Source: Candidatus Eiseniibacteriota bacterium (lineage in GTDB: Bacteria; Eisenbacteria; RBG-16-71-46; JABDJR01). From it: 64,000 nucleotides of DNA. The position numbers and the translations under genes are program-made. Positions 1-64,000 of this stretch are shown here, piece after piece. Position 1 is the stretch's first letter; the number at the start of each line of letters is the position of its first letter. The stretch is from the NCBI GenBank assembly GCA_963762255.1, contig CAVXKA010000001.1, forward strand, positions 1,376,001 to 1,440,000, in the 5' to 3' direction. The notes beneath the pieces were generated by a model. That model had not been told where the DNA came from. It searched no databases and saw only the letters and a program-made list of their open reading frames with translations.

Positions 1-2812
1 GTGCGCTCATCGACATCGTTGACCGCGCTCCCGGCGGGCTCCCACACCGCGCCGTCCATCGACACCTCGAACGATACGGAGACGCGGCATGAAGATCCAG
101 GAGTTCTGATCCTGCAGGAAGCTCACCGCGAGCCGATGGATGTCCAGCGTCTCGCCGAGATCGATGACGGCTTCCATGTCGGCTCCGTAGAAGCCGAGCC
201 ACCCGCCGAGGCGCCAATCCTCGCCGCCGCGGATGCCGTCGATGAGTGCGTCGGGGCCGTTGGCGGTGTACTGGTGGTGCGTGGGGGAGAGGCTCAGCAC
301 GCGCCAGCGGCCGGGAATGCGATGGAAGGTCGCTTCCTGGGCGGGAGCGGGATTTTCGCGGCCGGTATCGCTCTGGAAACGAATCGTCGTCGTGGCGGTC
401 AGCTCGATCGGCTTCTTGTAGACGGGCGACGCGTGCGTCGGCTCCGAGCCGTCGAGCGTGTAGCGGATCACGGCATCCGCCGCCGGCGAGGCAAGCGCGA
501 CGCGCGTGCTCTCGCGGAACGGCGTCTCGCCTGTTGCCACGTAGGGGACGGGCGGCGGATTGGGCCCCGGCATGGAAGAAACCGGGGTCTTCCCCGGTCC
601 GGCTCCCCACGCGGGATTCGGCGTCGCGCCCATCTCGAACACGAGGCGTCCGCCTCGGAGAATCTCGTCGTGGGTGAGCCATGCGCGCTCGAACGGCTCG
701 CCGTCCAGGGTCGCAGACTGAATGTATGGGCGCTCCGGCCCCGCTCCGCGCGCTTCGATCGTGAATGTGCCGCCGCTCGGCAGTCGAACGGCGGCCCCGG
801 GGAAGAGCGGCGTGCCGATCGCATACTCCGACCGCCCAGGACAAACGCTGTAGAAACCCAGAGCGCTCAGCACGTACCACGCGCTCATCTGCCCGCAGTC
901 CTCGTTACCGATCAGGCCGTCGGGACGCGCGGCGTACATCGTATCCATGATCTGACGGACGCGCTGCTGCGTCTTCCAGGGTTGGCCGGCGTAGGCGTAG
1001 AGGTATGCCATGTGATGGCTGGGCTCGTTGCCGTGGGCGTACTGGCCGATGAGACCTGTGATGTCGGATTGCTCGCGGCCGGTAGTCTGCGGCGAGGCGG
1101 TGAAGAGCGAGTCGAGCTTGGTCGCGTAAGCCGCCGGTCCGCCCAGTCGCCTCCATCTCCCCCGAGATGTCGTGCGGCACGAAGAACGTGTACTGCCAGC
1201 TATTGGCCTCGGTGAAGTTGAAGTCGACCTCGGTGGGGCGGAACGGCGCGAGCCACGCCGCGTTGCGCTTCGGTCGCATGAAGCCGGTGGCGGGGTCGAG
1301 CAGGTTCCGCCAGCTCGTAGCTCGCCGGTCGTATTCCGCGCGTTGGGCTTCATGGCCCAACGCCTCGGCCATTCGCGCGATGCACCAATCGTCGTACGCG
1401 TACTCCAGCGTCTTGGAAACGCTCTCGCTTTCCTTGTCCCCCGGGATGTAGCCGTACGCGCGGTAGGCGGCGAGTCCCCGCCCGGGATGCTCCGCGCTCG
1501 CGCGCATGGCCGCGAAGGCCGCCTCGACGTCGAACCCGCGAATTCCCTTGGCGTACGCATCCGCGATCACCGATACCGCGTGGTAGCCGATCATGCAGTC
1601 GGTCTCGTTCGCGGCCAGCTCCCAGACGGGCAGGAGTCCCCCCTCGCGGTGCTGCGCGAGAAACGTCTCGATGAAGTCCGTCGTACGCCCCGGCTCCAGG
1701 ATCGTGTAGAGGGGATGTGCGGCGCGAAACGTGTCCCACAGAGAGAAGACCGTGTACTGAGTCCGACCCGGCGCCGTGTGGACCGCGTCGTCCCGCCCTC
1801 GATAGCGGCCGTCCACGTCGCTCCATGTGTTGGGCTGGAGGAGCGTGTGGTAGAGCGCGGTATAGAAGACCGTTTCCTGCTCCGACGTGCCGCCTCGGAC
1901 CGTGACGCGGCCGAGCGCTTCGTCCCATGCGCTCCGGGCAGCCTGGTGCACGCCCTCGAATCCCCATCCGGGGATCTCGGCGTCCAGGTTGCGGCGGGCG
2001 CCTTCGATGTCGACGGCGCTGATCCCCACCTTCACCAGCACCGCCTCGCCGCGCTTGGCTGTGAACCGCAGCGCGGCCTTCACGTTCGTACCCTCTGCGA
2101 AGGTGAGGCCCTCGCGAGGCTGGTCGTCCACGGCGATCAAGGCGTCCACCGGTCGCGAGAACCGCGCCACGAAGTAGACCCTCTGGTTCTGCGCCCAGGC
2201 GCGCGAGCGGCGGAAGCCCTCGATCTCCTGCGGCCCCACGACGCGCAGGCTCGACGTGATCACCTCGTCGCGATGGCTCAGGTCCAGGAGAATATGCGCG
2301 GGGCCGCTCCGCTCGAAGGTGTAGCGATGCATGCCCGCGCGCAAAGTGGCCGTGAGTTCGGCGGTCACCCCGTAATCGTCGAGGCGGACCGCGTAGTAGC
2401 CCGCCGAGGCGCGCTCGGTGTCCTTGCGAAACCGAGATCCATAACCGTGCGCGCTGTCCTCGGGCGCGTAGCCCGAGACCCAACGAATCTTCCCGGTGGC
2501 GGGCAGGAACAGGATGTCGCCGTAGTCGCTCACCCCGGTACCGCTCAAATGGGTGTGGGAGAACCCGAACACGCGGCGATCGCTGTCGTGGTAGCCGGAG
2601 CATCCGTCCCAACCGGTGAGTCGGGTATCGGGGGAGAGCTGCACCATGCCGAACGGGAGCGTGGGTCCGGGAAACGTGTGCCCGTGGCCGCCGGTGCCGA
2701 TCCTGGGGTCGACGCTGTCGACGGGGTCACCCGCCGCCGTGGCCGACGGTGCGGCCAGGACGGCGAAGGCAGCCAAGATCGAGAGCGCGAGCCGACGGTT
2801 CAAGGTGGGCAT
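1..2812 (-). CDS. GH92 family alpha-1,2-mannosidase, frameshifted (~1145 and ~80), 3' end outside window
   Basis: ORF 905-2812 has a signal peptide and GH92 motifs (GTGGHGHTFPG, PFGMVQLSPDT, FSLWDTFRA, ESVSKTLEYAYDDW, TEANSWQY). It continues in ORF 7-1560 (GQYAHGNEPSHH, GNEDCGQMSAWY, then chitobiase/FN3-like and F5/8-like C-terminal domains). Confidence 0.9.
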
Positions 2813-2921
2813 CTCCGCGTTTGAGCCATTCCCGACCGTGCCAATCTATCGCGCCAGTTGACGCTCCGCCACCCCCCGCGTAGGCTCGCCCGCCAAGTCG
2901 ATTCGTCACCGGAGGTGCACC

Positions 2922-3971
2922 ATGAGCCGACCCGTCACGGCCCTTCTTCTCGTTCTTCTCGTCCTCGGCGCGGGATGCGCACCCAAGTCCGACAAGGTCG
3001 ACAAGCAGATCGTCATCGGCTTGTCGCTGGATACGCTGCGCGAAGAGCGCTGGCAGCGGGATCGCGACGAGTTCGTGCGGCGCGCCGAGGAACTGGGCGC
3101 CAAGGTTCTGGTCCAGGCCGCCAACAACAACGACGCCCTCCAGAACTCCCAGGCGGAGAACCTGCTCACCCAGGGCGTGGACGTGCTGGTCGTGGCGCCG
3201 CACAACAGCGAGACCAGCGCGACCATCGTCGCGGCCGCTCACAAGGCGGGCGTTCCGGTCATCGCGTACGATCGGCTTATCCGCAACAGCGACGTCGACC
3301 TCTACATTTCCTTCGACAACTTCAAGGTCGGTCAACTTCAGGCCGGTTACGCAGTGGAGCGGAAGCCAGCCGGCAACTACGTGCTCATCGCCGGAGCGCC
3401 CACCGACAACAACGCGCACATGTATCGTGACGGCCAGTTGAGTGTGCTCCAGCCCTACGTCGACCGAGGCGAGATCACGATCGTCGTGGATCAATGGGCC
3501 AATGACTGGCTCGCCTCCGAGGCGCTCAAGATCATGGAGAACGCGCTCACCCGCAACAACAACAAGGTGGACGCGGTGGTCGTCTCCAACGATGCGCTGG
3601 CCGGCGGCGCGCTGCAGGCGCTGGGCGAGCAGAAGCTGGCTGGCTCGGTGGTGGTGACGGGCCAGGACGCCGAGCTCTCGGCGTGCCAGCGCATTGTCGG
3701 CGGCATCCAGAGCATGACGGTATACAAGCCGATCAAGCGGCTGGCCGCGCGGGGCGCCGAGGTCGCGATCCTCCTTGCCAAGAAGCAACCGGTGCCGGAC
3801 GCCACCGGCGCGCTCGACAACGGGTTCAAGCAGGTGCCGAGTCTGCTCATCGAGCCGATCGCGGTCGACAGGGACAACATGGCGACGACGGTGATCGCGG
3901 ACGGCTTCCACAGGGTGAAGGACGTCTACAAGGACGTGCCGAAGGATCAATGGCCCCCCGTGCCGGAGTGA
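2922..3971 (+). CDS. xylF: D-xylose/sugar ABC transporter substrate-binding lipoprotein
   Basis: Lipobox LGAGC; XylF-type motifs [44 protein letters not shown]. Confidence 0.85.
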
Positions 3972-5540
3972 TGCGTTCTGCCGGCGCTGGTGCCGCGGTG
4001 CCGCCGGCGACCGCGCCCAGGCTGGAATTGCGCGCCATCACCAAGGACTTCCCCGGCGTGCGCGCGCTGGACGGCGTCTCCTTCGACCTGCGCGCCGGCG
4101 AGATCCACGCGCTGTGCGGCGAGAACGGCGCCGGGAAGAGCACGCTCATCAAGATTCTCTCCGGCGTGCATCCCGCCGGCACCTATGGCGGGGAGATCCG
4201 TCTGGATGGTCGGCCCGTGCAAGTTCACCGGCGTGCGCGCCGCCGAGGCCGCGGGGATCGCTCTCATCGCGCAGGAGCTGGCGCTCGTGCCGGATCTCTC
4301 GGCGGCGGAGAACCTGGTGTTGGGGCGCGAACCGAGTCGTTTCGGCTGGATCGATCGGAGCACGGTGCGCGAGACCGCGCGGCGCGCCCTGGAGCGGGTC
4401 GGACTCGATATCGACGCGAGCCGCCCCGTGCATGAACTCGGCATCGGGCGGCAGCAATTGGTCGAGATCGCGCGGGCACTCGAGAAGAACGCCTCGATCC
4501 TCATCCTCGACGAGCCGACCGCCGCGCTGACCTCGGGGGATGTTGCCCGGCTGCGCGCTCTCTTGCTCGATCTGCGCGATCGCGGTGTGTCGGCCATCTA
4601 TATCAGCCACCGGCTTGATGAAGTCTTCGGTCTGGCCGATCGCATCACCGTGCTTCGCGATGGGCGCACCGTGCAATCGGGACGAGTGGACGAGCTGACC
4701 CGCGAACAGATCATCTCCTGGATGGTGGGCCGCGAGGTGCGCGATTTCTATCCACGGCCGCCGCATCGACCGGGCGCGCGGCTGCTCAAGGTCGAGGGGT
4801 GGACCGTGGACGATCCACTCAACCCCGGGCGCACCGCGCTGGACGGCGTCGACCTCGAAGTCCGCGCCGGTGAAATCGTCGGTGTGGCCGGGCTCATGGG
4901 CGCGGGGCGCACGGCGTTGTTGTCGTCGCTGTTCGGCGCGGCGCGTAGCGAGGTCCGTGGGCGCTTGACCGTGGGAGATGCGGCATCGCCGCGCGGTCCT
5001 TTCACGTCGCCCGCCGAGGCCATCGCCGCCGGGCTCGCGCTCGTGAGCGAGGATCGCAAACGCTACGGCCTCGTGCCCACCGGCTCCGTTCTGGACAACA
5101 TGACGCTGGCCACGCTGCGGCGCTTCGCTTCCGCCGGTTGGCTCAACCGCAGCGCGACGGAGACGGCGGTGCGCGAGCAGATCGCCGCCCTGCGGCTCAA
5201 GACTGCGGGCCTCGACGTGCCCGTCACCCAGCTCTCCGGGGGCAACCAGCAGAAGGTGATCCTCGGCAGGTGGCTCCTCGCGCGACCGCGCCTTCTTCTG
5301 CTGGATGAGCCGACACGAGGCATCGACGTCGGCGCGCGCGCCGAGATCTACGAGCTGATCCGCGTGCTGGTGGAGCAGGGAATGGGAGTGCTTCTCGCAT
5401 CGTCGGATCTCCCCGAGGTGCTCGGACTCTGCCATCGCGTGATCGTGTTGCGCCAGGGACACCGCACCGCGGCGTGGCCCTGCGACGAGGCGACGCCGGA
5501 GCGCGTGATGGCCGCGGCCGCGTTGGGGGGTGGAACATGA
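3971..5540 (+). CDS. xylG: Sugar ABC transporter ATP-binding protein (two ABC domains), frameshift near 4220
   Basis: Walker [10 protein letters not shown] in the frame of ORF 3683-4435, continuing in the frame of ORF 3990-5540 ([28 protein letters not shown]). Confidence 0.85.
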
Positions 5541-6673
5541 GCGCGGCGCGCACGCAGGGTGAGCGCGGCGTGAGCGGACCCCGCCCCGCGCTTGCGGCAC
5601 GCTTGAACTGGCGCGCGCTGACCATGGTGGGCGCGCTTGCCCTCATCTGGATCGTGTTCGGCCTCCTCACCGACGGCACCTTCTTCCTGCCGCGCAATCT
5701 CTCGCTCCTGGCGCGACAGATGTCGGTGACCGCGATCCTCGCCGTCGGGATGGTGCTGGTGATCGTCGCCGGTCAGATCGATCTCTCGGTCGGCGCGATG
5801 TCGGGTCTGCTCGGCGGACTTTCCACGTTGGCGCTGATGAAGCTGGGCTGGCCGCTGCCGGCCGCGGTGGCGCTGGCGCTCGCGGCGGGGGCGGCGTTCG
5901 GCGCTGTGCAGGGAGGCCTCGTCGCGCGGTTCCGCATACCTCCCTTCATCGTGACGCTGGGCGGCATGCTCATCTTTCAAGGGGCGCTCCTGGGCGTGAC
6001 CGGAGGAGTGTCCACCGCGCCCAGCCGCGGCTACCTGCGCATCGCGCAGACGTATTTGCCCGCGTGGCTCGGGTGGACGGCCGCGCTGGTGGTGGCGGCG
6101 CTCTTGCTCGTTCACGCCGCGCGCTCGGCGGGGCTCACCCGCGTGCGCGACATCGTGCTGGCGGCGGTTGCGCTGGTCGCCGCCGCGGTGATGAACGCCT
6201 ATGAGGGCATTCCGTTTCCGGTATTGCTCGTGCTCGTGATCGCGCTGCTCTTGGCCTTGGTCGCCGGGCGCACGCCGTTCGGAAGACACCTGTATGCGAT
6301 CGGCGGGAACCGAGACGCGGCGTTCTACGCGGGCATCCCGATCGGGCGGCGCATCGTCGGCGTGTTCAGCCTGATGGGACTTCTGTGCGGCATGGCCGGC
6401 GTCGTGCTCACCGCGCGCGTCGGCGCCGCCACGGTGGACGCCGGGCGCATGATGGAGCTGGACGCGATCGCCGCGGCGGTCATCGGCGGCACCTCGCTCA
6501 TGGGCGGCCAGGGGACGGTGTGGGGTGCCTTGCTCGGCGCGCTGGTCATGGCGTCGCTCGACAACGGCATGAGCCTCCTCAACACCGAGTCGTTCTGGCA
6601 GCCGATCCTCAAGGGGACGATCCTCATCGCCGCGGTGGCGATGGACATGGCGGGGCGGCGCAGGGAGCGGTAG
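5537..6673 (+). CDS. xylH: Sugar ABC transporter permease
   Basis: Multi-TM protein with IDLSVG, IPPFIVTLGG, YAIGGN, ELDAIAAAVIGGTSL motifs; ATG overlaps the xylG stop. Confidence 0.85.
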   Translation: MSAARTQGERGVSGPRPALAARLNWRALTMVGALALIWIVFGLLTDGTFFLPRNLSLLARQMSVTAILAVGMVLVIVAGQIDLSVGAMSGLLGGLSTLALMKLGWPLPAAVALALAAGAAFGAVQGGLVARFRIPPFIVTLGGMLIFQGALLGVTGGVSTAPSRGYLRIAQTYLPAWLGWTAALVVAALLLVHAARSAGLTRVRDIVLAAVALVAAAVMNAYEGIPFPVLLVLVIALLLALVAGRTPFGRHLYAIGGNRDAAFYAGIPIGRRIVGVFSLMGLLCGMAGVVLTARVGAATVDAGRMMELDAIAAAVIGGTSLMGGQGTVWGALLGALVMASLDNGMSLLNTESFWQPILKGTILIAAVAMDMAGRRRER

Positions 6674-6741
6674 GCCGCTTCGGCGCGTTGGTCGCGGTCC
6701 CGTCCGGCGCCGCTATTCACAAGTCGAGCTGGCACCCCGGT

Positions 6742-8064
6742 TCAGAAGAGCGCGTTCTCCAGGTCGTAGTTCAGGCCGAGGTTCAACTGCCAGTTCCAGT
6801 ACTCGTCGTGCCTACGATCCCCGGTCCCAGTACGCTGCCATTGGACCCTGACGGTGGGCGAGAGGCTCACGCGATCCTCGATGTAGAACCGGTACGTGGA
6901 TTGAAGGCCGAGCAACCGCTCGCGCGAGATGAAGTCGCTCTCGGGGACCTCGGAGTACCTGAAGGAGCCGGTGAGGAAGGTTGTCCAGATCGCGCGATCG
7001 GCCACGACCCAAAGGTGCTGGGTGGAGAGACTTCCGAGTCCCAGCTCGTGCTTGCCCTGCGCGGGGTTCGAATAATCCCACCACGAGTACGAGCCGCTGA
7101 ACGCGAGCGCGAGCTGGCGGTCGAGGCTCAGGTTGTGGATCCATCGGGCATCGATCGCCGGACCCAGGTTCGTGCTCCATTCGCGCTCGTTGCCGCCGGT
7201 CGAGCTGCGGCTGGCGCGGGCGCTCAACTCCACGCGCGCCCCCTCCTCACGCGACCCTAGGTTTTCCTGGAGCACATCGCGCAGGTAGAGGACCTCGTAG
7301 GGAGAGAGCGGTTCGCCCCGGCCCAGGAGCGGCTCCAGCACGTCCCGCCAGAGCTGCCGGTCGGGCCGGTCGAAGACCCGCTGGTAGCCCCCAATGCGGG
7401 CGAAGACACCGGCGAGGCGAAGGACATCCTCGCGGGAAAGCGGCTCCCGTCCCAGCGCCCGCAAGCGCTCGCTCAGGCGCTGTGCCTGAAGGAGCGGGGT
7501 CACGTCGCGGACTCTTCCATACCCGGCGCCCATACCGACCGAGGTCGAGAGACTGCGCTGCAGGTACACGCTCCCGCCACTACCCTGGTGGGAGCGGTCC
7601 TCCTGGTAGCGGCCCCTGATGTCCGCGCTTCCCAGCAGGTAGGTGTCACCTCGGGCGTAGTCACGGATCGAGCCGGACAGGTCGAGTTCTTCCGTGAAGG
7701 TGGACTGATAACCCCGGCCGGCTGTCGTGCCCACCCGCTGCCAGGACCAATCCCCCTCCTCGCCCGCCGAAACCGACCAGTTCCTTGGTTCGCTCTCGCG
7801 GTGCCACGTCACGTAGAGCCCCTGCTGGGCATTCGCGACGGTCCGGCTGTTGTCGGAGTAGCTCATGGACCCGTACCGGTTCGAACCCAGCCCCCCCGAT
7901 CCGAGCCCGAGCGTGACAGTCCGGTATCCCCAGTCCGGGAGGCGGTAGTCGAGGAGCGTCGATACGTCCTCGGGATTGGTGAAGCCCACCGAGGTCTGGG
8001 CGGCGGCCGGATCGGCGACAACGCAGAGGGCGAGAACGGCCAAGATGAGCAAGCTGGGTTTCAT
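6742..8064 (-). CDS. Hypothetical outer-membrane beta-barrel protein
   Basis: Signal peptide MKPSLLILAVLAL...; alternating beta-strand pattern rich in S/G/W/Y; ends in Phe. Confidence 0.55.
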   Translation of the reverse strand: MKPSLLILAVLALCVVADPAAAQTSVGFTNPEDVSTLLDYRLPDWGYRTVTLGLGSGGLGSNRYGSMSYSDNSRTVANAQQGLYVTWHRESEPRNWSVSAGEEGDWSWQRVGTTAGRGYQSTFTEELDLSGSIRDYARGDTYLLGSADIRGRYQEDRSHQGSGGSVYLQRSLSTSVGMGAGYGRVRDVTPLLQAQRLSERLRALGREPLSREDVLRLAGVFARIGGYQRVFDRPDRQLWRDVLEPLLGRGEPLSPYEVLYLRDVLQENLGSREEGARVELSARASRSSTGGNEREWSTNLGPAIDARWIHNLSLDRQLALAFSGSYSWWDYSNPAQGKHELGLGSLSTQHLWVVADRAIWTTFLTGSFRYSEVPESDFISRERLLGLQSTYRFYIEDRVSLSPTVRVQWQRTGTGDRRHDEYWNWQLNLGLNYDLENALF

Positions 8065-8280
8065 GCGGCGCTCCAGGTTCGAGAACGTTGGCAAGCCCGG
8101 TCTACGCACGAGGGTGGGCGCAAGATACGCGCCCCGCACCGGCAAGGCAACCCGCTGCCTGCCGGCGTTGCCCCGACACGCCATCGCGGTTAGAGTTGCG
8201 TGCTCGGTGATGACCGGTCGAGCCCACCGGCGCGGCAAGAGCGCCCTCGGGGCGGCCCACAGTGAAGCAAGGGAGTCAGG

Positions 8281-9684
8281 ATGCAGCGGGACAGGATCAA
8301 GACGTTGTTGGCGCAGGGCGCGGCCGGACAGGCGGTGACCGTGTGCGGATGGGTCCGCACGAAACGCGAGTCGAAGGAGATCGCCTTCCTCGCCGTCAAC
8401 GACGGAACCACGCAGGAGCACCTGCAGCTTGTGATCCCGTCCGGTTCACCGGCGTCGGCGCTCCTGTCACGCGTGGGCACGGGCGCGGCGCTCCTCGCCC
8501 GCGGAACCCTGCGCGAGTCGCCCGCCGCGGGTCAAAAGTGGGAAGTGGCGGTCTCCGATTTGGAGATCTTCGGCGAGGCCGATCCCCAGACCTACCCGCT
8601 GCAGAAGAAGGGGCACACGCTCGAGTTCTTGCGCGAGATCGGGCACCTGCGGCCGCGCACGAACACGCTGGGTGCGGTGTTCCGCGTGCGCAACGCATTG
8701 GCCTTCGCCGTCCACGAGTTCTTTCAGAGCCGCGGCTTCGTGTGGGCCCACACGCCGCTCATCACCACCAGCGACAGCGAAGGGGCGGGGCAGCTCTTCA
8801 ACGTCACCACGTTGGATCTGAACGCGGTGCCTCGCGGCGAAGACGGCGCCATCGACTTCGATCAGGACTTCTTCGGGCGTCGCGCGTACCTCACCGTGAG
8901 CGGCCAGCTCGAGGCCGAGTTCATGGCGATGGCGCTCGGCGACGTCTACACCTTCGGCCCCACCTTCCGCGCCGAGAACTCCAACACCGCACGCCACCTC
9001 TCCGAGTTCTGGATGATCGAGCCGGAGATGGCGTTCGCCGATCTCGGCGACGACATGACGCTGGCCGAGGACTTCATCCGTCACCTCTGCCGCACGGTGG
9101 TGGAGCGCTGCCCGGACGAGCTGGCGTTCTTCGCGAAGCAATACAAGGAAACGGCGATGCCGATCGACGAGATCGCGCGCCTCGCCGATACGAAGTTCGC
9201 GCGATGCACCTACACGGAGGCCGTCGCGGAACTCGAGAACGCGATGAAGGGCGGCCGCAAGTTCGAGTTCCCGGTCGGATGGGGGAAGGACTTGCAGAGC
9301 GAACACGAGCGGTTCCTCACCGACCAGGTCTTCAAGGGGCCGGTCATCGTCACCGACTACCCGGAAGCGATCAAGGCCTTCTACATGCGCATGAACGACG
9401 ACGGGAAGACGGTGGCGGCGATGGACGTGCTCGTGCCGCGCATCGGCGAGATCATCGGCGGGAGCCAGCGCGAGGAGCGGCTCGACCGGCTCGAAGCGCG
9501 CATGCGCACGATGAACATCCCCACGGACGGGATGCAGTGGTATCTCGACCTGCGCCGCTACGGCTCGGCGCCGCACTGCGGGTTCGGACTCGGCTTCGAG
9601 CGGGCGGTCCAGTACCTCACCGGCATGCAGAACATCCGCGACGTGATTCCCTGTCCCCGCGCGCCGCGCGAAGCGGGGTTCTAG
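8281..9684 (+). CDS. asnS: Asparagine--tRNA ligase
   Basis: GWVRTKR OB-fold, [59 protein letters not shown]. Confidence 0.97.
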
Positions 9685-9788
9685 GACTTTTCCAAGCTGT
9701 TTTCGGCCCCCCCCGCCGTATTCTAATTGCGGACTAATCTTGTCGGGTATATGCTGCTCGTCCGTAGTCTTCCCTCCCGGAGGTCCGA

Positions 9789-12004
9789 TTGATCGGCAAG
9801 AACGTCTCTCATTATCGCGTCGTGGACAGGCTTGGCAGCGGGGGGATGGGGGTCGTCTACCGAGCGGAGGATACGGTCCTGGACCGCTCGGTCGCCCTCA
9901 AGTTCCTCCCCCAGGAGGCCACCCGGGACAAGCCCTCTCTGGATCGGTTCCTCCGCGAAGCCCGCTCGGCTGCGGCACTCAACCATCCGCACATCTGCAC
10001 CATTCATGAGATCGGGGAGCACGAGGGAGAGCCTTTCATCGTGATGGAGTTGATGGAGGGGCAGACGCTGGCGCAGCGCATCGAGGGCAAGCCGCTCAAG
10101 ATCGATCTCATCTTGGACCTGGGCATTCAAGTCGGCGAGGCGCTGGAAGCCGCCCACGCCAAGGGCATCATCCATCGCGACATCAAGCCGGCCAACATCT
10201 TCGTGACCGCGTCGAGCAAGGCCAAGGTCCTCGACTTCGGTCTCGCCAAGCCGACCGACTCCGAACGTTGGGGACGGCGTTCAATCCGGCATGGAGACCG
10301 CGGCGGGGGCCCGGGACCTGACGATGGCCGGCTCCACGGTCGGCACCGCCGCGTACATGTCGCCGGAGCAGGCCCGTGGAGAAGCACTCGACCAACGCAG
10401 CGATCTCTTTTCGTTCGGGGCGGTGCTGTACGAGATGGCTACCGGCGTCACCGCCTTCGGCGGGAGCACGTCGGCCATCGTCTTCGATGCGATCCTGAAC
10501 GGCACGCCGCGTCCCGCTGCGCGGCTCAACGGCGAGGTGCCGCCGGAGCTGGAGCGGATCATCGGGAAGGCCCTCGAGAAGGACCCGGATCTGCGCTACC
10601 AGACGGCCACCGAACTCAAGACCGATCTCAAGCGACTGCGGCGGGATCTGGGCTCCGGGACCGGCCGGCTGCCTCCCGCTCGGAGGGATCCGCGCCCGGT
10701 GCCGCGGAGCCAAGGCCGAGAAGAAATCGGTCGCCGTTCTCTACTTCGAGAACCTGAGCGGCGCCAAGGACGACGAGTACTTTCGCGACGGCATGACCGA
10801 GGACATCATCACCGAGCTCTCCAAGATCGGTCAGATCAGGATCTTCCCGCGCTCGGAGGTTCTCGGGTTCCGCGACCGGCCGATCACCGCGCCGGAGGTC
10901 GGGCAGCAGCTCAACGCCGCCTACGTCCTGGAAGGGAGCATCCGCCGCGCTGGAAATCGGCTTCGCATCACGGCGCAGCTCGTCGAGACCCGCACCCGTC
11001 ACTCCGCCTGGGCCGAACGCTACGATCGCGAGATGGAGGACGTCTTCGCGATCCAGGACGAGATCGCCCGGAGCATTGCTCAGGCTCTGCGCGTCACGCT
11101 CTCTCCTCAGGAGGAGCGGACCATCGCGCGCAAGCCCACCGAGAACCTGCAGGCCTACGACTACTACCTGCGCGGTCGCAGCTATACCCGGCGCGAGAAC
11201 CTCGACTTCGCCCTGCAGATGTTCGAGCAGGCCATCAAGCTCGATGCGGACTTCGCGCTGGCCCACGCCGGAGTAGGGAACGTCTGCGGGATGATCTTCG
11301 AGCTTCGGGAGCAGGATCCCAAGTGGATCGAGCGCGGCGTGACCGCGTGCGACCGGGCTCTGGCCCTCGACCCGCATTCAGCCGAGATCTTGGCCGCGCG
11401 GGCGCGCATCTACTACGCCCAGAAGGAGCACGACCAGGCGATCCACTTCGCGCGCATGGCCATCGAGCGCAAGGCGGATTGCGAGGGGTCGTACAACATC
11501 CTGGGTCGCGCTCTCTTCGCCTCGGACCGAGCCGAAGAGGCCGCAGCGCTAACCGATCGCGCCCTTGAGGCGAACGGGGACGACTACAACACCTACATCC
11601 CGTACCAGAACGCGCTGGCGAGGCTTGGAAAGACGGCGGCGGTGCTGGAACTCCGCCGCAAGGTCGTGGTGGTTCTCGAGAGGCAGTTGGAACTCGTGCC
11701 GGAGGATGTCCGCGCCCGGATCCTCCTGGCCGCCCACTGCGCGGAACTCGGCCGCCCGGACGACGCGATCCGTCACCTGCAGACCGCGGTGGCCCTTCGC
11801 CCCGGGGATTCCAATGTTCTCTACAACGCCGCTTGCACCTACGGACTTCTCGGGAAGAAGGCCGAGGCACTGGACACGATCAAGAAGGCCTTCGAGGCCG
11901 GCTACGGCAACCGGGAATGGGCGGCTCGGGACTCGGATCTGGCGACGCTGCGGGATGACCCCGAATTCCAGCGCCTGGTGGGGCTGCCCTCCGCTCCGGC
12001 CTAG
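9789..12004 (+). CDS. Ser/Thr protein kinase with TolB-like and TPR domains, two frameshifts (~10270, ~10700)
   Basis: [27 protein letters not shown] (ORF 9789); [17 protein letters not shown] (ORF 10291); [18 protein letters not shown] and TPR repeats (ORF 10793). Confidence 0.85.
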
Positions 12005-12067
12005 CCCCAAGCCGCCTTCTTCCGATCGGGACGGAGAGCGGCGGGTGTTGCCCGCCGCTCCCACTCC

Positions 12068-12946
12068 TCAGTCCACCTTGATTACAAGGTACCGGACCTT
12101 GCGGAACTCCTCGGCGTTCGTGATCCGCAGCTCCGCCAGATCCGGTCGGATCGGGACGAGCTGGTAGCTCGCCGTGCTCTGCCCGCTCAGGACGACCGGC
12201 TTTTTTCCGGGGACCTGGAGAATCTTCTGCGCATCGGTGTCGACCCGAGTGAAGAAGCGCTCCGGGAACTGGCCGGAGAGCCGCGCCGATTTCCCGATGC
12301 CGATCAGGCCGCCCGCCTCGCGAATCACCCCGAGTTCCTTGAGCTTCTTCTTGGTCTCCGACAGGTAGTAGATCGTGCTGATCTCGCGGCGCTTGTTCTC
12401 GATCACCTGCTCTTGCTCGGCGATGTGCTGGCGCCCGGTCTCCACGTCAGCGCGCAGCGTCGTGACCTGAACCTCGAGCACTTCGACCCGGGCGGTTAGC
12501 GTCTGGATCATCTGCTCCCGGTCCGACACCGTCTTCTTGAGGTTGGAGACGATTCGCTCCAGGGAGGCCACCTGCACGTCTCGCGCTGCGAGCGTTTCCT
12601 CCAGGCGTTTGATCATCGCCTTGCTGCGCGCGATGCTCTCGTTGAGATCGGAGATGGTGCGGAGCACCTGATCCTTGCGACTCGCGGTGAGCGGACCGCC
12701 CCGCTCGACGTCCTGCGAGACGTTCAGCACGGCCGACTCACTCGGCAGGATGGCGGTCAAGCTATCCTGGATCTCCACGATGGAAACGAGCGCGGCATCA
12801 AATCGCGTGCGCAGGGAGTCCTCCGACGCGCGGGTCGCAAGATACTTGCGCCCCAATTCCTGACTGCGTTGATTGAGTAGCAGGACCCCCGTGGTCAGAC
12901 CTGCAAAGACGACCACGGCCAAGCCGATCAAAAGCGCTTTCTTCAC
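12068..12946 (-). CDS. Membrane-anchored coiled-coil protein
   Basis: N-terminal TM, long heptad region, C-terminal globular domain (KKLKELGVI..GGLIGIG). Confidence 0.6.
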   Translation of the reverse strand: MKKALLIGLAVVVFAGLTTGVLLLNQRSQELGRKYLATRASEDSLRTRFDAALVSIVEIQDSLTAILPSESAVLNVSQDVERGGPLTASRKDQVLRTISDLNESIARSKAMIKRLEETLAARDVQVASLERIVSNLKKTVSDREQMIQTLTARVEVLEVQVTTLRADVETGRQHIAEQEQVIENKRREISTIYYLSETKKKLKELGVIREAGGLIGIGKSARLSGQFPERFFTRVDTDAQKILQVPGKKPVVLSGQSTASYQLVPIRPDLAELRITNAEEFRKVRYLVIKVD

Positions 12947-13327
12947 GGTGGTACCTCCGAAAACAATCTCGCGTGGTCCCGCATTCTGCGGGGGACACGC
13001 CGAGAACGTGGCGGGGCGATCCGTCGGGCATCATCCCCCAGCCGAGGTTCAGCGACAAGGGCGGGCGCCAGCCGGGGTACCCGGCCGCGCCAAGCCCCCC
13101 TGAAGAGCAAGATCCAAGCCCAAGCATGGCCCTAATTGCCCGGGCGGTTCGGGGGCTGTAGGCCATCCAGAAGCGGGGGAGGTGCGATCGGCGAGTGATC
13201 GTGTCGGCGATCCAAGGCCCTGGAGGGGCCTCTCGATGCCGCGGAAGCGGGAAGTGGGAATTTTGTGCAGGGTAAGAACTGCCCTTCTCGGAGGACGACT
13301 CCTACCCGACGCGATGGCGCTGGATGA

Positions 13328-13750
13328 TCACCGCCGCTCCTTCAGGTTGGTCCCGAAACCCACCCCGCGGAATCCTGCGTCGCGCACCAGGTCGAGGATA
13401 TGCACGACTTGGCCGTGCGGCACCGTTTCGTCCGCGTTCAGGGTGACCCGGCTTTCGGGGTTCTTGTCCACGATGGCCTTGAGACGAGCCTCCAAGTTGG
13501 CAGGGTCGACCGGCTCCCCGTTCAGAGTCACCGCGCCACCCTGACGGACGCCCAGGTCCACCGAGTGGGGTTGCGTGCCGGGGGCGGAGGTGGTCGAGTC
13601 GGGGAGATTGAGTTCCATCTCTCCCATTTGCCTGAACGTGCCGGTGACCATGAAGAAGATGAGGAACAGGAAGAGCACGTCGACTAGTGACGTGACGTTG
13701 AGCTGTAGCTGGTGGCGCGACTTCCGCTCACGGAAGATCATGCGGCTCAC
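13328..13750 (-). CDS. exbD: Biopolymer transport protein ExbD/TolR
   Basis: LNVTSLVDVLFLFLIFFMVT TM with the conserved Asp; ADETVPHGQVVHILD..RDAG. Confidence 0.9.
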   Translation of the reverse strand: MSRMIFRERKSRHQLQLNVTSLVDVLFLFLIFFMVTGTFRQMGEMELNLPDSTTSAPGTQPHSVDLGVRQGGAVTLNGEPVDPANLEARLKAIVDKNPESRVTLNADETVPHGQVVHILDLVRDAGFRGVGFGTNLKERR

Positions 13751-14370
13751 TGGCCGGCTCCGTCCGTGGTCTTGCGGCGGAGCCGGCTCACCAACTCGCT
13801 CGCGTGGGCTTCTATGCTGTTGACCAAACTCTCGGCTTTGGCTTCGAGCAAGTTATAGGCGACGAGGCTGGGAATCCCGATCCCCAACCCCACCGCGGTG
13901 GTGATCATGGCTTCGCTGATTCCCTCGGAGAGAACCTGGGCATTCCCCAGCCCCGCGACCGAAATCGCCGTGAACATCTTCATCATGCCGAGGACCGTGC
14001 CCATGAGTCCGAGGAGCGGCGCGGCCTGGGCCACGGTCTGGAGCCATACCAGGCGATCTTCCAGCCGGCTCGTCTCCTGGCGGCCCACGTCGAGCGTGGT
14101 GTCGCGCATGATCTCCCAGGGTTGGTCGGCGTTCTCGAGACCGGCCCGCATAATGTTCGCGAGCACGCCCGGATTGTTGCGGACCACTTCCAGCGCGACG
14201 CTCAAGTCCCGCGCCGGTCGCACCGCCTCCACCACCTCCACGATCTCGCGCGGGAGTACCTTGCTCCGCCTGAGCGCCAGCATCCGTTCGATGGTGATGA
14301 GGGATGCGACCAGACTGCATAAGCCGAGAGGGTAGATAAGGATGCCTGCCTTGGCGAAGAACTCGACCAT
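13747..14370 (-). CDS. exbB: MotA/TolQ/ExbB proton channel protein
   Basis: APLLGLMGTVLGM and GISEAMITTAVGLGIGIP motifs. Confidence 0.9.
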   Translation of the reverse strand: MVEFFAKAGILIYPLGLCSLVASLITIERMLALRRSKVLPREIVEVVEAVRPARDLSVALEVVRNNPGVLANIMRAGLENADQPWEIMRDTTLDVGRQETSRLEDRLVWLQTVAQAAPLLGLMGTVLGMMKMFTAISVAGLGNAQVLSEGISEAMITTAVGLGIGIPSLVAYNLLEAKAESLVNSIEAHASELVSRLRRKTTDGAGQ

Positions 14371-14414
14371 TCACGAACCTCCGTTCGGGCCGCGGCGTAC
14401 CGCGGTGGATGGGA

Positions 14415-15473
14415 TCAAGGACGGCCCCCGCGGCGGAAGGGCCGCTCGGGAGCCTGAACCTGACGGCGTTCCTGGAGCTGCCGCAGGTCCTGCCGCAAAT
14501 CCGGGTAGACGAGCCGAATCCGAAGAATGAGGGTCTTCTCCGGGAAGTCGGCGGGAAGCGGTTGGTAGGGCGCCATCGTCCGGAACGTGAGTTCGCTCGT
14601 CTGCACAAGCACGATGTCCCCCTCTTGTTGGAGGAGATCCATGCGGAGGAGCCTGCCGTCGGTGGCGATCTCCAATTCCAGGACGTGAGAGCCATGAATC
14701 ATGCCCATGCGATAGGCGTAGGGCGCGGACCAACGGCTGAGAAAGTCGCGGGTGAAGCGTTGGAGCCAGGGAGCGTACGGCCACGCCAGGGTGTTGAGGC
14801 TGATCCCGCCGGGCAGGAACACACCGCCATCGGGGTTGTACATCGCGTCCTGGAGGATGTCGTAGTTGGCGAGGGGCGATAGGAGTCGGAGCTTGTCCGG
14901 ATCCAAGCTGGCGGTGGGCGGACTTAGTTCCGACCGACGGATGTTCGGGTCTTTGTCAGCGGCGGTCCCCCGGGGGTCTTCCGTCGGAATCCCGTCCGCG
15001 TTCGTTTGAGGGGTCAGGTCCTTCTCGGTGAGTCGCGCCCCCTGCTCTGGAGGACGATGTTCTTCGGATCGAGCGGCCCCGCCCCCCGGGCTGAGCGCTA
15101 CGTGAGGGAAGTCCGAAGCTCCGGTCATCCGGGGCATGCCGGTGTCCTTCTCGCTCGCGTTCTCTTGGCGGGCCCGGCTGGTGATGTTGCTCAAGAGGTC
15201 GGCATGGTCGGGAGCCTGGTCCTCGCGGTCGGGTGGGAGTTCGGTGAAGGCCGTGGGTTGATCCGCGTCGGGAGCCTGCTTGGGTTCGGAAATCGGCTTC
15301 GGTGTGAACACGAAGTCGATGGGGGCAGCGTAGCGGGCCTCGACCGGCCGAGGGGCGAGAGGGCGGGCAACGTAGATACCGCCCAGGATCAGAGCGTGAA
15401 GTATGAGGGTCAGCACCGCGGAGACGATCCACGCCCCGCGTTGGTTTCCCCGCTCTCGCGTCCGGCTGGTCAA
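14415..15473 (-). CDS. TonB/TolA-like energy transducer
   Basis: N-terminal TM with S-x6-H (SAVLTLILHA), Pro-rich linker, C-terminal TonB_2-like domain (APYQPLPADF); directly upstream of exbB-exbD. Confidence 0.7.
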   Translation of the reverse strand: MTSRTRERGNQRGAWIVSAVLTLILHALILGGIYVARPLAPRPVEARYAAPIDFVFTPKPISEPKQAPDADQPTAFTELPPDREDQAPDHADLLSNITSRARQENASEKDTGMPRMTGASDFPHVALSPGGGAARSEEHRPPEQGARLTEKDLTPQTNADGIPTEDPRGTAADKDPNIRRSELSPPTASLDPDKLRLLSPLANYDILQDAMYNPDGGVFLPGGISLNTLAWPYAPWLQRFTRDFLSRWSAPYAYRMGMIHGSHVLELEIATDGRLLRMDLLQQEGDIVLVQTSELTFRTMAPYQPLPADFPEKTLILRIRLVYPDLRQDLRQLQERRQVQAPERPFRRGGRP

Positions 15474-15513
15474 CTGGATTCCCTTCGGTCCATCGCAGGT
15501 CCCGCGCCCGCGT

Positions 15514-15810
15514 CTATTCGATGCCGAACCGCTTGAGCTTCTCGTAGAGGGTCCGCAGGCCGATGCCGAGTTCCTCGGCGGCGCGCCGGCAATTCCCGCC
15601 TACATCGGCCAGCACGCGACGGATCGCCTCTTCCTCGATCTCCGCCATGGTCTGCGCGCAGCGCTTCCCTTTGGAAGAAACACCGATTCCATCGTCCATG
15701 TCCGCGCCGTGGACCGTGATCTGCTGATCCTCAAAGTGCGTAATGGCGCCGTCCCCCTCCGCATTCTGGGCGTCGATCGCGACATGGGGACTCTCATCCG
15801 CAGGAAGCAT
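15514..15810 (-). CDS. Stand-alone Fis-type HTH (HTH_8) protein
   Basis: C-terminal EEEAIRRVLADVGGNCRRAAEELGIGLRTLYEKLKRFGI. Confidence 0.65.
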   Translation of the reverse strand: MLPADESPHVAIDAQNAEGDGAITHFEDQQITVHGADMDDGIGVSSKGKRCAQTMAEIEEEAIRRVLADVGGNCRRAAEELGIGLRTLYEKLKRFGIE

Positions 15811-16016
15811 GCCGAGGCTCTCCGACCGGTTTGATGAGGGTTCAGGGGTTCGGCAGGGTGGGGAAGCTGCCGAAACCGCAGGAGGACTGCGGAATCGGTA
15901 GGTCGCGGGGATCCTCCTCGCCGGCTGACCTGTAGAATACGGATCAGGCGATCGGTGGACATCGCAGGCCGTTCGTCATTTCATCACATCATCGACCCCC
16001 GAAAGGAAATGCAATC

Positions 16017-16463
16017 ATGCCGACCAACACCATTCAGCTTCACCGCGTGCTGCGTGCGACGCCCGAGAGAGTCTATCGGGCGTTCCTGGATCCCGACGCC
16101 ATGGCCAAGTGGATTCCGCCGAATGGATTCACCGGGAAGGTCCACCAGATGGATGCCAGGGTGGGCGGCACCCACAGGATGTCGTTCACGAACTTCAGCA
16201 CCGGGAAGAGCGACTCGTTCGGCGGCAAGTACATCGAGCTGGTGCCGAACGAGCGCATTCGCTACACGGACGCGTTCGACAACCCGAACCTGCCCGGGGA
16301 AATGCAGGTGACCGTGACCTTCAAGAAGGTATCCGTCGGAACCGAGTTGACCATCGTGCAGGAGGGCGTGCCCGACGTCATTCCCCCCGAGGCCTGCTAT
16401 CTAGGCTGGCAGGAATCGCTCGTGCTTCTGGCGAAGCTCGTCGAGGCGGATATTCCGGATTAG
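16017..16463 (+). CDS. SRPBCC/AHSA1 family protein
   Basis: LHRVLRATPERVYRAFLDPDAMAKW...DARVGG...YLGWQESL; RBS AAGGA upstream. Confidence 0.9.
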   Translation: MPTNTIQLHRVLRATPERVYRAFLDPDAMAKWIPPNGFTGKVHQMDARVGGTHRMSFTNFSTGKSDSFGGKYIELVPNERIRYTDAFDNPNLPGEMQVTVTFKKVSVGTELTIVQEGVPDVIPPEACYLGWQESLVLLAKLVEADIPD

Positions 16464-17582
16464 GGCGGGGCAGGGTCGTCAGGATCCGCCAGACGGTAGC
16501 TCGTGCTTCTCCCGCCGCCGGGATTCTTGACGAGGATACCTCGCTCCAGCAGCTCGCGGATGTCGCGGAGCGCCGTGTCGGTTGAACACTTGGCGAGCTT
16601 GGCGTACTTCGAAGTGGTGAGGTGGCCCTTGAACTCGTCCAGCATGCGATTGATGACGTCTCGCTGGCGATCGTTGATCGGGCCGCGGTTGATTCGCTGC
16701 CAGAGCTCGGCCTTGTGGAGCACGGAGCCCAGCGTCTCTTGAGCATCCTCGATGGTGCGATCGAGACATGCGAGAAACCATGCCAGCCATCCGGTGATGT
16801 CGAGGCCGCCGCGCTGCGTGGATTCGAGTTGATGGAAGTACTCCTTCCGCTCCCTCTCGATCCCCGAGGACATGCTGTAGAAACGGTCCTTCGTCCCGTC
16901 CGCACGCGATAGCGCCATGTCGGCGATTGCCCGCGCGATCCGGCCATTGCCGTCGTCGAAGGGGTGAATCGTCACGAACCAGAAGTGGGCGACTCCAGCC
17001 TTCAGCACCGGATCCACCTCGCAAGGGCCGTTGAACCACTCGAGGAATCTTTGCATTTCGGATTCGACGCGCTCGGCTGCAGGCACTTCGAAGTGCACGC
17101 GCTCGCGACCCATGGGGCCGGAGACGACCTGCATGGGACCGGCGTCCGCGGTTCGCCACGCTCCTACAGTGATCCGATGCATGCCGCTGCGTCCTGTCGG
17201 AAGCAGAGCGGCATGCCAATCCAGGAGGCGCGTCTTCGTGAGTGGGGCGTCGAAGTTGCGCGTGGCATCGAGCATCATCTCGACGACGCCTTCGACTTGC
17301 CGGCTCGGTTCGGGCAAGCCCGCGATGGGGAGTCCCAGCCGCCGCGCGATCGACGAACGGACTTCTTCGGGGTTGAGGTGCTCCCCTTCGATTGCCGAGG
17401 ACTTGACGACCTCGTTCGTGAGCGCGGTCAGGCCGGCCTCCGCACGCAGATCGAATCCGAGGGCGCCCATTCTTCCCAGGTGTTTGCCCTGTTTGTGGCG
17501 CACGGCGGCCAGAGCCCCCGAGAGGGCCCCGCTGTCCCATGTCGAACTCCGGCCATCCGGGCCGCTCGTGAATGTAGATCAT
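16460..17582 (-). CDS. Fic family protein (DUF4172-Fic-wHTH), frameshift near 17540
   Basis: N-terminus MIYIHERPGWPEF, then the frame of ORF 16460-17503 with SSAIEGE, the Fic motif HPFDDGNGRIAR and a C-terminal wHTH (TALRDIRELL...GGRSTSY). Confidence 0.9.
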
Positions 17583-17642
17583 AATCGCCGCATCTCCTGC
17601 GGTGATTATCGGTCGTATTCACCGCATGTCAAGCGGTGAATA
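17581..17642 (-). promoter_or_regulatory. Sigma70 promoter of fic overlapped by two related inverted repeats (putative operators)
   Basis: Minus strand TTGACA(17632-17627)-N16-GATAAT(17610-17605); IRs ATAATCGCCGCA-N5-TGCGGTGATTAT (17581-17609) and TATTCACCGC-N7-GCGGTGAATA (17616-17642). Confidence 0.65.
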
Positions 17643-17712
17643 GGTGCTTGGATCGCCGCAGACGGCCTTGGGGGATTCGGACCCATCTCGGCGGGAGGTC
17701 CTCCAGGAAAGC

Positions 17713-17746
17713 AAGAGCCCCCATCCCACCTGGGGATAGGGGCTCT
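17713..17746 (-). terminator. Hairpin terminator, probably the original tRNA-fMet terminator displaced by integration
   Basis: AGAGCCCCCATCCC...GGGATAGGGGCTCT stem a few bp beyond the duplicated tRNA 3' end, followed on the minus strand by TTGCTTT. Confidence 0.65.
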
Positions 17747-17753
17747 CAACGGT

Positions 17754-17765
17754 TGGTAGCGGGGG
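17754..17765. repeat. att core, left copy: duplicated 3' end of tRNA-fMet
   Basis: TGGTAGCGGGGG, identical to 50339-50350. Confidence 0.9.
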
Positions 17766-17865
17766 CGTACTTTGGAGCTATTCATAACATCCTTGGGGAT
17801 CGCCTCAAGCGAACCGTTGTGATCCCCCGCCGGACTTCCCGGTCCGGCCCGCAAAGTACCCCCAG

Positions 17866-17970
17866 ACCATCGTCACCATCGTCACTTTCCCGTAACCGAA
17901 AGGATGGTGGCTAGATGCGTATGACGATCCTCAATTCCCGTACCGTCACCTACCCGCCGAGGACCGTCAC
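17866..17970. repeat. Iteron-like CGTCAC cluster, left
   Basis: ACCATCGTCACCATCGTCAC (17866-17885), ATGACGATCCT (17921-17931), ACCGTCAC (17942-17949), GGACCGTCAC (17961-17970). Confidence 0.6.
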
Positions 17971-18802
17971 TCGGCAAGCGAGGAGGCGATCCGGGAAGGG
18001 CCTTCAGTCTCGGGTTCACCGTTGGTGGAACCCCGGCCGCATTGTGCTCATGGCTATTGCTGTCCCAGTCCTCGCCGTTGCGCTCATGCCGGAGGCGGCG
18101 CAAGGGATCGTCATCCCGGCCCCGGTCAGGACGCGGGTGACCTGGTCGACGAGCCGCGCCGACACAACCAAGGTCAAGGTGACGTTCCTCTCGGAGGCCG
18201 AGCCGACCACCGGCAAGAACGGCGACCCGAACGGGATATACATCGCGGACCCCGCATCGAGCGCATCCCAACGCGCGGGGCTCATCTCCTGGGCCGAGTC
18301 TATCCCGGACTCCGTCCCGGCCACGTTCACGCGGGCCACGTTGACGCTGTACAGGCTCAACGCCACCGATGCTCCCGCCGTCTACGACACCCTCGAGATT
18401 GCCCCGGTGACCATCACTTGGAACGAGGCGAAAGCGACCTGGCTCAGCCGCGCAACGGGGAAGATTTGGTCGACGCCGGGCGGAGATGTGGACACCTCCC
18501 TTGCAGTGGTCATCCGGGCGGAGGACATCCCCAACCTCTGCTCCGGTGCTGTCGACTCCGCGGTGGTCCTCGACATCACCCCGATCGTTACTGCTTGGCG
18601 CGATCACGCAGTGGGCTCGTTCGGAGTGCGACTGGCATGGAAGGGCATGGGCGCTCCGGCGATCCGGTTCCACGACAACTCCGCCCCTGAAGCCCTGCGG
18701 CCGGCGCTCACCATCGAGACCATCACGATCCGACGGCCAAGAGTCATCGGTCTGATCCGGCGGAGGGTCGGGCCCATCGGGGGGTGGGTGCGCCATGGAT
18801 AG
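17915..18802 (+). CDS. DNRLRE-domain (CBM96-like) protein, possibly exported
   Basis: RATLTLY, WNEAKATW..RATGKIWSTPGGD, LDITPIVTAW, RPALTI pattern; hydrophobic segment near the N-terminus; start uncertain. Confidence 0.65.
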   Translation: MRMTILNSRTVTYPPRTVTRQARRRSGKGLQSRVHRWWNPGRIVLMAIAVPVLAVALMPEAAQGIVIPAPVRTRVTWSTSRADTTKVKVTFLSEAEPTTGKNGDPNGIYIADPASSASQRAGLISWAESIPDSVPATFTRATLTLYRLNATDAPAVYDTLEIAPVTITWNEAKATWLSRATGKIWSTPGGDVDTSLAVVIRAEDIPNLCSGAVDSAVVLDITPIVTAWRDHAVGSFGVRLAWKGMGAPAIRFHDNSAPEALRPALTIETITIRRPRVIGLIRRRVGPIGGWVRHG

Positions 18803-18868
18803 CGACCGCCAACAACGCCGAACGACCCGCGACCGGAGCCACGAGTCGTCGGCGGGAGCCGATGGCGA

Positions 18869-19363
18869 CTACTTCGCCCGCGCGTCGATGAGGCGCTGCA
18901 GGGCGTCGATGTCCCCGCGAGCGGCGGCGGCCACGAGGGTCCGCACGAACTTGCTGGCCTTCCCCGGCCCTGCGGCCTTGTGGATGGCGTCGCGCTCCTC
19001 AGGCGTCAACCTGAACGCGAACACCACCAGGTCTTCCGTCGGTTCCGGCGTGGTGCCGTCCGTGGGCGCGTCGGAGGCGGTGGGGGCGACGACCGAGAGG
19101 CCCCGCGTCTTCGTGCCCGTGGGCTCGGGTCCGTCTGCGTCGTGCGCGTGTTGTGCGGCGACCGCCGCCGCCTCGGGGTGCCCCTCGCTCGCCAGGAACT
19201 CGGCGACGGTGGGCTTCGGGTCGGTGGAGGCGTCCACCTTCTGGATGCCGTCCTTGGTGACGAGCAGTTCGACGGTGGCCTCCGTCTCCGCCTGCTCGCG
19301 TGCCTTCTTCTCACGGGCCTGCCGGGCCTGGGTCATCGTCTCGTCGATCCGCTTCTTGCTCAT
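18869..19363 (-). CDS. Hypothetical protein with C-terminal ribbon-helix-helix-like domain
   Basis: VVFAFRLTPEERDAIHKAAG...ASKFVRTLV strand-helix-helix pattern; RBS GGAGG; divergent from the methylase-terminase operon. Confidence 0.55.
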   Translation of the reverse strand: MSKKRIDETMTQARQAREKKAREQAETEATVELLVTKDGIQKVDASTDPKPTVAEFLASEGHPEAAAVAAQHAHDADGPEPTGTKTRGLSVVAPTASDAPTDGTTPEPTEDLVVFAFRLTPEERDAIHKAAGPGKASKFVRTLVAAAARGDIDALQRLIDARAK

Positions 19364-19447
19364 GGTCTCTACCTCCTGTGTGCGGCCGGGCTTCATGTCC
19401 GGCGCATCACAAGGAGTCCGCTGTTGCAGAGAGGAATCCACTGAATA

Positions 19448-20650
19448 ATGCGATCCACCAGAACAACGCCTCACCATCGCAAGCTTCACCTATGGTCGGC
19501 CCTGCCTCCGTATTTGGGCGGGAAACGACGCCTTTGTCCGACGATCTTCCGCGAAGTGGACCGGATCGTGCCAAGGCGCCACTGGCCCGGACTCACGTTC
19601 CTGGACGGGTTCCTGGGTGGCGGGTCGGTCTCTCTGTACGCCAAAGCGCAGGGCTTTCGCGTGGTGGCCACCGACATCGCCGCGCGCTCTATCGCCATTG
19701 GGCAAGCCTTGATCGAGAACAGCAGGGTGCGGCTCACGCACGAGGATGTGCTGCGGCTGGCCAAGGATGACGGCGCGGCACCGGGCCGAGTCGAGTCGGA
19801 GTACTCGCCGTCCACGTTCACGCAGACCCAAGCGCGGTTCCTGGATCGCGCACTGCGCATCGCGGATGCCACCGAGGACACGGCGAAGGCGGCGCTCATC
19901 CGGTTGCTCGCCATCCGGATCGCTCTCCTGGCCCATCCGATGTCTCAGATCCGCAAGGGAACCATCCACCGGTTGACCACGGGCGAGTACGAGGGCATCA
20001 CCGAGAGCTGCGTCTACCACTTCGTCGACGGGCTCCGGCTAACCCGTCCTGCGAAGTTGTGGGAGCTGGCACAGTTGATCAATGGCGGTGTGTTCCAAGG
20101 GGAAGGGCGGGTGATTCAGCAGAGCGTGTTCGAGGCGCTGCCCACGATCGACGCCGCCATACTGTACGGCGATCCGCCATATCCGGGAGTCATGAGCTAC
20201 GAGAAAATTTATGGCGTCCTCGACGAGATCCTGGAGGGCAGTTCGCGCCCGACCAGTCCGTTCACCGCCAAGGACGGGGCCGGGATGCTCGACTCGCTCT
20301 TCGAGGCCGCCACCCACATCCCGGTCTGGGTGCTCTCGCTCGGCAACGCCGTGGTCGGCATCGAAGAACTCGAATCCAAGATGGCCCGGCTCGGCCGGCA
20401 GACCCGCGCCATCGAGATCGCTTACCAGCACTTGCCGGCGGTGGCGACCGCCGAGAAGAAGGCGACCAACAAGGAGTTCCTGGTCGTCGGCTGGGACGAA
20501 AGCGCTGTGGAGCGCATTGCCGCTTCCCGAGCAGATGTTCACGTGACCACTCCAGTCAGCAAACAAGCGGCGAAGCGGCGGAAAGCGCTGCCCAAGCGCT
20601 CCCGAAGCGCTGTTGCCCTCACGTCCGGAAAGGAGAACGCCCGTGGCTGA
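19448..20650 (+). CDS. DNA adenine methyltransferase (D12/Dam-like class)
   Basis: PYLGGKRRL, FLDGFLGGGSVS (SAM binding), YGDPPY (catalytic), KEFLVVG. Confidence 0.85.
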   Translation: MRSTRTTPHHRKLHLWSALPPYLGGKRRLCPTIFREVDRIVPRRHWPGLTFLDGFLGGGSVSLYAKAQGFRVVATDIAARSIAIGQALIENSRVRLTHEDVLRLAKDDGAAPGRVESEYSPSTFTQTQARFLDRALRIADATEDTAKAALIRLLAIRIALLAHPMSQIRKGTIHRLTTGEYEGITESCVYHFVDGLRLTRPAKLWELAQLINGGVFQGEGRVIQQSVFEALPTIDAAILYGDPPYPGVMSYEKIYGVLDEILEGSSRPTSPFTAKDGAGMLDSLFEAATHIPVWVLSLGNAVVGIEELESKMARLGRQTRAIEIAYQHLPAVATAEKKATNKEFLVVGWDESAVERIAASRADVHVTTPVSKQAAKRRKALPKRSRSAVALTSGKENARG

Positions 20651-21317
20651 ATCCATGATCGACAAACGAGTCGGTGCCAGGATGATCCCGATCGATGACC
20701 TGGTTGCCCATCCGCTCAACAGCAACCAGATGCCCGAGGACTTGCGCGAGAAGCTCAAGGTTCACATCGGACGAACGGGACGGTATCCATTCTTGGTGGT
20801 TCGTCCCCATCCAGACGAACCCGGCAAGTTCCAGGTGTTGGACGGCCATCACCGCGTTGCCATCCTCAAGGAGTTGGGTCACCGCGAAGCCCGGTGCGAC
20901 GTGTGGGATGTGGATGACCGGGAGGCGAAGCTGCTGCTGGCCACCTTGAACCGCCTCCAGGGTCAGGACCAACCCATGCGGCGGGCGCAGTTGATCCACG
21001 AGTTGCTCGGCGAGATGAGCGTGGACGATCTGGCCGGACTGCTGCCCGAGACAGACAAGCAGTTGGAGGAACTCCACGCGCTCTTGGAGTTCCCTGCCGA
21101 GGAGATCGCCGCGCTGTTGGAGGCCGAAGCCGAGGAGGCCGAGAAGGTCTTGCCTCGGGTGATCTCGTTCGTCGTCACCCCCGAGCAGGAGACCTTGATC
21201 GAGCAGGCAGTCGAACTCGCCTCCGACGGCACCCCCGGTCGGGACCGGAAGGCCAAGGGTCTCGCCAACCTCGCCACCCACTTCATGGAGAACCACGATG
21301 ACCATCCCGCGTCGTAA
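20643..21317 (+). CDS. ParB/Srx N-terminal domain protein
   Basis: IPIDDLVAHPLNSN, PFLVVRP, FQVLDGHHRV, LNRLQG. Confidence 0.85.
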   Translation: MAESMIDKRVGARMIPIDDLVAHPLNSNQMPEDLREKLKVHIGRTGRYPFLVVRPHPDEPGKFQVLDGHHRVAILKELGHREARCDVWDVDDREAKLLLATLNRLQGQDQPMRRAQLIHELLGEMSVDDLAGLLPETDKQLEELHALLEFPAEEIAALLEAEAEEAEKVLPRVISFVVTPEQETLIEQAVELASDGTPGRDRKAKGLANLATHFMENHDDHPAS

Positions 21318-21864
21318 GGTTCGTGAAGAAGCTCGCCGGCTGTACTTGGCCGGGGAGGCGTCGTCCAACGCCGAGATCGCCGCTCGCCTTCGGGTCAAAC
21401 CTCACACCATCGGCAAGTGGCGGCGGGAGGAAGACTGGGATGGACTGCGGCTCAAGATCGACCGCCGCGCCGCGGAACTCTTCGTCGAGAAGATCGCCAC
21501 CGACAAGGTGACGCTCAACGTCCGCCATTACCGGTTCTGGGATCTGTTGGCCGCCCGGTTGGGTGAAGACCTCAAGCGCAACACCACGTTCGACATCCGG
21601 GATCTGGACCGGGTGGCGGGGATACTCGAGCGGGTGCAGAAGGGTCAGCGGTTGGCGAAGGGGCTCTCCACCTCGGGAGACAGCGAGGAGCAGATCCGAG
21701 CCAAGGCGGCCGCCGAGCAGCGGCATCTGGTGGATGTGTTCATCGAGGCGGTAAAAGAGAACGTCCCTGACGAGGAGACCCGGGACCGCATCCGCCGCTC
21801 GTTGATGGATGCCATGCCTGAAGAGGACGCGGTCGTGGATGAGGAACGGAGCGTGGCCGGATGA
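21298..21864 (+). CDS. Putative terminase small subunit (N-terminal HTH)
   Basis: REEARRLYLAG..SNAEIAARLRVKPHTIGKWRREEDWD HTH followed by a helical region; overlaps the start of the large terminase. Confidence 0.7.
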   Translation: MTIPRRKVREEARRLYLAGEASSNAEIAARLRVKPHTIGKWRREEDWDGLRLKIDRRAAELFVEKIATDKVTLNVRHYRFWDLLAARLGEDLKRNTTFDIRDLDRVAGILERVQKGQRLAKGLSTSGDSEEQIRAKAAAEQRHLVDVFIEAVKENVPDEETRDRIRRSLMDAMPEEDAVVDEERSVAG

Positions 21865-23462
21865 GACGACCTGGGATCTCAGGATCGGGGTATGTTCGCA
21901 AGCGATCGATGGAGCTGGGGACGCCGGCGACCCGCGCCTTGACCGATCCGCTGGCGGCGTGGGTCGTGAAGAAGATCCGTCTCGAAGGGCGACCGTTCCG
22001 GTTCGAGGGGCACGCGTACCTGCGCGCGATCTTCGACGACACCGCCGCGCACATCATACTCAGCAAGGCCGCGCAGATCGGCGGCACGACCTGGGCCATC
22101 CTGCGTAGCTTCCACGCCTGCCTGCAGGGGCTCAACGTCGGGTATTACTTCCCGACCCAGACCGATGTCTACGACTTCTCCCGGTCGCGGGTGGGACCAC
22201 TGCTCAAGGACAATCCATTCCTTGCCGCCAAGCTTCAGGACACCGACACCGTGGGATTGAAGCGGATCGGGGATGCGAACCTCTACTTCCGAGGCATGAA
22301 GTCCTCCGTGGGAATGAAGTCCGTGCCGCTCGACATGTTGGTGTTCGATGAACTCGACGAGGCCACACCGGATGCGCGGGCGCTGGCTTGGGAGCGGATC
22401 GCGCACTCCGACTACAAGCGGGTGATCGAGTTGTCCAACCCATCCCTGCCCGGCTACGGGATCGACGAGCAGTACGAGAAGTCGGACCAGCGGCACTGGA
22501 CCTTGAAGTGCCCGGCCTGTGGCGAGTGGACCTGCCTGGAGCGGGAGTTCCCCGCGAAACTCGGCCAGGAGGTCACCGTCATCCGTCAGCGCGACGACGG
22601 CACCTACTACCGCGCCTGCCCCAAGTGTGCCGGCGAACTCGACCTCGACCTGGGCGAGTGGGTCGCCGACTTCCCGGAGCGCGCCATCCACGGCTACCGG
22701 GTGAGCCAGCTGTTCTCGGTGAAGATGGACCCTGGCGAGATCCTTGACGAGTACCGTTGCACGCGGTTCCCGGAGCGGTTCTACAACTTGAAGATCGGTA
22801 TCCCGTGGGCCGACCTCGAGCGCCGCCTCGACGTGCAGACCGTGCTCGACCTCTGCCGCACCGGCGAGGCTCCGTTCGGGTTCAACGTCATGGGAGTCGA
22901 TACCGGCAAGGCCCTTCACGTCGTCATCCTGCGCACCAACGGGTACACCCTGCGACCGGCCCACATGATCCATGTCCAGGCCTGTCATGAGTTCGCCGAG
23001 CTGGACGCCCTCATGAAGCAGTACCGGGTGCGCAATGTCGTCATCGACGGGCTCCCCGAAACCCACTCCACCCGCGACTTCGCCCGACGCCATCGCGGGG
23101 ATGTCTTCCTCAACTTCTTCAACGAGAGCCAACGGGGGAGCGCCCGGTGGGATCGCTCGGAGCAGACCGTGTGCATCAACCGCACCGAAGCCCTGGATGC
23201 CTCGCGAGCGATCGTGCGCGACAAGAAGCTGACGCTTCCGCCACGCAGTCCTGAGATCGAGGAGTTTGCCCGGCACATGAGCTGCGATGCCAAGGTGCTC
23301 GATGAGGACCCCGACACCGGCGCCCAGAAGTACCGCTACGTCCGCACCGGACCCGACCACTACTCGCTGGCGTTCACGTATGGGCTCATGGCCTTGGACG
23401 CGATGAGCATGCCTGTCAGCCCCGAGCAACGAGCATGGCTCAGTGGGATGCTCTATGGGTGA
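21861..23462 (+). CDS. Phage terminase large subunit, GpA family
   Basis: KAAQIGGTT (Walker A variant), YYFPT, VFDELDE (Walker B), SNPS, SDQRHW..CPAC..CPKC Zn motif, nuclease GVDTG...VIDG...PDHY. Confidence 0.88.
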   Translation: MRRPGISGSGYVRKRSMELGTPATRALTDPLAAWVVKKIRLEGRPFRFEGHAYLRAIFDDTAAHIILSKAAQIGGTTWAILRSFHACLQGLNVGYYFPTQTDVYDFSRSRVGPLLKDNPFLAAKLQDTDTVGLKRIGDANLYFRGMKSSVGMKSVPLDMLVFDELDEATPDARALAWERIAHSDYKRVIELSNPSLPGYGIDEQYEKSDQRHWTLKCPACGEWTCLEREFPAKLGQEVTVIRQRDDGTYYRACPKCAGELDLDLGEWVADFPERAIHGYRVSQLFSVKMDPGEILDEYRCTRFPERFYNLKIGIPWADLERRLDVQTVLDLCRTGEAPFGFNVMGVDTGKALHVVILRTNGYTLRPAHMIHVQACHEFAELDALMKQYRVRNVVIDGLPETHSTRDFARRHRGDVFLNFFNESQRGSARWDRSEQTVCINRTEALDASRAIVRDKKLTLPPRSPEIEEFARHMSCDAKVLDEDPDTGAQKYRYVRTGPDHYSLAFTYGLMALDAMSMPVSPEQRAWLSGMLYG

Positions 23463-23505
23463 CCCAGATCCGTCGACCGGTGACGCGTTCCCGTCGGTGT
23501 CTTGG

Positions 23506-23652
23506 AGCCCCTCCGGACCCCTCTGGAGGGGCTGAAATCGCTCCCAAACGGGCTCCGAGGGATCAAATTGGTTCCCGACGGGCCGGTTTGGGACGAAATT
23601 CGGTCCCTCGGAGGCCCAAAACCCCCAGAAAAGCGGCATGGTTTTGGGGGTT
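23506..23652. repeat. Cluster of hairpins and interleaved inverted repeats downstream of terL
   Basis: AGCCCCTCCGGA/TCTGGAGGGGCT (23506-23533); TCCCAAAC/GTTTGGGA (23542/23586); CTCCGAGGGA/TCCCTCGGAG (23553/23604); AACCCCCA/TGGGGGTT (23620/23645). Confidence 0.7.
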
Positions 23653-23954
23653 CTGCCCAGATCTGCCGTTCTCGGTGGTGAGGTCAAAACGCTGCAACCC
23701 CTTGAAATCAAGAGACTAAGGGGAACACTCCGTCACCTGCGAGCTGGCCGAGGCGTGAAATATCCGGCCGAAACCTGCCACTTATCTGCCCTTGCCGCGC
23801 CCCGGACGAGCCCAGAATGCCGCTCGTCTGCCCCTTGCCACATGTCGTCTTCTCACAGAAAGGCGAACTGTTCGATCTGGCTCCTAGCCTCCTTGCGCCT
23901 AGACATCTCGATCACTCATCTATTGCGTTGGAACAACTGACGTGTTCTTCTGAG

Positions 23955-24464
23955 ATGCAGGATCTTCCTACTTCACGAGTGACTATGAAGAAACCGAATG
24001 GCGAGATGGGTGGCCACGGGGCGACGGGCTGTCCGACGACGTGTACCCTTGAGCCTCTGAAGTCAAGGACTGAGATCCTGACCAACTACTCGCGCTGCAG
24101 CACCCACCGTCGCATATTCACAAATCAGCATGAAGAAGTAATCTGCCCACGTTGTTCGCGGTTGCCCCGTGAATACTACCAGCTTGATCGTGGACTGATG
24201 TTCAGCTGCGAACGCGAACACCTGTGGGACCCATGCACCAAGGATCTTCGGCCAACTCTTGTCCGACGCATGAAGTGCGATGTCTGTGAATATGTCTCCG
24301 ATTCATGTCCCGAATGTGAGTCGATGGCCATTGCTTGGTGGCGCGTCAGCACATCTGTGCGCGGCAAAACCAGCGAGGAACTTGCGTTCTTTGAGTGCTT
24401 TCAAGGTCACCGGTGGATCGGTTGTCCCGATTGCGGGGAGACACGAGACTTCGAGTGCTACTAG
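23955..24464 (+). CDS. Cys-rich multi-zinc-ribbon hypothetical protein
   Basis: CPRC, CEREH, CDVC..CPEC, CFQGH..CPDC motifs; start uncertain. Confidence 0.5.
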   Translation: MQDLPTSRVTMKKPNGEMGGHGATGCPTTCTLEPLKSRTEILTNYSRCSTHRRIFTNQHEEVICPRCSRLPREYYQLDRGLMFSCEREHLWDPCTKDLRPTLVRRMKCDVCEYVSDSCPECESMAIAWWRVSTSVRGKTSEELAFFECFQGHRWIGCPDCGETRDFECY

Positions 24465-24648
24465 AATAACTGCATGGCTGCGGAGAAGCTGATCGGATGA
24501 CAATACCTGCATGCCTTGACTTGCTTGTAGCTCCTGACTGGCATGCCACCCCGATCTTTGGTCCGGCGGTGGGCGGCATCCTCGATGCGACGGGTATCGC
24601 TGATGCACTCGAAGTGGCCGCCAGCCGCACGAACGAGACGCGGGTGGC

Positions 24649-27600
24649 CTAGCGCCTCTTGGCCCGCTGCTTGACGGGACGCGGTCGCGACGCTGTCGCC
24701 ACCGCCGCGCGCTCGCCTGCGATCTGGAATGCGCCCGGCCAGCCACCGTGCTGCTCGATGACCTCGTCGATCTTCTGCATCAGACGAATAGTCTCAGCGA
24801 GGGCGACGACAATCTTCTGATAGTGGGCGATCTCTGCCTTGGAAAGCGTGCGGCCTTTGCGGTCCTTGAGCCACTTCTCGCACACTTGGTAGCCGCCGAC
24901 GTGGAAGTTCCAAACGTCCCCGGGCACGCCGCAGAACCCAATCGTGCCGGGCGTGGCGGGCTGGCCCTTCTTCGTCGCGGTGGCATCGAGCCAGACAGTG
25001 CCCTCCGACCAGCCGACCCGGCCGACTTCGGGGTTCTTCGGACCTGAGTAGTTAGTGATGAGGTGATCGAGCTTCGGTGAGTCCATCAGGTGTAGGGCCA
25101 CGAGTGTGGAGCCGAGTTGGATGAGCTCGCGGTTCAGCGCAGGAGACGAAGGCCGAGGCACCCTCGCGTAGTCCCGTTGGAGCTCCCCTTGAAACCGGCG
25201 GCGATACTCTGGCGAGAAGAGCACCGCGTAGATCGTGTAGAGCATCTCCTCCGCTGTGTGGACATCGAGGCGACTTGTCCAATCCGCATACACAGCAGGG
25301 GCAATGTTTGCATGCCCTCTATCTCCGGAGGCTGTCTTGAACAACGGCGTGTCATCTTGAACTCCAGTTAGGTACAGCGGGAACACCTGCGTGTTGCGAT
25401 CGTGAGTAGCGGCTTTGTATTCCACAAGCCCTCGGCAAACGAGCACGTTGTCATACGGTTTCCCGGTTACGCGACGGGTTGAAAGCAGAGCAAGGCTGCC
25501 AGCGAGCAGATGCTTCATGACCTCTTGGCGCGGTTCGCCAATGATCAACGGGTGATAGACGACGTACCGCATATCGAATGGGCGATAGAGGATCGGGCGA
25601 ATACACGACTCAGCATCTTTCAGCGTCGTCTCAGCACGTGCTCGATCGAAGTCAAAATGCGAGCTTGAACACAAACTGAACCGCTCTCCCAGACTTCGCC
25701 GCGACTCGGCCTTGTCGAAGAAAATCTCTAGGTTGTTGCGGAGCTCGGCCCGGGTGAACGCAATCGCCAGTGAGTCGTGCCGGGTCGCGAGGGCTGCGCC
25801 GTTGAATGGAAGTGGTCTTCCGCTCCGGATTCCGCCTGCAAAAACGTCCGGAAGTGAAAGCCACGACTCCCATGCAGCTGAGGTGTCAGTGAAGGTGGGC
25901 TGGAAGTAGCGCTGTGGGGCGATGGGAGACAGTCTCTCGAATGCAACCGTTCCCAATCTGCTGGACGCCAGCCACAGAGCCTTCTCATCACGAGATCCTC
26001 GCACAGCTGCAAGGTCCACGAGCCGCTCAGTCTTGCCAATCGTACTTCCCAAGAAGATGGCTACCCCTTGCTGAATATCGAAGACGTTCTGGTCGGCCGC
26101 TGTTGCGTCCACTCGACGGGAATTGCCTCCAAGATCCGTTAGTCGAATGACCCGGTAACACCCCATCAGGTCGGCGCGCATGTCCCGGAATAGGGGACCG
26201 TCTAGGTAGCTGTTGTCCGTGATCATTCCTAAGACATAGCTCCCCGCACTCTCCAAGATTGTGGAAGCGAGGCACATAAACTTGACGTAATCGTTGGATA
26301 GAGCTTGCCGTTGGATCTCTTCGGTCTTGATAGTCGTCTTGTAACGCTCCATCAAAGAGTCGATCCATTCACCCTGATTCTGGGAAAGCTTCGCGTAGGG
26401 CGGATTGCCGATCACCACAGTAAACCGCTGCTTCCGCTTGATCTCGTTGACCGCTTGCGCCTCGTGGGCGAGCGCCGGCAGAAAGTCTAAGGTAAGTTGT
26501 CTGCTGCTCGCAGGCTCCAGCGCGTTGGTCAGGTATACCCGCGCCCGCTCGTCGCTACCGAAACGGTAGCCCGTCTCGTAAAGCTTCAACCCAATTTTGA
26601 GATGCGCGATGGCGTAGGGGGCCATCAAGAGCTCGTAGCCGTGCAGGCGCGGTAGGAGGTGCCGGGGCACGTACTCGTTCCACAAGGCCTCAATCTTCTT
26701 ATCGCTTTGGCCATGGGCGTTCCAGTTGGCGAGCAGAGTCTTGTGGATGAGGTCGATGGCTTCGACTAGGAACGTACCCGTGCCGGTGGCGGGATCGAGG
26801 ATCTGGACGAAGGCATGGTCGGGGGAAACGCCCTCGGGGATCTTGATGTCCTTGTGGCGCCTAGCCATCTCCCCCCAGGTAGTGATATCGGCGAGTCCGT
26901 CGGTGAGGCCGAACTCGCTTCGCAGTAGCTCGTCCACCGAGCGCACGATGTAAGAGACCACCGGCCGCGGTGTGTAGAAGACGCCGCGTTGCATCCGCTT
27001 CTTAGCATCATATTCCTTGAGGAAGAGCTCGTAGAAGTGGATGACCGGGTCTTCCTGCGGGTTTCGGTCGCCGAAGTCGCGGACGACAGCTTCCATGTGA
27101 GTGTTCGGGTCGTCGAGCAGCTCAACAACCTCGTTCACACCCAGCTCGTCGAAGTCGATGCCCGGCCCACCTGCCTTGCCCCGCCGTCCGCCAACGTGGA
27201 GGAAGGTCTCCATCAGCTCCTTGAGGAACGGATTGGTCCGCATGTGGCCCGCGAAATCGTCTACCGTCTTCTTGTGGGGGTCTGCGATGCGGGCCGAGAG
27301 CAGGCCGTAGGCAATGGTCTGGGCATACATGTCAGCGAAGCCGCCGTCGTCGAGGTCGTGGATCAACGCCTCCTGGAAAGCCTTCCTCAGCTTGGTGACG
27401 GGGCCGTGCTCGGTCTCAATGGCGAGGACGGTGTGGATGCGGTCGCGGATCCTCCTTGCCAGCTTCGCCAACTCCACGGCCAGGGCCTTCGAGGTCTTGA
27501 TGACCTCATCGGGCCGTAGAGTGAAGGCCGATCGCCACTTCTCGCGCCACCGGTCGATGTTGGATTCGTCCTCTGGCCACGAAAGTTTCGTGGCAAGCTC

Positions 27601-28101
27601 GGTGGCTACGCCATCGAGATGAAGCGCGGTATCGCGATCGTTCCACCCGAGCACCTTCAGGATCGGGAGGTCGGCCTTGGCTCTGTCCTGCGAGAAATGC
27701 GCGAAGCTAATCTGGCGCTCATCGCCCTCGCCGTAATTGGAGACGAAGAGCAGGTCGTCGGCTGCCCAGGCGGTGCGCTCGGCGCTGTTGGCCGAGGCGC
27801 GTTTCTTGAGTGCAACCTGGCTTAGAATGCGGCGCAGCGCGACGATGGGAAGCTTCTTCGGTTCGAACTTGATGAAGAAGATGCCCCACGGCTGGCGGGG
27901 CGAGAGCGGGCGCAGCCGTTTGATCTCTTGGATCTTGGCGGCGCTCGCTGCGTCGATACCCAGCTCCTCTGGCGTGTACTCGAAGGTCAGCTCCTCGAAG
28001 CTCTCCTGACTGATTGGCCAGCCAATCTCGTCGCGTAAGTAGGCGATGAGTTGGTCAAACCGCTTGATTTTCGCGAGTACAGCGCGGTGGTCGGTCGGCA
28101 T
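24649..28101 (-). CDS. N6-adenine DNA methyltransferase with type ISP-like C-terminal specificity domain (type IIG/ISP-like RM protein)
   Basis: RGVFYTPRPVV, ILDPATGTGTF, VVIGNPPY, LYRPFD, WNFHVGGYQVCEKWLKDRKGR. Confidence 0.88.
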   Translation of the reverse strand: MPTDHRAVLAKIKRFDQLIAYLRDEIGWPISQESFEELTFEYTPEELGIDAASAAKIQEIKRLRPLSPRQPWGIFFIKFEPKKLPIVALRRILSQVALKKRASANSAERTAWAADDLLFVSNYGEGDERQISFAHFSQDRAKADLPILKVLGWNDRDTALHLDGVATELATKLSWPEDESNIDRWREKWRSAFTLRPDEVIKTSKALAVELAKLARRIRDRIHTVLAIETEHGPVTKLRKAFQEALIHDLDDGGFADMYAQTIAYGLLSARIADPHKKTVDDFAGHMRTNPFLKELMETFLHVGGRRGKAGGPGIDFDELGVNEVVELLDDPNTHMEAVVRDFGDRNPQEDPVIHFYELFLKEYDAKKRMQRGVFYTPRPVVSYIVRSVDELLRSEFGLTDGLADITTWGEMARRHKDIKIPEGVSPDHAFVQILDPATGTGTFLVEAIDLIHKTLLANWNAHGQSDKKIEALWNEYVPRHLLPRLHGYELLMAPYAIAHLKIGLKLYETGYRFGSDERARVYLTNALEPASSRQLTLDFLPALAHEAQAVNEIKRKQRFTVVIGNPPYAKLSQNQGEWIDSLMERYKTTIKTEEIQRQALSNDYVKFMCLASTILESAGSYVLGMITDNSYLDGPLFRDMRADLMGCYRVIRLTDLGGNSRRVDATAADQNVFDIQQGVAIFLGSTIGKTERLVDLAAVRGSRDEKALWLASSRLGTVAFERLSPIAPQRYFQPTFTDTSAAWESWLSLPDVFAGGIRSGRPLPFNGAALATRHDSLAIAFTRAELRNNLEIFFDKAESRRSLGERFSLCSSSHFDFDRARAETTLKDAESCIRPILYRPFDMRYVVYHPLIIGEPRQEVMKHLLAGSLALLSTRRVTGKPYDNVLVCRGLVEYKAATHDRNTQVFPLYLTGVQDDTPLFKTASGDRGHANIAPAVYADWTSRLDVHTAEEMLYTIYAVLFSPEYRRRFQGELQRDYARVPRPSSPALNRELIQLGSTLVALHLMDSPKLDHLITNYSGPKNPEVGRVGWSEGTVWLDATATKKGQPATPGTIGFCGVPGDVWNFHVGGYQVCEKWLKDRKGRTLSKAEIAHYQKIVVALAETIRLMQKIDEVIEQHGGWPGAFQIAGERAAVATASRPRPVKQRAKRR

Positions 28102-28105
28102 CTGT

Positions 28106-31100
28106 TCAGCCCTCGTTGAGTTCCATCCAACACTTGAGCGCCGGTTTCACGCCGACAGGGGCGTCGACGCGCTTCAGGTAGGTGTTCTTGATGTGCTTCT
28201 CGATCCTCCCTCGGAGCTCGACAAGGGTCAGCTCATCTGTGGTGCACTTTCGCGGGGTGTCGGGGTTGGAGCGGATGCCGGCGACGATCTCACCCGGCTC
28301 TTCGAGGATGGCGTCGCGGTCAAGGTCGTAGAGGTACCAGCGCGTCGTGCCGGCCGCTTCGGTGAACTCGCCTGCTTCCTTGTCGAGTGCGGGGAGCGCG
28401 TAACAGAAGAAGACCCCACGAGCGCCCTTGGTCGGGCGTTTCCGCCCGCTGAAGGTGGCGCCGGGCAGGCGCTTGAGACGCGCCTCCAGCTCGGGGTCGG
28501 CCTGGAGCAACGACTGGTACTCGAGGTGCATGTCCTCAACTGCTGTCTTGGTGCCTTCGTAGGCATGGTTGAACTCCCTCAGGGCGTCGTAGTCATCTTC
28601 TGGCGTAAGCAGCTTCTTGCCTTCGATGCCGAGGGTCTTGGAGATCAGTAGGGTCTTCTGCGTGACCTTGGTGTAGAGAGTCAGGATCACATTCAGATCC
28701 TCGGGCGGCAGGAAGTTCCAGAAGGTGACCTTGCCGCGGGACGGCGCAAGCTCCGGGTGATCGTCGAGGAGCCGCTTCTCGACCTCGGGATTCATGCGCC
28801 GGTCCACGCGGCCGATGCGCTGCATCAGACGCACGGGGTTCCAATGAATGTCGTAGTTGATCATCCGCGAGGCGTCCTGGAGGTTTAGGCCTTCGGAAAG
28901 GACATCGGTAGAGATTAGGATGCGGATCTCCCCGCGACCTTTCTCAGCAAGCGCCGCGGCAGAAATGCCGTTGTAGTAAGGGGAGAAGCACTGGATCACG
29001 TCGGCCCGGTTTCGCTTGGAGGCACTGTCGACCTGGGCGACACCATCGATGCCAGCCCCATCAAGCTGGCCCTTCAGGTAGCGGGCGGTGTCGGCGAACT
29101 CGGTGAAGATGAGAACCTTCTGACCAGCCAGTTCCTTGCTCTTGAGCAGGCGAATGAGCTTCTGCAACTTGTCGTCATGCTTGGGTTCGAACCTCCGGGC
29201 TTCCTCGAGAAAATGGACTAGTTGAGCCAAGTCCCGGAAGGTCTCAGTCAGCATTGCCGGGATGTCGTACTCCTCGCGGTTGAGCCTCTCTACGGTCGCA
29301 AGTATTTCCTGAGGAACAACGTCCTCGTCCTCGGACTCCTCTTCATCGCTGCCCCAGAGTTCCATCTGACGATGCACCGCATAGCCGAGAATCTCCGCGT
29401 TGTCGATCTTCCACTGCTCGAGCTTCCTCCTTTCGATGTCGGTCTCGCTGTGGATTATCAAGAAGGCGAGCAGCTTCTGTAGTAGCCGATCACAGGACAA
29501 CTCAAAGGCGGTGACGGAGCTCTCGAACCTCTTAAGAAAGTTGGTTCGGATCAGGCCCACGACCTGCTTCTGCCGGTTCTGCTCGAAGGAGTCAATATCC
29601 TTGTCCGGCCCCTTGTACCAGTAGAGCGGGTAGTACATGGCCAGGGTGAAGAGCGGGTGCTTTCGGGTGAAGGCGTTCTCGAACATGTCTAGCAGCCTGC
29701 CGTAGGTCTTGCGGATTGAGTACGCAGCGACCTGAGGTGGCCGGCGCTCAGGGAAGGCAGTGGTCCTTCCGGACTCTCGGATCTGGCTCTCCTGCGCGTA
29801 GGCGCGACTGCGCTGGACGACGAGGTGCCGGAAAATCTCATCCTTGGCCAGGATCTCCTGGGCCTCGGTCATGTTCTCAGCAACGTCGGTGAGGTCGTGC
29901 CCGAGGATCTGCCTGAGCGCCTTCTCCATGTTGTTGAAGCGCGCACTCAGGTTGTTCACTCCGAGGGTGCGGCCGAAGTACGCCTCGTCGCGCCGCGTGA
30001 AGAGTTCCGCCATGTGGCGGAAGTCGCTCAGACGGTTATTGATCGGTGTGGCGGTGAGCATGAAGAGCGTCTTGGGCCGCGCCGCGCAGTCGAGCAGGTC
30101 GTAGAGTTGGTAGTACCGGGAGGGGTCAGTCCCTTCGTCCGGGTCGCCCCGGCGTCCCGGATTGCGGAAGTGATGAGCCTCGTCGATGATCACGACATCG
30201 GCTAGATCCGCGATCCGCCGGAATCGCTCGGGGAAGTCCCCCTTGCGGCCGAGGTCTGTGTGGCTGAAGACCGCGAGGTTGCTGAAGTCGGCGTTCCCCC
30301 CGACGCCCCCGATGTGCGAGAGCCACTCGCGCAGGTGCGGCTCCCACACGCCCTCCTTGGTCGCCTTGGGAGCAAAGAGCACCACGCGCTTGCCTTCGTG
30401 CAGCACCAGCCGCTCGATCAGCATCAAGCCCACGAAGGTCTTGCCGAGACCGACACCGTCGCAAAGGAAGGCACCGCCGTGCTGGCGCGCGATCTTCATC
30501 AGTGCCCAGTAGGCCTCCTTCTGATAGCGATCGAGCCTGGGAAACATCTTTGAGCGGGTCTCGTCCCACTCGGTTGCTGTCAGCTCGTGCCCTCGGAAGT
30601 ACTCCTGGAGCGCCTTGGCGTAGATGTCGAACGGGGTATAGAGCTGGGTGTGGCGCGAAATGGTGTCGATGACGGCGTCGGTCACCTCGCTGGCATCGAT
30701 CCAGTGTGCCTCGAACCACTCTTGGAGCTGGGCGACCTCGCGAGCACTCTGGACCTGAATGTTGAGCTCGATGTTCTTGGTGAGGCCGGGAGCGGTGAAG
30801 TTGCTCGAGCCCACCAACGCCTGCGAACCGACCACTTCGAGCTTGGCGTGCGTGATATAGGCTTTCGCATGGAACTTCTCACGGTCGTAAACGCGGCACT
30901 CGATCTGCCTCGATTGGAGTGCCTTGAGGATCGCCGGAACGCCGTGGAGGAAGGGGTTGGTTTCCTTGTCGGCCTCGATGCTCCCGTCGAGGATCTCTAC
31001 GGCGCGCGAGCGCACGGCATCGAGGAGCGCCTTGCGGGTGCGATGCGTCATCTCGGCGCCCATCAGAATCCGGATCTTCTCCAGCGGCTGCCACTGTCCG

Positions 31101-31255
31101 TCGAGGGCAAGCAGCGCACCGATTTCGAAGTAGCCCGTCGCGATATCGAACCCCTTGGCGATGCCGGACCACTCCTTGAGGTAGCGGAGCCCGGTCCACC
31201 CGGAGACGCTGTTGTCGACGATGAAAAGGTCGCGGCCTTTGGAGTCAGTGGTCAT
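28106..31255 (-). CDS. PLD-nuclease domain fused to SNF2-family helicase
   Basis: FHAKAY...VGSSNFT (PLD HKD-like), DGVGLGKT, IIDEAHHFRN, LTATPINN, STDVLSEGLNLQ, NYDIHWNPVRLMQRIGRVDR. Confidence 0.9.
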   Translation of the reverse strand: MTTDSKGRDLFIVDNSVSGWTGLRYLKEWSGIAKGFDIATGYFEIGALLALDGQWQPLEKIRILMGAEMTHRTRKALLDAVRSRAVEILDGSIEADKETNPFLHGVPAILKALQSRQIECRVYDREKFHAKAYITHAKLEVVGSQALVGSSNFTAPGLTKNIELNIQVQSAREVAQLQEWFEAHWIDASEVTDAVIDTISRHTQLYTPFDIYAKALQEYFRGHELTATEWDETRSKMFPRLDRYQKEAYWALMKIARQHGGAFLCDGVGLGKTFVGLMLIERLVLHEGKRVVLFAPKATKEGVWEPHLREWLSHIGGVGGNADFSNLAVFSHTDLGRKGDFPERFRRIADLADVVIIDEAHHFRNPGRRGDPDEGTDPSRYYQLYDLLDCAARPKTLFMLTATPINNRLSDFRHMAELFTRRDEAYFGRTLGVNNLSARFNNMEKALRQILGHDLTDVAENMTEAQEILAKDEIFRHLVVQRSRAYAQESQIRESGRTTAFPERRPPQVAAYSIRKTYGRLLDMFENAFTRKHPLFTLAMYYPLYWYKGPDKDIDSFEQNRQKQVVGLIRTNFLKRFESSVTAFELSCDRLLQKLLAFLIIHSETDIERRKLEQWKIDNAEILGYAVHRQMELWGSDEEESEDEDVVPQEILATVERLNREEYDIPAMLTETFRDLAQLVHFLEEARRFEPKHDDKLQKLIRLLKSKELAGQKVLIFTEFADTARYLKGQLDGAGIDGVAQVDSASKRNRADVIQCFSPYYNGISAAALAEKGRGEIRILISTDVLSEGLNLQDASRMINYDIHWNPVRLMQRIGRVDRRMNPEVEKRLLDDHPELAPSRGKVTFWNFLPPEDLNVILTLYTKVTQKTLLISKTLGIEGKKLLTPEDDYDALREFNHAYEGTKTAVEDMHLEYQSLLQADPELEARLKRLPGATFSGRKRPTKGARGVFFCYALPALDKEAGEFTEAAGTTRWYLYDLDRDAILEEPGEIVAGIRSNPDTPRKCTTDELTLVELRGRIEKHIKNTYLKRVDAPVGVKPALKCWMELNEG

Positions 31256-31393
31256 CGTGATCCCTCATCGAAGTGGGGCCTCGCCGGGGACGCCCAACAT
31301 ATGACTCGGCGGCGGGAGCCACCACACCGGATGCGCCATCTACCTCGCAGGCTCCGGGGCTGACGGGGCGATGTCGGCAGTGGCTGAACAACA

Positions 31394-32005
31394 TCACCGA
31401 CCCAGAGGAGCCGCACGTCCATGACGACGGGCTGGTCTCGCAATCGACGGAACTACCTTGATGAAGACAAGGTAGAGAAGAACGACGACGACAATAATGA
31501 CCGCGACCCACTTGTCGATGGTGGCGTGGTGGAACAGGCCCATTAGCGCAGCGATGAAGAAAGCGACTGGGAGCGCCTTTGTTGGCAGTGTGACGCGGAG
31601 ATCGGTCCCGGGGCCAGCGTTCTGGGCGAGCCGCTGCCAGACTATGATCAGCATCCAGTAGGCTGATAGCGTTGCCCAGAAGAGAGTGTGGAGAGGCCAC
31701 TTGTCCATCCACGAGATGTTCGCGCCAGAGCCGAAGAAGCTATCTTTGGGCGTCAGAAACGTGAGTGCTAACAGGAGGAGCACGAAGTTCGTAAGATCGA
31801 TTAACTTCATTCCAAGAGAGTAGAGTGTCTTTTCGACCGGATGGTCTTCGATCAGGTTTGAGGTGTAGACCGTATCATTGAACACTAGAAGCGCCACGAC
31901 AGCAGCGAGGCATATGCCGGTTGCGTCACGCGCGGCGAAGGCCATAAAGAACTGGCGCATCGCGGCAATGAACGCAATGCCGAATATGATGTTATAGAAC
32001 GTCAT
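31394..32005 (-). CDS. Multi-pass membrane hypothetical protein
   Basis: Five to six hydrophobic segments; RBS GGAGG; same strand and upstream of the helicase. Confidence 0.6.
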   Translation of the reverse strand: MTFYNIIFGIAFIAAMRQFFMAFAARDATGICLAAVVALLVFNDTVYTSNLIEDHPVEKTLYSLGMKLIDLTNFVLLLLALTFLTPKDSFFGSGANISWMDKWPLHTLFWATLSAYWMLIIVWQRLAQNAGPGTDLRVTLPTKALPVAFFIAALMGLFHHATIDKWVAVIIVVVVLLYLVFIKVVPSIARPARRHGRAAPLGR

Positions 32006-32099
32006 CTTCTGGTGGCCTCCCTATCCTATCTCTTGCCGGCGGGGCCTCGTGGGTTGTGGTCCGAACTTGCGAGGCGGGGGGAACGCCTTGCGCCCGTGG

Positions 32100-32129
32100 A
32101 AATTACTCGGGTTGCGGGGGGTGAGTCAA
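32100..32129 (-). promoter_or_regulatory. Possible sigma70 promoter for the membrane protein-helicase-methylase genes
   Basis: Minus strand TTGACT-N18-TAATTT, just downstream of a GCGAAGCG..CGCTTCGC hairpin that follows the recombinase stop. Confidence 0.35.
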
Positions 32130-32172
32130 GCGAAGCGGGCGCTTCGCCCCGTGGGCCGGTTAGGCGCGCTGG

Positions 32173-32757
32173 TCAGCAGACGAGATCCCGCACCCTGCCA
32201 AACAGCTCCTCATCGTCGACGTTGGTGTAGATGGTGGTTGTGAGCGGCGACGCGTGCCTCGCGAACCGTTGGGCGAGGAAGAGGTCGTGGGACATCCGGT
32301 AGACAGAAGTTATTGCGGCGTGTCGAAGTGCATGGAACCCGTAGAAGCGGTCGAACCCCGCGCGCTCCTGCCAGGTCTTGAAGGTCATCTGGACGCGGCG
32401 TTTGGAGATGCGGTGGCCGGACTGATTGCAGAAGAGGGGCGACGAAGGCGTCAACGACTCACCCGACCTCACCTTGTACCCCCAGGACCTCACGAGCTTC
32501 GGCCCCAGGGCGTCCGGCAGGAACACGTCGCCGGCGCGGCCGCCCTTGGCGATCTCTTTGCGCAGTCGAATCCGTGAGCGCGGCCGACCGTCCGACGTGA
32601 ACACATCGCCCACGTTCAGGCCGACGATCTCCGACAAGCGAAGTCCGGTTCCCAGCGCCAGCGAAAAGATCAGGTGGTCGCGGGGATGCGAGGCCGAAAC
32701 CGCAAGCAGGGATTGCTGTTCAGAGCGGGTCAGGGTCGCGGGACTCAGGTAGGGCAT
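32173..32757 (-). CDS. Minimal tyrosine recombinase (catalytic domain only)
   Basis: 194 aa; TGLRLSE (R), AKGG (K), HALRH (H-x-x-R), ARH and TTTIY (H, Y); no N-terminal core-binding domain. Confidence 0.9.
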   Translation of the reverse strand: MPYLSPATLTRSEQQSLLAVSASHPRDHLIFSLALGTGLRLSEIVGLNVGDVFTSDGRPRSRIRLRKEIAKGGRAGDVFLPDALGPKLVRSWGYKVRSGESLTPSSPLFCNQSGHRISKRRVQMTFKTWQERAGFDRFYGFHALRHAAITSVYRMSHDLFLAQRFARHASPLTTTIYTNVDDEELFGRVRDLVC

Positions 32758-32773
32758 CGGTTACCTCCGAGGA

Positions 32774-32814
32774 CATTGGGCAGCCGAGACGCGACGGGGT
32801 CAAGGGGAACCGGG
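32774..32814. repeat. 41-bp repeat, copy A (upstream region of the recombinase)
   Basis: 37/41 identical to 35373-35413 by manual alignment. Confidence 0.85.
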
Positions 32815-32925
32815 GGGTTGATGACTCCATCCCGCACTTGATTCACACCAAGCGCCGGAGTAGCTTGAACCTCTCGGCACGCTTCAAGTCTGCTGTTCAC
32901 GGGTGAGAGACCGCGTTCCTCAACG

Positions 32926-34215
32926 ATGGAGACTGCCATGTCCCGCAGGCTGATTCCTTCTGCCGCCGGAAGTACTTTCTTGCGTCTGCCCCAGTGCTTC
33001 ACGCTGGCCGCGCTAATAGTCTTGCCGCTTGGTTGCGGCGGCGACGAACCCAGCAAGCCGGTTGTGGTCGCCGTGGACCCGGCTACGGCATCCGTGAGAG
33101 TGGGCCGTCCGCAACAGTTCACGGCCACCGTAACGGGTGCTGAAAACGCGGCAGTGGTGTGGTCCTTGGATGTGGATACCATGGGCGGGACGATCAGCGC
33201 ATCGGGCGTGTACCTCGCGCCTATCGGCGTACCAAGCCCGGCGACGACGACGGTACGAGCTACAAGTCAGGCAGACCCCACAAAGAGCGGGACGGCAACG
33301 GTGACCGTTGTTCGTGCCGGACCCGAGCCCTCCGAGTTCGTACATGTTCGCGCGGGCCGGTTCACGATGGGTGATGGCAGCCCCAGTTCCGGCTGCGGGA
33401 TCGAGACGCAGGACGTTACCCTAACGCACGACTTCTACATCGGCCCCACCGAGGTGACGAATCAGCAGTACTTGGAGATGGTCCAGTGGGCCTACGACCA
33501 GGGGTACGTGGCTGCCGGGGGGGGCGTAGTATATGACCGACTGGATTGGAGAACGGCGAAAGAAGCCCCACTCTTGTACATGGCGGCCGTGGGGTCGGAG
33601 ATCACCTTCTCCGATGGAGTGTTCTCGCTTCGGGACGCTGGTCACGGGATCAACCCGGATCACCCGGTGAAGGAAGTGACCTGGTATGGGGCGGTGGCGT
33701 ACTGCGACTGGTTGAGTCTCGAGGAGGGTCTGTGGCGCGCCTACGATCACACCACCTGGATTTGTAATAGCGGTGATCCCTATTCGGCGAGGGGTTTCCG
33801 GTTGCCGACGGAGGCGGAGTGGGAGTACGTGGCGCAGTACGACGACGAGCGGATCTACCCATGGGGGAATGAATCGCCGAGCTGCGATCGGGCGAACTAC
33901 TCCAGCTGCAACACCGGCTGGACTGCGCCGGTGGGCACGCAGGCCGCCGGGCCCGAGAAGGTGATCGGAGGCAAGGGGCTGTACGACATGGCGGGGAACG
34001 TGTGGGAGTGGTGTAACGACTGGCACGATTGCTTAGGCACGGCGCCGATGGAGAACCCGCCAGGGCCTTCAGCGGGGACCTTTCACGTCTTTCGCGGAGG
34101 GTCGTGGGGCAGCGATGTCCAGTACCTCCCGCGCGCGTACCGGTACCAATTCGGCAACCCACGCTTCAGGAATGCCAACACCGGGTTTCGTGTCGCCAGA
34201 ACCGTGAATCCCTGA
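32926..34215 (+). CDS. Lipoprotein with Ig-like and FGE-sulfatase (SUMF1/CLec-fold) domains
   Basis: Lipobox PLGC; Ig-like QQFTATVTG...VVWS; FTMG, TEVTNQQY, RLPTEAEWEY, GLYDMAGNVWEW, RGGSW, GFRVAR. Confidence 0.88.
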   Translation: METAMSRRLIPSAAGSTFLRLPQCFTLAALIVLPLGCGGDEPSKPVVVAVDPATASVRVGRPQQFTATVTGAENAAVVWSLDVDTMGGTISASGVYLAPIGVPSPATTTVRATSQADPTKSGTATVTVVRAGPEPSEFVHVRAGRFTMGDGSPSSGCGIETQDVTLTHDFYIGPTEVTNQQYLEMVQWAYDQGYVAAGGGVVYDRLDWRTAKEAPLLYMAAVGSEITFSDGVFSLRDAGHGINPDHPVKEVTWYGAVAYCDWLSLEEGLWRAYDHTTWICNSGDPYSARGFRLPTEAEWEYVAQYDDERIYPWGNESPSCDRANYSSCNTGWTAPVGTQAAGPEKVIGGKGLYDMAGNVWEWCNDWHDCLGTAPMENPPGPSAGTFHVFRGGSWGSDVQYLPRAYRYQFGNPRFRNANTGFRVARTVNP

Positions 34216-34216
34216 C

Positions 34217-34274
34217 TCGGCTCCAGCGCGTCTGGCAGGAACACGTCTTCGGCTCGGCCGCCCTTGGCGATCTC
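34217..34274 (-). pseudogene. Remnant of a second copy of the tyrosine recombinase gene
   Basis: 52/58 nt identical to 32499-32556; translates EIAKGGRAEDVFLPDALEP versus EIAKGGRAGDVFLPDALGP. Confidence 0.85.
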
Positions 34275-34351
34275 GCAGATCTGCGCCCGCCGACAGCCCG
34301 ACCCGTCCTCACGGTGGCGAGACCTGGGGGGGAGACCCGGAAAAGTCTTAC

Positions 34352-34564
34352 TTAGTCCCCCTCATCCTCTGCGTCGTGCTGCTCCGGAACACCCTTGACG
34401 AGTCTGCTGGGGGGGGCTTCCTGGATGATCCTCGGAACATCATCTGGGGAGGGCTTGACACCCTCCTCAACGTAGTTGATGAGATCAGGGTCCTGGGGCG
34501 GTATCACGATGAGCGGGGGCACTGGTCTTGGAGTTGAGGGCTTCTCGCCCTGGTCTTTGTTCAT
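34352..34564 (-). CDS. Small Pro/acidic-rich hypothetical peptide
   Basis: MNKDQGEKPSTPRPVPP..., 70 aa, overlapping the end of the upstream TM gene. Confidence 0.35.
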   Translation of the reverse strand: MNKDQGEKPSTPRPVPPLIVIPPQDPDLINYVEEGVKPSPDDVPRIIQEAPPSRLVKGVPEQHDAEDEGD

Positions 34565-35177
34565 GTATCTGGATTCTCCCGGAATCTGGATCACACCCAG
34601 TTCCGATGTCGGGTCGGCACGGCGATGGTACCAAGATGATTGGGCTTTCGTCGCATGGATGGGCACCGAACACGAGAGCAGTGAAGAAGAGGATGAAGAG
34701 GACCAGGGCGGCACCAAGGAGCCGTCCTGCCAGCCGCAGTGAGTCGAAGTCCTTCTTAAGGACGCTGGCGTTGTGAGTGTGTGCACAAAGAAGATTGCCG
34801 AGAAGCTGAAGTTCGACTTCTCGCTTTGGGCGGGCGATATACTTAGTTGCAAACCGCGTCGGCTCCGGATCATCGCGCAGGACCTTGGGAAACGCCGTGA
34901 ACAGCCCAAAGAACAGAACTGCCCCCAAAAGCAGGACTATCGAGATCCAGAGCCAGGGAGTAATAGCGTGAGCCCAGGAATCAAGACATTCCTTGTAAAG
35001 CACCGAGCGAGACTGAAGAGTGCCAGTGAACAAGAAGCTGGTCGCGGCAAGCAACAGACCGGACTTCGTACGGAGACTTGCCCGTTGATTGCCTTGGTTT
35101 GTGATGCGAGCCTGAGTCTCCCGAATGATGAGATCGAGGGTCTCAGGGTCACCTTGAAGATCTTCTTCGGTAGCCAT
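34485..35177 (-). CDS. 3-TM hypothetical membrane protein (Pycsar-TM/DUF5706-like topology)
   Basis: Helix-LRTKSGLLL-TM-TM-P-loop region-N..VLKK..L-TM pattern. Confidence 0.55.
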   Translation of the reverse strand: MATEEDLQGDPETLDLIIRETQARITNQGNQRASLRTKSGLLLAATSFLFTGTLQSRSVLYKECLDSWAHAITPWLWISIVLLLGAVLFFGLFTAFPKVLRDDPEPTRFATKYIARPKREVELQLLGNLLCAHTHNASVLKKDFDSLRLAGRLLGAALVLFILFFTALVFGAHPCDESPIILVPSPCRPDIGTGCDPDSGRIQIHEQRPGREALNSKTSAPAHRDTAPGP

Positions 35178-35372
35178 ATTGTGTGTACCAACGTACCACA
35201 GCGTCAGGAATTCCGGAATCCCTCGACGATTGCCTCTCTAGCCATGGCTCCGGAAGTATCGGTAGTGATTGCAGAAAGCTATCCGGCATCTAGGGGGGCG
35301 CCTGTTGGTACCCCACCGGGACTAGCGACGGACCGACCACGGGGCCCGTCGGTGGGACCAGACTTCTCGGCC

Positions 35373-35413
35373 CAATGGGGAGCCGAGACGGGACGAGGTC
35401 AAGGGGAACCGGG
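35373..35413. repeat. 41-bp repeat, copy B
   Basis: CAATGGGGAGCCGAGACGGGACGAGGTCAAGGGGAACCGGG versus copy A at 32774-32814. Confidence 0.85.
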
Positions 35414-35520
35414 CTGGGAGTAGACTCCCCGCAGAGGGTGGCTCTTATCAAGAAGGACGGGACTTGCGGTAGGAGGAAGAGTGCCCAGCGGAGTGTGCGT
35501 CTTCTGTGTGAGGTCGGACT

Positions 35521-36546
35521 TTGAAACTCGCGTGGAGAGGTTTGTTTACACGGAGTAGAGGCAGCAGCACGCTCATGGTTGGCGTGATGTTGGCGGCACT
35601 GGGTGCGTGTTCGAACGGCCCCGCGGAGCCGGAGCTGCCAACCTGGCAACAGGGAGACGGGCCGTTCGACATCTCGCCAGACAATCGATTCGTGCTGTAT
35701 CTGCATCGCGCATCCCGCGAAGGGCCGCAGGGTGTATATATGCTGGACAGGCAGTCGGCTGACCCGCCGAGGCTGTTGTGGGAGTTCGAGACGGGCTTCG
35801 ATACTCCCTATGATCCTCGCTTCTCGCCGGACGCGACCAAGCTGGTCATGACCCGCGACTTTACGCGGGACATCTATCTCTACGACATCGAGACGGGCGA
35901 GGAGCGCCAGCTCACCTTCACAAGCGGCAACGCCAAGTCACCCGACTGGCATCCGGGGGGCGAGCTAATCGTGTATGCTAGGTACATATGTGGTTCCTAT
36001 CAGCAACCAGATACGACGTGCGGTCCGTTCATTGTTAACGTTGCAACAGGTGAAGAGACACGAATTCGACACAAAGGAGCGATGGTTACCGGCGCCGATC
36101 CTCGTTGGTCTCCGGATGGGAGTATGCTGGCGATTGCCATGGGGGTCAGGTTGGAGCATGAGACTACAACTTCGAGGTGGCACATCTTCACGGTTACACC
36201 CGATGGGAGTGCATTGACCGATGTCACCCCAGGGGAGGACACGTTCAAGTCTGATCCAATGTGGCTCTCGGATACTGAGATTCTCTATAGATCGGAGAAA
36301 AGGACGGGCGTCGCCGATGTCGACTGGCGCGTGGTCGATACAAAGACTGGGGCCATAAGAGGTTGGGAGGTCGATCTTCCCGGCGTCTCGCGTCGTGAAG
36401 TCTCCCGAGATGGCAGATACGTTGTGTACAATGACGCAGATCCGTCCGGATCATACGGGGTGCTCTATATACAAGAGACCGATGACGAGATGGGGAGGAG
36501 GCGCCAGCAACTGACGTCCTTCACACCGCTTGAAGGTGATGAATAG
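35521..36546 (+). CDS. TolB-like (PD40) beta-propeller lipoprotein
   Basis: Lipobox LGAC; repeated PRFSPD, PDWHPGG, PRWSPDG, RQLT motifs. Confidence 0.85.
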   Translation: MKLAWRGLFTRSRGSSTLMVGVMLAALGACSNGPAEPELPTWQQGDGPFDISPDNRFVLYLHRASREGPQGVYMLDRQSADPPRLLWEFETGFDTPYDPRFSPDATKLVMTRDFTRDIYLYDIETGEERQLTFTSGNAKSPDWHPGGELIVYARYICGSYQQPDTTCGPFIVNVATGEETRIRHKGAMVTGADPRWSPDGSMLAIAMGVRLEHETTTSRWHIFTVTPDGSALTDVTPGEDTFKSDPMWLSDTEILYRSEKRTGVADVDWRVVDTKTGAIRGWEVDLPGVSRREVSRDGRYVVYNDADPSGSYGVLYIQETDDEMGRRRQQLTSFTPLEGDE

Positions 36547-37062
36547 GGAATCCAATCGAGGAGTTCAGACTCGGTCTGTACAGCGACGGTTTCCGCCTGA
36601 CGCTCGGCGCGTTCCGGGGATCTGGTGAGGCTCATCGAAGGGGGGGGGAGCCGCATGTTTCCTACCCATTCGAAAACCGCCCTTCGAGTGGGCACCATTG
36701 CCGCCTGGGGACAGTTTTTGCCGCAAGACCGATCCCCGAAACCCATTGATTTCAAACATATATAGCTCCACCCGGACTGGGGTGCAGCCTCACACCTCCC
36801 ACGGGTGACGATAGGTTCATGTCCAGTCGAGTCGAGTGGGCACGATCGTCGCCCCCCCGAAAGACGACAACAATGGTTGTCCTCCGCTCATCATCCGGCG
36901 GGGCCGCGCTGGCTGACTCGCACGGGGGGGCAAACCAGACTGGGCCGTCACCCCCGTGAAAGGTGCGATCCCCGAAATCATGGACGGGCTTATACTGCGC
37001 GGCAGGCCGCCTGATCGTCGGACGGTCCAGCGCCCCCTTCAAGGTAGCGAGTACCAGACTGA

Positions 37063-37797
37063 ATGATGAACAGTCAGCCCATCACTCGACTATGGCGTGA
37101 TTCGGTTCTTGACGCACTGGTACGGGTGAGTTCGTCGCATGGAACCGAGTTGATCACGCGTCACACGCTTATAGAGGAGGAATTGGCCCGGATCGTCGAG
37201 GAGACTCAGTCAATCGGTACAACACCCCGACAGACACTCAGCCTCGTTCTCCAGAAACTCCGCGATGAAGGTGTGCTGCAGTTTCTCGGTGGCGGAGTCT
37301 ACCGTCTAAGCAAACAACCGATTGACATGGAACTCGCCGAACTTACCGACCCAGAGATTGATGCAGCTATTCGAGCGCACTTGCTGCGATTCGGACGTGT
37401 CAAGACAGGCGACACCAAGGCGCTATCCCAGCAGCGGCGGGGTCAACACCGAGTTCGTGTTCTGACTCTTGAGAACTATAGGAGTCGCTGCGCCCTGTGT
37501 GATGTATGTGACGGTCGGCTCCTTGTAGCTAGCCACATCGTTCCGTGGGCTAACTCCATAGATGCGAGAGGCGATCTCACCAATGTCATCTGCCTGTGCC
37601 GCTTCCATGACCCGCTCTTCGAGAGAGGTTATTGGTCACTAAGGGATGACATGTCGGTGCTTTGTCGATCACCCCTCGTCAGCAAAACGTTGCAGATGCT
37701 GCTCTCGCCTGAACTCTCCTTTGTTTTTCCGGCCGGTCACTCGCCAGAGCGCCACTACCTCCAATTCCATCGTCAGAAGCATGGCTTCGAGGTGTAG
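37063..37797 (+). CDS. Winged-helix (DpnI-C-like)-HNH endonuclease, putative modification-dependent restriction enzyme
   Basis: LQKLRDEGVLQFLGGGVYRL winged-helix motif; YRSRCALC...ASHIVPW...NVICLCRFHDPLFERG (HNH_2). Confidence 0.75.
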   Translation: MMNSQPITRLWRDSVLDALVRVSSSHGTELITRHTLIEEELARIVEETQSIGTTPRQTLSLVLQKLRDEGVLQFLGGGVYRLSKQPIDMELAELTDPEIDAAIRAHLLRFGRVKTGDTKALSQQRRGQHRVRVLTLENYRSRCALCDVCDGRLLVASHIVPWANSIDARGDLTNVICLCRFHDPLFERGYWSLRDDMSVLCRSPLVSKTLQMLLSPELSFVFPAGHSPERHYLQFHRQKHGFEV

Positions 37798-37939
37798 ACG
37801 GCTTTGCTGACTGACAGTTGTATCATCTCGCCGCTTCGTTGCCATCGTCTCCTCCGGGTCTATAGGAGAGGAATCCGGCGTGACAGACTGCGTAGGGGTC
37901 GCGGACGACCTTAGACCGACTGCAAGTAAAGGAGTGGCA

Positions 37940-38737
37940 ATGAAGTTGATGCACTGGCTGGGCCACGAAGTCGAGGTTGCGCAGAGCGCCGGTGGAGTTT
38001 TCGCATTCGTGGATCCGTGGGATGGCGTCGTCCACGGTGGCGTCACCCCCTGGCCGCCTCCCGAGCTAACCCAGAAGCTCTATCAGAGTCGCCAGGCGAG
38101 GGCGTATCGAGGTCCGGATGGAGAAGCAGTTACTCGTGTTCTGGGCCATTATTCAGACCTGCAGTCGGTGCACTCGGAAGACGCGGTCACATGGAGTCTG
38201 TTCGGCCCTCTGGCTCACGCCTTACCAGAGGTCCGGCGGCAGTTCGCCGAGCAACTGCTGCAACTCCTGGGGCTTGAGGAGAGCGTTTCAGCCGCCACCG
38301 TGTGGCTCTGGAGGCGCCTGCCGCACCCGGACAACCTGGTCCCCGGTGGCCCAGAGATCGATGTGGGCATCCAAACGGACACTACCCTGGTTCTGGTCGA
38401 GGCAAAGTGGCGTTCGGCTGTCGGGGCCGGCCAAGGCGTCGCCCGTGACAAGGACCAGATCCAGATTCGTGCCGAGTTCTGCGGGAAGTACGGGTCGCAG
38501 ATCTACCCCGGAGTCACTCGCTTTGTCGTCTTGGCTGTCGGACAAAGTCTCGGGACGTTGAATCCTGCGCAGCTGGGGCATGCGGACGGATCTGTGTCCA
38601 TCCGCGAGATGACCTGGGGTACTCTCGGAGGGCTCGGTGCGAACCCGACCGCCGGTGAATTCCGAGATCAACTCAGATGGCGAGAAGAGCACTCCCAACT
38701 TGTCGGGAAGCGTGGAGTGCCTCGTAACCGCCTCTGA
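37940..38737 (+). CDS. Putative PD-(D/E)XK nuclease
   Basis: SEDAVTW and PEIDVGI...VLVEAKW...DQI motifs; RBS AAGGAG. Confidence 0.65.
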   Translation: MKLMHWLGHEVEVAQSAGGVFAFVDPWDGVVHGGVTPWPPPELTQKLYQSRQARAYRGPDGEAVTRVLGHYSDLQSVHSEDAVTWSLFGPLAHALPEVRRQFAEQLLQLLGLEESVSAATVWLWRRLPHPDNLVPGGPEIDVGIQTDTTLVLVEAKWRSAVGAGQGVARDKDQIQIRAEFCGKYGSQIYPGVTRFVVLAVGQSLGTLNPAQLGHADGSVSIREMTWGTLGGLGANPTAGEFRDQLRWREEHSQLVGKRGVPRNRL

Positions 38738-38828
38738 TGACGTGTCGGTCGTCGCGGGCGCGGCCGGGCGGCAGCACGGTAGGCGGCAATTGATCCGTTG
38801 CTTCCAGCGCGAGCCACAGGAGTAGAGG

Positions 38829-39302
38829 ATGCCCACAAGCGTCTCCATGGCCAAGAATGGAATCCGCCGGGCACTCATGGCGATTCTTGATGAGTATCCC
38901 GACGAGCGGGTCATCGGCGATCTCTGGGATCACTTTTACAGTCGGTGCGCGTATTGTGGAAGACAACTGTCCCCGAGTGTCCGAGGCAAAGGCCTGGACC
39001 ATCTTATCCCAGCAGCGCAAGGTGGCTCAAACCAAGCCGCCAACCTTGTTCTCGCCTGCACCGACTGCAATGACAACCGGCGAGACCTTCCATGGGCCGC
39101 CTTCTTGAAGTCGGTGAGCGAGCCCGCTCACGTCCCTGAGCGTTCGGGGCGGATTGAAGCCTGGGTAGCACGCCATGGGGGGAGCGCGCGCCAACGGAAC
39201 GACGACCTTCGTGCAATTGCACAGCCCTACATCGAGGCAGTGCTTCAGGCGTGTGACGACGCGAAGCTGGCACTTCGGAAGATCCGAGATGGCGGCGTCT
39301 GA
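38829..39302 (+). CDS. HNH endonuclease (McrA-like)
   Basis: CAYCG...LDHLIP..QGGSN...NLVLACTDCN. Confidence 0.85.
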   Translation: MPTSVSMAKNGIRRALMAILDEYPDERVIGDLWDHFYSRCAYCGRQLSPSVRGKGLDHLIPAAQGGSNQAANLVLACTDCNDNRRDLPWAAFLKSVSEPAHVPERSGRIEAWVARHGGSARQRNDDLRAIAQPYIEAVLQACDDAKLALRKIRDGGV

Positions 39303-39390
39303 CCCTTCGCTGGAATGGCCAACAGGGCTTTGCCCTGCTGCCGCTGAGTTCAGCATCCGCAAGGCACGGCTCTTCAGGAACTAGAGGAAG

Positions 39391-39879
39391 ATGGACATGA
39401 AACTTGCTGACCTGCTTTCAGTAGGCGCGCTGACCGGAGTAGTTGGGATGCTCACCGGCGTCTATGGAGCTATTCGTGCCCACCGCGCAGATCGGAAGGT
39501 GGAGAACTACCGGCGGGGCGATCGGCGTTTGGAACTGCGCAGGTTGCGGAATGACACGGAAGTCGCGGCCGAGAGCCTGATTGCCCTGCTGCCAAGGGCG
39601 TTGGAGAGCCGCCAGTCCGCTCTCCACAGACGCGGCATCCTAAAATCAAGCATCACAGAGGCTTTCGAAGCAGCGTACAAGAACGACCTGGCGGCCGCCA
39701 CGCGGCTGGCCCGCAGTGTCCCCCGCCGAGCTGAAACCTTTGACTCCCTTTCACCCAACGAACTAGATGAGAGGATTGTCGGCCTCGACCACACATGCTC
39801 TGAGATCGCCGCCTTGGCGAAGAAATACCGTGTGAGCATGGAGGAGGACGCCAGGTGGCGACCCGATGAAAGCAGATGA
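39391..39879 (+). CDS. Hypothetical protein with N-terminal TM and helical body
   Basis: ORF with RBS GAGGA and a hydrophobic N-terminus; no recognised family. Confidence 0.55.
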   Translation: MDMKLADLLSVGALTGVVGMLTGVYGAIRAHRADRKVENYRRGDRRLELRRLRNDTEVAAESLIALLPRALESRQSALHRRGILKSSITEAFEAAYKNDLAAATRLARSVPRRAETFDSLSPNELDERIVGLDHTCSEIAALAKKYRVSMEEDARWRPDESR

Positions 39880-40135
39880 AGGTAAACATGTGCTGAAGAG
39901 CTACCGAGTCTTCACTATGGCGGCAACCTCGCCGCCGAGCCTCCGCTTGATGACAAAGATACCCTTGGCCCGGTCTGTTGGTGGCGGAGACTCGGGGGGC
40001 GGTGTGCCGAGCCGGGTTCGGGTGTAGTATCCGCCAGCGATGGGTGACAGCGTTCGCGGGGACGGGTGAGCGGCGACATCGCAGATCACTCTGCGCACTT
40101 AGACAAATCGGTTCCCATGGGGAGTAGGCCGCGTC

Positions 40136-41323
40136 ATGCCTTCCGGAAGCAAGGATTACTACAAGACTCTGCAGGTTGATCCACATGCGGAGTCTGAAGT
40201 CATTGAAGCTGCATTCAAGCGGCTCGCTCACAAGTACCACCCGGACAAGAGCCGCGCATCCGACGCGACCGCTCGCATGCAGGAACTGATAGCAGCATAT
40301 GAAGTGCTTCGCGACCCCATCAAGCGCAGGCAGTATGACCAGGGGAGAGTGTCCCGATCCTCAGGTCTCGAAGGGGATTTCGAGGAAGAACGACGAAGGC
40401 GCGAAGAAGCGGAGCGATCTGACCGTCGTGCTCAGGGGGAGGCGCGAGAGGCCCGTCGCCGGGCTGCAGAGGCGCAGCGGATGCGCGAGGAAGCTGAAGC
40501 CGCGCGGTGGCGAGCTCAAGCCGAAGCCGAAGCCGCAAGACGATATGCGGAAGGGGAGAACCGCAAGCGCAGGGAGGCAGAGACGGCGGGACACGGCGCG
40601 GAGGGTGAGCGGCCGAGGGAGGGGGAGAGCAAGGCCGCGGGGCACGACGCCCAAGATGTATTGCGGGAAGGTACATGGCCTGACGAGAGACAACGGCACG
40701 CCAAGGGGACGCAACCATCCGAATCCACCGGTCAGGACCGTGAGCGAGATGGATTGGGATCCAAGGCGCCCAAGCAAGACAATCGCGCCGGGGTCAGGAA
40801 CGGAGAGGCCACGGCTCCTCGTAGCGCGAAGCCCGGTGTCCGGCACGGGCGCGTCTCCCAGGGACGGTCCTGGATGGTGCCGGTGCTCCTTACTCTGATA
40901 GTTGCGTCGGCAATCTACTATTTCAGCTGGCAATACGTGACGCGAAGGCTTGCTGCGGAAGAGGTCCGGGTGGCGCAAGACCTCCACTCCGCCACATCGC
41001 CCATCGGAAACGACGGAGACAGCGATATTGCGTCCTTCTATGCGTTCGATTCGCCGCCCCGGCCTGCCAGAAAGCCCGCGCCGGAGTATCCCGAGGTAGC
41101 CCTGGTGACGGGGGCCGAGGGGACGGTATGGGTCGAGGTGACTATCGACGAGAATGGGCGAGTTATCGCCGCTAGGGTGGTCAGGTCGACTGCGATTCAG
41201 GTTCTGAACGAAGCCGCCCGTGAGGCAGCTATGAAGTGGCTCTTCACCGCGGCCAAGCTGCACGGTGTGCCGGTTAAGTCCCGCATCAGCATTCCGTTCG
41301 AGTTTTCCGTCCGCGACCGATAG
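40136..41323 (+). CDS. J-domain - coiled coil - TM - TonB C-terminal domain fusion
   Basis: DYYKTLQV...KYHPDK...AYEVLRDP (DnaJ, HPD intact); R/E-rich coil; TM WMVPVLLTLIVASAIYYF; PEYPEVA..GAEGTVWVEVTIDENGRV...IPFEF (TonB_C). Confidence 0.85.
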   Translation: MPSGSKDYYKTLQVDPHAESEVIEAAFKRLAHKYHPDKSRASDATARMQELIAAYEVLRDPIKRRQYDQGRVSRSSGLEGDFEEERRRREEAERSDRRAQGEAREARRRAAEAQRMREEAEAARWRAQAEAEAARRYAEGENRKRREAETAGHGAEGERPREGESKAAGHDAQDVLREGTWPDERQRHAKGTQPSESTGQDRERDGLGSKAPKQDNRAGVRNGEATAPRSAKPGVRHGRVSQGRSWMVPVLLTLIVASAIYYFSWQYVTRRLAAEEVRVAQDLHSATSPIGNDGDSDIASFYAFDSPPRPARKPAPEYPEVALVTGAEGTVWVEVTIDENGRVIAARVVRSTAIQVLNEAAREAAMKWLFTAAKLHGVPVKSRISIPFEFSVRDR

Positions 41324-41866
41324 TCCCTCGTGCTCATGCCCGCAGAGCCGACTCACTTTTCTTTCCCGCGCCGGAGGGGACTCAACCACGAACGGTGTCA
41401 CCTCGTGCAGGTGGGGTACTCCTGATCCTCCTGGTTGGTGCACGCGGTGCTCGCTGGCCCGGAAAGATTGGACCTGTGGAGGCACTGGGTGCTCTGGCGG
41501 GACTCAGACCTCCGTGCCTTTCGCCCTTCCGCCTCATCTTCGCGATGCTCCTCCCCGGCCCGCCTCGGCACTGGGGGGTGGGCATCTCGAAGGGCTTTCT
41601 CGTCATGGGACGAGGAAGTTGTAAACGCCGGTCGAAAACCGCGGCGTCGCATGCCGCCGACCGTCAGGTTCGTGCCCCTTCGAAACCAGTGGCGAAGGTA
41701 TAGTTGGCTGTGGAGCAAGGAGTTAGATCCGTTTGCCATGTAAGTGAGGCGCGTGGTGTACCAGCGTGCATCCTCTGCTGCAGCTCACCGCCGGCCGCCT
41801 ACAGCAGACTGGTTCATCGCCATTCGGCCTCATTGGGGTACACTGCGGCCATCCCCGTATGGAGCA

Positions 41867-44800
41867 ATGATGGCCGCGGATCTCATTCCATGGATCAGAT
41901 ACTGGCGTCGTGATGAAACGGTAGTTCCACTGCCCGCCAGCGGGTTTCTCTCACAAGAGATGCTCGCTCAAGCCGCGAGTACGGGTGCCGTCTCGACGCT
42001 TCGAGAGTTGACGGATGTTCCCTGCTTGATCTTGTTGGGTGAACCCGGGCTCGGCAAGACGCGGCTTATCCAACAGGAGGAGCGGGATCTCGCGGCCATG
42101 CTCGTGCCTGCGGACGAATCGCGGTACCTAGACCTCGGCGCCTATAGCAACGAGGCACGACTATGGGATGCCCTCGCGCAAGGCACGCGAACGGACCCAG
42201 CGCCCCATGTTCTGCATCTCTTTCTCGACAGCTTTGACGAGTGCCAGTCGCGCATCCCGAACCTTGGTCGACTAGTCGTTCAGTTTCTGCGTGACCATCG
42301 AACCTACCTCCCGCGGCTGCGACTCCGGATCGCCTCTCGGACATTGGACTGGCCCAGGACCTTGGAGGAGGATCTGCGAGTCCTTTGGGACCGCGGGCAG
42401 GTGGGTCTTTATCATCTCCTCCCGCTGACGCAGGAAGACGTGCGGCTCGCGGCCGAGGCGGCAAGCCTCAACCCTAACGCCTTCCTTCAGGAGATCCAGG
42501 CCTTCCGGGCAGAACCGCTTGCCGCGACTCCTCTCACGCTGAACATGCTCCTCAACGTCTATTGCCAGACCGGAACGCTCGGTGGGAGTCAGGCGGAGTT
42601 GTTTGAGAATGGCTGCCTGCATCTTCTCGAGGAATCGCACCGGGCAGGAGGGGTTGATCGCAGTCCGTTGGCGACACAAGACCGATTGGAGATAGCGACT
42701 CGGATCGGGGCCATGCTCCTGTTCTGTGGAAGGGTGGCGGTCCAGATGGGTGCGGCATCCATCGATTCCGGCAGTGAGGACTTGCGGCTCACCGAAATCC
42801 AGGGCGGGCATGAAGAAGCCGATGGTCGGAAGGTTGCCGTGACGCCCGAAGCGGTCGCGGACGCCCTCAAGTCCGGCTTGTTCGTCGGCGTGGATGACCG
42901 GCGCGTGGTTGCCCAACACAAGTCATTCACCGAGTTCCTGGCCGCCCGGTTCCTCACCAAGCGCGGGTTGAAACCCGAGGAGGCGCTCGGTTGCGTCACC
43001 TGCAAGGTGGGGAAGAAGCACACCTATGTGGTTCCGCAACTGGCCCCCGTGGCGTCGTGGCTTGCGAATCTGGACGGAGCGATACTGGACAGACTCGTCG
43101 ACCTTGAGCCTCAAGTTGTTCTCCAGAGTGACAGTAGGCTCCTTGACGACAATGAGCGGGCCAGGCTTGTCGACGCGTTGTTGGGGCAGCTCAAGGCCGG
43201 TGAGCGCGAGCAGTTGCACCCCGAGATGGGGATGTATCTTCAACGCTTGCGGCATCCTGGTCTGGCGGAACAACTCCGTCCGACGATTGTGGATCACGAC
43301 AATCAGTGGCCAGCTCGCGCAGCAGCCATCGAGATTGCCGAAGCGTGTGTCGCGCATAATCTCCAGGACGCCCTCGTCACCGTGGCCCTTGGGAAAGATG
43401 AGATCCAGCATCTGCGTCTGCTCGCGACCCATGCTCTGGCCACCGTCGGGGATGAGAGGCATCTAGTCAGGCTGCTCCCGCTGGCCACCGGGGGCGCTGG
43501 CGATGATCCCCTGGATGATCTGCGCGCCAGAGCACTGCGTACCCTGCGTGGAAGGGGGTTGCTCCGAGGAGATGATCTCTTCGTTTGTATCACGCTTCCA
43601 AGCCGCCCGCAGCTCCTCGGCTCCTACGCGTTCTACCTCATGCACGACTTGCCGGAGAGTCTTGAGGCGGCAGAGTTGCCAGCCGCGTTGAGATGGGCAA
43701 TAGGGATGAGTGACAGGGCGAAACTGCCCCATGCTATTGGCGAACTGATCCAGACGATTCTCCAACGCGCTGCTGATTCTCCCGCGAGCCTTGAATCGGA
43801 GATGGCTCTCGTCGTTTCCAACTGCATCAAGAATGGGACCGAACTGAAGCTCTCAATCGAAGGGCCTCGACGGCGGGCGGTTCTTGAGGATGCCATCCAC
43901 AGGGTACCCGGCAGGGGGGCCGACTTCTACTACCTCAGGCGCCTGCTAACCGACGAAGATACTGGCTGGATCTCAGACTGCGCGGCGAACGTCGTGACCG
44001 GGGACGAGGCGGACAAGTGGTTCGTGCTGGTCCGCTCGCTCATGCGCGACGGGGAGGCAAGGTCATCTGACGAAGTGATCCAGCTTGTTGCGACCAATCC
44101 GCTAATGGCGGCGAAGTTCAGGGCATGGGTGGAGCCTGTCGAGCTTGAATCGCCAGAGGCAAAACGGCGCCGCGCTGACTACCTTGAGCTTCTGAATTGG
44201 GAGCGCGACTCCAAGGCAGAGGAACCAAGGCAGGCAACGCTCGAGGAAGTGGATGCTTGTCTGGCCCGGGTCCTGGATCGACAGGAATCAGAGGGATTCA
44301 ACGCGCTGTTGCGCCTGCTCGAACTTCAAGATGACGGGGGGACTCCAGGACCGATTCCTGAACTCGATCCGGAGGAAATGGACGGGTGGCATCAACTGGA
44401 TGACGATCGGCGAGAGCGGGTTAGGTTGGCCGCCGGTGCCTACCTACGCAAGGTAAGTCTGGCGCCGAGCGATTGGGATCAAGGAGTCGTCCCGATCGGT
44501 GTGGATGGCTACCGTGCGCTAGTCCTCTTAGGAAAGGACCCCAGGACACTTGGGGGCTTACCCGAGAGGGTGTGGACAGCTTGGTGTCCCGTCATCCTGC
44601 GCCTGTCGCCGCTCGGCATCGGCCGCGGCGAGGCGCACACCCGAGTCCTTCAAGGGGTCGCGAGCGTTGCGAGAGAGGCGTTCGGTGAGGTCGTGCGGGG
44701 AATGGTCATGCGAGCGCGTGGCCAAGGTCGCGATGTCACCCAGCTCTTGGTGCTCAAGTCATGCTGGAACGAAGAGTTGGGTCAGGTTTTGCTCGACCTC

Positions 44801-45886
44801 GCCCACGATAAGGAGACCCACGGTCAGACGCTGCGCAGGGTGCTGGGCATCCTGCTTGAGAATGGGTATCCCAGAGCTGAAGACATTGCGATCAAGGAAT
44901 TGAAGTACTGGCGATCGAAGGACCCTGTGCCCAGGTCGATTGTGGCTGCTGCTGCTCTCCTGATGGACGGCGGGGGTCAAGCTTGGGGCGCAGTGATTCA
45001 GGTCGTGAAGGCTCACGCGAATTGGGGAAAGAAACTGATGGCGTTCCTGTCGCAGAGCGCCTCCGGTCTCGACGTGGCTGTACCAGCCGACATGGATGAG
45101 GAGTCCCTCGCGGATCTCTACTTGTGGTTGGGGCGGCACTTTGCGCAGGGGGATGAACCAGTTGCAGAAGGAGTCTCCGCCGATCCTTCAAGGATTGCTA
45201 TTAGCCACTTCCGCGATCGGCTCTTGCGGAGCCTCCAGACCCAAGGTACAGAGGCGAGCGTGGAGGAGCTGGGGCGAATCGCAGATGAACTTCCTGATCA
45301 CGAATGGGTGAGACTCATGGGAGTCGAGGCAAGGAGAATGGTGGCCGCCCGCGCTTGGGCCCCCCTCGCACCTGAAGCGGTTCTACGAATTGGCCGGAGA
45401 GGGTCTGATTCCGCGCTGGAGTCCGCCACTTGCCCGGTCGGCACACGCGCTAGTCTCCCGCTAGCTGGGTCTCCGTGCTGGGAGCTCCCGGGGCTAAAGT
45501 GGTCTGAGATCAGCATGGACTTCCTTGACGGTGAGACGGTCAGGATTCGCGCCCAGCACCTGGACTTGCGGGCGACGTTCGCTGAGATGGGATTCAAGGA
45601 TGGTCGCAGTGCCCGCCCGAACGCCAAGTGGCTCCTCCTGCAGGAGATCGCTGACAATAACGGATTCCTGCCCGGCGGGCGGGGGAAGAACCGGGCGGCG
45701 GAGAGACAGCGGAAGCACAAGCTAACCGAGCTACTAATGCAGTATTTCCGTGCCGAAGGGGATCCATTTGGGCTCTACGTCCGGAATCAAGGCTGGGAAG
45801 TTCAATTCAAAATCCGGCCCGAAGCGGGGAGGGGTGATTACTCACCCCCCCGGCGGATCCTTCCGAGCGAGATTGATGAAGATTGA
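41867..45886 (+). CDS. Large NACHT/STAND NTPase with helical repeats and a putative C-terminal DNA-binding domain
   Basis: LILLGEPGLGKT (Walker A), LFLDSFDE (Walker B), LRIASR, PLTLNML, HKSFTEFLAA; long HEAT-like region; distinct ~130-aa C-terminal domain. Confidence 0.8.
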   Translation: MMAADLIPWIRYWRRDETVVPLPASGFLSQEMLAQAASTGAVSTLRELTDVPCLILLGEPGLGKTRLIQQEERDLAAMLVPADESRYLDLGAYSNEARLWDALAQGTRTDPAPHVLHLFLDSFDECQSRIPNLGRLVVQFLRDHRTYLPRLRLRIASRTLDWPRTLEEDLRVLWDRGQVGLYHLLPLTQEDVRLAAEAASLNPNAFLQEIQAFRAEPLAATPLTLNMLLNVYCQTGTLGGSQAELFENGCLHLLEESHRAGGVDRSPLATQDRLEIATRIGAMLLFCGRVAVQMGAASIDSGSEDLRLTEIQGGHEEADGRKVAVTPEAVADALKSGLFVGVDDRRVVAQHKSFTEFLAARFLTKRGLKPEEALGCVTCKVGKKHTYVVPQLAPVASWLANLDGAILDRLVDLEPQVVLQSDSRLLDDNERARLVDALLGQLKAGEREQLHPEMGMYLQRLRHPGLAEQLRPTIVDHDNQWPARAAAIEIAEACVAHNLQDALVTVALGKDEIQHLRLLATHALATVGDERHLVRLLPLATGGAGDDPLDDLRARALRTLRGRGLLRGDDLFVCITLPSRPQLLGSYAFYLMHDLPESLEAAELPAALRWAIGMSDRAKLPHAIGELIQTILQRAADSPASLESEMALVVSNCIKNGTELKLSIEGPRRRAVLEDAIHRVPGRGADFYYLRRLLTDEDTGWISDCAANVVTGDEADKWFVLVRSLMRDGEARSSDEVIQLVATNPLMAAKFRAWVEPVELESPEAKRRRADYLELLNWERDSKAEEPRQATLEEVDACLARVLDRQESEGFNALLRLLELQDDGGTPGPIPELDPEEMDGWHQLDDDRRERVRLAAGAYLRKVSLAPSDWDQGVVPIGVDGYRALVLLGKDPRTLGGLPERVWTAWCPVILRLSPLGIGRGEAHTRVLQGVASVAREAFGEVVRGMVMRARGQGRDVTQLLVLKSCWNEELGQVLLDLAHDKETHGQTLRRVLGILLENGYPRAEDIAIKELKYWRSKDPVPRSIVAAAALLMDGGGQAWGAVIQVVKAHANWGKKLMAFLSQSASGLDVAVPADMDEESLADLYLWLGRHFAQGDEPVAEGVSADPSRIAISHFRDRLLRSLQTQGTEASVEELGRIADELPDHEWVRLMGVEARRMVAARAWAPLAPEAVLRIGRRGSDSALESATCPVGTRASLPLAGSPCWELPGLKWSEISMDFLDGETVRIRAQHLDLRATFAEMGFKDGRSARPNAKWLLLQEIADNNGFLPGGRGKNRAAERQRKHKLTELLMQYFRAEGDPFGLYVRNQGWEVQFKIRPEAGRGDYSPPRRILPSEIDED

Positions 45887-45978
45887 GTTGATTGCTGCTC
45901 AAGTACTTATGAATTCACTCTGATCTTTTTCTCCGCCCGAAACCCGCCCAGCGTGACTTCTAACCGCCTCCCTATGAA

Positions 45979-46317
45979 ATGACCGATGAACGGTTCGGGA
46001 AGTCAACCAGCCTCGACAGCAAGCGCGCAAAGCTCACGCTGAGCCGCTGCGTCGGGCATCTGGATGAGGTAGGAGACAACTGGCCCCAGGTTCAGCTGAT
46101 GCTGACGAAGCTAGTTGCTCGTGCAGCGCTGGCGAGGTGCTCCCCGAATCGAGAGTGTTCATCCGAGGCCGAAGCGGCACATTCCGGGCCGTCCGCGGCC
46201 GCCGCGGCGGTGACGGGCGCTCCACCCGCAAGCGTGGGCGGCCCGGGATCAATTGGAGAATCGGAGCATGAACGAACTCTTGAACAGCGCCCTCGCGCAC
46301 TTGAACCTGACCGGTAA
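45979..46317 (+). CDS. Small hypothetical protein upstream of the primase
   Basis: ORF in the position where satellite excisionase/regulatory genes usually lie; no motif recognised. Confidence 0.35.
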   Translation: MTDERFGKSTSLDSKRAKLTLSRCVGHLDEVGDNWPQVQLMLTKLVARAALARCSPNRECSSEAEAAHSGPSAAAAAVTGAPPASVGGPGSIGESEHERTLEQRPRALEPDR

Positions 46318-48675
46318 GAGAACCCCTGACGGTCGGCACATTGCCTGGTGCCCATTCCATCCCGATGGGCAGGGGACGCCGCCGCATCAGGCGAATCTCC
46401 TGGTCTCCGACCGGGGCTTCATTTGCCACGCATGCGGGGCGCAAGGAAGTCTTCGGGACTTAGCGGGGCGGTTGGAGATTCCGACCAGCGCCGCAGAAGT
46501 GGTCTACGTCTACCAGGACGCTGACGGCAATGACAAGTTCCGGATCGTCCGGCGGGCCGGCAAGAAGTTCTCAGTTCAACATCGCAACAAGAGCGGTGGA
46601 TGGAGCAAGGGCCTCGGGCCTGCCGTCCGTGTCATCTACCGGCTGCCCGAGATCCTGAAGTCCGAGTCCAACGTCCCGGTCTTCATTGTTGAGGGCGAGA
46701 AGGACGCTGACCGACTCGCTGCGAATGGCCGCATCGCCACCACCAACCCCTTTGGTGCCGGCAAGTGGCGGCCTGAGTACAACGAGCCGCTGCGGGATCG
46801 CAACGTGATCATCATCCCCGACAACGATGAGGCGGGTCGAAACCACGCCATAGTCGTCGCGCAGTCCCTCACTGGGGTGGCCAAGTCCATCAAGGTCGTT
46901 GCGTTGCCAGACCTCGACGAGAAAGGTGACGTTTCGGACTGGCTGAATGCTGGTCACACGATCGAGGACCTCGACCGCGTGGTCGAGGCATCTCCCGTCT
47001 GGACAGCGGACGAAGGAGAAGAAGCTTCGCCGATGGGGGTCCGCGACGGCGACCCGAAAGACCTCGTGCGGACGCTCCTGGACGAGGGCATCGAGCTGTT
47101 CCACGACCAATTCAAGGTTCCCCACGCCCGGGTTCCCGTGGATGGACATTGGGAGAACTGCGCTCTGGGGGATTTCGGCTTCAAGCGGTGGGCGGCTCTC
47201 CGATACTACGAACGCACCGGGAAGATGCTGCAACGAGACAAGTTCAGCGCAGCCCTGCTCGTGCTCGAGGCCAAGGCTGCCAACGAAGCGCCCCAGCGAG
47301 AACTTCACACTCGCGTAGCCAACTTCGAAGGCGCGATCTGGTACGACTTGTCCGATCGGGACTGGAGATGCGTGCGCATTGCGCCGGATGGTTGGGAAGT
47401 CGTCTCTGACCCGCCGATCCTCTTCCGGCGGTGGCCTCACCAGCAGCCGCAGGTCGAGCCTGTCCGCGGTGGATCCCTCGGGAACATCTTCAACTTCTTG
47501 CCCCTGTCGCGAGCGGAGTGGGAGACGTTGCTTCTGCCCTACCTGGTGGCCTGTCTGGTGCCTGACATCCCGCATCCAATCCTAGCTACGTTTGGCCCGA
47601 ACGGCGCCGGGAAGAGCACGATCAGTCGCATCTTCAAGATCTTGATCGACCCGTCCACGCTGGCAACTCTGGCCTTTGGAACTGACCAAGCGGGACTCGT
47701 TCAGCAACTCTCTCACCACTACTACGCGTGCTATGACAACGTGTCGGCGCTCCCGGATTGGGCGAGCGACTTCCTGTGCCGAGCATCTACTGGAGAGGGA
47801 TTCACGAAGCGCGGTCTGTACACGAACGACGAGGACTTCATCTACGCCTACCGGCGCTGCGCGAGTCTCAACGGGCTGAACCTCGTCGTTCTGAAGCCCG
47901 ACCTGCTGGATCGAACGATCCTGGTGCACGTGGAAGGGATCGGAAAGACGGAACGGCGGGAGGAGAAGGAGTTCTGGACGCAATTCGAGAGCGTGAGAGC
48001 CCGGCTTCTGGGAGCGGTCTTCGACGCGCTGAGCGTCGCCATGAAGGTCAAGACTGCTCAGAAGCACAAGGATCTTCCCCGCATGGCCGACTTCGCGGCG
48101 TGGGGAGCCGCTGCCGCCGAAGCCATCGGCATTGGCAGCCAGACCTTCCTGGACCACTACGCTCGCGACGAGGGCGCCCGCATCGAGGAGCTGATCTGCG
48201 AGGACCCTCTGGCACTGGCGATCGTTGAACTCGTGCGGGCTCGGGGGTCATGGAGTGGCCTCGCGAGCGAGCTTCTCAAGGAAGTGAAGAGGTGGGGCCA
48301 CATGGAGAACGCCGACCAGCACGATGCCCGTTGGCCCAAGACCCCCAATCGCCTGTCCGCCCGACTGAACGAACTTCAGGCCAGTCTGGGCAAGGCCGGG
48401 GTGGAGTACCGCGGTCGTCGGACCAACCAGGGGAAGTGGATCGATCTTCGCCCCCTCGACGTGCCCGCTAGCCCAGGAACGCCCGGCAAGGACGGTGACG
48501 GTCTTCGTGGGGGATCGTCACCTCGAACTGCGGGGGGATCGTCACTCCGTAACAAGTTGACTGGCAACGTGTTAAGCGGTAACTGTGGTTTGAGTGACGA
48601 TGATGACGATCCTTCTGCCCCCACTGGTGGCTCGGCTTCACGCAGCGACTCACCCCGGATGGGGGCCTTGGGGAA

Positions 48676-48679
<4 letters not shown>
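46268..48679 (+). CDS. Primase-helicase replication protein (Zn finger + TOPRIM + P-loop)
   Basis: CPFH...CHAC Zn finger; VFIVEGEKDAD and IIPDNDEAG (TOPRIM); GDVSDWL; GPNGAGKST, YDNVS, DLLDRT (ATPase). Confidence 0.88.
48491..48613. repeat. Iteron-like CGTCAC cluster, right (putative origin)
   Basis: GGGGGATCGTCAC at 48509-48521 and 48533-48545; inverted GTGACGAT (48594) and GATGACGATCC (48602); GACGGTGACGG (48491); AT-richer spacer 48550-48592. Confidence 0.65.
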
Positions 48680-50415
<1,736 letters not shown>

Positions 50416-50441
50416 ACCGTAAACTGTTCAATGGGCGAGTG

Positions 50442-50470
50442 ACACTATCAGGGGTCCTCGGGAGCGTCAA
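50442..50470 (-). promoter_or_regulatory. Sigma70 promoter of tRNA-fMet
   Basis: Minus strand TTGACG-N17-TAGTGT, about 25 bp upstream of the tRNA. Confidence 0.6.
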
Positions 50471-50927
50471 GCCCCGCGTCCGAGGCCTCCGGAGCCGCCG
50501 CCGGCGGTGCCGCCATCGCCGGGCCCTCGGCGGGCGCCTCGTCATCCTCGAACCGGTAAATCTTCTCGTCGGGGCCCACCATCATGTACTTCTCGCGGGC
50601 CACCTTCTCGAGGCTGAACGGATCGTTCTCCTTGAGCAGCACTTCCTGCTCGAGTTGGCTCCGTTCGTTCCGCAGCTTCGCCGCCTCCGCCTGCACCGTG
50701 GCGAGTTCCTTCTTCACCTGCGCCTTGCGGATGAGGCCGCGCTCACCGGCCACGAAATTCGCGACATACACGGCGAACACGACGGCCACCAATCCCCAGC
50801 GGAAGCGGGGAGGCAGGGAGAAGCCGCGCCCTTGGTAGCCCAAGCGCAGATAGCGGTATCGGACGGGGTCCAATCGAGTCGGGTGGGGAACCAACCGAGC
50901 CCTCCTTGGTGGTTCGCCCTCGCACAC
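50448..50927 (-). CDS. ftsB: Septum formation initiator FtsB/DivIC family
   Basis: TM, then GERGL, coiled coil and LEKVAREKYMMVGPDEKIY; downstream of eno (common synteny); start uncertain. Confidence 0.75.
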   Translation of the reverse strand: MCEGEPPRRARLVPHPTRLDPVRYRYLRLGYQGRGFSLPPRFRWGLVAVVFAVYVANFVAGERGLIRKAQVKKELATVQAEAAKLRNERSQLEQEVLLKENDPFSLEKVAREKYMMVGPDEKIYRFEDDEAPAEGPAMAAPPAAAPEASDAGLDAPEDP

Positions 50928-51054
50928 GCGAAGTGAGCCGGACTATACGCCGGAGCACGACGGCGGGGCAAGCAGTGACGCCTGCCCCGCGTCGTTCCTC
51001 ACGAAGACGCGCGCAGTGTATCGGCGCGCCGCCGCAAGCTGACCGGCGCTCCGC

Positions 51055-52563
<1,509 letters not shown>

Positions 52564-52621
52564 CTAGTTTCGCCGGGCTGTGTGGGGGAGACCCGCATCC
52601 GATTTCGGGGCAAGACCTTCC

Positions 52622-52650
52622 TGCAACCCGGCCTCGGGCGGGCCCGTAAT
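52622..52650 (+). promoter_or_regulatory. Putative SigW-like autoregulatory ECF promoter
   Basis: TGCAAC-N17-CGTAAT just upstream of the ECF sigma gene (cf. the SigW consensus TGAAAC-N16/17-CGTA). Confidence 0.5.
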
Positions 52651-52676
52651 ACGGTCGCAAGTGAAGGACGCGCGAG

Positions 52677-53270
52677 TTGACGGAAGACCCGAGGGAAGAT
52701 CGGGACCTGGTCCTCAGGTGCTTGAAGAACGACCAGGCCGCTTACCGTCGGCTCCTGGAAAAGTATCGGCGTCCGGTTTACGGGATCGTCCGGCGGATGA
52801 TCCCCGACGACGAGGACGCGCGGGATCTTTCCCAGGAATCCTTCATCCGCGCGTTTCGCAGCCTGGATCAGTTCGATCCGGAGCGGCGATTTTCGAGTTG
52901 GCTCTTTCGTATCGCGCACAACCTCTGCATCGATCACTACCGCCGGCGAAAGCTGGACACGGTGCCGATGGTGCGACGCGATGACGGAGAAGAATCGACA
53001 TGGGATCTCCCCGATACGACGCCGGGACCTGGAATGGAGTTCTCCGACCGGGAACGCGGCCGTAGGCTGCTCGCTGCGGTGGAGTCGCTGCCGCCGGCGT
53101 ATCGGTCGGTGATCGTCCTGCGTCATCAGCAGGGGCTCGCCTACGAGGAGATCGCCGAGGTGATGGAGCTTCCGCTCGGCACGATCAAGGCCCGCATTCA
53201 CAGGGCCCATCGGTTGCTGAAAGAAAAGCTCGTACGGCAGGGGCTCGACTGGCTCCCTGAGGAAAGCTGA
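52677..53270 (+). CDS. ECF sigma factor (SigW/RpoE-like)
   Basis: DARDLSQESFIRAF, FSSWLFRIAHNLCIDHYR, LAYEEIAEVMELPLGTIKARIHRA. Confidence 0.93.
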   Translation: MTEDPREDRDLVLRCLKNDQAAYRRLLEKYRRPVYGIVRRMIPDDEDARDLSQESFIRAFRSLDQFDPERRFSSWLFRIAHNLCIDHYRRRKLDTVPMVRRDDGEESTWDLPDTTPGPGMEFSDRERGRRLLAAVESLPPAYRSVIVLRHQQGLAYEEIAEVMELPLGTIKARIHRAHRLLKEKLVRQGLDWLPEES

Positions 53271-53277
53271 ACGGATC

Positions 53278-53913
53278 ATGAAGGGCACTCACGAACCTGC
53301 ACATCCGGACCACCGGGTCCTCGAGCGCTACCTCGACGAGGAACTCCCCGCGAGCGAGCGGGAGTTCGTCGAGACACACCTTCATGCCTGCGCGGGCTGC
53401 AGGCGCGAACTGCGCGCGTACCAGGTCTTCCTGGGCGAACTCGACCGCCTGCCGCGCCCCGAGCTTCCCGCCGGATTCGACGTTCGCATCCTCGACGCCG
53501 TCCTGCCGCGCCACGAGGACGCCTCGCTCATCCACCTTGTCACCAGAGCCTACGGCATCCTCGCCGCGATCCTCGGCGCGATCGTGCTGGGCGTGCTTGC
53601 GGTTGCGGGTCCGGGACCGATCCGCGGGGTCGCCACCGGGGCCGTGGTCGAAGGCGTGAACGGCGTGCTGGGCGTCTTCGGTGCGCTGGGGGCGGGGACC
53701 GTCAACCTCCTTCGCGCGATCGACGATCTCGTGCCGCTCGCCGACGCCGTTGCGGCGATTCTCCGTAGCCTCGAGACCGTGGCCACCGCGACCCTCGCCC
53801 CTCAGGTGCTCCTGGTCACGGTGCTCACGATGATGCTCGCGACTCTCGTCCTGGTCTGGGCCATGTCGCCGGCCCGGGAAAGGGGTGTTCCTCATGTCTC
53901 TCTCTCTCTCTAG
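53278..53913 (+). CDS. zf-HC2 anti-sigma factor with TM segments
   Basis: H...YLDEEL...HLHACAGC (HxxxCxxC), then hydrophobic helices. Confidence 0.85.
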   Translation: MKGTHEPAHPDHRVLERYLDEELPASEREFVETHLHACAGCRRELRAYQVFLGELDRLPRPELPAGFDVRILDAVLPRHEDASLIHLVTRAYGILAAILGAIVLGVLAVAGPGPIRGVATGAVVEGVNGVLGVFGALGAGTVNLLRAIDDLVPLADAVAAILRSLETVATATLAPQVLLVTVLTMMLATLVLVWAMSPARERGVPHVSLSL

Positions 53914-55069
53914 GTTGACCCCCGCGCGCACCGCAGGGTTGCTGCTTCTGTGCGGAGCGATGACCGCGCTTCCGGGTCTCGCGCAGGAGACGGGCTCCAC
54001 ATCCGCATCGACGGACACCTCCCGAGGCGAGCACCGGCTACGCAAGATCACGCTCAATCTGGCCGACAAGGACACGAGCCTGGCTACGGTGACCATCGAT
54101 CTCGACAACGAGATGACGACCAAGTCGGCCGACCACGTCCGGTTCGGAGAGAGCATCCACGTTCGTGCGGATGAGCGCATCGACGGCGACGTGGTCTCGA
54201 TCGGCGGCAAGGTTGTTGTCGAGGGCGAGGTGACCGGCGACGCGGTGGCCGTCGGCGGTCGGGTCGAAATCGCGGACGGGGCGAAGGTGCAGGGGGACGT
54301 TGTCTCGGTCGGTGGCAGCGTTTCGATCGGGGACTCCGCCCAGGTCTTCGGCGATGCGGTGAGCGTATGGGGGGGATTGGACATTGCCTCGACCGCGAAG
54401 GTCTCCGGCGAGCAGGTCCAGGTGGGGGGACTTGGGTTCGCGCCCAAGATGGGACTTCCCTTCGGCATCGCGAAGCACGACTCGGGGCATGATGTCTGGA
54501 GCTTCGTGGGGCGCGCCGTCTGGGCACTGGTGCTCACGGGTCTTGGTGTCCTCGCCTACACCCTCTTCCCGGCACGGATGCGGCGCCTCTCAGGCACCTG
54601 CGAGTCGCGAGGGTTTGTTGCATTCCTCGCCGGCTTCGCCGGGCTCATCCTCTGGTTGCCGGCCTTCATCCTCCTCTGCGTGACCATCATCGGGATCCCG
54701 GTGGCGCTCCTTCTCATCTTCTTGACACCGGTTGCCATGCTCCTTGGATACCTCGCGGTGGCGGAGGCTGCCGGGCGGCGCCTGCTGCGCGGACGCAGCG
54801 CCTCCGCACCCAGCATAGCGATGACGATCGGCGCGGGCGTCCTGGCTCTGGAGGGGATCCTGCTCGTCTCGCGGCTCCTGGGGGTCTTCGGATCCTCGTT
54901 CGGTGTGCTCGGTTCGATTCTCGGCCTGATCGGTTGGTCCGTGATCGCCATAGCGGCGACCATAGGCTTCGGCGCATTCCTCATGACGCGATTCCGCGCC
55001 GAGCGCGAGCCGATCGTGCCCGCCGCTACGACCGTCCCCCCGAGCCCGACGCCTCCACCGGCGTTCTAG
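53894..55069 (+). CDS. Membrane protein with bactofilin-like beta-helix repeats
   Basis: Repeats GDVVSIGG / GDAVAVGG / GDVVSVGG; C-terminal multi-TM domain (TIIGIPVALL). Confidence 0.75.
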   Translation: MSLSLSRLTPARTAGLLLLCGAMTALPGLAQETGSTSASTDTSRGEHRLRKITLNLADKDTSLATVTIDLDNEMTTKSADHVRFGESIHVRADERIDGDVVSIGGKVVVEGEVTGDAVAVGGRVEIADGAKVQGDVVSVGGSVSIGDSAQVFGDAVSVWGGLDIASTAKVSGEQVQVGGLGFAPKMGLPFGIAKHDSGHDVWSFVGRAVWALVLTGLGVLAYTLFPARMRRLSGTCESRGFVAFLAGFAGLILWLPAFILLCVTIIGIPVALLLIFLTPVAMLLGYLAVAEAAGRRLLRGRSASAPSIAMTIGAGVLALEGILLVSRLLGVFGSSFGVLGSILGLIGWSVIAIAATIGFGAFLMTRFRAEREPIVPAATTVPPSPTPPPAF

Positions 55070-55078
55070 GCGTCGCAC

Positions 55079-55921
55079 ATGCTATCGCGCCGGGTTTCGC
55101 TTGCCCGAGTGGCGGCACTTGCCGTCCTCGCGGCGGGCGCTGGCGGGCCGGCCACGCTCGGCGCTGCGGTGATCGATGTCCCGCACCAGGAGCGGACGAT
55201 CGCCTCGGCGATGCTCCGCGCCTCGCCGGGCGACACGATCACTGTCGAACCCGGTCGCTACTTCGGTCCCATCACGCTCAAGTCCAACGTGCGTCTCGTC
55301 GGCGTGCGCGGTCCCGCCCAGACCACGCTGATCCTGGATGCGCCGGAGCCTGTGTTGCGGTCCTTCGGCGGGGGCCCCGCCACCGCCCTCGTCGGTTTCA
55401 CCCTCCGCGGATCGGGGACGGGGGTCGAGATCGGAATGGGTGCGGTTCAGATCTGGGACTGCCGATTCGAAGGCGAGCTTGCGGTGGGGCTGCTCTGCTC
55501 CACGGGAAGCAGCGCCCGCGTCTTCGCCTGCGAGTTCGAGGATCTGCCGGCCGGCGTCGAAGTCCGGCCCGGCGCCGATCTGCTCATGATGCGCAACGTC
55601 CTGACCGGGAACACGGTGGGATTGCGGATAGGCGCAGAACACGTGCGCGTGTATCGCAATGAGTTCGTGAGGAACGACGTCGCCATCGATGTGATGGAAG
55701 CGGGAGCCGCGGAGGTGGGAGGGGCGCTCCGCGAGGCGAACCTGTTCCTCGGGAGCCGAAGCCTCTCCCTGCGCAATCGAGGGCAGAAACCGCTCGTAGC
55801 CACCCTCAACTATTGGGGTACGATAGACTGTGACAGCGTGGCGGCGAGGGTGGAGGGGCCGGTGGTCTATCTCCCCATGGCGGTGGAGAGCCGCGCGGAC
55901 AGTCTGGGCGCCTGCCCCTAG
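55079..55921 (+). CDS. Secreted right-handed beta-helix (pectin-lyase-like/NosD) protein
   Basis: TIASAM..ASPGDTITVEPGRY, parallel beta-helix repeats, ATLNYWG. Confidence 0.7.
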   Translation: MLSRRVSLARVAALAVLAAGAGGPATLGAAVIDVPHQERTIASAMLRASPGDTITVEPGRYFGPITLKSNVRLVGVRGPAQTTLILDAPEPVLRSFGGGPATALVGFTLRGSGTGVEIGMGAVQIWDCRFEGELAVGLLCSTGSSARVFACEFEDLPAGVEVRPGADLLMMRNVLTGNTVGLRIGAEHVRVYRNEFVRNDVAIDVMEAGAAEVGGALREANLFLGSRSLSLRNRGQKPLVATLNYWGTIDCDSVAARVEGPVVYLPMAVESRADSLGACP

Positions 55922-56120
55922 ATCTGCGAACCCTCACCCAGGGAATTGGGTCAAATCTCTCTTCAGGCTGCTGTCAACCACGCCAGCCGGCGCGCGTGCG
56001 AGCGACCCACCGAGCGACTATCTTCATTCCGAGCAATGGACTACGGGCATTTCCCGCGCTCCCTGCTCGGGCGTCCGAGGGTGCATTCTGCATGGCACAC
56101 GACTTGCGGATAGGGAGGGC

Positions 56121-57164
56121 ATGACGGTGCAGCGCGTCCCCTCTATCAGCCTCTCGTTCACCAGCGCCTCGCGCGGGCGAGGCCCGCGTCGAGCGATCCT
56201 CGCTGCCGTCGCGGGTCTGGTCCTTGCGGCCCCTGCTGCCGCCGCGGTGACCGTTCATACCCCCGATGAGGTTCTCGCGCGGTGGACGGTGCGCTCCGGG
56301 GACGCGCTCTATTTTCGCGGCCCCCACGACGAGAGCTGGGCCTTCATCACCGACATCAATGATCCGGCGATTCTCAATCGGGGGCAGGGAGCGTTCTTCC
56401 CGGTCGATCCGACCCTGGTGCAGGAAGCGCTCGACGCCGTGACCTTCCCGATCTCCAACTTGACGGTGGACGTCTACATTCTTCCTTATCCCCGCCGGGA
56501 CCTCATCCCTTCGAGCGCGAACGGGAACTCCGTGTTCCTCTCGCCGGGAGTGGCCCCGGTTTCTGTCAACCATGTGCACGCGCTGGTCGGGCACGAACTG
56601 GGTCACGTGGTTCACAACGAGCTCCTGCCCGACGACGAGGGGCCGGAGTGGGCGAAGTACCGGCAGATCAGAGGCATCGAGGACACGTCGATCTACAACG
56701 ACGGCGCCATGCACCGGAACCGCCCACACGAGATCTTCGCCGAGGACTTCCGGTATCTGTTCGGGGGCGCCGAGGCCAACTACTCCAACAGCATCGAGAA
56801 CCCGAACCTGCCGTTGCCGTCTCATGTACCCGGGCTCCGGGATTTCATGTTCGCGTTGAGCGGCGCGTCGACCGTGGGCCAGGAGCCCTTCGAGTCGCCG
56901 TCCCTCGCCCTCTATCCCAATCCCGCCCGCGCGCGGGTCTCGATCGCGCTCGACTCGGCGGTCCCGGTCGACGGGCGACCGGTGACGGTCAGCATCTTCG
57001 ACGTGACCGGACGACTGGTGGCCCACCGGGATCATCCTTCCGATCTCCGGATGGAATGGGACGGGCGCCTCGATGAAGGCGGCCTCGCCGGCGCCGGAGT
57101 CTACTTCGTACGGGTCCGGCGCGGCACCGAGTCCTACACCGGCCGCATCCTCATCGCTCGCTGA
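56121..57164 (+). CDS. Secreted zinc-metalloprotease-like protein with FlgD/T9SS-like C-terminal domain
   Basis: HELGH...EIFAEDF; C-terminal YPNPAR...IFDVTGRLV...WDGR...GVYFVR. Confidence 0.75.
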   Translation: MTVQRVPSISLSFTSASRGRGPRRAILAAVAGLVLAAPAAAAVTVHTPDEVLARWTVRSGDALYFRGPHDESWAFITDINDPAILNRGQGAFFPVDPTLVQEALDAVTFPISNLTVDVYILPYPRRDLIPSSANGNSVFLSPGVAPVSVNHVHALVGHELGHVVHNELLPDDEGPEWAKYRQIRGIEDTSIYNDGAMHRNRPHEIFAEDFRYLFGGAEANYSNSIENPNLPLPSHVPGLRDFMFALSGASTVGQEPFESPSLALYPNPARARVSIALDSAVPVDGRPVTVSIFDVTGRLVAHRDHPSDLRMEWDGRLDEGGLAGAGVYFVRVRRGTESYTGRILIAR

Positions 57165-57209
57165 CCGGGTTCTCGAAAGGTCGCCGGCCCTCGCGGCGAT
57201 CCAACTCCG

Positions 57210-57856
57210 TCACGGCGTGGGATTCGGAATGAAGCGCTCGCTTCGCCCCTCCGCGCTCCGATCCCCCAGTCCGCTCAGATCGACCGCCATGTTCGCCACC
57301 GCCTTGGGAACGCCCAAGAGCCGCCGCCGCCGCGCCCCTTGGTGACGTCTCCGGACACCCACGCGTCGATCTTCTCCAGGTCATCGATGTCGAGGGGCTT
57401 GAGCGTGGCTTTGACGGAGAGGTAGTAGCCCTTGCCCGCGTCGAACCGGGAGGCGGGACCGAGTGGCACTTCGTAGGCCCGCTCGAGATAGACCCGCAAC
57501 TCCTCCCGATCGGGGAGCAGGATGAGGGTGCCGTCGGGCTTCACGACCTCGTAGGTGCCCCACCAGACATCCCGCCGAAAGCGGTACGTGTAGACCTCGG
57601 TGTGCACCAGCGCGTCCCACCACCCGGAGCGATCGCGCCAGAGATCGACGACCAGGACGAGGGTGGCGGGAATCCCCTCGCCGACCGTGCTGTCGGCCTC
57701 GTCCACCACGCCCGTCACGAGAAACGCAGCCACCAGCGAGGCGGTCCCGGGGACCGGCAGATCCACACGCACACCGAGTCCCGCCCGCGCCGGCGCCGTC
57801 CAGACGATGGACAGTCCCAACGCCATCATGCACGCAGCACGCGATCCCGGCCCCAT
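57210..57856 (-). CDS. DUF4390-like periplasmic protein, probable frameshift near 57322
   Basis: EGIPATL...LWRDRSGWWD...Y..RRDVWWGTYEV; a plausible C-terminus (LLGVPKAVANMAVDLSG...) lies in another frame; linked to ntrYX-like genes. Confidence 0.6.
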
Positions 57857-57870
57857 CGATCCTCCCGACG

Positions 57871-59238
57871 TTAGAACGAATTGCGGAACCGCACCGACAC
57901 CTTCACTTCGGCGTCGGCGCGATTCACGTTGCGGGCGGCGAGCACGGTGATGCCCTCCTCCCCGGCGGAGAGTCCTACACCCACGTCGACGGGAACCCGC
58001 TGGTCCTTCAGCGATCCACGGTCCCAGGCCGTTCCCGCGTCCGCGAACACCAGAGCCCGGATCTCGTCGCGGATCGAGAAGGCATACTCGAGATTTGCCA
58101 GCGCTACTCGATTTCCTCGCAACTCGCGGTAGTTGTGGCCGCGGAGCGTGCCGAGGCCGCCGATGGCGTACTGCAGTTGCACGGGAAGCGCGTCACCGGT
58201 CGCCTCGGCGGGCGGTGGAAGGGACCGCGAAGCCCCCGAGCCGGCCAGGAGGCGCGTGGAGACGGTTTGTCTCGGCGAGAGCCGAAAGTAGGTGCGCAGG
58301 TCCGCGGTGACTTTCCAGAGATCGAAGTCGCCGCCGAGCCCGGCATCCCCGCGCTCGTAGACGATGCGGTGCCGGTACTCCACGCCCCTCCAACTCGAGC
58401 GAGGAAAGAAATCGTCGCCCGGGCCGTCCCCGCGGGGGCGCGTGTCATACGCGGCGCTCACGTCGATGCCGCGGTAATCCCCCTCGGGGATCGCCGGGTT
58501 GGGGCGGAACTCCGCGTCCTGGCGATAAACCGACCAATCGGTCTCCTCCCGGAGCGACCGTTCTTCCTGCAAGGTCATCCCGACCGAGATTCTCAGATCC
58601 TCGTCGGCAACGGCGGCAAGAAACACGCGCCCTCCCTCGGTCTCGTACCAGTCTCGATAGTCGCGATGGAGGAAGAAGGTGCTCGCCGAGTTCTCGCCGT
58701 CGCCGATGGCCTCGTCACCGTAGAAGAAGGGGAGCACGCTGCGGTAGGCGTCGAGGCCGATTGACGCGGTGCCGTCACCGATCAGCGGCTGCTCCATGCC
58801 GAGTCCGTACCACCCGCGCCGCGCGGCGAAGCCGTATCCGAAGCCGGCATGATAGCCGGGGAGCCATCCCTTCGGATCCATGCCCCGCCTCACCTCTCCG
58901 TAGACGGCGAGTCCCTGAACACGGTTGTATCGCAGTGACGGACGGAAGACGGTGGGGTGCTTCTCACCCCACTCGAACTCGGGATCGAAGGAGATGCGTC
59001 GTCTGCGCGGAGATGTTTCCTCGGGCGCCGACGTGCTGTCGGAGAGAAACTCCAGGCGCACGGGCGGCGCCCCGGATGGTAGGGAGTCAGGCGGAGCCGT
59101 CTGCGCGCTCGTCGGATCGATCCGGCCCACGCCAGCGATAACCAGCGCGGCAAGGAGCATCTTCGCGGTGCGGGAACTCGGAAGCCGATGCCGGGCCCGC
59201 GGCAAGCGAGAGAGCGGGCGCCACGTGATCGGTGTCAT
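57871..59238 (-). CDS. Outer-membrane beta-barrel protein (BamA/TamA surface-antigen family)
   Basis: RYNRVQG, IGGLGTLRG, LVFADAG.AW, C-terminal RFRNSF. Confidence 0.75.
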   Translation of the reverse strand: MTPITWRPLSRLPRARHRLPSSRTAKMLLAALVIAGVGRIDPTSAQTAPPDSLPSGAPPVRLEFLSDSTSAPEETSPRRRRISFDPEFEWGEKHPTVFRPSLRYNRVQGLAVYGEVRRGMDPKGWLPGYHAGFGYGFAARRGWYGLGMEQPLIGDGTASIGLDAYRSVLPFFYGDEAIGDGENSASTFFLHRDYRDWYETEGGRVFLAAVADEDLRISVGMTLQEERSLREETDWSVYRQDAEFRPNPAIPEGDYRGIDVSAAYDTRPRGDGPGDDFFPRSSWRGVEYRHRIVYERGDAGLGGDFDLWKVTADLRTYFRLSPRQTVSTRLLAGSGASRSLPPPAEATGDALPVQLQYAIGGLGTLRGHNYRELRGNRVALANLEYAFSIRDEIRALVFADAGTAWDRGSLKDQRVPVDVGVGLSAGEEGITVLAARNVNRADAEVKVSVRFRNSF

Positions 59239-59436
59239 GGTCAATCCCCCCGGGAGCGAGCCCACCCCGCTCCGTCTTCCGGCCCCGCAGAGCAAGCACC
59301 GTTCCATCGCATCGTTCGGCACCGGGTCACGCAATCCCTTGTCGGACAACAGGCGCCCGAGCCGCGCAGCATTCTCTTTGCGACCGGCGCGCTCGGAAGA
59401 TGAGGCCGCAGCGCCACGCCCTGTGGCCCTGCGGTC

Positions 59437-60846
59437 TCACCCGCGCCGCTCGATGCCGAGGCGGCGCATCTTGCGGTGGAGGTTGGCGCGGTCGATCCCG
59501 AGCGTGCGCGCGGCCTGGCTCACGTTCCACCCCGCCTTGGCCAGTTCGGCCTCGAGGATCTGCCGCTCGGCGCCGTCGAGGAGGTGCTTCAGGAGATCCC
59601 CACCGCTCTCGCCCTCCGCTCCTTCGGCGTGCGCGCCGCCCAGCCCGGCGAGCCCGGGATCCTCGCCGCAGAGCGTGAGCACCTCCGCGGGGCCGATCGC
59701 ATCATCCACCGCCATGATCACCAGCCGCTCGACCACGTTGCGCAGCTCGCGCACGTTTCCCGGCCAGGACGCTCGGCTCAAGAGGCGCGTCGCGTCCGCG
59801 GTGAGCCTCACCTTCGGCCGCCCGTACTCGCGACGGAAGTAGGTGAGATAGTGCTCGGCAAGGAGCGAAATGTCCTCGGTGCGCTCGCGCAACGGAGGGA
59901 CCGTGATCGGGAGCACGTTCAGCCGGTAGAAGAGATCGCGGCGGAACCGGCCCTCGGCGACCTCTTGATGGAGATCCTTGTTCGTGGCGGCGATGATGCG
60001 GGCGTCGAACGTGAGGGTTCGGGTTCCACCCACGCGCTCGAACTCGCTCGATTCGAGCGCGCGCAGCAGCTTGGCCTGAGCCTCGTGGCTCATGTCGCCG
60101 ATCTCGTCGAGGAAGAGCGTTCCGCCGTGCGCGAGTTCGAGCTTGCCGCGCTTGAGCGCGGAGGCTCCGGTGAACGCGCCTTTCTCGTGGCCGAAGAGTT
60201 CGCTCTCCACGAGATCCTTGGGAATCGCCGCGCAGTTGAGCCGCACGAAGGTGCCGTCTCGCCGCGCGCTCAGGTCGTGGATGGCGCGGGCCACCAACTC
60301 CTTCCCCACGCCGTTCTCGCCGAGGATGAGCACCTTGGCCGGCGTGGGCGCCGCGCGCTGAACCGCCTCGCGGAGCTGGTGCATGATCGCACTGTCTCCC
60401 ACGATCTGATGGAGCGCCCCGCGCTCCTCGCGCAAGGCCAGATTCTGGCGGCGCAAGGCGGCCATGCGGAACGCCCGGTCGAGCGTGATGCCGAGCCGCT
60501 CCGGTGTGAAGCCCTTCTCGAGGAAGTCGAATGCGCCGAGGCGCACCGCCTCTACCGCCAGCTCGATGGTGCCGTGCCCACTCATCATCACGAACGGGAT
60601 CTCCTCGACGAGGTCGGCTCGCCGTTGGAGAAAGGCCACTCCGTCTTCCCCGGGCATCCGCACGTCGAGCAGCACCAGGTCCACCGGGTTCCCGTCGCGG
60701 GTCAACGATTTCTCGATGGCGGCGGTGTCCGCTGCCTCGATCACGCGATACCCCTCATCGGTCAGGAACTCCACCAGCGACTTGCGGACGCGCGGCTCGT
60801 CGTCCACCACGAGCACGGTCTTGCGGAGTTCGTCGATCTCGTTCAT
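59437..60846 (-). CDS. Sigma54-dependent response regulator (NtrX/NtrC family)
   Basis: REC (LVVDDE, LLDVRMP), AAA+ (GENGVGKE, GAFTGA, FLDEIGD, WPGNVRELRN), Fis HTH. Confidence 0.92.
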   Translation of the reverse strand: MNEIDELRKTVLVVDDEPRVRKSLVEFLTDEGYRVIEAADTAAIEKSLTRDGNPVDLVLLDVRMPGEDGVAFLQRRADLVEEIPFVMMSGHGTIELAVEAVRLGAFDFLEKGFTPERLGITLDRAFRMAALRRQNLALREERGALHQIVGDSAIMHQLREAVQRAAPTPAKVLILGENGVGKELVARAIHDLSARRDGTFVRLNCAAIPKDLVESELFGHEKGAFTGASALKRGKLELAHGGTLFLDEIGDMSHEAQAKLLRALESSEFERVGGTRTLTFDARIIAATNKDLHQEVAEGRFRRDLFYRLNVLPITVPPLRERTEDISLLAEHYLTYFRREYGRPKVRLTADATRLLSRASWPGNVRELRNVVERLVIMAVDDAIGPAEVLTLCGEDPGLAGLGGAHAEGAEGESGGDLLKHLLDGAERQILEAELAKAGWNVSQAARTLGIDRANLHRKMRRLGIERRG

Positions 60847-62405
60847 GAAGCCTCCGAGCGCCGGCCGGCGCCTTCCGGGTTCGATCCGCCTCCCGCCGCG
60901 GGGAGCATGAGAACGACGCGAGCGCCGCCGCCGGGCCGATCCTGGAGTTCCATCGAGCCTCCGTGCTGGAGCATGGTGCGCTGCACCAGGCTCAGGCCCA
61001 GCCCGGTGCCCTGTTCCTTGGTCGTGAAGTAGGGCTCGAGCATGGTCTCTCGCGCGCCCGGAGGCCAGCCGGGGCCGTCGTCGTCGATCGTGATTCGCAC
61101 GCGGCCGGGCGCCTCGTCCAGCCCGATCCATACCTGCCCGCTCTCTCCGGCGGCCTCGGCTGCGTTCTTGAGGATGTTGCCGAGCGCCTGACGCAGGAGC
61201 GTGCGATCGGCGCGCGACCATGCCGGTTCTGCGGGAGGCGACCAGTGGATCCGAAGGGTTCCGGTGAGACCTTCCACCGCCCCGGCGACGACCTCGCGCA
61301 GGTCGACTCGGGTCGCTTCGACCATGGGCAGGCGCGCCAGCTCGCTGAAGGATGCGGCCAGGCGCTGGAGGCCCTCCACCTCATCGCCCAGCGTATCCAA
61401 CGCGCGTCGCGCACGCTCGCGTTCGGCCTCGGGCAGATCCGGCGTGAGTTTCCGCAACCGGTGGAGGGAGAACGTAACCGGGGTCAGTGCGTTCTTCATC
61501 TCGTGGGCCACGCGGCGCGCCACCTCCTGCCAGGCGCTCAGCCGCTCGGCGCTCGCGAGGTCGCGACGGGAGCGCGAGAGCTCCGCGCTCATGGCGTTGA
61601 AGGTCTGGATGAGCCGCTCCACCTCGCGGCTTCCCTCCGGCCCGACCCGCACCCCTTCCTCGCCGAGGGCCACCCGCTCCATGCCGTCGGCGAGGTTGGC
61701 CACCGGCCGGCTCACGCGCATCGCCAGCCGCCGGGCGGTCCAGGCGGAGCCGAGCCCGAGGAACGCGACGGTGAACGCAACCGTGAGCATCAGTGCGCTC
61801 CGATTGACGCGCTTCAGCACGGCGAGCTGCCGATAGTACGCGACCCCCTGAGACAGCCGGTCGAGCCGGGCGTAGAACTCGGGTTCGAGATAGATGCCGG
61901 CCACGAGGATGGCGTTGTTCTGGCCGGGCTCCCCCGCGAAGCCCGCGTAGACAAGCAGGCCTCGGGCGGCCTCCTCCAGGAACGGCTGATCCGAGGCGGC
62001 GAGACGGACGACCGACGAGAGCGTTCCGACGGGATCGATCAGCGGGTCGCGCGTGACCTCGAGCTGGAGGACTCCCTCGGCGTCATAGAGCTGCATGAAG
62101 TCGATGTTGTAGGCGCTGGCGAGGCGGGCGCGCAGCGCCGCCGGATCGGCGGGCGGCCCGAGAGCGGGATCCGCGACCAGCAACTGGCCGCGCTGGCGCA
62201 GATCGTTGCGCGTGCGGGTGAGGAGATCGCGCGCGACTTCAATGCTCCCTTCGAGCGCGCTCTGCACTCCCGGGTTCTCCCAGCGCTCGAGAGAAGCCAG
62301 GAGCCGATGGGTGGCGAGTGCGGTGAGCGTGAGAGAAGGGAGCAGGGTCAGCACAAGGAAGAGGAGCATGAGCTGCCCCCCCAGCGTACGCGGCGCCATG
62401 GCCAT
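60843..62405 (-). CDS. Sensor histidine kinase (NtrY-like)
   Basis: TM-periplasmic-TM-HAMP; AWQEVARRVAHEMKNALTP; DDDGPG, YFTTK, GTGLGL. Confidence 0.9.
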   Translation of the reverse strand: MAMAPRTLGGQLMLLFLVLTLLPSLTLTALATHRLLASLERWENPGVQSALEGSIEVARDLLTRTRNDLRQRGQLLVADPALGPPADPAALRARLASAYNIDFMQLYDAEGVLQLEVTRDPLIDPVGTLSSVVRLAASDQPFLEEAARGLLVYAGFAGEPGQNNAILVAGIYLEPEFYARLDRLSQGVAYYRQLAVLKRVNRSALMLTVAFTVAFLGLGSAWTARRLAMRVSRPVANLADGMERVALGEEGVRVGPEGSREVERLIQTFNAMSAELSRSRRDLASAERLSAWQEVARRVAHEMKNALTPVTFSLHRLRKLTPDLPEAERERARRALDTLGDEVEGLQRLAASFSELARLPMVEATRVDLREVVAGAVEGLTGTLRIHWSPPAEPAWSRADRTLLRQALGNILKNAAEAAGESGQVWIGLDEAPGRVRITIDDDGPGWPPGARETMLEPYFTTKEQGTGLGLSLVQRTMLQHGGSMELQDRPGGGARVVLMLPAAGGGSNPEGAGRRSEAS

Positions 62406-62423
62406 GATCGGTCGCTCGCTCCC

Positions 62424-63485
62424 TTAGGGCGCGGCAGCCTCCTTCCCCTGAACCTGATCGTACCCGAGCTGACCGCAGGCGGCCAGGATGTCGAGCCCCT
62501 TCGAGTAGCGCACGGTGACGGTGGTCCGGTAGGGCCAGAGCCGCCGCGCGAAGGTATCCACCTCGGCCTCGGTGGGGCGCTCGAAGGGGAAGAGCGGCGA
62601 CGGGTTGAACGGAATCACGTTGAGCTTGGAAGGGAATCGCTCGGCGATTCTGCCCAGCCGCTCGGCGTCTTCCTGCGTGTCGTTGAGACCCCGGATGAGC
62701 ACGTACTCCAGCGTCACGCGCCGCCGCGAGGCCTTGGTGTACGTCTCCATGGCGGAAATGAGCGCCTCGATGGGGTACTTGCGGGTGACCGGCATGAGCG
62801 TTTCCCGCACTTCATTCGTGGTCGCGTTGAGCGACAGGGCGAGCCCCACCGAGGGATGGATCTCGGCGAGCCGCAAGATGCCGGGGACCACCCCCACCGT
62901 CGAGATCGTGATCCGCTTGCCTGAGATCTTGAGGCCCAACGGATCCTGGATGATCTCGATCGCCTTGAACACCGCGTCGAGGTTGTCCATCGGCTCGCCC
63001 ATCCCCATCGCCACCAGGTTCACCGCCTGGTGGGGGTCGAGACGGAGCTGCTTGAGATGAAACACCTGGGCCACGATCTCTCCGGGCGTGAGATTGCGGA
63101 GCTTGCCCATCCTGCCGGTGATGCAGAAGGCGCAGCGGAACGCGCAACCCACCTGGGTGGAGAAGCAGATCGTCTCTCCGTAATCGGCCTGCATGAGCAC
63201 GCTTTCGATCTTCATGCCGTCGCGCAGGCGCCAGAGGAACTTCGTGGCGGCGCCGTCACCGCTCACGAGCTGGCTGGCCGGCTCCAATCCCTGGAGATTC
63301 ACCAGGCTCGCCAACTCGCGGCGGAGGGGTTTCGGGAGATCGGTCATGGCCTCGAAGTCGAGGAGCCCCCGCTGGTACACGTTGGCGAAGATCTGCCGAG
63401 CCCGAAAGCGCGGCTGGCCGTGGTCCTCGAACCACTGCTCAAGCTCGGGGCGAGTCTGGTTGTAGAAGTCGAGGCGGTCGGTCAT
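62424..63485 (-). CDS. rlmN: 23S rRNA/tRNA m2A methyltransferase RlmN
   Basis: STQVGCAFRCAFC radical-SAM motif, MGMGEP, ILAACGQL. Confidence 0.96.
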   Translation of the reverse strand: MTDRLDFYNQTRPELEQWFEDHGQPRFRARQIFANVYQRGLLDFEAMTDLPKPLRRELASLVNLQGLEPASQLVSGDGAATKFLWRLRDGMKIESVLMQADYGETICFSTQVGCAFRCAFCITGRMGKLRNLTPGEIVAQVFHLKQLRLDPHQAVNLVAMGMGEPMDNLDAVFKAIEIIQDPLGLKISGKRITISTVGVVPGILRLAEIHPSVGLALSLNATTNEVRETLMPVTRKYPIEALISAMETYTKASRRRVTLEYVLIRGLNDTQEDAERLGRIAERFPSKLNVIPFNPSPLFPFERPTEAEVDTFARRLWPYRTTVTVRYSKGLDILAACGQLGYDQVQGKEAAAP

Positions 63486-63640
63486 AGGGGATTGTGGGCC
63501 GGTGCTCAGCAGTCGGCGCGGAGCGAGATGCCCGCAGCCCAGGACAGCCGACCGGGACGGAACAGCCTAGCAACTTTCCGAACGGGGGTCAAAACCGGGG
63601 GTTGCGGGCTGGGCTCGGGCGTGTTACATATACAGACAGT

Positions 63641-63662
63641 CATATGAACATGTATGCATATG
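63641..63662. promoter_or_regulatory. Imperfect palindrome, putative ArsR operator
   Basis: CATATGAACATGTATGCATATG in an AT-rich patch just before the ArsR RBS (GGAGG). Confidence 0.45.
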
Positions 63663-63671
63663 GAGGTACCC

Positions 63672-64000
63672 GTGGAACGCCAACGTGCGGTGGCACAGTT
63701 AAAAGCCCTGGGGGAACCCAATCGCCTGGACCTCTTTCTCCGACTCGCACAGGGCGAAATGGGTGGGGGTGACCTTCTGACGAGCACGGGTCTCAGCCAG
63801 CCAAGCCTCTCTCGCCATATCAGGGTACTGCGGGAGGCCGGGGTCGTCCTGGAACGATGGGTCGGGAGGAGCGCCTACTACCGTCTGTCCGACGAGCCGT
63901 TGGCCCTGAGCGTCGTGCGGATTCTCGGTGGGGTGGGCACCGCCCCGGAGGTGGAGAGGCCCTCAGTTGTCGGAAACATGTCCAAATATGAATCTGACAC
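63672..64000 (+). CDS. ArsR/SmtB family transcriptional regulator (3' end outside window)
   Basis: Manual translation: LKALGEPNRLDLF...GLSQPSLSRHIRVLREAGVV...GRSAYYRL. Confidence 0.85.
   Translation, partial: MERQRAVAQLKALGEPNRLDLFLRLAQGEMGGGDLLTSTGLSQPSLSRHIRVLREAGVVLERWVGRSAYYRLSDEPLALSVVRILGGVGTAPEVERPSVVGNMSKYESD

Follow-up and report, generated by a model that had tools for sequence, protein, structure and literature searches.

The STAND gene and its neighborhood

The 64,000-nucleotide stretch of Candidatus Eiseniibacteriota DNA analyzed here (the window) contains a gene for a 1338-aa STAND/NACHT protein, followed by a small ORF, a primase-like gene, and a large serine recombinase gene at a tRNA-Met (Table 1). 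The open frame of the STAND gene spans 41744-45886 on the forward strand. The initial annotation had the frame right but set its beginning at 41867, whereas the start codon is likely the ATG one codon later, at 41870, with GGAG 6 nt 5' of it, the database copy (P0002) being also 1338 aa long. Within this open 4-kb frame, both the Walker A (GxxxxGK[ST]) and the NACHT-type Walker B (hhhhD[GS]xDE) motifs are intact. With no more than 56 residues ahead of the NTPase, there is, as originally suggested, no space for an N-terminal effector. The protein does not reach the Pfam gathering score for NACHT (12 bits versus a cut-off of 26.7), and its assignment as STAND/NACHT therefore rests on NCBIfam and on its homologs; its score for Pfam AAA_22 is also below the cut-off (14.7 versus 27). 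Moreover, PADLOC gave no match for the protein, and PHROGs gave none either for the protein or for its C-terminal domain.

The primase and integrase genes described downstream at first are both present. The primase-like gene has no match in Pfam and no sequence match in the PDB, being recognized through PHROGs. The serine recombinase, the primase-like gene, and the tRNA-Met give this locus the gene content of an island or satellite, that is, an integrase and a primase at a tRNA without virion genes: a scan of 19 ORFs in 23.8-50.9 kb gave no structural PHROG match, and no capsid gene was seen in the scanned parts of the window. Also, the tRNA region showed no att repeat. The island carries as defense genes a Type ISP-like methylase/specificity gene, a PLD-helicase gene, and two HNH genes. 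The initial annotation had considered that a defensive sensor must avoid the element's own TerL; this concern is weakened because the TerL gene (21861-23462) has a host-like codon composition, with a GC3 of 0.86 versus 0.56-0.59 in the two ORFs after it, and may lie outside the gene set of the island.

In the stretch between the STAND stop codon and the primase gene, the CCGCC repeats reported at 45933, 45944, and 45964 are indeed present, but their significance is weak, since CCGCC/GGCGG occurs 453 times in the window, 11 comparable three-copy clusters are found in the 64 kb, and L030, the locus most closely related, does not conserve them. The 260 nt past the STAND stop hold one CCGCC triple at 10-12/20-23 nt spacing versus a shuffle mean of 0.013, in a test devised after the repeats had been seen. 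We retain them as weak candidates for regulatory sites. The conserved 84-nt block in front of the primase gene does not fold as RNA better than its shuffles (z -0.79) and was not found in viral contigs. Neither a sigma-70-like promoter in 41300-46400 nor a terminator-like site from the STAND stop to the primase was found.

Table 1. Features of the STAND locus, with positions in the window.
Feature	Coordinates	Strand	Basis
Chimeric STAND/NACHT gene, 1338 aa	41870..45886	+	ORF calls, database copy P0002, NCBIfam matches
Erebus/Avs10-like part (NTPase and helical sensor), residues 1-1184	41870..45421	+	homology to 21 relatives
Walker A GEPGLGKT, residues 57-64	42038..42061	+	motif read in translation
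Walker B LFLDSFDE, residues 117-124	42218..42241	+	motif read in translation
Junction and low-confidence linker, tail residues 1-26	45422..45499	+	end of relatives' alignment, start of P0024 alignment, pLDDT 54-55
C-terminal ~110-aa basic domain, predicted winged-helix-like fold, tail residues 27-133	45500..45820	+	homologs, model
Candidate operator sites: two copies of TATGAAWTSAC (45908-45918, 45973-45983), 65 nt apart, around three CCGCC	45908..45983	+	pattern derived from these two copies
112-aa ORF between STAND gene and primase	45979..46317	+	40% identity over 72 aa to L030 ORF at same place
84-nt block ending at GGAG and ATG of primase gene	46187..46270	+	80% identity to L030 6110-6193
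Primase-like gene	46268..48679	+	PHROG DNA primase 2e-20, primase/helicase 3e-19
Large serine recombinase (integrase)	48676..50382	+	Pfam Resolvase, Recombinase, Zn_ribbon_recom; phrog_95 integrase 5.9e-70
tRNA-Met, right end of island, overlapped by 3' end of recombinase ORF	50339..50415	-	tRNA call

Effector swap in a relative of Erebus and Hypnos

The NCBIfam matches of the 1338-aa protein are EruA (9.1e-49) and HyoA (1.5e-35), both far under the family cut-offs; for the EruA (Erebus) equivalog NF058535, the score is 166.5 bits versus a cut-off of 1000, with profile positions 13-728 of 1318 matched. EruA-like proteins are ~30% identical to it across residues 1-1190. Judged from sequence, the protein is distantly related to the antiphage NACHT proteins Erebus and Hypnos (Avs10). 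Members of Avs10 are described as acting in phage defense and sensing the major capsid protein (PMC13581612), which weakens the terminase or portal protein first put forward as the trigger.

None of the 21 database relatives aligns beyond residue 1191, the homology breaking off at about 45424, and the EruA profile is covered to its end by P0011, P0003, and P0005. The question raised at first, whether NACHT homologs end in a nuclease, can be answered from their tails: those of 18 of 19 relatives are mutually similar and form one family, in which the E, D, and ExK residues of an E..D..ExK motif are invariant, and none of the tails resembles that of the 1338-aa protein. The model of one of these tails (pLDDT 87) matches PaqCI (Z 7.3), BamHI (6.9), BstYI (6.7), and many other PD-(D/E)xK nucleases, and a restriction-endonuclease-like fold is predicted for the family; a PDB sequence search with the relatives' profile gave nothing useful. 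This E..D..ExK C-terminus is absent from the 1338-aa protein, and no nuclease remnant is left in the 64-kb window. Because a nuclease-like domain closes the relatives of the NACHT part, the effector has been swapped in this protein, the alignments indicating that a linker and a ~110-aa basic domain take the place of the nuclease from the domain boundary on.

No other fusion of this domain to a STAND protein was found: among the 150 representatives listed of the 1793 that match the domain, only the protein itself exceeds 727 aa, and none of the 45 non-self rows from 1408 other genomes lies in a frame of more than 618 aa. Long carriers of the domain were also sought by word-index protein searches, which returned the protein alone but are weakly informative because they missed P0024 (43% identity) too. 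Moreover, a search of 30 related genomes did not recover the NACHT part. As a single known fusion, it could be an accident. However, a soil-metagenome contig of 467 nt with 13 differences (~97% identical) spans 45221-45687 and bridges the junction. The tail of this variant has 13 changed codons, seven synonymous and six nonsynonymous, three of the latter falling in the core domain at variable positions. Overall, 18 codons are changed, 11 synonymous versus seven nonsynonymous, with no indels, these counts being small and drawn from low-depth contigs. A further run (X2) covers 45458-45719 only and so bears on the tail and not on the fusion itself. Among the sequencing runs listed, none is registered as RNA. 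The fusion thus persists in a second sequence variant.

The C-terminal domain and its genomic setting

The C-terminal domain proposed in the initial annotation is real, as the last 154 aa of the STAND protein have 1793 matches among representative proteins at E<=1e-3, of which 245 reach E<=1e-10. Closest to this tail is P0024, whose alignment begins at tail residue 4. Carriers are normally proteins of 120-730 aa from integrative elements with the domain at the C-terminal end, and none of the 40 scanned has a Pfam domain (E<=1e-3). Because the domain closes proteins with very varied, Pfam-less N-termini, the layout is that of one-component regulators. NCBIfam matches neither the domain nor 19 carriers, and by homology the domain marks a widespread family that lacks a model in Pfam, NCBIfam, or PHROGs. 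Of 67 aligned members, 62 are basic, with a mean net charge of +5.1, and the conserved K/R residues are found at 95-98 and 106 on the long helix and at 126 and 128 on the terminal hairpin. Neither a conserved His or Cys nor conserved catalytic-type residues were seen in the aligned members, in line with the lack of a nuclease motif reported earlier.

The model of the domain is confident (pLDDT 85.2, pTM 0.73). In a search of about 48,000 PDB representatives, the best 25 rows all bear entry titles of OmpR/PhoB-type DNA-binding domains (Z 5.6-3.8), led by BaeR (Z 5.6, rmsd 3.4, 84 aligned), AdeR (Z 5.4), and CadC (5.3), with AfsR and EmbR further down (Z 3.1-3.2). These scores are modest, being below a Z of 8, and may reflect a shared arrangement alone. 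The N-terminal β-sheet, the helices, and the C-terminal hairpin of the OmpR/PhoB (Trans_reg_C) domains are present in the model, the alignment extends over the entire ~100-aa domain (77-90 residues, rmsd 3.1-4.4), and the conserved basic residues map to a helix and the hairpin. On the other hand, the model shows two long helices, whereas OmpR-type domains have three, and the domain is joined to varied N-termini instead of receiver domains. Trans_reg_C was matched in Pfam neither by the STAND protein (E<=1) nor by the 40 carriers (E<=1e-3), Foldseek with the model returned nothing from PDB or BFVD at E<=1e-3, and PDB sequence searches with the domain profile and with a 388-aa partner protein gave nothing useful. 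The OmpR-like winged helix noticed at first is then retained as a likeness: the modeled domain most resembles the OmpR/PhoB winged-helix DNA-binding domains, with modest scores.

The recurrence of this domain upstream of primases, also anticipated, is observed. In 12 of 16 other domain-bearing loci, the domain gene is followed on its own strand, within about 8 kb, by a gene for a primase or replicative helicase. At L030, L007, and L009, only a small ORF separates the domain gene from the primase/helicase gene, as at the STAND locus, and the P0024 locus repeats the order of domain gene, homologous small ORF, and primase. In L042-type loci, the primase is 4-7 kb off, and some intervening genes are on the opposite strand. 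A separate set of 16 loci related through the primase shares residues ~20-290 of this protein, its N-terminal part alone, with no synteny and with the C-terminal domain in none of them.

Directly after domain genes, dyad-symmetric sites are clustered in arrays of two to three at about 65-70 nt spacing. For GAAATTTC-like sites, 23 are found in 7.2 kb after domain genes versus 69 in 260 kb elsewhere, with all eight exact copies in the former. The GAAATTTC palindrome is absent from the 64-kb window, and no link between C-domain sequence and dyad-site type was seen.

A possible phage-sensing switch and its alternatives

We tentatively propose that the STAND protein, once triggered by a phage, binds DNA to switch the adjacent primase-recombinase operon, a reading that we consider a real possibility, short of probable. 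An Erebus/Avs10-type NACHT NTPase and helical sensor of ~1184 residues would have been joined to an output domain for DNA binding taken from the C-terminal end of a regulator-type gene. In this scheme, in which we infer that the protein binds DNA, at which sites, on what trigger, and with what direction of regulation, a phage protein would bind the sensor, and the NTPase would drive oligomerization, by analogy with Avs proteins. Several winged-helix domains would thereby be gathered and could bind the repeated sites in the 380-nt region between the STAND and primase genes, switching the operon of small ORF, primase, and serine recombinase, so that the island would replicate or excise when a phage is present. 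A wider formulation is somewhat doubtful to us: an Avs-type immune receptor would have become the phage-sensing transcription or replication switch of a mobile island, responding to a helper or competitor phage, with an output domain whose large family (the 1793 representatives) would consist of unannotated winged-helix one-component regulators that head the replication modules of serine-recombinase elements beside dyad-operator arrays.

The protein shares with Erebus (EruA) and Hypnos (HyoA) the N-terminal NACHT NTPase without an N-terminal effector, the long helical sensor, and sequence homology, and differs in that their C-terminal PD-(D/E)xK-like domain is missing and replaced; the capsid sensing mentioned above is reported for Avs10 alone. 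MalT, AfsR/SARP, and GutR are named as non-immune STANDs in a Nature paper. With these regulators, the likeness is one of architecture, in that one polypeptide has a STAND NTPase together with a repeat sensor and a DNA-binding domain (here predicted). AfsR also uses an OmpR-type winged helix. However, its DNA-binding domain is N-terminal, whereas the putative one of the 1338-aa protein is C-terminal, and the NTPase and sensor described here come from an antiphage lineage. A third, descriptive comparison is with master regulators of phage satellites, such as Stl of PICIs, which also combine a variable sensor with a DNA-binding module (here predicted) beside island integrase and primase genes and with a proposed response to phage proteins.

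The protein could still act in defense, with the DNA-binding domain as a new effector that, for example, clamps phage or host DNA after oligomerization, or as a tether of the sensor to DNA, working with the neighboring nucleases. Descent of the NACHT part from a lineage whose members protect against phages favors this, and effectors are known to be swapped in that lineage, as in P0019, with an N-terminal kinase, and P0021, with a C-terminal metallophosphatase. Moreover, the clear defense genes of the island keep a defensive role plausible. Nonetheless, we regard it as unlikely, although worth serious attention: elsewhere the domain is not found on recognizable defense sensors (40 of 40 carriers being Pfam-less), the STAND protein is unmatched in PADLOC, catalytic-type residues are not conserved, and a position upstream of replication genes in most loci is more in keeping with a housekeeping task for the element than with a toxic effector. 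Slightly less likely in our view is a recent accident, where a deletion would have fused the 3' end of a regulator gene belonging to the element in frame to an Erebus-like gene, its function being unselected or residual. The fusion is unique among the matches listed, the NACHT part was not recovered from the 30 related genomes, and the break lies exactly where the homology of one family stops and that of the other starts; yet a 4-kb frame has stayed open with its motifs intact, and a ~3% diverged variant keeps the junction free of indels, with synonymous changes outnumbering nonsynonymous ones in its small, low-depth counts.

The domain could instead be an origin-binding or replisome-recruiting module and not a transcription factor, so that phage sensing would be coupled directly to the initiation of island replication. 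The adjacency of domain genes to primase/helicase genes, the dyad arrays after them, and the block conserved at the nucleotide level ahead of the primase gene are consistent with this. We find it improbable, however, given that the primase is distant in L042-type loci with some intervening genes on the other strand, that N-termini as varied as those of the carriers are rare among initiators, and that the structures matched by the model are transcription-factor domains.

Avs proteins are known for sensing that ends in the death or arrest of the cell, and the STAND transcription factors MalT and AfsR belong to other clades. In the literature covered, to which the original account of Erebus/Hypnos does not belong, no description of an Avs-type STAND with a DNA-binding output was found. 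If the proposed switch is true, a protein in which a sensor of antiphage lineage has acquired a DNA-binding output would represent a natural immune receptor rewired into a gene switch and would provide a route for an integrative island to sense phage infection. Apart from this, with its conserved gene position and candidate operator sites, the C-terminal domain family is an easy target for characterization.

The NTPase part and the tails of its relatives

The frame of the STAND gene comprises 1380 codons without a stop, and its likely start is an ATG with GGAG six bases upstream, giving a protein of 1338 aa, the same as its database entry (P0002). Both Walker motifs are intact, and 56 residues lie ahead of the NTPase, so that the point made in the initial annotation, that there is no room for an N-terminal effector, stands. 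Pfam gives only NACHT, AAA_22, NPHP3_N and HEAT_2, all sub-threshold, and PADLOC gives no match for the protein. In NCBIfam, residues 40-768 align with the EruA (Erebus) model (E 9.1e-49; positions 13-728 of 1318) and HyoA (Hypnos) is also matched (E 1.5e-35), both scores being far under the curated cut-offs. Erebus, Hypnos and bNACHT64 are named Avs10 in a Nature 2026 paper (PMC13581612; also bioRxiv 10.64898/2026.01.04.697583), the cited portions of which give the phage major capsid protein as what Avs10 senses and describe STAND defence clades as intermixed with non-defence clades, for example transcription regulators. The NACHT part has no match in 30 related genomes.

A word-index search with the STAND protein provided 21 relatives at 27-32% identity, none with a BLAST alignment extending beyond residue 1191; in 18 the alignment ends at residues 1163-1191, the remaining three being shorter or partial matches. 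When the stretches beyond the aligned part were cut from 19 relatives, 18 of these tails were mutually similar (E down to 1e-148) and none resembled that of the window, the nineteenth (P0021) carrying a metallophosphatase in place of the common tail. A kinase is present at the N-terminus of the relative P0019. Moreover, in three relatives (P0011, P0003 and P0005) the alignment to the EruA model extends to the end of the model, which means that true EruA also has the relatives' tail domain.

On the question in the initial annotation of whether NACHT homologs end in a nuclease, 18 of the 19 tails form a nuclease-like domain, with shared invariant E, D and ExK residues and a nuclease-like predicted fold. 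The model of one such tail, from the compared locus L054, is confident (pLDDT 87.0, pTM 0.86). Foldseek with this model finds nothing at E<=1e-3, the first match being BglII (0.013). The top matches in an exhaustive aligner are restriction endonucleases and other PD-(D/E)xK nucleases, at Z values under the aligner's own level for a match that stands out (PaqCI, 7.3, rmsd 3.5, 124 aligned; BamHI, 6.9; BstYI, 6.7; CdiA-CT, 6.5; also McrC, Can2, NgoMIV and LlaBIII). The assignment therefore rests on motif and fold together, which suggest a PD-(D/E)xK-type restriction-endonuclease-like domain. A tblastn search of all frames of the window finds no trace of it (best E about 0.2). The effector of the window's STAND protein has been swapped.

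The C-terminal domain and its carriers

Scoring of the last 154 residues of the protein (the tail) against 1.84 billion representatives gave 1793 matches at E<=1e-3, of which 245 reach E<=1e-10. In nearly all of the best 150 of the 1793, the C-domain (about 110 aa, tail residues 27-133) lies at or near the C-terminus, and all of the 150 except the query are 117-727 aa long. For the best match (P0024, 291 aa), which is 43% identical, the alignment begins at tail residue 4; this places the homology changeover between the two families within a few residues of 45422. Pfam finds no domain in any of 40 carriers, NCBIfam no match for 20 sequences including the window's tail, and the C-domain profile nothing among PDB sequences; PHROGs gives two weak matches (E 0.0016 and 0.009), both to families of unknown function, and none of ten clusters holding C-domain proteins bears an informative name.

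With a 67-row alignment as input, the predicted structure is a confident one (pLDDT 85.2, pTM 0.73, core above 90). Three strands lead into a helix (68-78), a short strand then precedes a long helix (88-109), and the C-terminus forms a hairpin region of three strands. Neither PDB nor BFVD yields a Foldseek match at E<=1e-3. In the exhaustive aligner, the first 25 rows are, by entry titles, OmpR/PhoB-type DNA-binding domains, at modest Z values (BaeR, 5.6, rmsd 3.4, 84 aligned; AdeR, 5.4; CadC, 5.3; next VanR, PrrA, VicR, KdpE, PhoP and ToxR), OmpR itself being at rank 27 and AfsR and EmbR lower still. The OmpR-like winged helix proposed in the initial annotation is retained in part: with such modest Z values, and with a helix of the classic fold not apparent in the model, the domain would be winged-helix-like, and its membership of Trans_reg_C was set aside. 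Of 67 aligned C-domains, 62 are basic (the mean net charge being +5.1), with K/R conserved at 62, 95-98, 106, 126 and 128 and no conserved His or Cys in the 67-member alignment; charge and conserved residues would fit nucleic-acid binding and speak against an enzyme.

The C-domain is sporadic, being found within the window's phylum in 5 of 206 genomes (the window's own, with one copy, among them) and in 10, 15 and 2 of 401 genomes each in three other phyla, with at most five copies per genome observed. The genome searches gave 45 match rows other than self, and all of these lie in frames of 618 aa or less. Two single genomes hold five (G673) and four (G711) match rows; in G673, two pairs with identical scores suggest recently duplicated elements, and two G711 rows in the same frame may be a single split copy.

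Among 16 other C-domain loci, about nine of them independent given several near-duplicates, 12 have a downstream gene for a primase or replicative helicase, on the same strand and no more than about 8 kb away, in agreement with the recurrence upstream of primases that the initial annotation had proposed to look for. These are Prim-Pol/PriCT_1 (L006), AAA_25 (L007), a CHC2 zinc finger (L009), a Prim-Pol sharing 35% identity with that of L006 (L030), a RecD-like helicase with a DnaG-like primase (L042 by PDB sequence matches, L043-L046 by clustering), primases 44-52% identical to that of the window (L048, L049) and the RecD-like family (L050). The other four show unknown genes beside a serine recombinase (L008), host FeoB as the next gene (L047), a weak helicase match only (L051) and a 2.6-kb contig (L037). 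Conversely, when the window's primase was used to find loci, none of the 16 obtained had the C-domain. A single small ORF separates the C-domain gene from the primase or helicase in L030, L007, L009 and the window. L030 is particularly close to the window: the small ORFs are 40% identical over 72 aa, and a GC-rich block of 84 nt, with 80% identity between the two loci, ends at the primase gene's ribosome-binding site and ATG, despite the two primases being of different families; its RNA fold is no better than shuffles.

Also, a two-gene pair occurs in 11 loci (L042, L007, L037, L043-L050), formed by a 388-410-aa protein of unknown family followed by one of ~345 aa with the C-domain at its end. 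The first protein is 40-97% identical between loci and has no PDB sequence match, and in L042 the two genes overlap shortly. The pair is absent from the window.

Candidate binding sites and the island

Dyad sites of the NGAAATTTCN type are concentrated directly after C-domain genes, a pattern noticed by eye and counted post hoc: the zone around the stop codons, 50 nt on the 5' side and 400 nt on the 3' side (7.2 kb summed), has 23, versus 69 in the remaining 260 kb, a 12-fold higher density than elsewhere in the same loci, and all eight exact copies fall in this zone. The arrays, directly 3' of the genes, have a GAAATTTC core with complementary flanks and two or three copies about 65-70 nt apart. 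The motif is absent from the window, where two TATGAAWTSAC copies, 65 nt apart, lie either side of three CCGCC repeats. At spacings of 11 and 20 nt, the repeats would be suitable for winged-helix domains binding in tandem; the window holds 11 comparable clusters, and the repeats are not conserved in L030. All these candidate sites are leads only.

Coordinates of features in the window and in compared loci
Feature	Position	Strand	Remark
Methyltransferase, ParB-like, TerS-like and TerL genes	19448-23462	+	
TerS-like/TerL pair	21298-23462	+	
Type ISP-like methylase/specificity gene beside PLD-nuclease/helicase gene	24649-31255	-	1150 and 1049 aa
Tyrosine-integrase catalytic-domain ORF beside FGE-sulfatase-domain gene	32173-34215		194 and 429 aa
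DnaJ-domain and TonB_C protein gene	40136-41323	+	directly upstream of STAND gene
STAND gene frame	41744-45886	+	ATG at 41870
Walker A, GEPGLGKT	residues 57-64		intact
Walker B (NACHT-type), LFLDSFDE	residues 117-124		intact
Tail	45422-45883	+	last 154 residues
TATGAAWTSAC copies	45908 and 45973		
84-nt block	46187-46270		L030: 6110-6193
Serine recombinase to tRNA-Met	48676-50415		44-nt overlap
Dyad arrays	L006:2660-2800; L042:4208-4344; L009:1194-1293; L051:11205-11309		and others
Two-gene pair	L042:1972-4189		

G+C drops from about 0.65-0.70 to about 0.60 across roughly 24-46 kb. This stretch includes what is probably a restriction-type defence pair (the Type ISP-like and PLD-helicase genes), two HNH genes and a tyrosine-integrase ORF that is short for an integrase and possibly truncated. 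FGE-sulfatase domains are noted as STAND sensors in the cited part of PMC13581612; in the window, by contrast, this domain is a separate gene. According to work cited in the same paper, DnaJ is the route by which bNACHT25, a bacterial NACHT protein, senses phage. At the right end, the primase is followed by the serine recombinase, whose ORF overlaps the opposite-strand tRNA-Met at its 3' end; a search of the rest of the window showed no direct repeat of the tRNA region, and the low-G+C stretch showed no virion genes. The run from methyltransferase to TerL has a host-like GC3 of 0.81-0.86, similar to that of the enolase gene outside the island, and stops abruptly at the island, the ORFs after TerL having 0.56-0.59 and including no portal or capsid gene. 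From this composition, the TerS-like/TerL pair may not belong to the island.

Reading of the fusion

Soil metagenome contigs cover 44917-46258 at about 97% identity with no indels reported, and one of 467 nt with 13 differences (45221-45687) bridges the fusion junction, which argues against an assembly chimera. In this variant, 11 of 18 changed codons are synonymous; in the tail, seven are synonymous and six non-synonymous, three of the latter lying inside the core C-domain at variable positions. These changes speak weakly against decay of the fusion, the counts being small, the depth low and the run possibly sharing the assembly's habitat. An accidental fusion without selected function, against which such codon changes are to be set, is improbable. 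The fusion is a singleton among the best 150 of the 1793 tail matches. This singleton status is the main weakness of the reading as a regulatory switch.

A role in defence, with the C-domain as a DNA-binding effector, to be considered beside the Avs10-like NTPase part and the probable restriction pair in the island, is somewhat less doubtful than an accident and still unlikely. An origin-binding role of the C-domain, for which the neighboring primases and helicases would be the relevant context, is the least probable reading by a clear distance. The most likely function, proposed tentatively, is that of a phage-triggered switch with predicted DNA binding, whose targets would be the adjoining genes (small ORF, primase and recombinase). 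The protein has the layout of a STAND regulator, with a sensor, an NTPase switch and a predicted DNA-binding output, and its parts come from an antiphage lineage and from a regulator domain of mobile elements.
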